Below the pieces are notes generated by a model. That model worked only from the letters and a program-made list of their open reading frames with translations, made no database searches and had not been told where the DNA came from. DNA of 64,000 bases. It comes from Paraspadella gotoi (taxonomy: Eukaryota > Animalia > Chaetognatha). Shown piece by piece: positions 1 to 64,000 of the stretch. A program made the translations under genes and the position numbers. The DNA is taken from positions 240,161 to 304,160 of the forward strand of contig JBJCIZ010000282.1 in NCBI GenBank assembly GCA_051294375.1, in the 5' to 3' direction. How positions within the stretch are numbered: the first letter of the stretch is position 1; the number at the start of each line of letters is the position of its first letter.

Positions 1-3000
1 TTTCCACTGGTTCAACAATTAGGGTCCAATTTTGGCCATCCTTTGTGCAAAAGGGTCTCGAAGGGGCTCTCAAAATTTTTCTTGTTAATTTTATTAGGTT
101 TAGTTTTGAGTATGATACCGATCAATGGTAAGTGAGAATTAGTTACCATTTTGCCGTGAAATTTTTATTTAAAAGTAAACATCCACGCATAAAACGGGTG
201 TTAAACCGAAAAATTAATAGTTTTATGTTCCGTTTACCGCCCGAGTTGGATTCGCGCGAATTAAGTTAGTTATCTTTCTTCTGTTTTATATAAATTTGTC
301 CTTCTGAGACAAATTTTTTGTTCGCATACGGCTGAATTCCCAAGAGGTTGATTGAAAAGAATCCTCTTCAACTCGTTACCTGAGAATTTCCATGCATATG
401 TCTCACGGTATGGCCCGCACGAAAATGACGAATGCAGGTCTTCTTAGAGAAAGAATTCTTGACAGGAAAATTTAACTGATCTTTACTTTTGCCTTTTTGA
501 GTTTATTATCTGTCTTCTTTTACCATAAAGAGTTTTGCAGTTCTCCGATATTCTGATGACTCTGGTTTTGACAATCGGCGCCAAGCATATACTGCAAAGA
601 TTGCTAACTACTTGTCTGGCAGCATCAAACACGCGACTCTCTCTTCTTTTCTTTTCGTCTCTTCTCGTCGATCTCTCTCCTCATCTGATTTCACCCTACT
701 CATCTGCTTCGATGTTCCTTCCTCTTATTTTCCTTTTTCTTTCTTACCATTAGCAATGATTATTGAATGTTGAATGATAAGGTTTTAAAGAAATAACCTA
801 TTCTTGCGATATTTGTATTAGATGTTAGATTTATAATAAGGCTTAGTAATTAGTAATTAATTCTTTTTAAAAGAAAAAATTACAGGAAAAAAGAAAAAAG
901 CAATATCCCCTGAAAAAAAAAATCTGAAATTTATAAAAAACGGCGTGAAAGAAAGATTTCGAAATCTTTTTGTTTACTCGATTGATTGCGAAAAAGACTT
1001 TACCCCGCGCCCGTTTTATGCGATGATGAGTTAAAAGAGGAGCTACACGATCGGAATTCTAATAGAGTTTTCAACCTGGTGAGTCAGATTCGGGGAAAAA
1101 TTCTTCTATTAGGCAAAAATCTTCCATAAGGAACGGGTTGAAGTTTTCCTCGAAGATTTTGGTTTAATATTTTTCCTATATTTTAATGGTTGGATTTTTT
1201 TTGAAACTTAATAAGTTAACAATATTGCCATCATTCTACCGTTGGCCGGTATAAAGAGACTATATTAAAAAAACGCTGCGGGCGTTAGTTTCGTCAGAGG
1301 CTTTAGTCCTAATAAAGATACCAAAATAAGAAAATAGATAGCCGGTTTAACCACGCCTCCAAATTCCGTCTTACAGGACAAAATTTTTGAAGCCAAAGTT
1401 GTGGCGGCGGGCCGGCCTAAGACGCCAAAAGAACCTGACGCGTCGCAAAGCGATTGTTAAACAGTCCTGACGCTTGTGACTTTGACCATTGTAAACGTTA
1501 GAAACCTGCATGACCGCTTCTATGCAATTGACGAGAAGGCTCAAAGACCGAGGATCTTTGCAGATACTGACCTGCATTCTGGAATTTCGAATGACGTCTT
1601 CTCGCGATGCAGCAGCGCGTCGATTTCAACCTCCAAATATCTCAATTTTAAGTCAAATCAATTGAAGGAAACCAGTGATGTCCGAGATCGCATAGTTCAA
1701 CATATGTCCGACATTCTTGGCTAGACATCAACGCTTTGGGTATGGTGAGTGATTTCTTTTGGTGGTACAATCGCAAATTGGCATTTTTAGTGGACGTCCG
1801 TATCGCATGGACGGTTCCATCCTCATCCTTTTTATCAACCATCACAGGACACGTGTGGTATGGAGAAGTACTTTCCTTGATGAGATCGGCTTCAAGAAAC
1901 TTTTCAACTTGCTCTTCTGCAGCACGTTGCTTCTCAAGAGGAAATTGGCAAGGTGGCTCGACCACGGCGGTCACCCCCTCTTGGAGGTTAATTTTGTGCT
2001 GCACAAGGGACGTTTTTCCTATGTCCCAGGTGCCTCTACTGATAGCTCGATACTTTTGTTTAAGCATCGTCTCTACCTTTTCTCTTTTTTTATCATCCAG
2101 GTGCGATAGGTTGATCAAACTGGCCGGATGTCCATCAGGCGATTCGTCTCCCTTGTTTCATGTCAATGACGGGCTTGGAAGGGGGGTCTTCTTTATAGAC
2201 GACACGGCTACTCCCATTGAACTACATCTGTAAAGTTCCATTCGTGTCCCGAACCAATTTTTAATTAGTACCGGAACTTTCTTGGCGGGTCGGAACACAT
2301 ATCACGGGATGACAACTCCATGTCTTCCAATTCAAACTCGCCTTTGATATCAACAAACGTCATTACATGCTGATGAGGAGGGATAAGGATCATTTCACTT
2401 AGTCTTAAGTTACAATCTTTTTGTGTCATAACAGAATGTACTTTTATGCGATCTCCTCTTTTCATTATATTTTAGACATTTACCATTAAATTCTACGGTT
2501 TGTTTTTTAGTGTCCAAAACCATGTTAAATAAAGCCATCCCTTATAATCCCAAAATACATATTTCCTTTTTGGTGATAATATGAAAAAGAACATTTCTTG
2601 TGACATTATTTACTTTGCATCTAAGAAAGATAGATCCCAACATTCCCAGATCTCCTCCTATTCCCACAACCCGCACAAACTCTCTGTTTAAAGGGGANNN
2701 NNNNNNNNNNNNNNNNNNNNNNGGAAATAGATTACTTTTAAAACATCTCTTAAAATGTCAACAGATAAAAGGTTTTATGAAGGGCTTCTCGTATCTAAAC
2801 ATCGTTTTAATGAACAGGAGACAGGGCCCGGGAATGGCAAGATCTAAACTTGTAAATGGTGGCATCCAAATGAGCAGCGTCCCCTCGAAAGATTGGCGTC
2901 AAGCCATAGCAGCTTCATCGGGGCATTTGTCACAAAGTTATCAGCGACAGCGCTCGTAGGGGTTCGACTCGAGCAGGATGAAACCTCAGTCTTGGTAGTC

Positions 3001-3599
3001 GCTCGGGAAGGGCTCCGTGAAGGTGGCGGCGAACACGGCAAAGGGCAGAAGTGGATCGGCGCCGCACTTCTCCAATGGTAGGTCCACTTACCCCAACAGG
3101 TCGGGGCGGACAGAAACAGGACAGGAAGTGACATAGTGCATGACGACGACTTTCTTTGACTTCTTTGGTGAATCCTCGTGATGAACGTGCATAATAGCCT
3201 GGAGCGTAATGATTTATTTAATTAATTCCATGATACTGCATTCTAAAAAGTTGCAAAATAGTAATTCTTATTTAAATAACGAATTTTTCATTTATTATTT
3301 TTGGAACGAAAACAAAATTCGTGAAACTGAGGAACTTTTTTTATCACTCGGACGGGATGGTCAAGGGGTGTAATAAGGATTTAGACATGTATATCTTACG
3401 TCAGGAAGAGGAAAAAAAAGATTTTATCCGCTCAGGACAAAAGATACGATTTATCTGACCAATCAGCGGTCAAGGATGGCTGTTGTCACTAATTTATTTC
3501 TGTAGAACAACAAAATAAATTTTTATTTGTTCGTCAATATATTTAAAAATTAGTTGTAGTGTAGTTTAATAATTAGAATACTGATAGATAGTTTTAGAA

Positions 3600-6500
3600 A
3601 TGCCAAAATATAAAAAATAGCTACTCGCAGTCAAGAGGACGACAGTTTCTTGGAACCTCAAGCCTCTAAATCCATCGCAACTACCCTACACTTCGTGATG
3701 TTTTATGTCATGCTAAATTCAAAAAGGTTTGTAAAAAAACTATTTTAAAATGTTGTGTTAAAGTTACGTAAATTCTAATGTTTGAAAGCGTTGCCCCGTA
3801 AAAAAGAAAATAAAATTGTATCTTATAGCTTGATGGAGCAAGTTTAAACTGGGCGTTTCTTCAAAGTCAGTGGCCGAAGACATCCGCGACATTTATCGGC
3901 GAACCAACTGCGTCGCTTTCAATCGGCGTCATCAGACAACCGTCGCAATTCGTGTTCGGCATCGTGGAACGAAACTATCGCATCCACCACCGTTCTCATG
4001 GCACCGAGCAACGTTTTCGAAACTTTTGTTCTCGGCTCGACCAACTCTTCGACATCATAGCCTGCAAATGTGTGCATAACTCTGTGCGCTGCATAGGATG
4101 CGATGGAAATTGTGAAGTGGCAGGCACATATTTCCTGCAACTGCGAGAAATCGCGCAAAAATTCCGCCGATGCGAGCTCCGCTTCATTTACGACCAGCGA
4201 AAACGAGGGTCGGAACTTGGAAAAAATGGCCATTGTTTCGATAGACCTCAAAATCAACTACAAATTCTCGAGAAAAAACGTCAAAGGCAGCTGCTTTTAA
4301 TAAATGGTTTATCAAATGTTAAAATCTTCTAAATAATGTAGTTTTTCAGAGTTGTATTTATTTTAAATAAAAATTAAGTGATTTTTAATTCTAATAATTT
4401 TACTACTGGCAAGTAAAGACCAAAAGAATATCATCAATGAATTTTTCAAAAAGGAACAAGAGAGACTCAATCCTCTTCCAATGCCAAACGTTTCTGCAAG
4501 CCTCTTGGAAGCAGAATCACAACGCGGCCCTTCAAATTTCGTTATGGAGGTAGAAGACGATGATACTTCCAAAAACTTTGAGTGCAAAGGAATAAATCAA
4601 TGCATCAAAGGTACTTAGATAGAATTTGAAATATACATACTAGTTTCTTTGTTCTGACTTTTATTTATAATCGTAGCATAACATAAAAAATTTAACTAAC
4701 TAATAGTACGGTTTTTATGTAATTGGTTTGTATCATGAACAAGCAAAAAGTTATATGCATTCTCTCTTTTTTAACTAATAGTACGGTTTTTATGTAATTG
4801 GTTTGTATCATGAACAAGCAAAAAGTTATTATGCAAAAAAAAAGAGATAGTATTTGTGATTTTATAGTATATATTCTTTTTTCTTTTTCTAAATTCAGAA
4901 ATAAAAATAAATGTGAAATGCGAAAACTTTTAATATTAATTTTAGTATAAAATTATTTTTTAAATACAGAAAATCGTCAACGCCTTGACAATTTGGCGCG
5001 CGAGGCCGATCGTTGGCCATCAGCATCCGACCGGATGATCGCCGCCATTGCAACGGCAGTTTTGGTCGACTACGGCATCGTCACCGATGAGGATCAATCT
5101 CAGGCCATCGATCGTCATAAGGTTCGACGAGCGCGTGAGCGAATCCGCTCTGAACTTCCTGACCATGCGTCGCCCAGTGTTGTCGAAGGTTTATTCTTCG
5201 ATGGCAAAGAAGTCGAAACACTAAAAATGATAAGAGACGACGAAGGGAAATGGAAACGAGTGAAGGAGAAACAAGAACACATCGTCGTCATTAGCGAGCC
5301 CGACGGCGAATACCTCACTCACCTCACGCCGGACGGAAAAAAAGCTGCGCCAACTACAAAAGCATTGTTTGACTTTATTGAAGAACATGGGATAGCAGAC
5401 AGTTTAAAGCAAGTGACACTCAACTTGACGGTGATTAAAACTTATTTTTTTATTTTAGAAAAATATTTTTACTGTGTTTATATTAATGATCTTATTCACA
5501 ATTCAGGTTATTGGTGGAGACTCAACCGCCGTCACCACTGGCCATCGCGGCGGAGTCTTTACAAGTCTCGAAAAACTGCTTGGGACGGCGATGCCTGTGG
5601 TCGGTGTGCATGCTCCACACAAATGAACTCCCCCTTCGTCATCGCGAAAGAAAGCGGCGAGACATCTGGGAAGTCGACCTTTAAGGGAGAGATTGGTCAA
5701 GTTCTCTCTAAAGTGGAAAAAATGGAATGGAAGAAAAAGTTTGTTCCAATATTAGATGGTGAAGACGTCAACATTTCTGAAGAAATTGTACACGATCTTT
5801 CTCACGATCAAAAACTTTTATTTCTTGCTTACAAATCGATACGTCAGGGTTTTCCTAAGACGGAAATAAAAAGTTTGAGTCCTGGCCCTATTTTCCACGC
5901 CCGTTGGCTCACGACCGCCACGCGGTTTTTATTTCTTTATATGAAGAAATCTGATTTAAGCTCTAGAGCCATGATGTCCGTCAATGAAATCGTCTTTTTT
6001 ATTATTACAAACTATTGTCCTTTATGGTTCGCCATAAAATCTGCTCCTTCAATTCTTTCGGCGCCATTCCACGTATTTTTTCAAATTCGATTGTTAAGGT
6101 TGCTGCCAAAGCCTATTAATGACAAAGTTTTCCCTTACGTAAAATCTTATTTTGCTCATCCAGAAAATATATTGTTAGCTTTGGCAGCCTCTAATGACAA
6201 AGACCATAGAGAATTCGCTGTAAAGAAGTTGATTGAGATTCGTAAAGGAAGTGAGAGAGGAGATGACTCGCCTCGGATATTTGAACCTCCTCCTCTCAAC
6301 TTCCAGGCTGAAACCATTTACGATATCATTAACTGGGATGATCTGAATTTAACCGAGCCTGTATTTACAACTAAATTTAGTATTGATGACATAAGAGATA
6401 TTTTAACGGTTCCTCTTTCTGTTCCAAAGTTTAATTGTCATACACAGCCTGTCGAAAGAATGATAAAAGAAATGTCAGCTGCATGTCATTCGGTTTGCGG

Positions 6501-6603
6501 ATTCGATTGCCGCGATGGCTTTATAAGAGCCAGAATTAAGTCGCGCGCTCTTCTTCCTTCTGTTGAAACGAAAAAAGATTTTGAAACTTTGTTTTCTAAA
6601 TAA
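3600..6603 (+). pseudogene. Intron-containing DDE DNA transposase, hAT-like (possibly hATm-type), frameshifted
   Basis: Motifs: AREADRW..SDRMIAAIATAVL.DYG, FFDG (first D), VIGGDSTAV after splicing 5431-5506 (second D), CMLHTNELP (CxxH, in a shifted frame), HARWLTTA, HTQPVERMIK (E). Upstream exon-like pieces start at ATG 3600, with GT-AG introns at ~3727-3828 and ~4611-4969. The family assignment is inferred from motifs only. Confidence 0.8.
4697..4835. repeat. Tandem duplication of ~70 bp inside a transposase intron
   Basis: AACTAATAGTACGGTTTTTATGTAATTGGTTTGTATCATGAACAAGCAAAAAGTTAT occurs twice. Confidence 0.9.
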
Positions 6604-8108
6604 ATTTGTCATCTTTAATATAAGAGAGACAGAAAAAATATTTAAATGCATTCTTTCGTATTTATTCTTTAGCTCTTTAGCCAGATCAGTTTCAAGAAAT
6701 CCTATTGGCCATTTTTGGTCACGTGACCGTAAACAGCCAATCAAAAGCAAGAATTACGTAAAATGCCATGAAATTACATAAAAACGATTTTATGGTATTG
6801 TTCTCGAAACATTTTTAAAAATTTTTATTTATAATATTATTTTTTATCATTTAATGCAACAAATTAGCATACCAGTATCGTCATACTCCTTCATCGCTCC
6901 GGGCTAGTGCATAAGACACAGCAGGATCGATAGTTTAGCTCCAAGGATCCCACGAAGATTCTTCACAAAAACTTCTCTCACCTTTGTTTCAATCATGTGA
7001 TTCTTATATTCTTGTCCGTAGGCACAAACTGTGAATGTCTGAAGACGTGCTTCATAGGTGAGCATAGTTTCATCCTTTTGCTTGTACACAGTTTCAAGCT
7101 TGTGATGAGTTGCTTCATCCATGCTGGTTTCAAGTCGATTCAGTAGTTGCGAAATGCTTCGTAGATGGCTGTAGGATCAGCCTCAACTGCATTGGCGGCC
7201 AAGGTTCGTGGTACACCCTTTAGGAGCGCGATGTATTTACCACGTAGGTACCTCTGTTTTAATCCGCACGCACAAGCTTCCTCTTCAAAAGCAAACAAAA
7301 AAGCTTGAATGCTATCGCCGTCCTTGTACTTCCTTGTTACTTCAGCCAGTAACATAGCTCAACGCATCCCTTGAAGGGCAGCTGCATCACCATCGCTGTC
7401 ATCTGGATCATCACCTGGGTCAGCAGGGGAAGAAGCGACGTGGAGGCACTAGACGCGGCGGAAGCAGCAGCGCCGGAGGTTGCGGCTCCAGACGGGGCGG
7501 CGACAGAAGCAGAGGCACCGGAAGCGGCAGCGCCAGATCCTATGGTGGTCGGGGCATCGATTTCGTCTAAACCAGCATCAACTTCATCCTCACCAGAACC
7601 AGAAGTAGGAATGACAAATCTTTCCTCTGGCGTGGACACTGAAGGGGGCGTTGATCGCGCTGGAGGCGTCAATGACATGGAGAGTGTTAGCGACGTCACT
7701 ACCAAGCGAGGGGCGGCAGCGGCAGTAGGCAGAACGAGAGTTGTCGTAAGGTGCTGCGTTCCCTACTGCAACTGTAGAATCATCGAGAGCATCTGATGCT
7801 GTAGGATGAAGGTTCGCCAGCCGCTACTGGAACAGGTGTCGGAGACGGCAGCGTCGTGGCAGAGGGCGCTAACAACGTCGGCGGCCGCTCTTCTCCGGGA
7901 GGATGTGGCTCGTTGTTCACTTTTAATTTTCCAAAATTTTAAAAAAATAAAAATTGCGAGAAAGATCAATTGCAATAAAAGAGCGAGACCAGAGAAGGAC
8001 GATGAAGTTGTGTCTACGAATTGTTCCAAACAGCCGGAGAAGGCGCCAGTTGTGATGTTGACAGGCGCCGTGATGACACCAGGAGCAAAAGAGTTGAAGT
8101 GGCACTGG

Positions 8109-8130
8109 ATCCCACCGAAAATTGCCACCA
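8109..8130 (-). promoter_or_regulatory. Primer-binding site resembling the complement of the tRNA-Leu 3' end
   Basis: Minus strand reads TGGTGGCAATTTTCGGTGGGAT, compared with TGGTGGCAGCGGTGGGAT for tRNA-Leu (small insertion). It starts 2 nt from the LTR end. Confidence 0.6.
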
Positions 8131-8132
8131 CT

Positions 8133-8448
8133 TGTAGCATTAGGTAGCTAAAGTAGATAGAGAATAAAGCTCCTATGAATAGTATAAATAATATAATGAT
8201 ATAATATATTTACAATAATATTACAAAAATTGGAAATATATTATTTTAATAATTAATTATATAATATATAATATATAACAATATTACAATACTTTCAACA
8301 ATATAATAAGAAAAGACTATAAATCTGTCTCTATAGGATTGCTTCTCTCTTTTATTTCTATAATATTTTTTCAGACAAAGGTACCCGCGACATTCGGGCC
8401 CTCAACTCCTAATTGGCGGAAGTCGCGTCACAAGACGCGACCGCAACA
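8133..8448 (-). repeat. Putative 5' LTR of the 1590-8448 gypsy element
   Basis: Termini TGTAGC...GCAACA (TG..CA, 5/6 inverted match) directly beside the PBS. No second LTR is present in the window, so the right boundary is inferred. Confidence 0.5.
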
Positions 8449-9214
8449 ATCAGGTTCCTTACCGCCCTTTTGATGCAGTGTGTGCACCTGGTCCAAAGTC
8501 TGCTTTCTCCCTCCCTCTCTTCACGTTTTCCTTAAATACTTTACGTATTCTTTATGGCCTTTTGATTAATCAATAAACGTTTAGAACTTCAAAGAGAGAG
8601 AGAGAGAGAGGATCGACACTGAGCAAGAGCAGAAGACGATGAAAGGGAAAGAAACTGGATGTAAGATAAAGGGGGAATGGGAGAGAGAAGAGAAGAATAC
8701 CTTACTTCTCACAGTAAGATACTACTAAAATCCTTGCTCCTTGTTCAAAATCTGTTCATAATCGATGGCCTGCAGGCATAGAAAATACAAAAGATTTTCT
8801 ACAGTGCAGTAGAATAAAAATAAAAACTCTTTCAAAATTCAATGAAAAAAATTGCCTAATTGCCGTTTCTCAATTCATTCACGCTTCATTTCTCAATCAT
8901 TCCTGAAGAGAGAAGTCCGCGTTCCCTATTTGATTGGTGCTAGTAGTTGCGTTTGGTTTCCAAGTAGCGTACGATGCCTCATTATAGTAATTGAGTTTTG
9001 TCTCATCAACGTCTTACGCTTCGATGTCCCTTCATGCGCGCTTTCTTCTTGATAGTCGTTCAATGGCACGACCCAATTTCTTTGTCCACTATCCACTTTT
9101 CTTTCTCTCACTCTTTGTAATCGTAATCGTTTCCTGTTCTCTTTCTTATTTACCCTGATGAGAAGTGAGCCTTGTCGCTCTCGTTCCGAAGAAGTGTTTG
9201 ACGGATGTATATTT

Positions 9215-9739
9215 CTATTCGTCGTCCCACGACATCTCTCTTGTCCTGGATGGGCCTTGCATCTCGTATTCGGGGCCAGAATCCTCGTCTTCAGAAGCAT
9301 CATTCGGTTGGATATCGTTAATGGCGTCAAAATATCCATCAATTAACGCCTCAGCTTCATCAGTCGCATCATGCGTTTGCTTAGGTGCCGTCTCAGCATT
9401 ATCATCCCCTTCTTGCTCATCATTCGCTTTGGTTCTCTCGGGAGGTGGTACATCACGACATTTACGGACAGTAATGTGAGCCATATTGATGCTCTCATCG
9501 AGCATCCCGCGTTGGATGGATCCTTTTGAATAACCACCCTGAAGCATCTGGATTTGGCCAATCTTTTGGTTGACTAAGAGTTTCATCTCCTTAGCAATAG
9601 CGATGGCTTTAGGAGTTCCAGCTTGTCAATAGCGATCAATCAGTCCGCAAAGGGTGCCAACGGCATCACGTAATCCTTTGGGAGTAAAATCATTCATATT
9701 GATGCGTTCAAATTCCTCCTTGAGAGCAGCAAATGACAT
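9215..9739 (-). pseudogene. Unknown ORF (MSFAALKEEFERIN...acidic C-terminus) with one in-frame TGA
   Basis: ATG at 9739 is in frame with ORF 9215-9586, with a single TGA at codon 38. Splice-donor-like GGTGAA/GGTGAG sites lie upstream at ~10010 and ~10105. No recognisable domain. Confidence 0.35.
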
Positions 9740-11749
9740 CGTTGATATGAAATAAAGAGATTTCAATTAAAAGGAGCATGGTAAATTTGAATCAATCAAT
9801 CAGTATACAAATAAAATAGTCTTGCAAAGTTACTTAGACAGAATGTTTAATTCGTAAAAATTAAAAAATTCCTGAGATGAAATCGAGTCACAAAATTTTT
9901 CATTAAAAAATGAGTGAATTAGCTCATTAGCTAATCGAATCAATAAAATCAATCAATAAAATTAATCGGTCAATTAGCCAGTCAATCAATCAATCAACAT
10001 CGATCTGATTCACCTTTTGGATTGATGTTTTCCGGTTCAAAGGGTTCCGTTGTCAAGTTTGAAAATCAAATTTAATTCGATCCAAAATCAATCACAAACC
10101 AACTCACCTTTTCGAAGCGATGGATACTTTCTTACTGTAGAGAAGCTTGGCTCTCTACGCCTCTTGAGGTGAGGAGCGGCAGTTAGGTGACAGATGATAA
10201 TTTTTGGGTAGTGACGAACAATCTCTTGAAATAAGGACTCACGCTTCTGAAGTCCGAGCAGAGAATAATGGGTGGTCGGACCGCGACAAAAGAGAACATT
10301 GGTTCTTCTTTAAAGGGGCACGCCACATCATATATAATTTTAAGTCATTGGATATCAGCATAATAGACGTCGTTTTTCAGGAATTTCAGATCTATGAACG
10401 CGGCGATTTCGATTTTGTTTAGTGAAACGAACCGAGGTTTTGTTTAATCACCCCCCCGTCATTCACAATTGGAGGAAGGAAGCATGTTAGCATCATCTTC
10501 CTAATATTTAGATTTGACAACAACAGGCGCAGCAAATCAACGCCACCGTCGTTTTGACGAACTGAAGCTTCACCTTGAAGTTTAAATATTTTCTTGGAGA
10601 CGTCTTGCCACACTGATTATTTCGGTGAATGAGGCCAACAGAGTTGCTAATCGGAGGTGATGTTATAATTTTTCAACCATTATTAATGAGTAGAGAGTTA
10701 TGACGTAGAATCGTTCGTAGTCTTCTCTTTAAAGAGATTTGATTGCCCTACTCGCAGACGATTTATTTCTTTGATTTCGTTCGCAGTAATTCAATTTTCT
10801 AATCTATGAGAGGTTGATCGGGAGCGAAAAATCGAGCGGATTTTCGCTGAAGATTTCAAAGGCGAGATCCATACTTTTACTCGGGATCCTATCCGCGAAG
10901 CCGGTTCAGGCTCAATATTGATATCAGTTGGCTTTCTTTGTGACGTCGTCGTCGGTCACGGCTTTTTATGGTAAAATAAAAACTGCGCTATGACGTTTTA
11001 TAATTTTGGCTGGAAACTTCCGTTTTTTTAAAAAAAATTATTATGAATCTAACGCATGAATTTTATAAAAGTGTGCCGATCATAGTATAAGCTTAAAAAT
11101 TTAGATACGCTTCATATCTATGACAATTACAATACATTGAATGTCAAGTATTTTGTTTGAATCCCAGCTTCTTATGAATTACTCGGGCAAATATGCAAAA
11201 AAAATTATAGCTACAGCTACAATATAATATCCAAATTATTATATAGAAATGCTTCACATCTAATTTACATATTGCAGTAAATAATATGTGAAGATGAAAT
11301 TCATAAAAAAATCTTTTGAATCAATAAAAACATGTGAAATCAAAAGACCTTTTTAATGAGAAGCTGTATCTTAATTTAATACATAAAAAATTAAAATCTT
11401 TATCAAGCTATGATTTGAAAAATTGTAACAATTTCCAATTGTAAACAATGTAGAAACATTTTTCTTAATTTCTTTACGTTAGTGTCTTTTGTTTTATTGA
11501 ATTTCAATACGTAGTTTAGTTTTCCAGTCTTTTACACTGTTACTGTTTATGGATTATGTTAATACTGTTTTTGGTATTAAATAAAAAAAAATCCTATTTT
11601 TGTCAGTTGCTGCCTTTTCTGAATCCTTTAAAAACGAGTTCAGGCTCGGCAGTGACTGTACAGCTGCCTTCCAGCGGCTGTCCAGCTTTCTCTCTCTGTC
11701 TCTGTCTGTCTTTCTCTTTCTGTCTCTTTCTCTCACTCTCTCTCTGTAG

Positions 11750-11778
11750 AGAAGCCTCAGCTCTCTACGCCTCTGAAG
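11750..11778 (+). CDS. Putative 29-nt microexon of a host gene (EASALYASE-G)
   Basis: Long CT tract then TGTAG acceptor and AAG|GTGAAA donor. The phase-1 end joins in frame to the exon at 13576. Confidence 0.4.
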
Positions 11779-12082
11779 GTGAAAATGGTCCACTTGGTCA
11801 CAACGTAATCTGACGAAAAGCGTCCCAAACGTTTTATGAACTGAAGCTCGAAAATGTCGGAAGGAAAAAATGCAGGAATCAAAGTAAATAAATTTAATAA
11901 AATGTAGGAAAATAAGACAAATCCGTGGAAATCGAGATCAAATCGAGGAGAATCAATAAATCGTAGAGGAATCCAATAAAATCGTAGGTAAAACTTTGTA
12001 AGAAAGTAGTTGAAATTCTAGTAAAAAAGTGATCCAGTGAATCTGTATTTGGTCATGTCTGAGCTCGTCCAAGTAAAGTTTG

Positions 12083-12115
<33 letters not shown>

Positions 12116-12381
12116 AGAAAGAGTGGAGAAAGAGTCAGGTCAGTCCCTGTCCGGTCGATCGGTCAATCGGTCGAATGGGTCAGATCTGGCCGTCTTCGTC
12201 GATCTCGGCCTTTTCTCTTCACTCTCTCTGTACGATCTCTTGCGTGATCTTTTTTTTCTGAAAAATTTTGATTATTTTTTTCTTTTTAAAAACTTTTATT
12301 ATCGCCATTTATTCCGCGCTTTTTTTTAATGCAAAATCCCAATTTTACATCCGAGATTTTCTTGGATTTATTCTCTTTCTT

Positions 12382-12413
<32 letters not shown>

Positions 12414-13248
12414 TCATTCATTCATACTCGCATTTGTTTGTTTTAATTATGATGAATGATTCATTGTGTCAATGAATGACTATCATCGCATCAATCAACT
12501 TTATAAAGATGATTCGCGTTTTAAATTATATTTCAGTTTAATTTGAACGTCGTTCTAAAGAGGCAGGTTTTTAGTTTTTACTGCAGAAAATTGTTTAAGA
12601 TTTTCTATGCCCGCTAGGTAGAGCGTTCCAGGCGTCGGCCGTCCGAAAGAATGTTTTAACATGGGCTAACTGTAGAATCCGAGAAAGCGTTCTTGCTAAA
12701 TCTTGAAGATGCAGAATAAATGTAGAATTTATTGTATTTTCGTGAGGACTAATCATGAATAATGTGGTTAAAAATGTGAAATTACAAAAACCCGTGAAAA
12801 CTAAAGTTGCGGGCGGCCGATGTGATTTACAAAATAGTTTCTTTGACAATGATCCATTTCTCTAATAAATGGCTAAAAGAAAGCGACAAGGCCGCGGAAA
12901 GAAAGTGGCCGGTTAAGGTCAAGTTAAAAGAATGACTGGCGAGGTAATATTTGTCAGTAACCATCAACAGGCAAACTACCTGATTCAAATTTGATATGGC
13001 GAGATAAAAATTGAATTTTGGAGAATGGAAAGGGATAGCTAAGCAAAAGAAATAGTGAAATAAAGAGTAAAGTAAAAGCTCAAAATGAGCTGGCCCCCTC
13101 GGTTTTTCAAATGAAGGGCATGACCGACGTGGCCGGGTTAAGGGCTTATCAGGGGCTGTGAGGACAGTGGCGTCGAGTTGACCAATGTTGCGTCAGGGAG
13201 AATTCCTTGCGGAAACATTCCCAGGGCTACTCTGATGTCTCTAAGGCC

Positions 13249-13381
13249 TGCATAATTTATCGTAATTCGATGTTTTGATATAATAAAAATGATTTACCGA
13301 CAAGATTTTGGGGTGAGACCGACGGGCCGACAAAGTAAATTATAGAGTCGGTATCTGCTTATCAGCAGATCCGACTAAAAA
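13249..13381 (-). mobile_element. 5' fragment of a Helentron-associated (HINE/DINE-1-like) element
   Basis: Hairpin AGTCGG(T)ATCTGC-TTATCA-GCAGATCCGACT next to a T-run, plus ~100 bp matching the reverse complement of 21720-21830. Confidence 0.7.
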
Positions 13382-13575
13382 CCTCTGGCTTTTTTCATCC
13401 GAGTTCAGTCCTATTATATATAAATTTTATAGTCATGTAATCATGTTATCATTAAGAAATACACGTAAAAAGAAAGTCAATACGGCACAACACATTGTAA
13501 GGACCGATCTTGTTAAAATTATATTTTTCATTTATACTCACAGTAAAATAAATTCTTTTCTTACACTCTCTTTAG

Positions 13576-13701
13576 GCAACGCCACTGCCGTCGCTGCCGC
13601 TGCCGCTGCTTTGTATCCTCATCTTACTAGTCTGTCTTCAAATTCGGCTTCTAAACTCGCATTTGCTGCTGTCGCCGCGGGAAACCCATCATCCTTTTCA
13701 G
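13576..13701 (+). CDS. Putative internal exon, Ala-rich (GNATAVAAAAAALYPHLTSLSSNSASKLAFAAVAAGNPSSFS)
   Basis: CTCTCTTTAG acceptor, CAG|GTAAAT donor, 126 nt, GC-rich island in AT-rich DNA. Poly-Ala is common in transcription factors and RNA-binding proteins. Gene not identified. Confidence 0.65.
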
Positions 13702-14280
13702 GTAAATTGAGGTCATTATTAAAGTTAAATTTAAAGCTTTCTGAATGATATCAAAGATGTTAAGATTAAGTACAAATAAATTGAAAGCCGCCTCGGAAAA
13801 AAATCTACTAAACAAAAATGCCTAAAGGCTTTAAAAATTTAGAAAAAGAAACTTTTAGAAAACGTTATATATCTCTTTGTCGCTTTCTCTTTTTTTTCTC
13901 TCTAAGAATTCTTTTAGTTTTAGACCAGATATTTTATGGTCACTGGTCCTTTTTTGTACTGGTTTCTAGAACTCAAAAATTAGGAAATAGACATTCTTTA
14001 AATAGATGGGATCGTCTGAAAGTCAATTTCTACGGGTTTTTAGAAGTATTATTGTACTAAATAATCGCCAATAATAGAGCTCCCAGAAATATACATTTAG
14101 GAAAGTTCCTGATACCTGCAAAGTTTCTTGTGCCAAATTTAGTGGAAAAAACGAATATCACAATAAAAAATTTCCCTGGATGCTCATTATGGATTTTCCA
14201 CGCCAATTTTTGCGTAAAAACACTTGCGGTTTTAAAAATTCAGGATTTTTGGATACAAATAAGCTGTTATTCAGCCAGCA

Positions 14281-16127
14281 TACTTAAATTAATCAAAATA
14301 AAGTTAGCAATAACCTTAATATTACATTTTTGTTTTGGTTTATAAATAAGGTTATAAAAATATTATTACAAAAGGCTTTTAGTTAAATATTCATATTTTT
14401 TTAAGCCAAATTGGCCCTGACCAAACCACTCCACTAATTTTAATAAAATTTTACTCTCTGGTTAAACAGATAAAACTGTCTAGGGGATTTTAAATCTTTA
14501 ATCTTTAAACCAAGATATTGGCCTTTAAAAAGTTTACAAAGTGATGCAAAAAGAAAGTAGCGAATTAGATGGAAGGCGACTTTGCCTTTGCAGCTAGCAA
14601 GCCTCTCACTCAAGCCTAACCCTAAACCGAGCCCTAAGCAAAACCTTATTCTTAATCAGTTTCCCTGGTTTGGGATATCTAACCTAACCCTAGCCCTAAC
14701 CCTAACGTGGGCTTCTTGTCTCACCCCAAGTGTAAATCTTAACCCGAGCAGCCTCTCCCCTAAATTTAACTTAAGCTAGTGTACTTCAACTCTAACCCTA
14801 ATATATGTCATGCAAGCCTCTCCCTTACCACTAACCCTAACTCAGGCATCCCTGCCTCCCGACCATCAATAAGGCCAAACTTTAATCCTTAATTTCTTTC
14901 CTCAGTACCTTCCCTAACCCTAACCCAAGCTTCCTGTCCTTTTCTGAGCCTGTCCAAATTGCAAAAATGCAATACTTAATCATGGCAACCTGGCCAAATG
15001 ATAATTTTGCTGTTAGCTATATCTGTGCCATTAAGGTTGAGGAGGGGTAGGGCAAGGCTTGCTGATAGACAGGAGGCCTGAATAAGGGTTAAGGTTGGGA
15101 AAGGTACTGGTCAGGGATGTTAGGGATTAAGGTTTAGCCTTGGCAATGGCTATGAGGCTGGGTTAGGATTGAAGTTGAGGGAAAGGGATGGACAGGAATT
15201 GGCAAAGGCTGTGAGGTTAGGGTTGAGGGAAAGGCTTGTATGAGGGACTACTCTCACCCTAATATCTGTCATGAAAGCCTCTCCCTCAACACTAAACCAA
15301 GCTCAGGCATCCCTGCCTCCCGGCCATCAACTCAGGCATCCCTGTCTCCCGGCCATCAATAAAGCCAAACTTTAATCCTTAATTTCCTTCCCAAGTACCT
15401 TCCCAAACCCTAACCCAAGCTTCCTGTCCTTTTCTGAGCCTTTCCAAATTGCAAAATCGCAATACTTAATCAGGCTTGTACGAGGAACATTAAGATTAGG
15501 GTTGAGGCTTGCAAATGAATAAAAAGCCTGGACTAAGGTTTAGAATGGGGGAGAGGTCCACAGGTAATTCTAGAGTTTGGGTTCTAATTTGGTGTGAAAT
15601 AGGAGGCTCATGTTAAGATTAAGGTTATCAAAGTAGCTTGCTGGAGAAGTCATGAGCTGAAAAGACTTATTATGACCTGGTTTAGGGTTAAGGTTGAGTG
15701 GGAGGCTTGCTAGCCACGAAGGCCAAAGCGCCTTCTATCTAATTTGCTACTTTATCTTTACATTATTTGGCAAACCTTTGAAGGCCATCTTGGCTTAACC
15801 TTAAGGATTAAATATTTAAAATCCCTTAGAGAGTTCTATTTGTATAACCAAATCTGCAGGAATAAGTTTGATTTGTTTGTGACAACGATTTGTTTTATTT
15901 CATAGAATAAAACAAATCTTTGTCACAAACATACCAAACTTATTCCTGAAAATTCCTAAAGCTACGAAACAAAAGGATTACACAATACTTTCTTATAAAA
16001 TCTTAATAGAATTTGTAGAGTAATTTGGTCAGGGACGATTTTGTTTAAAATCATAATTTTTTAATCTTATTTATAAACCACAACAAAAAAATTAGTAATA
16101 AGGTTATTATTTTAATTAATTTAAGTA
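14281..16127. mobile_element. Old fold-back element with long imperfect inverted arms and degenerate CCCTAA/TTAGGG modules, within a putative intron
   Basis: TACTTAAATTAA.. at 14281 versus ..TTAATTTAAGTA at ~16127. 14540-14630 is the inverted counterpart of 15680-15765. Internal direct repeat at ~14815-14985 and ~15275-15472. Confidence 0.7.
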
Positions 16128-16212
16128 TTCCAGCTACAGAAAGTTTGACTTGGAGTATGACAACGATTTGATTTTATTAGCAAAAACAGATATGTTTCGG
16201 TTTTGCTTGCAG

Positions 16213-16382
16213 AATATAAGGTGATAGACAGACGCGGGTCTATTACCCCCTCCTTCTCATTCACCTCCTCTTCATCATCCTCCCAGGGATTCGGGGCCGC
16301 GTTCACTAGATTCAGTTCACCTTTTCTCTCTTCTCCTTCTAGTTTCTTCCCTTTTTTTACCCTCATGATTGTCGCCGTATAA
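16213..16382 (+). CDS. Putative terminal exon (EYKVIDRRGSITPSFSF...MIVAV*) followed by a 3'UTR-like region to ~18000
   Basis: TTTTGCTTGCAG acceptor, open in the phase left by the 13576-13701 exon, TAA at 16380. An 8-nt microexon using GT at 16221 is an alternative reading. Confidence 0.4.
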
Positions 16383-16807
16383 ATTTTCCTGCCGTCAATA
16401 TATATTTTCCCGCATTTTCGTGACTTTACTTCCGGTTAGGATACCTTTTCAGAGTGACGCTCAATTGTGTTGCTCGAACATATAACCACGAAAAGAAAAC
16501 CTCCAGGATGTGCTCCACCGACTGATTTAGAAAACCGGAGAAACAAAAAATAAAAAGACCGAAAATGAAGAAAAAAAAATCTGAAAACTTTTTTTCCAAT
16601 TTTTAAAAAAAAAATTAAAAGTAAAAAAAACAAACAAAGAAACAAACAACAAAAACGACTTTAAATTTGGATTAAATTTTAATTTTTCCATCCCCAACCC
16701 AAACCTTTTTGTGTATTGCCAACAAAAAAATTTTATCGCATTTCTTCTTCCATTTTTTTTTCTCGTCGCTTCCCCCATCGCGGTTAGAGACTAACTTTCC
16801 TTTGCGG

Positions 16808-16872
16808 CGTATCGCATATCGTATCGTATCATATATCATATCGTATCGCATATCGTATCGCGTATCGCATCG
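16808..16872 (+). repeat. (TCGYA/TCATA)n pentamer microsatellite
   Basis: CGTATCGCATATCGTATCGTATCATATATCATATCGTATCGCATATCG... Confidence 0.8.
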
Positions 16873-18537
16873 ATTTGAACGAGATTTCTTTTTCCTCTCT
16901 CTCGATCACTACGCCGTCGTCATCCCTCCCCCTTCACGCCTCCCGTCGCCATCAACATTGATTCCCCCCCCCCGTTTTCTCGTTTCCTATTTTCTCAAAT
17001 CTCTTCGATCGTTTGCGTCGGAACCGGGAGTGACGACTCTTAATCGAATTCGATCTTCGTTCAGCTACACTGCGGCGCCATTTTTAATCGCCGGCGCCAC
17101 CGCCGCCGTCTCTATCCTCTAAAACCCTCGTCTCCACCTTCTCCCTATCGTTGGCTCCGTTCCTTCCGATGCTTCTCTTAATAAAACGATCGTTTTACCG
17201 ATTTTCGATCATCATCTAGAAAAGCTAAAGTCGAATATAAAAATAGCGAAAAAAAAGAAACTAAACTAAACTAATAAAACTTTATAAAGAAATTAAAAGC
17301 GAAACAAAAAGATTCTTTTCTCCCCTTCCTCTGACGTCGATTTATTTCTTTTTTCGTTTCGACCAAAAAGAAATCTTAAAACTCAAACCCTTGGTGCCGA
17401 GAAGTTGAGAAAAGACCCATCAGTTACTGAAAAATGCCAACTAAAAAAAATCACCTCGACAATTGCTATGTCCCGCTTTCTACATCCCAGAATCGACGTC
17501 GATCTTCCCCTCTCCCGTGCGCCCCCCCACACTCCCCCACCCAAAAACTTGTAAAAGAAAAAATAAGCGAAATTCAAAAAAAAAAAAAAAAAAAAAAAAA
17601 TAAAAGAAAACAGGTGGCATTCTCCCTCACAAAATGTACTGCAAATTTTTTTCGCGCGAACTCGATCGCAGTTTTTCTCTTTTCTTCTCTTTCTGTGATC
17701 CGTTTCCCCAACGATGAACCTCCCCTCTCTCCCCATCTCCCCTTCTTGCTGCTCCCCGCCCCTCTCTCCCCCAAATCGAAGATGCTCTCTCTGCGGTCCG
17801 TCGAGTCACCTTTGGTTTTGCTCTCGACCCGTTAATCATCGCGGCTCGCCGTCGAAAAATTATAAAGTTTTAGTGACGAAATAAAAAGAAAATAATTTTT
17901 CCGACGAATTCGAGGCTCGAATCTCCGTCGTCAACTGTCTCTCCCATTTGACGGATCGAAAACAAAAAGTTCGATTTAAAGGAAAGAGCCGCGATCTTTC
18001 GTAAGTTTGAAAATTCGCGATCGTCTGTCATCATCGGTGCCAATTATCATCCCTCTTTGTCGGTTCTTCGTGAAATCCTGTCCACTGTCAACATTTCAGA
18101 CAAACCTGTCGGTGGTGGACCTGCTAAAGGCTGTCAGTCACTGACACAGCTGATTTATCTGTCAGGGATTATGTCAGAGATTATGTAAAAAAATTATGTC
18201 AGAGATTTTTCTGTCAGAGATTATGCCGCAGCTTTTGTCATTCAACTGTGTGAAAAGAGGTCAGTCTTTAATGCTGAAAACATTTGTCATCTAAAGTCAG
18301 TCATTGCCAAACAAATTGAGAGAGAACTAAAGCCAATCAAATTATTTGGCCTAGTGTAATTAATAACAACAACTTTGCCTATTTTAATNNNNNNNNNNNN
18401 NNNNNNNNNNNNNCAACTTTGCCTATTTTAATGTAGTTACATCAATGCTGCAACAAGCTTTGAATCAAAATGATCCTAAGTTGTAGTTCATTCAAATAGC
18501 GATGTCGCCGGCGATTTCACGCACGAGTTGCAGGTGT

Positions 18538-20719
18538 GGTTCTAGTTGGTTGGCGACTTCGCCATGGCGATATCGCCAGGGCTTTGGCGATGTCGCCAGT
18601 CCCCCCACTGGCGACCTCGCCAGTGATAAAAGTAGCAAATATAATGAAAAGCGCAGCTAACACGGGATGAGCATCACCTTCAGGCTCCTCTCCAACCCTA
18701 ACCCTAAACCAAACCTCCCGTTCAACTCTGTGCCTCTCCCCTAACCCTAACCCGGGCCTGGGCTCCCGTACATCTCCATGCCTCAACCCTAACCCTAACC
18801 GCCTTGATGCATCAACCACGGCCCCTCCCCAACCTAACCCTAAACCAACCTTCTGTTCAACTCTGTGCCTCTCCCCTAACCCTAACCCAGGCTCAGCCTC
18901 CGTACATCTCCGTGCCTCAACCCTAACCCTAACCGCCTTCGATGCATCAACCACGGCCCCTCCCCAACCCTAACCCTAAACTAAGCCTCCCGTTCAACTC
19001 CATGCCTCTCCCCTAACCCTAACTCAGGCCCAGCCTTCCGTACATCTCCGTGCCTCAACCCTAACCCTAACCGCCTTCGATGCATCAACCATGGGTCCCT
19101 CCCGCAACCCTAACCCTAAACCAAGCCTCCCGTTCAACTCCATGCCTCTCCCCTAACCTAAACCAGGCCCGGCTCCGTACATCTCCGTACCTCAACCCTA
19201 ACCCTAATTGCCTTCGATATATAACCCACGGGCCTCTCTCCCAACCCTAACCCTAAAACCGGGCCCAGGCCTCCCGTACATCTCCTTACCTCAACCCTAA
19301 CCCTAATTGCCTTCGATATATAACCCACGGGCCTCTCTCCCAACCCTAACCCTAAACCGGGCCCAGGCCTCCCGTACATCTCCGTGCCTCAACCCTAACC
19401 CTAACGCGGGCCTCTTGGTCATCACAACACCCTGCCCTACCCTATCCCTACAATTGACATTAATAATAAGCCTAAAATAAACTTAACTTAACTCAACCCT
19501 AACCTAACCCTAAACTACTCAACCCTAACCCTAAACTACTCAACCCTAACCCTAACTACTACTACTCAACCCTAACCCTAAACCAACTCAACCCTAACCC
19601 TAACCCTAATCTGAGTTTATTTTAGGCGAAATCGCCATAACTAGAACGCTAGATGTAGTTCAGTGCGAAATCGCCAAATCGCGACTTAGCCATGACGCCC
19701 TCGCCATTTGGCGATTTAGCTGTGAACTACATCTAGCGTTCTAGTTATGGCGATTTCGCCTAAAATAAACTCAGATTAGGGTTAGGGTTAGGGTTGAGTT
19801 GGGTTTAGGGTTAGGGTTGAGTAGGTAGTAGTTAGGGTTAGGGTTGAGTAGTTTAGGGTTAGGGTTGAGTAGTTAGGTTAGGGTTGAGTAGTTTAGGGTT
19901 AGGTTGAGTTAAGTTAAGTTATTTTAGGCTTATTATTAATGTCAATTTTAGGGATAGGGGTAGGGAGGGTGTTGTTGATGACCAAGAGGCCCGCGTTAGG
20001 GTTAGGGTTGAGGCACGGAGATGTACGGGAGGCCTGGCCCGGTTTAGGGTTAGGGTTGGGAGAGAGGCTCGTGGGTTATATATTCGAAGGCAATTAGGGT
20101 TAGGGTTGAGGTACGGAGATGTACGGGAGGCCTGGGCCCGGTTTAGGGTTAGGGTTGGGAGAGAGGCCCGTGGGTTATATATCGAAGGCAATTAGGGTTA
20201 GGGTTGAGGTACGGAGATGTACGGGAGGCCGAGCCTGGTTTAGGGTTAGGGAGAGGCATGGAGTTGAACGGGAGAGCTTGGTTTAGGGTTAGGGTTGCGG
20301 AGGACCCATGGTTGATGCATCGAAGGCGGTTAGGGTTAGGGTTGAGGCACGGAGATGTACGGAAGGCTGGGCCTGAGTTAGGGTTAGGGAGAGGCACAGA
20401 GTTGAACGAAGGCTTGGTTTAGGGTTAGGGTTGGGGGAGGGGCCCGTGGTTGATGCATCAAGGCGGTTAGGGTTAGGGTTGAGGCATGGAGATGTACGGG
20501 AGGCCCAGGCCCGGGTTAGGGTTAGGGGAGAGGCACAGAGCTTGAACGGGAGGTTTGGTTTAGGGTTAGGGTTGGGAGAGGAGCCTGAAGGTGATGCTTC
20601 ATCCCCGTGTTAGCTTGCGCTTTTCATTATATTTGCTACTTTTATCACTGGCGAGGTCGCCAGTGGGGGGACTGGCGACATCGCCAAAGCCCTGGCGATA
20701 TCGTCAACCAACTAGAACC
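18538..20719. mobile_element. ~2.2-kb fold-back palindrome of a telomere-like minisatellite element (CCCTAA-rich left arm, TTAGGG-rich right arm)
   Basis: Arms 18538-19662 and 19723-20719 are inverted copies around a 60-nt imperfect centre. Arms consist of AACCCTAACCCTAA anchors separated by GC-rich spacers. Confidence 0.9.
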
Positions 20720-21696
20720 TCAAGACCAAACTTAATCAAATATAGGCAGCAGTGTAAAAAGACATGTTGTGATTAATGGTGAATTTAATATAAAATTTAG
20801 TGTGAAAAGTAAAAATATACTTAAAGAGAAAGTAAAGGCATCAAAGATGTCAAGATGGAGCTCTAGGAGCTTCTTTAGCTTCTTCTTCTATGCAAAAATA
20901 CAAGCTCATATTGGCAAGTTGATTGACCAGTTGACTATTGGCAAACTGACAGTTCTAATCCTAAAAGGCATTGTAGTGACAAAAGAATAAACCCAAAAGT
21001 TGCAAATAGCTCTTCTCCAGCGGATGAACGCTCATTTAAGAAGAGATCAATATATAATTAGAGCAAGAACAAGAAAATGAGATAATGAAGTCTCGCCGAA
21101 AAAATTGAAAAACACGAAAAAAAAAACTCACTCTCCTCCTCCCAACTAATCACTTCTTCATCTCCTTGATGCTGGAAAATCGCCATTGTAATAATTCATG
21201 CCTCCTCAAAAGTAGAAGTGACCTTAGTAATCAAAACATGAAGTTGAACCTTAGACACTGTGAAATTGTAAATTACAATAATCATCAATATCATCTAACA
21301 AATGAATTGAAACTAAATCACCAATATTAATCACCATGATATATCACCACTCCGACCCATCGTCTTGTTTTCTATGTTCTCCCCTCAACTATATCGCCAA
21401 ATTATCACCACAACCAAATACAAACTTTAATCACCTTTGTTTTCGCATATCATTGCCAACCCCATCTTATTAAGATTGTGACCCCGAGCATTCACGAGAT
21501 AGTTCACCTTCTCTCCTCTCCTTCTAGTTTCTCCCCTTTTTTACCCTCATGATTGTCGCCATATAGATTTCTCTGCCGTCAATATATATTTTCCCGCATT
21601 TCATCTCGTGACTTTACTCCGGTTAGGATACCTTTTCAGAGGCTTGAAAGCCTTCATCAGCGTTAACATTTGTTGCCAGTTGAATAACAGCTTCAG

Positions 21697-24478
21697 TTTA
21701 GTCGGATCTGCTTATCAGCAGATCCCGACTCTATAACTCACTTTTTCGGTCCGTCGGTCCGCCCCCTCAATATTGTCGGGCACACACTTATATCAATGTC
21801 AGAAAACAACGAATTATGATAAATTATGCAAAAAAAATGATAGTCCGTCGTGCCGTCCGTCCGTCCGTCCACCTTAGCAAAAAACTCCAATACCCGTGAT
21901 TGGATGGATGGATTGTATGAAATTTTGTGTGTGGTAGGAAACTGTGTGATTGAGATGGATATGAAGTTTCGAGGAATCGTGCGAGTGGAAATTGGTTTAA
22001 ATGGAAAAAACAAAAAAATAGTATTTCACTATTTGAACGCCAATTGCTCATGAGTGATAGTGCAATTGACTTGAAATTTTGTATGATGGTAGGAAAGTGT
22101 GTGATTGAGCCGGATATAAAGTTTCGATGGAATCGTGCGAGTGGAAATGAGTTAAAATGGAAAAACAAAAGTCATATTACTTGAAGTATTTTTACTTAAA
22201 TTTACTCATAATTATTTTGTTTATTAAAAATTGGATAGATAAATCGAAATTGAATTTTGTGTGTGGGTAGGAAAGTATGTGAATAAAGCTGGATAAAAAT
22301 TTTTTGATGGAATCGAGGAGTGGAAAAAAGTTCAAATTAGAAAAACCCACAGACACATTTATTTGAATTTTTTTAAAGTTTCTTTCTCTCTTTCTCTGAT
22401 TGATTGATGATTGATTGATTGATTGATTGATTGACCCAAATTATGCCCAGTTGACCTATAATTTCTGCAAGTTATCAAGTTTTGCAAGTTGACCAAATTA
22501 TGCCTGTTGACCAAATAGGCTAGTTGATAAAATTATGCCAGTTAACCAAATTATGCCGGTTGACCAAATTATCTTAATTGATCAAATTATGTCAGTGACC
22601 AAATTATGTCAGGACCATATTATGTCAGTAGACAAATATGTCAGTTAACCAAATTATGTCAGTTGACCAAATTATGCAAGTTGATTAAATTATGCAAGTT
22701 GACCAAGATAGCTTATTAACCCTTAATTATCGATTGACCTGCAATTTTGTATGTGAGTAGAAAAGTGTGTGATTGAACAGGAAACCAAGTTTCGATGGAA
22801 TCTTTTGAGTGGAAATGAGTTTAAATGGAAAAAAACAAAAAACCTGTTTCACTAATTGATTATGCTTCTTTTTTCCTTTTATATTAAATGTATATGCAGG
22901 ATGTATTAATAATCAAATAATTAATCAGTTAATTAATCAATTAGTCAATTAATTAATCAATAATTAATTAATCAGTCAATCAATCCGTCCATCCGTCCCA
23001 CCTTAGCAAAAAGCTCCAATAACTCGTGATGGCTGGTTGGATTAAAATGAAATTTTGTGTGTGGGTAGGAAGTGTGTGATAAAGCTTGGATATAAAGTTT
23101 TCGACGGAATCGTGTGAGTGGAAATGAGTTTAAGTGGAAAAAACATAAGTCGCATTTACTAAAATCTTTTTACTTATTTTAACCAATAAGTACTCTAATT
23201 AATCATAATTGGATGGATAGATTGAGTTCAAATTTTTGTGTGGGTAGAAAATGTTTATCGATGCTTGATATAAAGTTTCGGTGGAAACGTAACGAGTGGA
23301 AATGAGTTTAAATGAAAAAAAATATGAGTCACATTTACTTGAATACTTTTTACTTATTTTAACCCATAATAAGATTGAGATGAAATTTTCGTGAGGTCGG
23401 GTAGGAAAGTGTGTGAAAAGCTAGCATATAAAGTTTGACGGAATTGTGACAGTGCGAAATGAGGTTTAAATGAAAAAAAAAAAGTCACACTTTACTTTGA
23501 AGCAGAAAAATGATACAGAGTTAAAAAAAATTAAAAGCATAAGATCGTCGCAAATTGCAAATGAGAGAGAGAGAGAGAGAGAGACGAGAGAGAGCATGTA
23601 AAATAGGCATAAGGATCCTCGCAATTTCAAGAAAGAGAGTAGAGATGAGAGAGAGAGAGAGAGAGAGAGATAGAAAGAGAGAGGTCCGAATAAAAATTAG
23701 CGAGAATAAAAAAGTTGTTATTTTACTCACTGAATAAATAATACTTAAAATACTTTACAAAAATACATTAAAATTGATAAATTATATTCCGATAACATTG
23801 TTTAACACATGCAATATATCTAGTAACGCCTAAATATCTAGTAAGCGGGCCAAAATTGAACACTTTTATAACTTCTAGTTCTCGTTAAATTTTTTTTTCC
23901 TTTTTACTACTAAAATCGATTTTCAATATAACTTTTTGAATTTAGTTCATTGGGTTTGTTGCACTGAAGCTTTTAAAATTTATTAATATATATAATAATA
24001 TATTAAAGTTATGACGGAAATTGTGCCAGGGAAATGAGTTTAGATGGAAAAAAACATAAGTCACATTTACTGAATCTTAATATTAATGATACTAATAATA
24101 TGTTTTAATTAATTAATGAATTAATAATAATTAATGTGAAAAATGATGGCAAGTTAAAAAAAATCTGAAAAGCATAAAGATCGTCGCCAATTCAGAAAAA
24201 GAGAGAGGAGAGAGAGAGAGAGTGAGTTGAGAGAGAGAGAGAGAAGGAGACATAAAATAAAATAGAGGATAATTTGTTTGTTTTGATAAAATGTAAAAAC
24301 AAAACATATTTTAATTAAACTGTCCTAACCCAATTTAAGGACATCGATGAATGATAAGTTGAAATATAAATTTAAAATTAATTATTACATATTAAATTAA
24401 TTAATTAATTTAATCGATTAATTAATTAATTAATTAATTATCCGTAGTCAGATCCGAATTGTATGCTCAAACTTGTTT
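21697..24478 (+). mobile_element. Helentron-associated non-autonomous element (HINE/DINE-1-like) with internal tandem arrays
   Basis: 5' TTT-AGTCGGATCTGC..GCAGATCCCGACT hairpin, GTCC microsatellite (21843-21870), repeated GAAATTTTGTGTG..GGTAGGAAAGTGTGTGA..AGTGGAAATGAG modules, 19-bp array at 22430-22720, and 3' CAGATCCGA sub-terminal repeat followed by ..CTCAAACTTGTTT. Confidence 0.75.
22430..22720 (+). repeat. 19-bp minisatellite (TTGACCAAATTATGYCAG-like)
   Basis: About 15 tandem copies visible. Confidence 0.9.
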
Positions 24479-24712
24479 ATTGTCGATATTCGTTTTCTCC
24501 ACTAATTTTGCACAAGAAACTTTGCAGGTATCAGGAACTTTCAAAAATGCCAGAGAAAACAAAGTTTGTTTTTTGATAACAATGATTTTGTATTTATATC
24601 AGGACATGTTTTTTGCTCTTGTTTTAAGGAACAGGACACAGTGGTTAGTATTGAGGCAGTGAAGGTAAGAGGAAAGAGAAAGAGGAAAGTGCGTGTGAAA
24701 TTATGAATGGTG

Positions 24713-24998
24713 TGTAGAAGACGAAGAATGTAATAATAAATATGCAAGAGAGAGTGAAGAATATGTGACGAAGAGTAAGAAAGTAGAAAAGAAGTGAGTC
24801 TAGCTCTCTCCTGATCCACTTTTATCATGCCGGACACAACCTTGACCTTAGCGTCGCCTCGGCCCTATTACTGTGTCCGGTCAATCTAAGGTCATTGCAA
24901 GCTAGGGCAAAGTGACCGTAGTGGAATAAGACCGGCTCGAAGAAAGAGGAGAGAGGAAGGGTTTAGAGAGAATTGAGACCGAAGGTAAGTGCGCCTCA
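24713..24998 (-). repeat. 3' LTR
   Basis: Direct repeat of 31267-31565, abutted by the PPT at 24999-25008. Confidence 0.92.
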
Positions 24999-27900
24999 TC
25001 CCCCCCTCAAGTTCGGACCTTAGGGGTTCGAAACTGACCCTATTTACAGTGAGGTGACTTAGTACATACTAGTTAAGGAACAAAGTACTTTACAATATGT
25101 GTTTCTTCCTTGGGGGAATATTGCGCAAACAATAAGGTCTAGGAGAAACAATTGGGGGGACCCACTAAAAGGGGTTTGTCTTCTACAATAAATATTACAT
25201 ATATCTCTTCTCAAAAAAAAATATTTTTGTGAAGAAAAATTTTACAAAAAGGAAGCAGGAATGAGAAAAAAGAGATTTGTTGCGTCAAAGTGTTTTTGCA
25301 TTGATTGCTTGCATATTAGGCAAGTTGTGGTTAAACATGGAAAATAACCAGCTGTTGATGAATTTGTTTTTGATGATTACTTGCTGTTAGGCAAGGTTGT
25401 GATTAATCCGTAACAGTGACCAACTGTAGTGATGATTCTGGTGATAGGTGGCTGGATAACCGGTTAATCTAACAATCACCGGACTCCGCGAATGACTGAT
25501 AGTTAGATGCTTAGACAATCTAATACAATACTATATCTATTCCTTCAGAAGCGCCAGACGATGGTATTGTCTTGCACGGTGCTTGGTCTCTGAGGTTGGT
25601 ATCGTGTTGGTGTGTCGCAGTGGATCGTTGTCGTGGTGGCCGTTGCTGTTGCTGTAGGAGGTTCTTGTGACGTGCTGTGACGTTGCGGTCGCCTGAGGAT
25701 ATAAATGCTTGGGAATGATGAGATTCGGCGCTAGGGCTGACTCTTGCTCTTATTATTTGTTTGACCTTCCCCCCCTAGGAACGACTCGCCTGTGTGCTTG
25801 GTGGTCGTCCTTCTTCTTGGGGCTGCTGGAGGTGTTGGTTGACATCCGGCTGTTGTTGCTGCGCTTGATCCTGTCCGATGGAGATCTTCTCTGTTCCTCG
25901 GCCAGGGATGTCCACTGTGAAGGTCTTGTCAATCTCTTGAGCACTAACTTTGTAAGGCCCAAGTAGGGCGTAGCCGATAGAGTGACCCTGTTGCCACGGA
26001 GCACAAAAACCCAGTTTGCTGAGGCAAGACTGTGAGGAAGATGAACAGGTGGGTTATGAGTGCAATTAGGAACTACTGGTCTCAAAATTGCAAACGTTCG
26101 TGTCTCAAGTTTTGCAGCTCATTTTGGGCATTTGCTCTTGTTGGCTGTGTACCTTATTACCAGTTCGCCTGCGGCATTTGCTATTGTATCTCCGAATACA
26201 AGTTCTGCTGGTGATGCTTGTAGGTTTCTTTTTGGTGCAGACCTGAGCCTAAATAAGACCCAGGGTAGTTGATTGAAACCAATTTGCGCCGGACGCATCA
26301 CAACGCTCTTTCCAATGATGCCTTATGGTACGGTGAAACCGTCTCGAATCTCCGTTCGCCTTGCGGGTGGTAAGCTTGTGGTGTGTTGAGGCTTGTAGCC
26401 TTATAGCTTGGCTCAGCTGATGCCACCAATTCAGAAAGCTGAATTGTGTTCCCACGGTCGCGAAGTGACTGTGCGCTGGTACGCCCCGAATCTGGCCGGA
26501 TCAGTTCTTGAAGGAAGGCTGTTGCTCACGCGTTACTGCGGAGATACCCGAAGGGGATATGCTTCAGGCCAACGAGAAAAAACGGTCTAACAGCAGGTTA
26601 AAAGGACGTGCTAACCGCCTGAAGTGGGCAAGGGCACCACCAAGTCAATGTAACATGTTCGAAAACGTCTCGATGGTGCTTTCGGAAAGGTTGTAGTGAG
26701 ACCTGGGTGTGTCGTTGTTTACCTTTGCCTGCGCTGGCAGTCAAGGCAGGCCTGAGCCATCTTTGCCACGATACTGACGCGGCTTTTGGCCCAACAAATC
26801 TCTTTGTTACCAGCTTTTTTGTGCATCTGACGCTTGGCGTGAGCGCAGTGTGTGGATGGCATCACTAACTCGACGGCGCCATTTGTTGTGGGAACCAAGG
26901 GGCGCGCCCTTCCTGAACTGACATCGCAGATGATGTCCAAAGTCGTTCGCGCGATTACTATCTTGAATCGCAGGCTGGTGATGGGCCGACGATTCCGCCA
27001 GGAGTCGCTGGAATCTCCTCGTCCCGGGAACTTTGGCTCGCCCTGTGCTAAAGCGGCAAAATCGACGCCTTGGGGCGCCAACTGCGTGTTTTGACCGTTG
27101 CGACCAACGAGGCATTTCATGAAAGCGTCCCTGTATGACTCCTTCAGGTTCTAGGGCCACTGCTTGCTGGGCTGATGATTCTTATAGGCTGTCCGCCTAC
27201 CACGTGCCTGTGCCCTCGAATGTAGTCGGATGTCTGTTGTGTATTCGGAGATTTGGCAGATAATTGATATGTTTTGACGCATTTGAGTGTCGTTGGCTCA
27301 GATTCTTGCAGTATGCGGGAACTAGGCTGTTTCTGTCAGAGAACAGAACGAGTAAGCCGCCCTTCCAGGCAAGGCCTGAAGTGCCGACTGAGCAATGTGC
27401 GGCAAAGGAGCTTCCCGTCGAAATGGTGGCCATTTTGTCTGGTTCGAGCTAGCGGGCTGAGAAAAAGCCTTTAGCGGTTGCCATTGACACCAAATCTTCT
27501 GCCTCCAGGAACGCCGCCGCATGGCCGTAGTGACGCATCGACTGGTCAGCGCGGCGCAGAGGTTGCCCCGTCCACAGAGTGGACAAGCATAGCTTGCATT
27601 GCCAGAGCTTCTTTCGACTTGTTGAAGGCTTGAGTCATACTCAATCGGTCCATTTGAGGACTCGGGGGGTTAGCCTTTTAAGGCTTGGTATAAATGGTGT
27701 AAGGACTTCGGCGATGTGTGAAATGAAACGCCCCGTAGTAGTTGAGCATGCCAAGTATCTTTGAACCTCTTTGACCTGATGTTGGCCTGTGGGAATTGTT
27801 TTGATGTGTTCGAACTTTTGTGTCCAATGCGCCTGCACGCCAGTGCGTCTACCTGGTACCAAGAAAGTCGAGTGGATTGGTCACGCCCAGTACGCATTTT

Positions 27901-30900
27901 TGCCCTGTTCACTACTAAACCATTTGCTTGGCAGGGTGCTCAAAACAGTGTGTAGCATCTTGCATGTGTTCTTCTTTCGTTGCTTGAGGCCGGACCAGGA
28001 TGTCATCTAGATATAACCAAAGATGCTGTGGTACATCTTTGAGGGCTTCGTCCATCATCCTTTGAAAATCGGTACCTAGCATTCTTGAGCCAAATTGGTT
28101 GTTGAACGGGAATTCCCAAGAGCCAAAAGGAGTGATGACGGCTGTCTTGCAAATATCCTGCTCTGCTACAGGGTACTTAATCGTAGCCTTTACAAAGATC
28201 TACTTTTGAAAAAAATTGTTTTGCCTGCGAACATGGGCATTTAAAATCCATCAAAATTTTGATGGGGTAGCGGTTGTCTTTTGTGACTGCGTTGAGGCGC
28301 CTGTAGTCGCCGCCAAACATTCTGCAGTGCAGCCGTCAGGTTTTTTGACCACGCTGCTACGTGCGTGATGCCCAAGCACTCTGCTCTTCCGTATAATGCC
28401 CAGCTTCTCCATTTTTGCAAAATTCTTCTTTCGGCTGCTTTGAGTTTGTCAGCGCAACGTCGGCGGTGCTTGGAATAGGACAGGCGCGACCCTCGGTTGG
28501 CAATGTGGTGTTTCTACACCATGCTTGGTCTTCGAAGGTTCAAATCCGAGTTGTGTGAGCTTTCTGGGCGCGTTCGTCAATCAATTTGAAATAGGCATTA
28601 TAGACTGTATGACTCTGAAAGGCCTGTCCAGATAAGATTTGCCTTAGTGATTGTTGAAAAAATTCGTCAAGATCGACGAGTTAGGCGTAGCTTGTGGTCG
28701 GCGGCTAAATTGATGCGCTCATCAAGAAAAATTCAGCTCCAAGGATAGGGTCGTGAAACGTTCGCAAGCGTACCGGTTGTTTAGTGTGATATGTGCGTCT
28801 TCCTAGTCTGATAGTGATTTGTTTTCGTGCCGTAAGAAGAGATTGCAGACCCGTTTGCCCAGCATGAAGTTGAGGCGCGGAAGCCACCGCGGAGCTTTTC
28901 TGATGGAGAAGGTGCCATCAAAGTGACGCTGCACCACCATCCACAAGCCATGTCATTGTTGTTGATGTTGTCATACACGTGCAGTAAGCGTCTTACTACC
29001 AGCAGCGGCGTTTACTCCTCTGCGCTGCTCGGCTTGGCACCGTATTTCCCCGCTTGCATCCTGTGGTAGCATTTGATATGCTCGCCGTCTCAAAGTCCTG
29101 TGAGTAGAAACAGAGTCCGTTGCACGAGTCAGGAGAGGAGTAAAGGCATTTGAGGCCTGGTCGATGGTTTGAATGTTGGTGTTGTTGGGGAAACGGCGCT
29201 GCTGATTGTTGCTTGTCTTCTGTAGTTAGGGCTGCTGGCTGCCTGGGGCGCAGTTGGCCACGCGCGGAGGCGCTGGCACACACGTTGCTGCGTACGTGAC
29301 GTGGAGCTTATCTTCTGTGGAAGATTGTATCATCCGCCCAATTCGGGCGCATAATCCTCGTCTGTCTCCGAGTCCGATACGTCGTCACTCAAAGATGCCC
29401 CCATCTGTTGCGAGGTGTCGACGCTAATTGACGACTTTTCCAACTGGTTTTGAGACGACTGAAGATCGCCTTGGGCGGGAATAAAATGCGTCGGCCTTTT
29501 TGGCGATCGCCTCCGGCGTCTCGTCCCCTTCCACTAACTACCCTTCCAGCCAATGTCAGCGCCGCGGAGGACCTCGGCAAGGATCGCCGATTGAGGATGT
29601 GGTCACATCTTGAGGGATTCGACCTCTGCACGCAGTGCCGGCCACCAAACTGCGAGGAGTGCGTCCTTGGAGGGAGTGATGTCCTAGGAGCCTTTGCGCC
29701 TTTTGCCGGGGCTTTGCGGCAAACAACTCGTTAGCTGTTTTTTCAGAGTTTGTAACAGCCGACACAGGGTGATCATCGCGTATAAAAACCTCTGATCAGT
29801 ACCTGATGCTCCATGCGCGAATCGCACTGGAGAAGGTACAGCTTTTTAGTTGTTCGTCATGAAAACGAAGCGAGCTGGTAAACTCCCCTCGACTGCAGCA
29901 AGCGCCAGGCGTGCGGATTGTTGCTGACATCGGAAAGGTGGCACCCACTTTGGCGTCTTCGAACGGCTGGCTGGCTTGCGGTCTCCAGATCCATCGCGGG
30001 TTTGCGTTGAGGCAGCGAGCGCATTCCCATCGCTCTGACGTCTCCTGGCAGAAGCTTGACCTCATCATTGCACATTAACGTTGGCGATGGTACCTGTCGG
30101 CCTTGGTGCCTTCCTGTAGGTCCGCTGAGCTTCCAACTAGCTTTTGGATTCTCTCGTGAGGTGTGGATAGCAGGCTTATGATGCTTTCATTTACGCGCCC
30201 TTGTTTGATTCCACCTCCTTGATCCGGCTTGCTGAACGACGACAATAACCCATTTTGATGACCCTTGTGCCGGTCGCACTTTGATTCCTGACATTGGTCG
30301 AGGGGTGCTGGCCAGGACTTTTGGGCTCGGCTCTGTGCCGGGTCGGCCGCGCGGTCTGCTTCTGAAATGCGGCGTTGTCGAACTGCCTCTGGGTGATGGT
30401 GCGCTGCATGAAACCGGGCGGTGGCTGGAGATGTGATAGCGGGTGGTGGTGGTGGCGTCCTCCATAGGCGTCGCTGAGGTTCCCGGCAGAAGCGTGAGTC
30501 GCAGGCGCGGCGTCCTCCACGTCCAGCAGGGCTTCATGTCCAACAGGTTTTCCATGATGGTTCGTGTAGAATGTTGGCTTAAAAAATATTGGCTGTAAAA
30601 AAATACTAATTTCTGGCCCGAACCAGAAAGATCAAAATTTCAATCTCTTTTTAATCAAAGGAAAAATACCGAAAGAAAAAATTCGGCTGTAATTCGTTTA
30701 TAGAATTAGAGCTTTAGCGAAATTCCTCTGATGAAAATTGTTTTAATACGGCGCAGGAGAGGTAAAATGAAAACGCCGTTGGCGAGACTTTTTTACATTA
30801 CCGCTAGCGTTAAGTTTAATGAAAGTTTATTTAAACTTAGAGCTAATTTTTAAATTTTCAAAAAATAAAAAGAATAAAATCGATTAGGGTAGTATCGAAT

Positions 30901-31252
30901 TTCAAAATTAAAAACAAATACAAAATCGATTGAGCTTGATTGCAGTAATCCGGGTAGTGATGCCAAAAATGTGTGGACGTTGGAAAAACGAAACGTAGAG
31001 ACGCGCCGCGACTGAGAACAAATTAGAAAGACAATTGCGAAAATTTTTGAAGAAAGGAGTGTTTAAAATTTTTGAAGCAAAAACTTGCGTTGATCGCGAT
31101 AATAGGCCTGCTGAAACTTGAGCGAATCTTTTCACTAATTAAACCGCCCTATTTAATGACTGTATGAATAAAATAATTCGATCAATCACTTGAATCAATC
31201 AAATCATAAATCAATTGAAAAAAAAAAAATTCAGAAGGTTACTTATCTTTTA

Positions 31253-31265
31253 GTCGGGATCACCA
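31253..31265 (-). promoter_or_regulatory. tRNA-Trp primer-binding site
   Basis: TGGTGATCCCGAC versus the tRNA-Trp complement TGGTGACCCCGAC (one G-U). Confidence 0.8.
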
Positions 31266-31266
31266 A

Positions 31267-31565
31267 TGTAGAAGACGAAGAATGTAATAATAAATATTTT
31301 GAAGAGAGAGTGGAAATAAATTGTGACGATGTAAGAGGAAAGTAGAAAAAGAAGTGAGTCATAGCTCTCTCCTGATCCAACTTTTATCATCCCCGGACCA
31401 ACTTGACCTTAACGGTCGCCTCGCGCCCTATTTATCTGTGTCCGGTCAATTCTAAGGTCAATTGCCAAAGCTTAGGGGCCTAAGTACCGTTGTGGGAATA
31501 GGACCGCTCGAAGAAAGAGAGAGAGGAAGGGTTTAGAGAGAGAGGACCGAAGGTAAGTCGCCTCA
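31267..31565 (-). repeat. 5' LTR
   Basis: Direct repeat of 24713-24998, followed on the minus strand by the PBS. Confidence 0.92.
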
Positions 31566-33099
31566 GGTGTAAATATTGAGAAGACAGAGGCGAGAGAGAA
31601 AATAATTACATTTTTGTAATGTATAACCAAATACGTGAGCCATTTTGGCTGAAACAAAAAGAACAAAATTCCCAGATCAAATACTTATCTCCCTCTCTTG
31701 AAAACAAAGAAATTACGAAACTGATATTTATTAAAATGGGAAAAATGAAACGAATTTTTTTTTCAATGAAATACAAAGTAACTAAGTCATAAACAATATT
31801 TGAAAAATATAGTAAATGTAAATATGCTATGTGATGTAACATTTGTTTTTGTTAATGAGATAATTAGCTAATTTCTGTTTAATTGTTCTACGCTAATTAA
31901 ACTTTTTTTAATGAAAAAAAAGAAATTACGAAACTGATATTTATTAAATGGAAAAAATGAAACAAAAATGAAACAGTCATAAACAATATTTGAAAAATGT
32001 ACAGTACCCAGGGATGAAATAATTCTTCTATTTTTACATCCAATAAGCTGATATTTTAACATAAAATAGTCTCAACATAGGTCTATTGCCAATTGGATTA
32101 AAATTTAAATCAGACAATTCTAAACCACTTAAAAATAGGCACAAAAAAAAATTTAAAAGTTGCATATCTTGGTAATTTTATGTAGTAAATTTTTTAAATT
32201 TTACATATACATACTCAAAAGGGTTTGTGAGATGTTGTCAGAATATGAATAAAATTATTATTAGCATTTACTAAGGGAAATATTTTAGATGTGTCATTTT
32301 TTTAATCAGTCATAATCAGTCATAACTATTATTAGTGAATATTATGCTTTTATATTTCAGTCTTAGATGGGCCTTTGGTTGCTCTACAACATATATGAGT
32401 TTCGGTCATCTCACATATATGAGTTTCGGTCATCTCGAAAAAAATTTTGTCACAGGTCAAAATTTTAATAACAAAATTCAATTGTCTTTTATACCTAAAA
32501 TATGCAGAGAACTGGATTTATTTTTTAACTATAAAATAGCCAAAGCATACTTTATCTGCTGGGGGTCTCAAAAATTTAAATTAAAATAAGCATAATCTCA
32601 TTTGCATATTTAAAGTTTTTTTACTTTACTAAATTTCTCCTTACTAGGTGAGTATTTTTTTATTGTTATAAGTGCATAACAATTACATTGTATAAGCTTT
32701 AACTTAAGCTTATTTTGGAGATTTTTTAACTTTATTTTTAAATTGATATTATTTTTAAGATATTACTTTAAAAAAGGTATTTATTAATACTTTATCAAAT
32801 TTCAATTTTTGTTATTATTATAAAAAGAGGTTAAAACAAGTATTCTAAATATATAAATTTTTGTAAATTAGATCATCCAAGGCCGAGATATGGAATTTTG
32901 AATTTGTCAAAAAGAAAAAAAAATACCCCTTTTCAAACCCCAATAAAAAACTGTACAATCAAAATATATCTTTAATATTTTAAAGATACGTAATATTTTC
33001 ATTCAAATTAACAGTCTTTAAGTTTCAGATCAATCGGAAAACTTTTACTATTAAATTTTTAAGAAAGAAGTTAATTTTTTAAAAAAATCAATTTTTAAA

Positions 33100-34067
33100 A
33101 AACAAGTTTGAGCAAACAACAAAAACCTGTTTCACTAATTGATTATGCTTCTTTTTCCTTTTATATTAAATGTAAATGAAGGATGTGTTAATAAATCAAA
33201 TAATTAATCAGTTAATTAATCAATTAGTCAATTAATCAAAAATTAATTAATTAGTCAATCAATCCGTCCATCCGTCCCATCTTAGCAAAAGCTCCAATAA
33301 CTCGTGATTGGCTGGTTGGATTGGAATGAAATTTTGTGTCTGGGTAGGACAGTGTGAGATGAAGTTGGATATAAAGTTTCGATGGAATCGTGCGAGTGGA
33401 AATGAGTTGAAATGGAAAAAACATAAGTTGCATTTACTAAAATATTTTTACTTATTTTAACCAATAAATACTCTATTTAATCATAATTAGATGGATAGAT
33501 TGAGTTGAAATTTTGTGTGTGGGTAGGATAGTGTGTGACGAAGCTTGATACAAAGTTTCGGTTGAAAAATACGAGTGGCAATGAGTTTAAATAAAAAAAA
33601 TATGAGTCACATTTACTTGAATCTTTTTGCTTTCACGATCTTGTTAGTCCTGCAATGTTACTTATTTTAACCCATAATTACTCGAATTAATCATAATTGA
33701 ATTAATAGATTGAAAAGGAAAGTGTGTGAAGAAGCTCGATATAAAGTTTTGATGGAATTGTGCCAGTGGAAATGAGTTTAAATGGAAAAAACATAAGTCA
33801 CATTTACTTGAATCTTTTTTATTTATGATTACTAATAAATGTTTTAATTAATTAATTAATTAATTTGAAAAAATGATACAATTTAAAAAAATTATGCAAG
33901 TTGAAAAAATTATGCAAGTTGAAAAAATTATGGGGATGGATGAATGGATTGATGGACAGAAAGACATTTTTTTGCATAATTTATCAATTCAATGTTCTGA
34001 TGATATAAGTGAATGACCAACAAGATTGAGGGGTGGACTGATAGATTGACAAAGTTGATTATAGAGT
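33100..34067 (-). mobile_element. Second HINE-family copy with an internally inverted body
   Basis: AAACAAGTTTGAGCA at 33100 is the reverse complement of the HINE 3' end, and 33935-34067 matches the reverse complement of its 5' part. 33121-33930 is a direct repeat of 22838-23500 and neighbouring segments. Confidence 0.7.
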
Positions 34068-35212
34068 GTATATATTTAAACATGTTTCGTAACTATGTCG
34101 TATAACCGTTAAGACAGAACAAGGTAAAAACTAAGAGTTCTGTAATATAAATAACGTTAGAGCATCCCTGTGGAATAACGAAATTAAAAAAAATTTAAGA
34201 TTTTATGTATAGTTAATAACATAGAAGCATTTAAAGTTTATCATATCATTATAAATCATTAAAAAAAATTTTTTCTAAATCAGAATTTTTAAAAACGGGT
34301 TCGGGAAGAGCTTGAAAAAATAACTGAAAAATAATACTACAAGATTTCTAAATTGTTATGTTTTATTGGTTAAAATTAGCAAAAACAATAAAAATTATGG
34401 TATGATGATGATGATGATGATGATTTTAAAAAGTTTTTCCATTATTTGACCCACTTATCATCAAAATATTGAAAAACGCATTATACTTTGTGTGACAACT
34501 TTTTATGAGCTATCTGAATCCGTTCTTAAAAAAAAATTTTTACCAAAAAAATTTTTCATTGACTATACATTGATAAATATTTAAATGCTTCAATGTTAAA
34601 CTCTGCTTCACTAGTTAAAAAGTAATAGTAAATATTGATTAAGTATATGATAGACAAATGAATTTTATAAAAATTTGCAAATTACATGTTTCACTATTTT
34701 CTATTTTTATATTTTATGAAGGATTTAGTATTTAATTTATATTGTTTAAACAATATATATTGCTTTCTTTCTTACTAATCTTACTAATCATTATATCTAA
34801 TAACTCAATTTGGGAAGGGGAAGTCAGTGTTGTCTTCTGGAAATAGAGGGGGCATTTATACAACACAAGGTTAAATTACAATCTGTCCTAGTTTTCTAAT
34901 AGATATCACACATCATTTCTGTTAGAAAATCATTATTAAAAAATCATAATATCTAAGAGGCTGAACAGAAAGGGGTAGGAATGGATAATTTTTTGAGGGG
35001 GGACCAAAGTTATATGTGATTTTTTTACCAATAGGGATAAGACTACCATGTAGAATTGTATGTTCTGATAGAGATACATACTGGGGAAAGGTCTATAGGG
35101 GCACTTTATGACATGAATATAATTTTAAAATACTTTAATGAAAATTATATTTTTTCTTTATCCTATTTTTAATTTTTTTTTTTTTGAATATTTTTTATTT
35201 TTAATGTTTATA

Positions 35213-35320
35213 CAATGGGAAGGTCATCAGTTTGGAACCTATACCCTTCATGGATTTCGGCTCTTTAATCCCAATATCCAGGTATAGGCGAGGCATCACC
35301 AAATGGTGATCCTTCAATGG
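35213..35320 (-). ncRNA. Structured RNA motif in the PLE 3' pseudo-LTR, copy 1 (candidate scrambled hammerhead, two helix mismatches)
   Basis: Same motif as 42141-42247, with TCCAAA for TCCCAA and GCCTC for GGCTC. Confidence 0.4.
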
Positions 35321-35784
35321 TTGCTTATCTTATATTTTAAAGGTATATTTTTGAATGTTTAATTTAGACAGACCAAAGCCCTAGTATCACAGCTTTATTA
35401 TTTTAGGAAATTTATTAAGGTTTTGTAATAATTTGTAAATTGTAAATGAATTAAATAAGTTAAATAATTAGTTAAGTATTAAGTTAAATAAATTTAAAGG
35501 TTATTTTGAATGTTTATTTTAAACAGACCAAAGCCCTAGTATCACAGCATTATTAATTTTAGGGAAATTTATTAAGGTTTTGTAATAATTTGTAAATTGT
35601 AAAGGAATTAAATAAGTTAAATAATTAATTAAATATTAAGTAATAATCAAGGGTATGTTAATGTAAAGTTAACATTAAGTAAATTAATAAAAGTTAAAAA
35701 ATAAGTTAAATCAAAGAGTTAAATAATTTAAATTAGTTAAATAAGTTTTTTAACTAATATTGTTGATGTTATTATTATTATTAT

Positions 35785-38555
35785 TTAAAGTGGTTTAATT
35801 TTGTTATTTTTACCTTATTATTTCTATTAGGAATTATCATGTATAATCTTTTTCGAAAATAGATTAATATCAGTAGACGAGTTATATTTTTTTATTAGTT
35901 CGCTTATGTATATTATTTGAAAAAAATTTAATGAATCCCTTTTTCTTACAGTCTTCTAAATATATAACCCTGATTTTTGTAGTTTTTTGGCTTAATTATT
36001 GCTGCTCGCTTGAGTGAAAAATCTGTAAACATCGAACATATTCTTGCATATCTAATGTAACTTGGGTAATAAATGAACACCTAGTGGCTCGGCCTTTGTC
36101 TGGGAATACAACTATCATATGCATGGCGTAATTAACTCACTTCAAAAGAAAAGGAATCTCTTTTATCATAAACAGAAAGAGTAAGATTTTTGTTTTCTGA
36201 CTTAAAGTTAATGTCTAGATAATCTACATTTGTATCTGTACTATTAGATTTATTGACAGTAAGTGCTGCTGGATATATGTTAGCAAGATGTGTTTTAAAA
36301 TCCTTAAAATCTGCTGAAAAAAGGTCATCAATATATCTTGAGCAATTTTTAAATTGTCGAGCGATTCCTAAATTATTTTTTGACATATTTAAAATAAAAT
36401 AACAACATATTGGCAATATCTTGACCAGAATCTAGTCCAATTGGTATTCCTAATGTTTGTTTATATATTAAGGAGCCAAATTTGACAAAAACATTATCTA
36501 AAATAAAGTTGAGGAAAATATTTAAATCTTTCTCAGTAAAAGAAATATACCCCTTATTCTTAGTATTTGAAAAATATGCCTTTTTATGATTTACATTTAT
36601 GAATGTTTAATTTTCCCCAAAAAAAATTGTTCTGAAAGTAATTTTTAGGTTACTCCAGATTTCATAATGGGGAAGTGATGGATATAATGTTGAAAAATCA
36701 TAAGCTTCTAAAAATTCTGTTTTTAATTGAGAAATATTTTTCAAAAGCTCCAAAGAATTATCAATTATCCAATAATGTTTTATTCTAGATCTTTGAAAAA
36801 CTACTTGATAGTATACTTTAATTTTAATTTTTTAATTTTAAACATTTTTAAAAATGTCTGGATATTGCTTTGATAGAACATATTTTAGAACCAGCTATGT
36901 ATCTTTGTTTTGTAGGACATTTATGCATTTTAGGAATAAAATAAATAATAGGAGTTTCTTTCATTTCATCTTTTACTTTAACTCCATAATCTTCACTAAA
37001 TTTAGCTATTCTGTTATTGATAATTTCAGCGGTTTCATTAGTGACATTATATGATTGTGAATCTATTAATTCTTCTTTTAATCTTTTATAATAGAATTTT
37101 TTACACATAAAAATAATATTGCTTTGAGCTATGTCCACTGGTGTTATTATAAAATTATCTTGTAATATATTTAGTTCAGTTTTTAAAGAACCTGTAATAT
37201 TTAATGGAAAAGTATTTTTAATTTTATTCTTGCAATGTTCTATCCGTTTTTTAACTAAATTTAAAACTTCTTTTTTCCATACATTTAATACATTGATATT
37301 TATATTTATGTCTTTATTGGCCTGATTTTCTTTTTTTATCCAATCTTTAGCATATATGTCTAAGAAGTCTGCTATATTTTCCATATTTTTTATCCAATTT
37401 ATTTTTCTAGGTAGTCTATATTTTGGTCCTTTTTTCAAAATTATCTTTAAATTTTCATTTTCTATTATATTCAAATTACCTGTGATAATATGGTTATGAT
37501 GTGGATCTTTAAATGTAGAATTTTTGCAATCACAGACCATTAGATTTATAACAATATTGTTAATATCCTCATTTTGCAAGTATTTTTTATAATTGAATAT
37601 TAAACCTGCTATGCTCTTATTATATCTATATCCTATTATTGGGGGTTCATTGTAATTAAAATATACTGGTATTTTGTTCTATATGGTTTTACTATTTAAA
37701 ATTCCACTAAGATTAATATAGTCTAAGCCTTTATCTATAAAAGTAATGTGGTAATATTCTATTTTTTCTAATTTTTTCTATTAAAACAGGTTTAAATAAT
37801 CGTATACCTGATATCATTATAATGCTATCTCGTAAATTTCTATATTCATTATCATTCATATATTTACTCTCATTATATAGAATCAATAATTTTCCACGTG
37901 GCAAACTATAAAGATAGGTTTTAATATAATGCATGATTTTTTATATTATTGTATAAATTTTTTTAAATAAGTTAAAGTAAAAATATGCCCTGGTCTTCTA
38001 TTTTTTGGTTTTCTTTTTCCGTGTGATCGTTTTTTCTCTTTGTATTTCCATATATTTGATAGTTTTGTTGAAATGGTACAAAATCTCCTATACCTTTTAA
38101 TCTTACATTTAATCCAAAAGGGTAAAGAGATTGAAATTTTCTTTCCCAATGTGCTTCCCTTTCTAGTCTTAATTTATTTTATTTATTATATTATTCATTG
38201 GTCTAATTTTTTCTATTGGTATAATTCTAGTTTTCTAGACCATGATTTTCATTGTTAAAATGTTGATGGATAATTTGAGAACTTTTTCCTGACCTTATAG
38301 AATGTTTATGACCATTAAACCTTATTCTTAAACTATTTCTTTGTTTCTCCTATATATTGCAGTTGAACAGATATGACATGATATTAATTATATTATATTT
38401 TCTGTATTACAAATTAAAAATTTGAGCCATTTAATATTGGAAAAATATGTATATTTGTTTGATTTTAATTTAAAAAATTACATTCTTGAATAAAGGACAA
38501 GTGCCGCACCTACCTTTTTTGTTGCATTTTGTATATTATTAAGATTTAGAGCCAT
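35785..38555 (-). pseudogene. Naiad-type PLE ORF: N-terminal GIY-YIG endonuclease, CxC linker, C-terminal reverse transcriptase (frameshifted)
   Basis: Across frameshifts: RCGTCP, CNTEN, ISC..C.LQYIGET, RFNGHK, EREAHW (EN). Linker CDCKNS..DPHHNHIITGNL, KGPKYR. RT: YFIPKMHKCP..RYIAGS, YDFSTLY, QTLGIPIG, RYIDDL, YLDI, VYDKRD.F.F. Confidence 0.9.
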
Positions 38556-39555
38556 AGTGTTAAAAAGAAAGTGAGTCGCAATGTTTATGACAAATTTACG
38601 TAATATTTATTCATATTTTTTGATTTCAGTATATTAAAAAAAGAAAATACCACTTAAGATTAAATCGATGGGAACACTTCTATGCTCCGCCAGCATTAAT
38701 AATCAAGGTACTAAATTTATGAAAATTTTGCAAATTACTTGTTTCACTATTTTGTATTTTTTATTTATTTTATAAAGCTATTTAGTATTTATATTAATAT
38801 TATTTAATCAAATATATTGCTTTCTTTTTTAAAATATTTTTAATATTATCTAATAACTTCATTTGGGAAGGGGAAGTCAGTTTGTCTTCTGGAAATAGAG
38901 GAGCATCTATACAACACAAGTTGAACGTTATCGAATCTGTCCTTTAGTTCTTATATAGAGTATCACACATCATTTCTGTTAGTAAAGTCGATTAATGAAA
39001 ATCATATATCTAAGAGGCTGAACAACAAAAGGGGTAGGAATGGATAATTTTTGAGGGCGGACACAACGTATATATATGATTTTTTTTTACCAAAGGGATA
39101 GACTGATGCGGTTCTGTAAGCCGTTAAGTTTTTAGAAAAACTGCTTAACCGTTAAAAACTAACGTTTTTTACACGGTTAACACCGCTTAAAATCGGTTAA
39201 TTTTTAATTTAACTTTAAATTTAAAATATTATATTTCATAAAACTAACTTAAAAGATATTTAATGGTTTTTTCTCCTTAACTCCGGCTACTAGAATCGTC
39301 TTTATCTTTCTAATGTACTGAACTGGCCAAAAAACTATCGAGCGTAGAGTCAGTAAGTACTAAGGTTTCTTCCTCTATCACAATTGACTTGCTAACGGCT
39401 TCTCTCAACTATCGCTGTCTTTCAGAACTATTACTATAAATGTAGTTTAGTATAGTTGGGCCACTGTCCTGCAGGGGTGAGGCAACAATAGCAGGGCGGC
39501 CCTGTGAAGAACCTTGTTGACGTAAGCGAAGCGAGTGAGCGAGAACAAGCGGGCT

Positions 39556-40041
39556 TGTTAGAAGTCTAAACCGAAAAAGTAAAATTAGAAATATGGACAA
39601 TGTGTTCACTATTTAATTAGACAAATAACTTAACAATTTGAAACTGGTTCTGAGTTTATAAAAGATTCTATTTTGCATCCATTTACCTTGTATTCCGGAT
39701 AGTCCAAGAAAAGTAAGTAAGGAACCACTTGCCAATAACTAAATATCTAAAAGAAAAAGCATTTACCAAAGATATTAAAGAAAAGCCAGCATAAGCAACA
39801 CGTGGGTGAATGACAAGTTTCCATTCGAAGATCGAAATGTAAACGTTGCGATTCACTGCGCATGCGCATGATTTATAAAATTAAAGGACTATTCTGCCCT
39901 CTGACGAGACTAATGGTTCCAAATCCTCCGGATCCCAAAAGTAAAGTTCAACAAAATAGCAACGTTAGAAACCGTTAGGGAAATAGTATGAAGAAGAGGA
40001 AGACAGAAATATTTAGCTTAATAATTTCTTAACACCCCCCG
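39556..40041 (-). repeat. Possible LTR plus polypurine tract nested in the hAT element
   Basis: TGTTAGAA...TTCTTAACA termini (39556-40034), preceded on the minus strand by GCGGGGGG. Confidence 0.4.
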
Positions 40042-41110
40042 CTTGGAAATAGTATCAGCATTTCCAATAAGGAATGGCAAGCAAGTATCAAGACATAAAT
40101 ATTTCTTAATGTTCGTAAATGGGGAAAGAAAGAAGCTGGAATGTAGAACACACACTGTACATACTTCACGGTTTAGCTTACACTATTTAACCAGACGCGA
40201 CATAAATCAGTCGCATTACTAGGAGTTCTGAGTAGGCCCAGAAGGACGGTGACCGAACCACTTTATTCGCAAAAGGTTTTGTTGTTATTTCGCGAGTTAC
40301 AAGATACAATTGAACAGGAAATTATGATAACAAAGACACTGACGAGGAAATTCAATTTATCACTCAACAAATAAACATGACCAAATAAATGGTAAACGGC
40401 AACGATTACAAACCACGCCACGACTCAAGGACTCCAGTTCAATTTCCACCCGATACACACCGGGCGTCGTGTTGCGGTTGTTTGTATCCGTTGACGTCGG
40501 TAACTACCAGTGTGCGTGGCACCGTCCGAGAGCCCCTAAGTTTCTAAACAAAAACGCCCGTTTTTTGGTGAAATACAAGAAAGTACTTATTATCCTAGGG
40601 ATACAAAGACACAAACGAACCAAAGGGAACTAACCAAACAATATCTATCTTATATATTTCGCTTGTAGAATAACTGGCTATCTCGGGCAACCAAATTCAA
40701 TTCCTTATAGTTGATAAATGAGAAAATTGGTTTGAAAAAACAGCATTATAATAAATTTTTCTTTTGCCTTATAGCATAATAAAAATATAAAAAAGAGAAT
40801 GAAAGAAAAAGCACAATATAATTTTAATTCTGTATATTTTGTTTTCTCTTTCTCTCTTTTTCTTTCTTTCTTTTGTTTTCGCTTTTTCCTTTTCTATTTC
40901 TCTTCCTCATTATTTTTATAGTTGTTAGTTTCTTGAAAGCATGTTTTCTGTTGTTAGTCTTTCATAAACCATGACCTTAAATATAAATATAATTATGAAT
41001 ATTGTGTTAAGACTTTCTTTTTGTTGCGTTTATAGATAAGTGAAAGCAAAATTTATTTTTATACAAACAACAGATTTTTATTTTTAAAAAACGGACATGT
41101 TTCGACTCTC

Positions 41111-41158
41111 ACGCGCTGATGTAGACTCGCAAAAACTAGAGTCGAAACATGTCCGTTT
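41111..41158 (+). ncRNA. Minimal type I hammerhead ribozyme motif (PLE/retrozyme-like) with a 1-nt insertion in the core
   Basis: GCG CTGATG(T)A GACTC-gcaaaaacta-GAGTC GAAAC-AT-GTC CGT, with palindromic stem III ACATGT. Confidence 0.6.
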
Positions 41159-42140
41159 TTTGGAATAAAAACCCGTTGTTTGTAAATAAATAAACTTTGT
41201 TTTCTCTTAATTATGAATATCAATTTATTAATTGAATGGTTGAATGATCGATTGATCAAAAAAGTTATTAATTAATAAATATTTTTTTAAATTTTATTAA
41301 AGTAAAGTATATTATCATTGAAGGATAGTTTTAGTTAGCCTTAATGTCTTTTCAAAGATTCATTCCTTCTGTTGTTCATTTTTAAAATGTTTTCTAATAA
41401 TTTTTTTATTTTAGTTTTTTTTTTAAATTTTTTCATTCATTCGGCTTTATTTTATTTACTTCTTTGTTCGTTTTAAAAATTAAAAGAAAAAGTTAAAAAA
41501 AGTAAAATAAGAAAGATTATTTATTTTTTTTATTAGCAAAATAGAATATTATTGCATCTAAAAATTTTATTTGCAAAAAAATATATGCAGATGCATATTA
41601 TATTTCAAAATATTCTTTGATGTAAATGTATAAAATTAGCTGAAAGGAAAAACGAAAACAATTGGGAGAAAGTAAGTAAAAAAAAAACCAGAGAGGCAGA
41701 AAAAAATGATAATAGATTAAAATAGAAAAAGATTTAAAGGGTTGAAAATAAAAAAGAAAAAAAAAGGGGAAAATGTAGAACAGAGAAAGAAAGGGAGAGA
41801 AGAAGGAAAAAAAATTTTTTCTTAAAAAATCAAAGTTTCATAACAAAAAACAACAAAAATCATACTTGAAAATTAACCGTTAAAATAAATATATTAACGG
41901 TTAAGTTAAAATTATTTTTAACCATTAATAACCGTTAACTGTTAACGGTTATCGGAACTCTAGATAAGACTACCATGTAGAATTGTATGTTCTGATAAAG
42001 ATACATACTGGGGAAAGGTCTATAGGGGCACCTGTATGTCATGAATATAATTTTAAAATACTTAAATGAAAATTATATTTTGTCTTTATCCTATTTTAAA
42101 TTATTTATTTTTTGAATATTTTTTATTTTTAATGTTTATA

Positions 42141-42247
42141 CAATGGGAAGGTCATCAGTTGGGAACCTATACCCTTCATGGATTTCGGCTCTTTAATCCC
42201 AATATCCAGGTATAGACGAGCCATCACCAAATGGTGATCCTTCATTG
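42141..42247 (-). ncRNA. Structured RNA motif in the PLE pseudo-LTR, copy 2 (candidate scrambled/pseudoknotted hammerhead ribozyme)
   Basis: Contains CUGAUGA, GAAA and UA, with six complementary helix pairs in a GC-richer island in otherwise very AT-rich UTR. See findings. Confidence 0.5.
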
Positions 42248-42963
42248 TTGCTCATCTTATATTTTAAAGGTATATTTTGAATGTTTATTTTAAACAGACC
42301 AAAGCCCTAGTATCACAGTTTTATTAATTTTATGGAAATTTATTAAGGTTTTGTAATAATTTGTAAATTGTAAATGAATTAAATAAGTTAAATAATTAAT
42401 TAAGTATTAAGTTAAATAATTTTAAAGGTATATTTTGAATGTTTATTTTAAACAGACCAAAGCCCTAGTATCACAGCATTATTAATTTTAGGGAAATTTA
42501 TTAAGGTTTTGTAATAATTTGTAAATTGTAAATGAATTAAATAAGTTAAATAATTAATTAAATTTTAAGTAAATAATCAAGGGTATGTTAATGTAAAGCT
42601 AACATTAAGTTAATTAAAAAAGTTAAAATAAGTTAAATCAAAGAGTTAAATAAGTTAAATTAGTTAAATAAGTTTTTTAACTAATATTTGATGTATTATT
42701 ATTATTATTTAAAGTGGTTTAATTTTGTTATTTTTACCTTATTATTTCTATTAGGAATTATCATGTATAATCTTTTTCGAAATAGATTAAATATCAGTAA
42801 CATTATATTTTTTTATTAGTTCCTTAAAATTATTGAAAAATTTAATTCCCATTTTTCTTAAGTCTTTAAATATATAACCCTGATTTTGTAGTTTTTTGCT
42901 TAAATTTATTGCTCTTGATGAAAAATCTGTAAACATCGAACATATTCTTGCATATCTAATTAA

Positions 42964-45900
42964 TTGGGTAATAAATACACCTCGTGCTGCTTTTCTAGGA
43001 ATACAACTATCCATATATGGGTAATTAACTACTTCAAAAGAAAAGGAATCTCTTTTATCATAAACAGAAAGAGTAAGATTTTTGTTTTCTTATTTAATAT
43101 TAATGTCTAGATAATCTACATTTGTATCTGTACTATTAGATTTATTGACAGTAAGTGCTGCTGGATATATGTTAGCAAGATGTGTTTTAAAATCCTTAAA
43201 ATCTGCTGAAAAAAGGTCATCAATATATCTTGAGCAATTTATATATATATTATTAATATATTACAGAACTCTTAATGATAAAAAGTGATCAATTTTGGCC
43301 TGCCTTAATAACCATGCACTGTAAATATATTCTGTAACTATGTATAACCATGCTTTGTAACTATGTACTATTAATATAATTTATATTCAACATTGTAAAT
43401 ATGTACTGAAAATACATGTAAATATTAAGGCATAGTGAAAGTTACATACGAAAATTCTAAAAGTCAATTATGAACAACATACCATCAGTGAACATTAATT
43501 TGTAAAAAAATTAATTTTATGTTTTTTAATTTTTGTAGTAGGCTATATTTATATATAGTACTATCCTTATAATATCGAAAATTTTCAAAATAGGCTTTTC
43601 TTAATTTTGATTGCAGATTTGAATTCCTCGTCAAAAGTTGATGAAAGAAAATATAAATCATTTTTAAAAATTCTTTCATTAAGTGGGTTAAAAATTAAAA
43701 AATACTATATTTAATATATAAAAAGTTAATTTTCAGCTTAAAATATAGCTTTTTCTAATTTTTGACCCACTTAATAAAGGAATTTTTCAAAAAGAGTTAT
43801 ATTTCTTATGACAAATCCAAATCTGCAAAAAAATCTTAAAAAAACTGTTTTGAAATTTGAACATTTCTTGGTTTAGTACTTGTATAAATGTGGCCTACTG
43901 CGTAAATTGTAAAATTTATTGTAAATTTTTTTATTACATAAATGTTCATTAGTATAATATTGTTCGTTCCTCACTTTTGGAATTTTAATTAAAGTTAAAT
44001 TTAGAAATTTTACTACGCCTTAGTAAATATCATTCAACTTTAATTTTATTTATTTAATTAATTAGTTAGCATTTCTTAAAATTGTTTTTCGCTTGGCTCC
44101 ATCTCTTTTTCGCCTGTCAGGGTTTTGAGCACGACAAAAGAATAAAGCGTTATTATTATTCAAAGAGAGAGAGAGAGAGACATAGATAGAAAGAGAGAGA
44201 AAGAGAGAGAGACATAGATAGAAAGAGAGAAACTCGAAACCATCACCGCTGGGGATGGCTTCGTTGCGTTAATATCAGGAGTGCTATTGGTAAAAATTGG
44301 CCTCTCTTCTGCTCAAAAACTTGGTTCCACACAGACAACATTTCTAGAAATAGTTGCTTTTTAACTATAGTTTTTTCAGTCCGCCCACCTTAAAAATATA
44401 CTGAATGAAACATCTGTAAAATAAAAATAAATAATTTAAATATATGATTTAAAAATAAGTACGATGGCGGTTTTTTTAATGTGGATCTTTTTATTATTGG
44501 CAGCGGTGTCGGTCAATAGTTTGAGAATTTTTTTGTCTAGGTGGTTCGGGATTGCAAAATGAATGCGAGTCTTCATTGTCCTTGCTTGCCCCTGGGCAAA
44601 GCTTTTTTTTTAGGAGCGCTTCGAGATCAAAGTCGTCAATAGTAGAAACCGCTGCCAAAGTCTTGGAAGCATAACGATGGTGATGACCTCTTTTTCCCAT
44701 GGGAGAGAGAAATTTGCGAGGCTGCAGTTTTCCATCTCAATCTCCTTCCCCTCCCACCTCACAATCATCCACCTCCTCTTTATTCTCCTCTCCTACCTCC
44801 TCAGCCTCCTTCTTCGTTGCTATTTCATATCAATGGAGGCTGCTGCTGCCGCCACTTAATTTCACCAATGGTCTCCAATGATATTATTTGCTAGGAGTTG
44901 CCTCATTGTATGGTGAGTTGGAGGACAATTGTTGCTGGAAGCACTGACAAGCCAGAAGAAGATGCAGCCCTAGCTTTGGTGATCGAAGCCTCGACGGCCG
45001 GAGGCCGAAGGCGATGTACAAAGGGACTTCGGCCGTCAAGGCTTCGATCACCAAAGCTAGGGCTGCATCTTCTTCTGGCTTGTCAGTGCTTCCAGCAACA
45101 ATTGTCCTCCAACTCACCATACAATGAGGCAACTCCTAGCAAATAATATCATTGGAGACCATTGGTGAAATTAAGTGGCGGCAGCAGCAGCCTCCATTGA
45201 TATGAAATAGCAACGAAGAAGGAGGCTGAGAGGTAGGAGAGGAGAATAAAGAGGAGGTGGATGATTGTGAGGTGGGAGGGGAAGGAGATTGAGATGGAAA
45301 ACTGCAGCCTCGCAAATTTCTCTCTCCCATGGGAAAAAGAGGTCATCACCATCGTTATGCTTCCAAGACTTTGGCAGCGGTTTCTACTATTGACGACTTT
45401 GATCTCGAAGCGCTCCTAAAAAAAAGCTTTGCCCAGGGGCAAGCAAGGACAATGAAGACTCGCATTCATTTTGCAATCCCGAACCACCTAGACAAAAAAA
45501 TTATCAAACTATTGACCGACACCGCTGCCAATATAAAAAGATCCACATTAAAAAACCGCCATCGTACTTATTTTTAAATCATATATTTAAATTATTTATT
45601 TTTATTTTACAGATGTTTCATTCAGTATATTTTTAAGGTGGGCGGACTGAAAAAACTATAGTTAAAAAGCAACTATTTCTAGAAATGTTGTCTGTGTGGA
45701 ACCAAGTTTTTGAGCAGAAGAGAGGCCAATTTTTACCAATAGCACTCCTGATATTAACGCAACGAAGCCATCCCAGCGGTGATGGTTTCGAGTTCTCTCT
45801 TTCTATCTATGTCTCTCTCTCTTTCTCTCTCTTTCTATCTATGTCTCTCTCTCTCTCTCTTTGAATAATAATAACGCTTTATTCTTTTGTCGTGCTCAAA

Positions 45901-47055
45901 ACCCTGACAGGCGAAAAAGAGATGGAGCCAAGCGAAAAACAATTTTAAGAATGCTAACTAATTAATTAAATAAATAAAATTAAAGTTGAATGATATTTAC
46001 TAAGGCGTAGTAAATTTCTAAATTTAACTTTAATTAAAATTCCAAAAGTGAGGAACGAACAATATTATACTAATGAACATTTATGTAATAAAAAAATTTA
46101 CAATAAATTTTACAATTTACGCAGTAGGCCACATTTATACAAGTACTAAACCAAGAAATGTTCAAATTTCAAAACAGTTTTTTTAAGATTTTTTTGCAGA
46201 TTTGGATTTGTCAAAGAAATAATAACTCTTTTTGAAAAATTCCTTTATTAAGTGGGTCAAAAATTAGAAAAAGCTATATTTTAAGCTGAAAATTAACTTT
46301 TTATATATTAAATATAGTATTTTTTAATTTTTAACCCACTTAATGAAAGAATTTTTAAAAATGATTTATATTTTCTTTCATCAACTTTTGACGAGGAATT
46401 CAAATCTGCAATCAAAATTAAGAAAAGCCTATTTTGAAAATTTTCGATATTATAAGGATAGTACTATATATAAATATAGCCTACTACAAAAATTAAAAAC
46501 ATAAAATTAATTTTTTACAAATTAATGTTCACTGATGGTATGTTGTTCATAATTGACTTTTAGAATTTTCGTATGTAACTTTCACTATGCCTTAATATTT
46601 ACATGTATTTTCAGTACATATTTACAATGTTGAATATAAATTATATTAATAGTACATAGTTACAAAGCATGGTTATACATAGTTACAGAATATATTTACA
46701 GTGCATGGTTATTAAGGCAGGCCAAAATTGATCACTTTTTATCATTAAGAGTTCTGTAATATATTAATAATATATATAAATTGCTCAAGATATATTGATG
46801 ACCTTTTTTCAGCAGATTTTAAGGATTTTAAAACACATCTTGCTAACATATATCCAGCAGCACTTACTGTCAATAAATCTAATAGTACAGATACAAATGT
46901 AGATTATCTAGACATTAATATTAAATAAGAAAACAAAAATCTTACTCTTTCTGTTTATGATAAAAGAGATTCCTTTTCTTTTGAAAGTAGTTAATTACCC
47001 ATATATGGATAGTTGTATTCCTAGAAAAGCAGCACGAGGTGTATTTATTACCCAA
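42964..47055. repeat. ~4.1-kb near-perfect palindrome (arms ~2 kb) centred near 45015 and ending at an N gap
   Basis: Mirror-image ORFs (44884-45132 minus and 44898-45146 plus; 44494-44700 minus and 45329-45577 plus). The arms differ mostly by 1-nt indels. Confidence 0.95.
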
Positions 47056-47509
47056 NNNNNNNNNNNNNNNNNNNNNNNNNNNNNNNNNNNNNNNNNNNNN
47101 NNNNNNNNNNNNNNNNNNNNNNNNNNNNNNNNNNNNNNNNNNNNNNNNNNNNNNNTATGATACTAAGAGAGATTAGGAACAACTTAACTCATCCGTTAGA
47201 GTTTACGACATGCGTTTACGTATCACTCTCGCTCATCTATGCGTGGCGCGTCCAGTTTCCGGCGCGATTCACACTTCCGCAGCGGCATTTACGCGAGCGA
47301 GCACTCTCTCACCGCGCAATGTAATCGTCGACACTAGAGTAGCTTCTCCCATGCCAGCAAACGTGCCCTTCTAACGACTAATTCTATCTCGTTACTAATC
47401 TGTCCAGGCGTGATCCGATTTGCACCCTCCACCGCGCCGTGAGGTCTCCGGGGCACGACGTGAGTACTCATCGCAACCGGCATGCCGCCTTCTCGTACAT
47501 CCCTAACAC

Positions 47510-48100
47510 ACAGGTTTAGGGCTTTAAGGGTTCGAGTTGGTAGTTAATTAATTAATCGGCTTTAGATTTTAGGCTTATATGTTAAATATACAATTTTAGG
47601 GTTAGGGGTATGGGTAGAGGTGTTGTTCGAGTTTGAGAATGGAGGTTCGCCGAAAGCTAATGGGTTAGGGTCTAGGGAAGGTACTAGGGCGAGGGACATA
47701 TAGAGATTAGGGGTTGAGGGACAGAGATGTGAGACGGGAGGTCCTGGGCCGGTGTTAGGTTAGGTAGTTGGAGAAGAGTTGGCCCGTTGGGTATAATAAT
47801 ATCAAAAAGGCGGTTACAGGAGGTTAGGGTTGAGGTACACGAGATGTAACGGGAGGGCCGAGCCTGGGTTAAAAGGCGTTAGTACGGGAGAGGTCATGGA
47901 GTTTGAAGCGAGGAGTGTCCTCGTTCTTAGGCGTTAGGGTGTAAGGGAGGGGGCCACGATTATTTGAGGAGTTGCAGTACTGAGATCTCGAAAGAGTCCG
48001 TTAGGGCTTAAGTCCGGTTTTGAGGCATGGAGATAGTAAGGAGGAGGCGCAAGACCGTCTCCGGGTTAGGGATTAGGGGAGGAAGGACAAAGGAGATTTG
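47510..48100 (+). repeat. Noisy copy of the TTAGGG-module minisatellite
   Basis: TTAGGGTTGAGG..GAGATG..ACGGGAGG modules matching 19900-20560. Confidence 0.8.
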
Positions 48101-48103
48101 AGA

Positions 48104-51100
48104 TGGGTACTTATAACACTGGGGCACCAACAAAAATAGTAATAGTAAGTATTAACCACGTAGGTATGTATAAATCCGGAGAAGTGGATTAAGTAGTATT
48201 ACCTTTCCTGAAGTTCCTCCCTCGTTAATCGTATAAATTAACTATAAAATTTATAGAATAGCATGCTTGATCACTCCTGAGAATTATGAAACGCCAGGCG
48301 AATCGTTCTAGTGGAGACCAGCAGTTGACGTCACGCATGCGTATCGAATCGAGTGTCGACGCCGAGTACTTCAGCCACCGGGAGTCTTTTGTTTGAAAAT
48401 AGAACCAAAAAACCTCGAATAATGAGATAATTCCCTCCATCTAAACGTCATCAATGTAGCCTTTGTGTGATATAGTTCTGACGGACACTAGGTTAGTCAT
48501 ATCTATACCAAAGATGGCCTCAGCCTGATTAGGCAGACTATTATTATTTAACGTTAATTGAAGACTTTTTGTTATAATTCTGGCTTAATTACGTTAGAAA
48601 TCGTTTATAGTCGCTGTCTAGCCTTGATACTGTGCCAGGGTTATCCGCCTTGCTACAAGTGGTGGAGCGCCGACGGTTTTACGGAGCAAGAGCCAACACT
48701 CCAGACGCTTTGCTTCTGACCATAAACATAATGTCATAAAATAAGTGACTGTGCTGTCTGCCTTAAAACTAAATCTTTAAGGACGCTTTATATTCATCAA
48801 AAATAGGCCTTTAAATAACTACCATTGGCAAAACCTTGTCGAGCTCCCTCTCTCTCGCACTGCAGCCGGCTCTATTTTATTAATCACAGTCATCAGGACA
48901 ATACAACAAAGGAAAGAAGGAGCAGAGTCAAAGGTGAGTGCCCGACAACTAGGCCGTATACAGTGGACACAGAATTATTCCCCTCAGGTAGGCAAGACGT
49001 AAAGAAGATTTTAAGCCTTGAGAAAGGCGCCTTGCCCTGATCTCTGACCATCTATCTTGTTCTATGTCTACGCGTCCCAACCCAACGATTCTGGGCGGAC
49101 GTCTCTCCACTATCTTCAGACTCAACAGTATGCGCCTAGCGCCAACACAAAATTAACACGGTCCAAAGGGACTAGGATTAACGAAACACAGCGGCCGACC
49201 GATCTGCCGACGGCCGACGCCGCCTCAGTGAATTTTTCCCTGATCCCCACAGAACGCCATCATTGCGCGCGAAGAATGGCTATCAAGCGCCGCCGTCCCG
49301 ACCCCCAGAGCGTGACCTTATTCGCACGACTTGGACGGGCCACACCGCGCAGCGTCGATGCAAGGAATGTCTCTGATATAAAAGCCCAAACTGCCTGATA
49401 TTCGACCCAGACAAACGTGGAACTACTGGATCCAGCGAAAAATAGAGGCAGCCTAAACCACGGCGCGCGGGGACGACAACAGGCTCAAAGGAAAAATTCG
49501 CGAACATCATCGAGGATAAGTTCTCGGGCTGGATTTAATGCCCAAAAATGCTTTTCGTCTTCGGTGAAGTGCGAACCGAGCACCGCCTCGAGCATGGTAG
49601 AACGAACTGTCCTCAGTTCTATCTCACAGACCGAATATGGTCGCAGCATGGCTCCACTCTCAGCAGGCCGCGCTGCCACTCATCGACGGCACTTCTCGAC
49701 GTCGAAAATCGATCGCCCCTCCCAACTATATGGCTCGTCATGAATAGGAAAGACGGGGAGAAGTGTGAGCGTCCGATGACATCAATGAAAGAAGCTCCTG
49801 TTAAGAGATTACAGCCGCGGAAATTACAACGAAGCCTGGCGGAACGAGTCGAGACGGTCGAGTGCAAGAGACTAGCAAGCTCACTTCGGGCCGACACCGC
49901 CTACTTCGACCGTACTTGTACGAGTGCATTGAAGCGATGGCGTCATATGAGGCTGCTCCCATTAATAAGCCTATGCTTCAGCAATCAGCCCCTACTCAAT
50001 CAAACAACAGGCGATCTCGCCTCCCCGTCAATGGCAAGAAGAGACTGCCTTCTCTCGTATGACGTCAACGCCATAATACCGACAAACAATCATTCCAAAT
50101 TCAATCGCGTCAACAACCTAAGCCTTGCACACTCGTCGACGAGGCGAACCCCGACAGGGCACCGTCAGGACCAATCTACATCGCAGCAGAAGAGCTACTA
50201 CGCGTTGACATCTGTTTTCTAACCATAAAATAATGGCGACGCAGCCAAAATAAGAATGTTGAGCCTAGGTTGCTATAAGCAACAGGGCGGGAAAACTTGA
50301 AGGTCGCGGCGGGAAGGAGGTGAACGCCATCTAGCGCCGACCGAGCCACTGCATTCAAATTCTAAAGATTCTTTATTTCTTATTTGCGTTCACGCACGCC
50401 GCACAGACCTCAACTGCTCGTCGACGGCGAGCACCTTGACCTCGTGTCCTCAATACCCCACCAACGAAAAAGGAGAGGGAAAAATGGAGAATCGAACACG
50501 CAAAACTTAAAGCCGCCAACGGCTCCGCCCAATCGCCCTGCTTTGGATTATCGAGACGTTTAAGGTTCCATACTGGGAAAGGCGAGTTTTTCCCTTTCAC
50601 GGTAACCATAGCGGTGTAACTCACCCATACTCCGCTCAGATTTTCCTGGCCGAGCACTAATTTATGCTCCCACCACAGAGAATGGTATTTTTATCGACGC
50701 TGATTAAATTTTTAGTAAGCTATAAAAAAACCCGCCGCGCTTTCAAAAAAAAGCCCCCCGGCAAAAAAATTTAAAAAAACAAAACCCAATCCCCCGGAAT
50801 CAGAGTCATACTTTAGTTAAACATCAGGCGATGATCCATATTAGCAAGTTACTCGATACCTATCATAAACCCTTCTGTAACTTCCTTCATTTCAAAACAC
50901 CCACTGAACGCAAAACATGGGGTAAAAACATTATATCCCAATGAAACTGGCCGGACCAGTCGACAAATCAAGAGCGCGGACGTTTAGACTCCAGAAGCTC
51001 GAAGTAGCCAAGAAGGAGCTCGACAAAGCCTGTGCGAACTCGGCATTCCGCCCGGCCGCTCGGCGGCCAAACAGCGAGTAGTGCGTACGCCGTTACTGGT

Positions 51101-54100
51101 CTGTCAAATAAACCGCTGAACGGACAGGGGTCACCATCATGATAAGGAGCGTTCTGTCGGCGCGATTTCGTCCGAAGATCAAATAACGCCGACGATCCGA
51201 CGACAAAAATATTCCGATAGTGCAAACGCTCAAACGCCGTTTCAAATCGCTAAACCTCAGCAGCAAAAAAGGTATTTAGCAAAATCGATTCTGCTAAAAG
51301 GTTATCACCGAAATACGCTGTCCGCTGAGGAAGATGTCGCCAAAAAGGCGTTATCAACCATTTGCCTCAAATGTACTTTCCCTGGCAAAAACGCGCATTT
51401 GGCCTCAAAAACGGTGGGTCAAGATTTTTCAGAGACTTAATGGAATGAGATTCTTGACGGCCTTCATTATGTCCTTTTGTATACATCGACGACATCACTC
51501 GTGGCGTCTGAGTACACACCGGACATGAAACTCATGCTTTCCGGCGAGGTTTTCGATCTCCACAGACAAACGGCCTCGTTGTTAAATTCGAAAAAAATGT
51601 GTCCTGCAGAATAAATCGAAACTCCGGGATTTTTTGGGATAGTCGCGTCGAACGCCAATGAAATCTCCCCTCTGCCCAATCAAGTCGGCCACCAATCAAC
51701 AGAGACGACATCCCACCGACATCTCATAAAAGAGTTGGCAGAGATTCCTAGGTGACTAAGTAAACTACATCACAGAACGTTTTTATTCCCAGATCCGCCA
51801 TTAATATTATATCCCCTCTTCAAAGCTGCTGAAAAATGCAAGATCACGCCCACCGTGTCTTAATAAATGGACCCCAGAGTGCCACATAACGGCGTTTGGA
51901 GACCCATAAAGGCGCGTTATCTAAAGCGACAATGCTGCCGGACATATCCTCGGCGCCAAAAAGGGAACGCCACATACTACGCTCTCAACCGTCCGACGCG
52001 GTCAAACACGGCGATAGCGCCGTGTCGACTTGAGCAACAGAGGGTCCTAGGAGGTTGGGAACGCTCTAGCCTTCTTTTTTCGGCGAAACTGGCAAAAACA
52101 ATCAAACAGGTTTGGCTCGTCCATTCAGAAATGCGGGAATTAACTGCACGCGTGGGCGAGCAGATCAGACACTTTCCGACCAATGATCGAAGGGAAGAAA
52201 AATTACTCTATTCACGCGACCAAACAAGTCATTAGTCCCCGTGCCAGCCTTTGAGCAAGAAAAATTCAGGGACCGCACACCGCTTGCCAAACATATCAAC
52301 ATTCGCTGGGCATAGCGGAGTATATCCTAACCCGATTATCCAATACTATGGGCCACGGCAAAGGCCAACTGTGGTCGCTGACTCTCCTCTCTCCCGTCCC
52401 AAAACGTCGAAACGAATCCTGAATGGCTCATTCCATTCATCTTCTTCCTCCGCCCCCACCCTATCCCCCTCTCCCCAAACCTCTTTTCCCTACTTTTCTC
52501 TGCCCCATTCCTTCTCACCGCTCGCCATAGTGGGCGACCATCGACAAGGATCCTGCCCACGGAGAAACGGAAAACTTCAATGCAATTGCCTTCTCAAATT
52601 CTACAACATGGGTCAACCTCGAAAAAATGGCCGTCAATCAACAAACCTCTTCGACGCTGGATTATCGACTGCAGTCAAAGCGACGCCACTCTCGAAAGCC
52701 CTTCGATTGCCACAAAATCCCCATCGGCGGACTTCAATCACAGTCCGAGACGTCAGTAACGGCCCTCCACGTCCGCTTCGTTCCCGTTCTCTGCTGGCGT
52801 CGACAAGTTTTCGGACCATAGTCCACAAATCTCTGGCGCAACCCCTGGAGTTGAGCGAACTCGCCAATACAGTAGCCGAGAAAATTCGTTTCTGGCCACT
52901 CTGGAAATCGAGATTACACGACAGAGGTGATCGAGAGTGGGCTCGAGAGTGGCTTCAAGCATTGTCATGCGAGCCAAGTAACAAACGTCACAGTACCGCG
53001 AGATCGGGACCTTTGAGTTGCCAAGACAAGAGCTTCCAATCAACATCCACATCGATATAGTAACTCTCGCCTCACGTTCAAACCGGAATATAATTACGTC
53101 CTAGCAAGCAAGTCACAGATTCACTCGTGGCCGATCGGCAAGTCCCATAATCAAGGACAATTGCCGCCAAAACCGTCGCCTGGACCAGATGGGTCAACCT
53201 TTCGTACCATGGCTGGGAATAGCCGCTAGTTGATCGGTCGGTCCAGGGTTTCAGCGACTGTGACTACAGATCGAGGATCTCAAAATTTTGTTTTCATCCA
53301 AATCCTGGATAACACAAACGCTTCTAGACTCAAATGTATGTTATATTTCTTGTTCTATCGCACATTTACTAGACGACGAGACAGACGAGCGGTTGTGCGA
53401 CGAGATGAATTAGACATGGGCCCGAGGTCGAATGGACTTTCTGTCGATGAAGGATTCAAGATTCTCGCGCAGGCCTTAAAGGAGTGCTTTCTAGATCGCT
53501 CTTCGAGGCTCCAGATCAGCAAAAGTTGCGGTGAGTTTGATATCTCGGCATAGGACTCCCCTGGCAGAGACCCTTCGCTCTGCTTGCAGAGTCCGCATAG
53601 CTCTAAAACGCAGGACTGTATCGGCGCATTCCCCCTGAGGCACGATTAGTCTGTGACAGACTGCGAGAGACCCATGTAAGCGAAGTCCGCGGAGACCGCT
53701 TCGAGTCCAGGTACCAGGAACCGGAGCTGGACTTGGACCTAGCAGGAGCAGTTCAACACACGTGTCGACAGGAGCACATCAGTACCAATGTTGCCGTTTC
53801 GAAAGTCGGCTCGTACTGACAGGGCCAGTGGCCTAGCCGACGTGCGGACTCTTTGACAACCGCTCGAGGGATACCATCAGTTGCCTAGACAGCTACTCTG
53901 GACCCACGCCTCCAGCACGGGTATTCGCATGTTGACTCTGCGGAAGAGGTCGCGTCCAATGTACACCTCTCAGGCGGCCAGTATAATGGCGGATCCAGTC
54001 TAGATAAGACTTGTCGAGGCCCGTACCAGCGAATCCGTAGTCGCGAGAACGAAATTAACATTCAAAATTACAAAAATCGCCCTCGCTCGCGTCTTGAGGG

Positions 54101-56025
54101 CCAATTGAAAATGTCTCAATCTCAGTCGGCCTCTAAGACGGCCTTCGCAAGGGCGGACGACGTACGCCAGACGATGCGAGTAAGCGCGAGTCCTACGCAG
54201 CGAACCTCCCTCGGCCTCGCCTGCGTCTCCTCGCTCCTCCAGCGCGATGCGGCGCCATTGCAGGAAAGGGAAGCGTGATGTTGGGTGTGTATTCAGGATG
54301 CGGGACGAGTGGTGTCACCCCGGCATAAAGAACTAGTCGGAGTTCCGCTCTCCGCCAGGCATGTCTCCAGTACTCGATCGTCGCGCTCAATCGAGATTTG
54401 TCGCGCACACTCGAAGGTAGATTCGCATAATTATTCCCTGGGCCGTGCGGCGCTCATCGTAGATGGTCAACGAACGTTCTATCCATCCTCCTCCTCCTAC
54501 TGCGCTCCCTCTCTCAACCGGAAACTCTGCCCCCTTCAGAGCCCACCCACGCCCAGTACCGACCCATAATCTCTTTCTCTTCTTCTGATTTTCCCCCTCT
54601 AAAATGCGAATAAACAATTCAAGGAAATGTAAATCAAGAATAAACAATCGAGAAGAACACAACACGAAGCGAACGAGCAAAACCGAAGCAATTCTGAGGC
54701 CAACGACGCCGCGATGCGAAACTCCCTTCGACTCCCGCCCAGCTCGTCCGCTGCATGTATTCTCAGCGACCAACTCCAGAGAATTTCTCAATAAATACGA
54801 TGCAGCGTCACGGATCCCATCCTCCGAGCGTCAATACTCGAATCGACGCTCATACCGCGCACGTACTGGTACCGCCACGTCACTTGCAACAAATCGAAGG
54901 AGCGAGGAAAATTCGAACCATCCAATAAACTTTAGAACGGGTTCAGTCATGTTACAATACTTCATCTATTCAACGCCGCACCTTCTCCAGACAAAACTGT
55001 ATTTTCAAAACTTTGGTAAGTTTTACAGAGTTCATGATATTTTTATAAATCGTTACTAATTTCATTACATTAAATGCCGTTAGAGCCTGAAATTGCCGTT
55101 ATTAAATCTGGCTTACCTGTAATATTCATGCAACACCAAGGTTAAGCGATTCCAATTCGTTATTATTACCGGATCCGGTTACTGGTGGCCATCACCCAGA
55201 TCGTTAATATTTACAAAATCCACACAAGTCAAATCTACATAACGTCCAATAGTTACGCTTTCAAAAGGTTGTACTCGATAATCCTCACATAATTATTTTT
55301 ACTCCTCAGTTTTTGAATTTTTTACTCCGTTTTAACACCCTCAGTGTTATTTTCCTCATTTGTTAAGAAGTCAAGGCTTCCCTGACAAATACTTTTCTAA
55401 GCTATCGAAAACGCTAGATAGCGTATTTTTTAATTTAGCCAACAAAAGACACACGGCGAAAAATATTTTCCCCTGGTATTTTATCTGGGGGGCGTGTAGT
55501 ACTTAATAACGCTGGCACCAAAAAATAGTAATTAAATTATTACCTTAGTAAAACCTGAATTGGAGGTTTGAGGTAAGTATTACCGGTCTGTTCTAATGGG
55601 TGAGTCTCCATCGTCTATCTTGATAAATTAAATATAAAGTGTTGTTATACAATAGGCAGAATGTATGCGATACAGTGAGGATTCAAAAACCAGCGATCTT
55701 TCTGAGCCACATGTCCGCCCCTATCGATGCCCATTTAGCCACGAGGCTCTTTTTGTCGGAAATAATGACCAGAAATCTTCGACGCAGGAGATAAGTATGC
55801 GACTATTTGCTCCAGTCAACTGCTATTTAGACATTTGGTGCATGATATGAGGTTCTGAGACGGAGACACCTTATCGTGCATATCTAATGCGCAAGGTATG
55901 GCTCAGCGCCTTGATTAGCCTAGAACTATTGAGTTTAGTTAAGCAGTTATTGGAATCGACTTGTTGGTTCATAATTTAAATTGTTCCTGTTCCTATCGTG
56001 TGCCAGGGTTATATGCCTTCCTACA
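48104..56025 (+). mobile_element. Ty3/gypsy LTR retrotransposon (CsRn1-like) in very error-rich sequence
   Basis: Related direct repeats at ~48104-48657 and 55495-56025 (both end GTGCCAGGGTTAT..GCCTT.CTACA). PPT GGGGGGCG at ~55487. RT remnants GLKN..Q.FQRLM and FVYIDDI at 51400-51500, RNase H DASNTAI..W.PLAFFS at 51990-52090, integrase-like sequence ~52800-53700. Confidence 0.8.
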
Positions 56026-56260
56026 GGGCCCGTGATTGATGCATCGGAAGGCCCCGTAAGGGTTAGGGTTGAGGCATGGAGATGTACGGGAGGCGCCAGA
56101 CCCGGGTTAGGGTTAGGGGAGAGGCAAAGAGTTGAATGGAAGGCCCCCGGTTTAGGTTAGGGTTGGGGGAGGGGGCCCGTTTAGTTGATGTGTTTGAAGG
56201 CGGTTAGGGTTTTAAATGGGAGGTCTGGTTTAGGGTTAGGGTTGAGAGAGGAGCCGTGGT
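56026..56260 (+). repeat. Continuation of the TTAGGG-module minisatellite after the LTR element
   Basis: GGGTTAGGGTTGAGGCATGGAGATGTACGGGAGG and related modules. Confidence 0.85.
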
Positions 56261-56752
56261 GAATGTGTACATTAAAAGGCGGAACAGAATTGACGGCTAA
56301 TGAGATGGATAGGCCAGTCTATCAAATACATAGTTTTGGTGTGTGCAAATAGTTTAATGCTTCGATGAGAAACAAAAGATTTTTATAAAATATATCTAAT
56401 CTGTGTGAGCAGGCGCAACTCATTTTATTTATCGAGTTTGTTACGTGTCCGTAAATTTCTCTGATTTCTCGTTCTGCTGAGTTGGCAGAAATAGGTTCAA
56501 CGTGACTTTGGCTTCTATAGAAAAATTAAAGCACATAGCGAATAGGTTAGGGTTGCTCACTAAAATTTGAAATTAATTCAAATTTTTTTAAAATATTTTT
56601 TTTATTTGAATACATAACAATTTTAAAAACTGTATAGATAAAGCATGACATAAACTTTAAAAAGATTAAGGCAAACAAATAAATGAGTTAAGATTTAAGA
56701 CAATGAAATTACAAACAAAATGAATTTTCGTCACAAACAAAAAATTAAACGT

Positions 56753-59700
56753 TTAAACGTTTCCAAGCAGCCCCGCGAAATCTCTCTTTGTTTCAGCCTT
56801 GGGAAGTGATTCCCTCGATTCCATTCGTGCGCGCAAATAATTGTTTCTTTCATTATGGCCAGCAATTTTACCACAAACATCCGTCAAATCGCGAATCATT
56901 CGCTCGACAGATTGGGTGTGAGACGGAAAATGCGGAATATTCAATTTGTTCAGAATCAAATCCTGCAGATCGGAGATTGTGAGGTCGCAGGTGAGGACTG
57001 GTTCGTAAATTGTTATCGAATCCCAATCAATTAGTTCGGCAATAGTTTCCGCCTTGGAGGTGAGAAGGGGAGGAACAAACTTTTCTGACCGATTTATCCC
57101 GGAATCATTCCCTTGACGGGAGAGCAATGATTTTTTCCGACGGCAAATGCGCGAAGATCGGGATTGTCGTCGCAGAGCAAACTGACGAGGAGGTTTTCCG
57201 GGTGAGCGTTCCAAGACTTAATATAGGGGAAACGATATCTCTGGTTGACTGAGGAAGTAGACGGAAGACGTTGTATTTGGAATAGGGTGTGATTTGCAGC
57301 ATCGGCAATATGCGGGCGAGATTTAATTGAGAACCAAGAAGCAGCATAATTTGTAAGTGAATAAAAAACTAATTTGTAGAGATTGGCTTTAATCTTTCCT
57401 TAAAAGGGTGTTTCGAGAGATAAAGCCGGCCCAAACGGCAAGCCAAAGTCAACACCAGCGTGAATGCGAGATCGGGCCAGGCTTCAGATTTTTAATTTGA
57501 GGTTCAATTGTTCCCGCTTTGAATAGATTTAGCGACGAAGGTAGAGATATTTTTTGGTCGGAAGATAAATCCGAAAGTATCTCTTCTTTCAACAGAAAAA
57601 TTTCAGGACCATTAGAAATTGGAACGAATTTTTCATTCCAATCCAGAGGTTTATACGGTAGGCAAAGCTTTTCCAATTGGTCCTTTGAAAGAATTATTGC
57701 CTGTAGTTGGGCCATCAATAGCTTGAAAAAGGTGGCGCAGACCAAGTTCATTGGTGGTGTAAGCTGCAGATGGCCCAATGAACTTTTTTCCTGGCGATGG
57801 TCCTCGATCTTTTTCACAATCCCGCCAATTGGACCGGTATTGACGGCGGTAGAATCAACGCCGACGACTTTTAAATCCTTTGTGAGGTTATACTCATCAA
57901 GGAATCGCAGGATTGCGTCGGATGTTGGTCCAGCAGCTTTTCCCGTAGGCGTTACATGAGTGAGAAACTTCCCATCTGGCTGAGACACCAAAACGATATG
58001 CTCCTTTTTTTCTTTTTTCTGACGACGCACACGTTTTCTTCTACCACCTCCAATGTCTCAATTTCCTTTCCGTCGAAATAAACGCCCTCCACCAAGTCTT
58101 GCCTTTAATCTTTGTTCTTCTTTCACGCTGCAGTTTTTGGCGAACTTTTTTCTTTTCACGACGAATACGCTCACGATCGATGACACATGAGAGGTCGTCG
58201 GAAGTGACGATGGCCAAAGTCGAATGAGGAACGGCGGTGGCGATCGCTGCGGTTAAACGATCCGACGCTCCCCATCGCATCGCCTCACGCGCCGTCGTCG
58301 GGTAGAGGAGGGATTCGATACGAGTCCTCTGAAAAGGGTTTATTAATTAATGATAATGCTTGATGTTATGCTTAATTTGTCAGTTATAAAAGTTAGACTA
58401 CTATTTTAATCTAAAAACACGATAAGTATTACAATCACTAAAATTACATATTCATGCAAGGTCATTCTATAAAACTACAAAGACTATTATTTAAAACTAC
58501 TTCACACTTGAAATGGATTTATTGAAATAATACCTTTGTTTAAAAGGTTTAACGGATCCAGCTGTTAAAAATGCTTAAAAGTTGAAGTACAGAAGTATTA
58601 ACATTTTTTCTTTATAAGATTTTTTACCCTTTGAGATTAAATTCTATTTCATCCCGCGTTGAAGGTTCTTCTTCAATCAAGATTTCGCTGAGTTGCTCTT
58701 GACGCCAGATTTTGTCCTCCTCCCTTGTCCTCTCAATAACTTTGGCGGAATGGTTTTCTTTTAAAAACTCTTCACGCGAGCCTACAAAATAAAGCAAATG
58801 GCGGATAAAAAATAATCATACTTAGTAATAATAAAAATAAAAAGTTCTAATTTTTAATGATTAAAAGGCAGAAGTTTTTTTAAATGTTTACAAATAAATA
58901 ATTATTAATCTTCAAATACAGACATGTTTCGGCTTTAGTACAAAAGTAATAAAGCTGAAAATATATCCGTGTTTGAAAATTAAAAATTCGTTATTTATAA
59001 ACATTTTAAAGGAACCTCAGACTATCAATATCAAACGCGATGAAAAAGAAAGAAAATATACAATGTCTAAAATTTATTGAAATATATCTGAGAGATTAAG
59101 GTAAGTAAAACGTTAACAATGTAAAAAGCAGAGAGAATGACTGAAATTTAAAAAAAAAAATACTTATTTAAGAAGTTACCTTTCGCGCCTCGATTTTTTT
59201 CAGTTTTTTGCTCGTTGGAATGTCAATTCGACCAATTTGCAGACGGGGGAGATGAGAATGGCGATGACGTTGCGCAAAAATAAATTCGCGCTCGGCAAGT
59301 GGAATCTTATCGTGAAGGGCGCAGTTGCAGTCCACGTGAACGTTGTCTTCCCCATCTCTTTCCATCGGACATTGGCAAATTAAAACCTCGAAAACTTGAT
59401 CGAGTTTTGAGACAAAATATTTTTGTTTGGAATCCAGAGAACTACTTCGTTGGTAGTATCTCTGCTTCTCGCGAGCTCGCTTTACTTTTATCGCGATTGA
59501 GAAAGTGTTGAAGAGAGCAAGCGATGTACTTGCTCGACCGTAAACATGGACGATCTCTTTCGCGACGTCTTCAAAAAGGCAAAAATCGACAGATCGACCC
59601 TTCTCCTGTAACCATTGATGCTTTGGGTTAAAAATATGTAATTAAACATTGAAATAAAAAATATTTTAACCTGGAGTAATGATACATAAGCCAAAACGTC

Positions 59701-59808
59701 GCGTAAAGTTGGCAAATCGGAAAGCGGCAAAGTCTTCGATGGGCCAATAAGCGAACTTGAGCCGCTTCGTGAATTTGGACGTTTTTTACTGTTTTTAATT
59801 TTGGGCAT
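56753..59808 (-). pseudogene. Intron-containing hAT-like DDE transposase, family 2, copy A (many 1-nt indels)
   Basis: MPKIK..LPTLRDVLAY exon 1, intron 59606-59670, DCNC..KIP exon, then SDRLTAAIATAV, VGVDSTAVNTG, HSRW and HTQSVERMIR. Homologous to 3600-6603. Confidence 0.85.
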
Positions 59809-59911
59809 TATTCTTAATTCAATATCGAAAAATATTTGAATAATTAAAATATTTTAGGCAAGAAGCTGTTTTTCGACTAAAAATATTTTCTTCGGAGAAT
59901 AAGCGGTCTAA

Positions 59912-59957
59912 CCTGATTGGATCTCATCCTCCCGATTCCGCTTCGAGGACCAATCAC
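59912..59957. promoter_or_regulatory. CCAAT boxes upstream of the transposase ATG (counterpart GACCAATCAG at ~3457 upstream of the other family)
   Basis: CTGATTGG and GACCAATCA lie ~105-150 bp upstream of ATG 59808. The copy upstream of ATG 3600 has similar spacing. Confidence 0.35.
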
Positions 59958-60669
59958 ATCAAAGCTTTTTTTTATTTTTTGGGCGGCAAAATTTAATAGA
60001 AATTAACAATTTAGGAACGGAAAGCTTTATGTAACCTGTCATTCAGAATGCTTTCGTGCGTCAAACTGTTCAATATTTTTTAATTTATTTTTTTGTTTTT
60101 GAACATTTTTTTTCGAACAGTTAATCAATATATTTTTGATAGACCTTTTAGTTTTGACTTTGTTTCCGCCTTACTGATCAATCTACGAAAACGGATTCTT
60201 GGGAAAGAGGTTTTCTTTTTCTTTTTTCCTTTTTCTTTTTTCTTTTCCGTTTCTTCTTTTTTCTTTTCTTTTTTAGGATTTCGAGTTCGTGGTAAGAAGT
60301 AGCGGATTAAAAAAAGTACATTAATCGAAGTGAGAAACGTAAAAGTTACGGGTCGTTAGCTTTTTAAAATCATTTTTCCTTTTTTGATCTTTTTTTCAAG
60401 GAAAGAAGAAAAAAATTGTTTAAAGAGAAACTGCACATCTAAAAAAAAAATTTTATGAAAATTGTGAAGGTTAATCAGAGCCCTTATTTAACTTTAGATA
60501 GAAACAAGTGGATAACACTTATTTAGATCATTAATATATATAACTTAGTGTGTGTTAAAGATAGTGACGNNNNNNNNNNNNNNNNNNNNNNNNNNNNNNN
60601 NNNNNNNNNNNNNNNNNNNNNNNNNNNNNNNNNNNNNNNNNNNNNNNNNNNNNNNNNNNNNNNNNNNNN

Positions 60670-63028
60670 GAATCATTCCCTTGACGGAGAGCAATGATTT
60701 TTCCGACGGCAAATGCGCGAAGATCGGGATTGTCGTCGCAGAGCAAACTGACGAGCAGGTTTTCCGGGTGAGCGTTCCAAGACTTAATATACGGGGAAAC
60801 GATATCTCTGGTTGACTGAGGAAGTAGACGAAGACGTTGTATTTGGAATAGGGTGTGATTTGCAGCATCGGCAATATGCGGGCGAGATTTAATTGAGAAC
60901 CAAGAAGCAGCATAATTTGTAAGTGAATAAAAAACTAATTTGTAGAGATTGGCTTTAATCTTTCCCTTAAAAGGGTGTTTCGAGAGATAAAGCCGGCCCA
61001 AACGGCAAGCCAAAGTCAACCAGCGTGAATGCGAGATCGGGCCAGGCTTCAGATTTTTAATTTGAGGTTCAATTGTTCCGCTTTGAATAGATTTAGCGAC
61101 GAGGTAGAGATATTTTTGGTCGGAAGATAAATCCGAAAGTATCTCTTCTTTCAACAGAAAAATTTCAGGACCATTAGAAATTGGAACGAATTTTTCATTC
61201 CAATCCAGAGTTTCTACGGTAGGCAAAGCTTTTCCAATTGGTCCTTTGAAAGAATTATTGCCTGTAGTTGGGCCATCAATAGCTTGAAAAAGGTGGCGCA
61301 GACCAAGTTCATTGGTGTGTAAGCTGCAGATGGCCCAATGAACTTTTTCCTGGCGATGGTCCTCGATCTTTTTCACAATCCCGCCAATTGGACCGGTATT
61401 GACGGCGGTAGAATCAACGCCGACGACTTTTAAATCCTTTGTGAGGTTATACTCATCAAGGAATCGCAGGATTGCGTCGGATGTTGGTCCAGCAGCTTTT
61501 CCCGTAGGCGTTACATGAGTGAGAAACTTCCCATCTGGCTGAGACACCAAAACGATATGCTCCTTTTTTTCTTTTTTCTGACGACGCACACCGTTTTCTT
61601 CTACCACCTCCAATGTCTCAATTTCCTTTCCGTCGAAATAAACGCCCTCCACCAAGTCTTCCTTTAATCTTTGTTCTTCTTTCACGCTGCAGTTTTTGCG
61701 AACTTTTTTCTTTTCACGACGAATACGCTCACGATCGATGACACATGAGAGGTCGTCGGAAGTGACGATGCCAAAGTCGATGAGGACGGCGGTGGCGATC
61801 GCTGCGGTTAAACGATCCGACGCTCCCCATCGCATCGCCTCACGCGCCGTCGTCGGTAGAGGAGGGATTCGATACGAGTCCTCTGAAAAGGGTTTATTAA
61901 TTAATGATAATGCTTGATGTTATGCTTAATTTGTCAGTTATAAAAGTTAGATACTATTTTAATCTAAAAAACACGATAAGTATTACAATCACTAAAAATT
62001 ACATATTCATGCAAGGTCATTCTATAAACTACAAAGACTATTATTTAAAACTACTTCACACTTGAAAATGGATTATTGAAATAATACCTTTGTTTAAAAG
62101 GTTTAACGGATCCAGCTGTTAAAAATGCTTAAAAGTTGAANNNNNNNNNNNNTACATTTTTTCTTTATAAGATTTTTTACCTTTGAGATTAAATTCTATT
62201 TCATCCCGCGTTGAAGGTTCTTCTTCAATCAAGATTTCGCTGAGTTGCTCTTGACGCCAGATTTTGTCCTCCTCCTTGTCCTCAATAACTTTGGCGGAAT
62301 NNNNNNNNNNTAAAAACTCTTCACGAGCCTACAAAATAAAGCAAATGGCGGATAAAAATAATCATACTTAGTAATAATAAAATAAAAAGTTCTAATTTTT
62401 AATGATTAAAAGGCAGAAGTTTTTTTAAATGTTTACAAATAAATAATTATTAATCTTCAAATACAGACATGTTTCGGCTTTAGTACAAAAGTAATAAAGC
62501 TGAAATATATCCGTGTTTGAAAATTAAAAATTCGTTATTTATAAACATTTTAAAGGAACCTCAGACTATCAATATCAAACGCGATGAAAAAGAAAGAAAA
62601 TATACAATGTCTAAAATTTTTATTGAATATATCTGTAGAGATTAAGGTAAAGTAAACCGTTTAACAATGGTAAAAAGCAGAGAAGAATGACTGAAATTTT
62701 TAAAAAAAAATACTTGTATTTAAGAAGTTCCTTTTCCGGGCGCCTCGATTGTTTTCAGTTTTTTGCCTCGTCGTGGGAATGTCAATTCGACCAATTTGCA
62801 GACTGGGGAGATGAGAATGGGCGATGACGCCATTGCGCAAAAATAAATTTCTGCGCTCGGAAGTGGAAGTCTTATCGTGAAGGGCGCAGTTGCAGTCCAC
62901 CGTGAACGTGTCTTTCCCCATCTCTTTCCATCGGACATTGGCAAATTTAAAACCGTCGAAATACTTTGAGTCGAGTTTGAGACAAAATATTTTTGTTTGG
63001 AATCAAGAACTACTTCGTGGTAGTATCG
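60670..63028 (-). CDS. hAT-like DDE transposase, family 2, copy B (core exon open, 3' end in a gap, exon 1 absent)
   Basis: ORF 60555-61835 with YFDG, VGVDST, CSLHTNEL.LRH, HSRWLT and NAHPEN. Near-identical to 57101-59460. Confidence 0.85.
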
Positions 63029-64000
63029 TATGGAGTCTTACGTCGTTCTAGAAATCTGAGGAAAGACTTTTTCAATTGGAGATTTTCGTTAAAATGCTGC
63101 TACCAATATAATGTCAACGCCCCGTGGAAAACCAGATAAAAAAATAGATGTAAAAACACTCGATTTCCGATCCTTTACAATCTCAAGGGCTCGCATTTTT
63201 TTTTTCTCTTGACAAATAACCATCTTCTTTTGACATCAAAACCATTCAGATTCAAATGACTTGGTCCGCTCGGGAAAAATTATTTTCCATGCTATTTTTA
63301 TATATAAAATAAAGGATTGTCTTAACTTCAATTACAATTCAACGCATTTAAGGTATGTTGTTCATTTTACAATAAACTGTTCAAATTCAGTTAATTCCGA
63401 TAAGCTTATGTCTGAAGGGCTCGCCAAAATTTTCTATTTTCTTGTATTTAGTTCATTCGTACATATCTAAACGCGTCAGGTTAAAGTGAAATAGTCCAGT
63501 ATTATCGCGGAAAATTTTATTTAACATAAAAATAAAGAAGCAGAAGAATGCAAATTTTATTTTAATACTAAACTAAAGGAAATCTTTGTTCAGTCAGGTT
63601 ACGTAGCAAAAAACGATGATTCTTTTTTTCCCTGTTTATCTTGAATCAGCTGACAAGTGCAAGAGCGGCTCGTGGGACTTAAAGCGACAGCAGCAGTGGC
63701 CTCAGGAGTCGGGGCAGAGTTGCCACGCAGCAGTATAATCGCGCCTTGGATGGATCGGATCGGAACGGTGTTCATCCGCGGTGCCGAGTTCAACTGGCCG
63801 GTCAAGAAATATTTTGGTCTCCTTGACAAAGTATCACGATGGGTCATGGCCTTGAACTGATATAAGTGGCACGTGGAAGATCCGGATTTTCTTTCTCGAC
63901 GACCCCGCCGAATTTGTCTCGGGACTGCGCCCGCAATGCACCGACCGCGCTGCTCCAAGCCCTGCAGTGCGAGATAGATGCCCTGCCACCGGTCAACGGG

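Follow-up and report, generated by a model that had tools for sequence, protein, structure and literature searches.

Does the pseudo-LTR of a Naiad retrotransposon encode a self-cleaving RNA whose parts are strung together in an order that no classical hammerhead ribozyme has? The 64,000-nt stretch of DNA analysed here (the window) raises this question with a motif on its minus strand (Table 1), in which an earlier note, made from the letters of the window, recognised every conserved hammerhead nucleotide. Naiads are Penelope-like elements (PLEs) that have been concluded to be without canonical hammerheads (Craig 2021, PMC8557442). Based on sequence comparison, we propose that the motif is a real and conserved hammerhead variant that is probably active, and that its class is likely that of the non-circularly permuted hammerheads (types SGC and CSG), with the backbone open between A9 and G10.1. 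Here and below, statements on published work refer to the portions of the cited papers that were available to us.

Layout of the motif

A segment-by-segment check of the intact copy found complete pairing in hairpin Y (6 of 6 bp) and in stems II (5 of 5), III (5 of 5, with U16.1-A15.1) and I (6 of 6), and helix X consists of 5 bp followed by 4 bp past a 2-nt bulge. All hammerhead core nucleotides and stems I-III lie beside their correct partners, and every segment is at the place that the earlier note had given it. Its account of stems and linkers needs one correction, as the two 'gu' linkers that it had left single-stranded pair mutually and extend helix Z from the 7 bp first described (7 of 7 paired) to 9 bp; this longer helix directly abuts stems I and II.

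The motif shares with the hammerhead class the CUGANGA, GAAA and U-H core, the G10.1-C11.1 and A15.1-U16.1 pairs, and stems I-III formed by the right partners. It has neither the circular C-G-S order nor the three-way junction of types I, II and III, and its strands run in the order cut site, GAAA, CUGAUGA (S-G-C). CUGAUGA is found 64 nt downstream of the stem II 5′ strand, and A9 is followed directly by the 3′ strand of X. The earlier statement that this order is none of types I, II and III is correct; S-G-C has already been published as type SGC (Eckert 2023).

Table 1 Features of the predicted ribozyme motif and of its host element in the window.
Feature	Position	Strand	Basis
Whole motif, intact copy; core-opened, likely non-circularly permuted hammerhead	42141..42247	-	sequence, pairing check, descriptor
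Helix X, 5′ strand	42239..42247	-	pairing check; junction spacers
Hairpin Y, 6 bp and 4-nt loop	42223..42238	-	pairing check; counterpart in relatives by RNAalifold
Stem II, 5′ strand (G10.1 = 42222), detached from CUGAUGA	42218..42222	-	pairing check, covariation
Helix Z, 5′ strand, 9 bp; same as the 'interaction' helix between stems I and II in type SGC	42209..42217	-	pairing check, contigs, covariation
Block S	42197..42208	-	pairing check
Block S, stem III strand (U16.1 = 42204)	42208-42204	-	pairing check
Block S, A17 and predicted cut	A17 = 42203; cut 42203/42202	-	cut site by analogy with hammerheads
Block S, stem I 3′ strand	42202-42197	-	pairing check
Block G: stem II 3′ strand 42191-42187, GAAA 42186-42183, stem III strand to 42179	42179..42191	-	
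One-sided 5-nt bulge between stem III and Z, possible hinge	42174..42178	-	
Helix Z, 3′ strand	42165..42173	-	pairing check, covariation
Truncated block C: stem I 5′ strand 42164-42159, CUGAUGA 42158-42152	42152..42164	-	
Helix X, 3′ strand, directly after A9	42141..42151	-	pairing check, junction spacers
5′-truncated Naiad copy: C-terminal part of RT (43239-42787), 3′ UTR/pseudo-LTR	41963..43240	-	
Tandem duplication of ~158 bp in 3′ UTR just upstream of motif, intact-motif copy	42576-42261	-	
Equivalent ~158-bp tandem duplication, damaged-motif copy	35333-35644		
Second, damaged motif copy; one mismatch each in stems I and II	35213..35319	-	
Near full-length, frameshifted Naiad copy	35036..39104	-	tblastn
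GIY-YIG region upstream of CxC motif and RT (37934-35949)	38403-38032	-	tblastn; Pfam on matching part of P0003
5′ end of further Naiad copy, in tandem directly after the damaged-motif copy	34661..35044	-	blastn, 84% to 38713-39104

Host element and state of the family

The intact motif lies ~540 nt past the end of the ORF of a truncated element, with the predicted cut ~240 nt before the 3′ end of the element, and the window holds two motif copies only, the second of which differs from the first at 4 of 107 positions. Assignment of the host to the Naiad group of PLEs, as the earlier note had it, is upheld by the position of the GIY-YIG region and by partial tandem copies forming pseudo-LTRs in the window (tblastn and blastn). 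In P0003, a full-length relative, Pfam places a GIY-YIG domain at residues 53-119, and residues 49-184 match the window region listed in Table 1, upstream of the CxC motif (CDC in the window ORF) and the RT. This corresponds to the Naiad domain order, in which the GIY-YIG endonuclease is N-terminal to the RT (Craig 2021, PMC8557442). The DKA motif is present in the closest relative (P0001) and reads DIA in the damaged window copy. Pfam recognised neither the seven window fragments nor P0001, and the family assignment rests on relatives.

Several further features surround these copies. Long near-perfect palindromes (43033-45006 with 45024-46998; around 19692, arms 18565-20706; 14525-15782) may be fold-back artefacts of amplification or assembly, and a Naiad fragment at 46772-47055, which extends into an N gap, mirrors 43033-43248 and the sequence past it. 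A satellite at 18685-20600 and 56056-56270 consists of telomere-like CCCTAA units with spacers, and three related long ORFs (4951-6603, 56753-58057, 60555-61919) encode proteins that we take to resemble DNA-transposon transposases.

To place the two window copies within their family, we used contigs of four sequencing runs from three studies (contigs only; 143, 38, 15 and 23 placed on the motif region). The majority of the family is intact, unlike the damaged window copy. A single difference reaches at least 3% in the four runs, at 42216, where nearly all depth is C on the minus strand; this letter makes one linker pair of Z Watson-Crick and is the one majority letter that the intact window copy lacks. 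Among the four differences of the damaged copy, one is this majority letter, one disrupts a pair in stem I and one a pair in stem II; its three private changes are absent at the 3% level from all four runs. Since the stem-breaking letters are not listed in the contigs, it is this copy that is damaged, and the possibility raised earlier of a family consensus with broken stems does not hold.

In several contigs with 4-10 differences, the match is confined to the stretch between about 42147-42153 and 42221-42243, beyond which the sequence is unrelated; this suggests that other families in the same organism share the motif without its flanks. Three observations concern contig ends and depth around the predicted cut. 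One contig stops matching the element at 42205 and continues as a TA run, which would fit 5′ truncation at the cut (n=1); one deep contig ends at 42202, such contigs being too few to count; and summed contig depth, a measure that cannot rank parts, falls across 42200-42215 in three of the four runs.

Comparison with known hammerheads

In the scheme of Eckert 2023 (PMC10085705), hammerheads consist of blocks C, G and S, which can be joined in six orders and are assumed not to be interruptible, and insertions at the step from CUGANGA to stem II are at most 1-2 nt. In vitro, RNAs of types SGC and CSG are cleaved where predicted, and their activity depends on each of the four stems (PMC10085705). 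The window motif resembles type SGC (HRIMA-1 and variants, PMC10085705) in its S-G-C order, short linker from stem I to stem II, full core, two pseudoknot stems, and a helix, named 'I' there and Z here, that connects stems I and II at their far sides. Unlike type SGC, however, its block C is interrupted, with the stem II 5′ strand and one strand of Z lying 5′ of the cut site and the A9/G10.1 gap closed by X and Y. As the unbroken block C is missing from the window motif, and likewise from the Naiad loci described below, we do not file it as type SGC; by analogy, it likely works like this type. Type SGC RNAs are known from metatranscriptome contigs, none of them from the genome of a known organism, whereas the window motif resides in an animal-type retrotransposon.

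Type CSG (CSG-1 and CSG-2, PMC10085705) belongs to the same topological class, and the window motif corresponds to a CSG hammerhead joined end to end and reopened at A9/G10.1. It differs in having an intact block C and no X/Y junction, and its published sequences number only two, both metagenomic, in the part of that paper available to us. The canonical type I hammerheads of PLEs (PMC4209133) share with the window motif the pseudo-LTR, the sense strand, the proposed processing of tandem precursors and a possible dimer, but differ in their C-G-S order, three-way junction, short stem III and lack of a pseudoknotted core.

A literature search conducted mostly outside subscription papers returned no rearranged hammerhead in Naiads and no helical junction at A9/G10.1. 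The available part of PMC3088659 gives core insertions of 1-2 nt only, and the parts seen of a 2026 retrozyme preprint, PMC13725137, PMC10162972, PMC544870 and PMC3376415 contain nothing on the opened layout. Weinberg 2015, as cited in the available part of another paper, describes hammerhead variants with additional helices, which could bear on novelty. Judged by these comparisons, the class and the S-G-C order are known, and the opened core and the animal retrotransposon host appear to be the new parts.

Recurrence in other Naiads

A protein search led to a single relative (P0001), and a search of cluster representatives with P0001 gave 150 among the matches listed; an alignment of 10 relatives then yielded the best 80 of 529 confirmed metagenomic loci. 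Collecting the motif from other Naiads, a check proposed earlier, showed that it recurs. Among the best 80 of 529 loci, a strict descriptor of the layout matched seven on the sense strand and none on the antisense strand; looser settings matched 10, and a search free of strand order added L157 for a total of 11, all on the sense strand (L122 and L123 are identical in sequence). Nine of these motifs are located 307-1244 nt past the RT match and two in the upstream pseudo-LTR. When 59 downstream regions were searched free of order, the stem II 5′ strand was followed by S, G and C in turn in all nine matches scoring at least 34. Two weaker matches (31 and 30) combined a mismatch in the core with other orders, and no shuffle scored above 28. 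L187 is without hairpin Y and L157 without clear X/Y, and each has an extra hairpin between Z and stem III (4399-4500 in L187, 4480-4610 in L157).

The distribution of the motif is patchy. It is missing from 28 of the 37 loci with at least 600 nt downstream, some of which may end too early, and 41 loci are too short downstream to judge; absence from so many loci indicates that the motif is dispensable for many Naiads. In a quick RT tree built without reference elements, motif loci fall on at least four separate branches, and the motif needs five changes, at least four of which are forced by well-supported branches. The motif would be either old and often lost, or gained several times. Loci L124, L129, L135, L136, L145, L152, L159, L160, L172 and others extend more than 1.6 kb downstream with no hammerhead motif or Rfam match, and such Naiads may use another ribozyme or none; a twister-like word matches 1 of 52 downstream regions, which is uninformative. 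Viral contigs contained no Naiad relatives.

Two of the relatives have other features of note. The Naiad 3′ UTR of L164 contains a weak SECIS_1 match (3318-3385, E 0.4, below gathering score), and some Naiads have been reported as selenoprotein-encoding. P0016 is a Naiad-like ORF (GIY-YIG, RT) with a C-terminal ubiquitin hydrolase domain (PF00443, E 4e-10).

The same layout can be found in published Naiad consensus sequences. Craig 2021 (PMC8557442) found CUGANGA/GAAA words fitting no descriptor in 17 of 54 consensus sequences, and flagged nine Naiads as HHR_core and eight as HHR_half_core, proposing no structure in the part available to us. In File S5 of that paper we read by eye all Naiad occurrences of CTGATGA, CTGACGA and CTGAGGA and the first 10 of 43 of CTGAAGA, and the resulting counts, made by eye and not by a tool, miss words split over lines. 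At least 10 of the 54 consensus sequences have the opened layout: three from Acropora, one of them with a mismatch in stems I and II; one from Beroe, with a stem I of only 2 bp; two from Octopus, with a short X; and one each from Clytia, Morbakka, Pomphorhynchus and Darwinula, names that were assigned by file order. An intact type CSG with a Z-like closing helix is present in at least 6 of the 54, at the 3′ end of consensus sequences in the nematode part (three from Nippostrongylus, one from Haemonchus, one assigned to Pristionchus by file order, and one unassigned in part 16). Both counts leave out places in a spider, other Darwinula, Euprymna and Saccoglossus. The spider place and three Darwinula places share another arrangement, in which a further conserved word lies upstream of a C-run and CTGACGA.

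Covariation, conservation and chance

Covariation was assessed in two sequence-only MAFFT alignments, one of L148, L149, L151, L153 and L175 (A4, five rows) and one of both window copies, L121 and L123 (A5, four rows). L187, L192, L157 and the duplicate L122 were left out of the counts, as was a MAFFT alignment of 10 motifs together, in which the groups were out of register. In A4, 96.0% of 225 cells are paired and 8 of 45 pairs are changed on both sides, with pseudoknot stem II showing compensatory change in 5 of 6 pairs and pairing in all 30 cells. In A5, 96.9% of 96 cells are paired and 11 of 24 pairs are changed on both sides (II 3, Z 2, III 2, I 4). Covariation scores lie above 500 of 500 shuffles in both alignments, which are small and of related rows, so that relatedness alone can beat shuffles; controls with slid partners are 25-52% paired. 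The count of further pair types does not beat all shuffles (68 and 283 of 500). Compensatory changes are thus found in stems I, II, III and Z, including the two stems whose covariation had been put forward as a check on the earlier reading.

RNAalifold alone predicts X, Y, Z and III on A4. Helix X has the weakest covariation count, with its three junction pairs invariant in A4, and its letters differ between the groups yet still pair; Y covaries modestly, with one pair changed on both sides. The spacers A9-X, X-Y and Y-II measure 0/0/0 in six of the nine motifs and never exceed 1 nt in the remaining three, in agreement with the earlier claim that X and Y bridge the gap from A9 to stem II with no spare nucleotides. 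Together, X and Y are predicted to close this gap as a four-way junction.

Across 10 distinct motifs, CUGANGA (except N7), GAAA, U16.1, G10.1-C11.1 and A15.1-U16.1 are invariant, and 12 of 14 positions in stems I-III have at least two Watson-Crick pair types; here pairing is given by construction, but the variety is not. The U-H site reads A in five motifs and C in five and never G, which the descriptor excluded. The core also proved more conserved than its flanks, another point raised beforehand, both in these motifs and in the 3′ UTR, where the best local alignment of the window with L121 and L123 is the motif itself.

The full-layout descriptor matches the intact copy alone within the window and passes 0 of 20,000 core-fixed shuffles. 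Block shuffles of the whole window gave any match in 13 of 4,395 cases, one of which reached the real score of 37. Among the matches listed, 0 of 120 unrelated viral loci and 1 of 120 prokaryotic loci, all pre-selected for core words, passed the descriptor, the latter at minimum lengths and with a score of 28; pattern scans of viral contigs (at least 120 and 6 loci) and prokaryotic genomes (at least 120 loci) gave chance-level matches only. Since the descriptor was written after the motif had been seen, the independent Naiad loci carry the weight.

Rfam gave no ribozyme family match in window positions 34500-47500. Matches to ribozyme families were likewise missing from 14 loci when E was allowed up to 0.5 and, at gathering score, from 20 Naiad loci that are without the motif; with no hammerhead match in the window region and the 14 loci, the motif is invisible to Rfam, in line with the earlier supposition that standard descriptors miss it. 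The pseudoknot-free fold of the window motif is not unusually stable (z -1.27) and has competing folds of equal energy, a type of folding that cannot show stems I and II and does not decide between monomer and dimer. Inspection by eye of the window, L121, L123 and the L148 group revealed no kink-turn in consensus form beside X or at the Z/III bulge.

Proposed mechanism and alternatives

We consider it likely that the motif is a self-cleaving ribozyme which, cutting after AUA (42203/42202), frees element RNA from tandem transcripts. The nested rod of X, Y, Z and III would fold first. Its apical loop, comprising the cut site, the stem I 3′ strand, the stem II 3′ strand and GAA, would then pair with an internal loop formed by the stem II 5′ strand, the stem I 5′ strand and CUGAUGA, giving two pseudoknot stems and an ordinary core. 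The four strands A9-X, X-Y, Y-stem II and stem II-G12 would form the four-way junction, in which stem II may stack on the G12-A9 and A13-G8 pairs, and X on Y across them. Such stacking is expected from the general behaviour of four-way junctions. The usual loop-loop contact would be replaced by Z, which would link stems I and II at their far ends. The role of the ribozyme would be to cut element RNA out of tandem or read-through transcripts; release from tandem transcripts is the standing hypothesis for PLE hammerheads (PMC4209133, PMC8557442).

Whether this fold forms within one molecule or between two hinges on the junction of Z and stem III, and structural considerations lead us to lean towards one molecule. 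In hammerheads, helix III stacks on II with I alongside (PMC4209133). With III stacked under II, and Z and III nearly continuous, a monomer needs a sharp U-turn: Z would run back along II and III and turn into III at a hinge provided by the one-sided Z/III bulge. All but one of the 10 motifs measured have such a bulge, of ~5-10 nt, and in L187 a hairpin is inserted at this place, as a hinge would require. The less likely arrangement, which we regard as a possibility of perhaps half that standing, is that the same ribozyme is active only as a dimer, in which antiparallel rods would each pair their apical loop with the internal loop of the other; cutting would then be confined to tandem or multimeric transcripts, a special case of the self-cleavage proposed above and not an addition to it. 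The nearly continuous rod of Z and III, with 0 nt on one strand, would suit this arrangement, as would the tandem Naiad copies in the window and the view that metazoan PLE hammerheads are dimeric (PMC4209133). One ostracod consensus in File S5 has, by eye, a Z/III bulge of only 1 nt, which fits a dimer or fraying. However, SGC RNAs, some with a 0-nt link at this place, cleave during transcription, in experiments that do not separate dimers (PMC10085705).

An improbable alternative to self-cleavage is that the fold is conserved and hammerhead-derived but non-cutting or protein-dependent, serving as a recognition or priming structure for the Naiad RT-endonuclease. Given that blocks are assumed unbreakable, with insertions of 1-2 nt at most (Eckert 2023, PMC10085705), the junction at A9/G10.1 could impair the core, and no precedent for an opened core was found. 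In a Poseidon element, insertion in vitro was unaffected by hammerhead mutations, the hammerhead depended on protein for cleavage, and its cut coincided with neither the start nor the end of any read (PMC11167929); minimal PLE hammerheads, moreover, cleave poorly (PMC4209133). Against a loss of cutting, none of the 10 motifs has lost a catalytic nucleotide or the U-H site even as the stem sequences change, and nematode Naiads carry an intact CSG, metagenomic representatives of which cleave (PMC10085705). Finally, the idea that short complementary words came together by chance in a structured 3′ UTR, or that the assembly created the motif, has a negligible probability despite the long palindromes and frameshifted copy that suggest a rough assembly, the single window shuffle at the real score and the one bacterial locus passing minimum thresholds, and is refuted by the motif's presence in contigs of four runs from three studies and by its sense-strand-only recurrence, with covarying stems, in independent Naiad loci.

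Implications

The self-cleaving reading leads to a broader one, which we consider probable: Naiads of several animal phyla would share an active hammerhead of ancient origin, wired in a seventh way beyond the six permutations considered possible, opened at A9/G10.1 and held by a four-way junction, with the nematode CSG as its sister form. An opened core contradicts the published assumption that CUGANGA and stem II are inseparable. If the reading is true, the opened and intact forms would offer a natural series for the interconversion of non-circular RNA permutations, and a core that tolerates a four-way junction at A9/G10.1 would be a new attachment point for ribozyme engineering. It would also explain why many Naiads seemed to be without a PLE hammerhead, and account for the unexplained 'half cores'. 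Hammerheads of the non-circular class have so far come from anonymous metatranscriptome and metagenome contigs, and would thereby gain a genomic home in animal retrotransposons.
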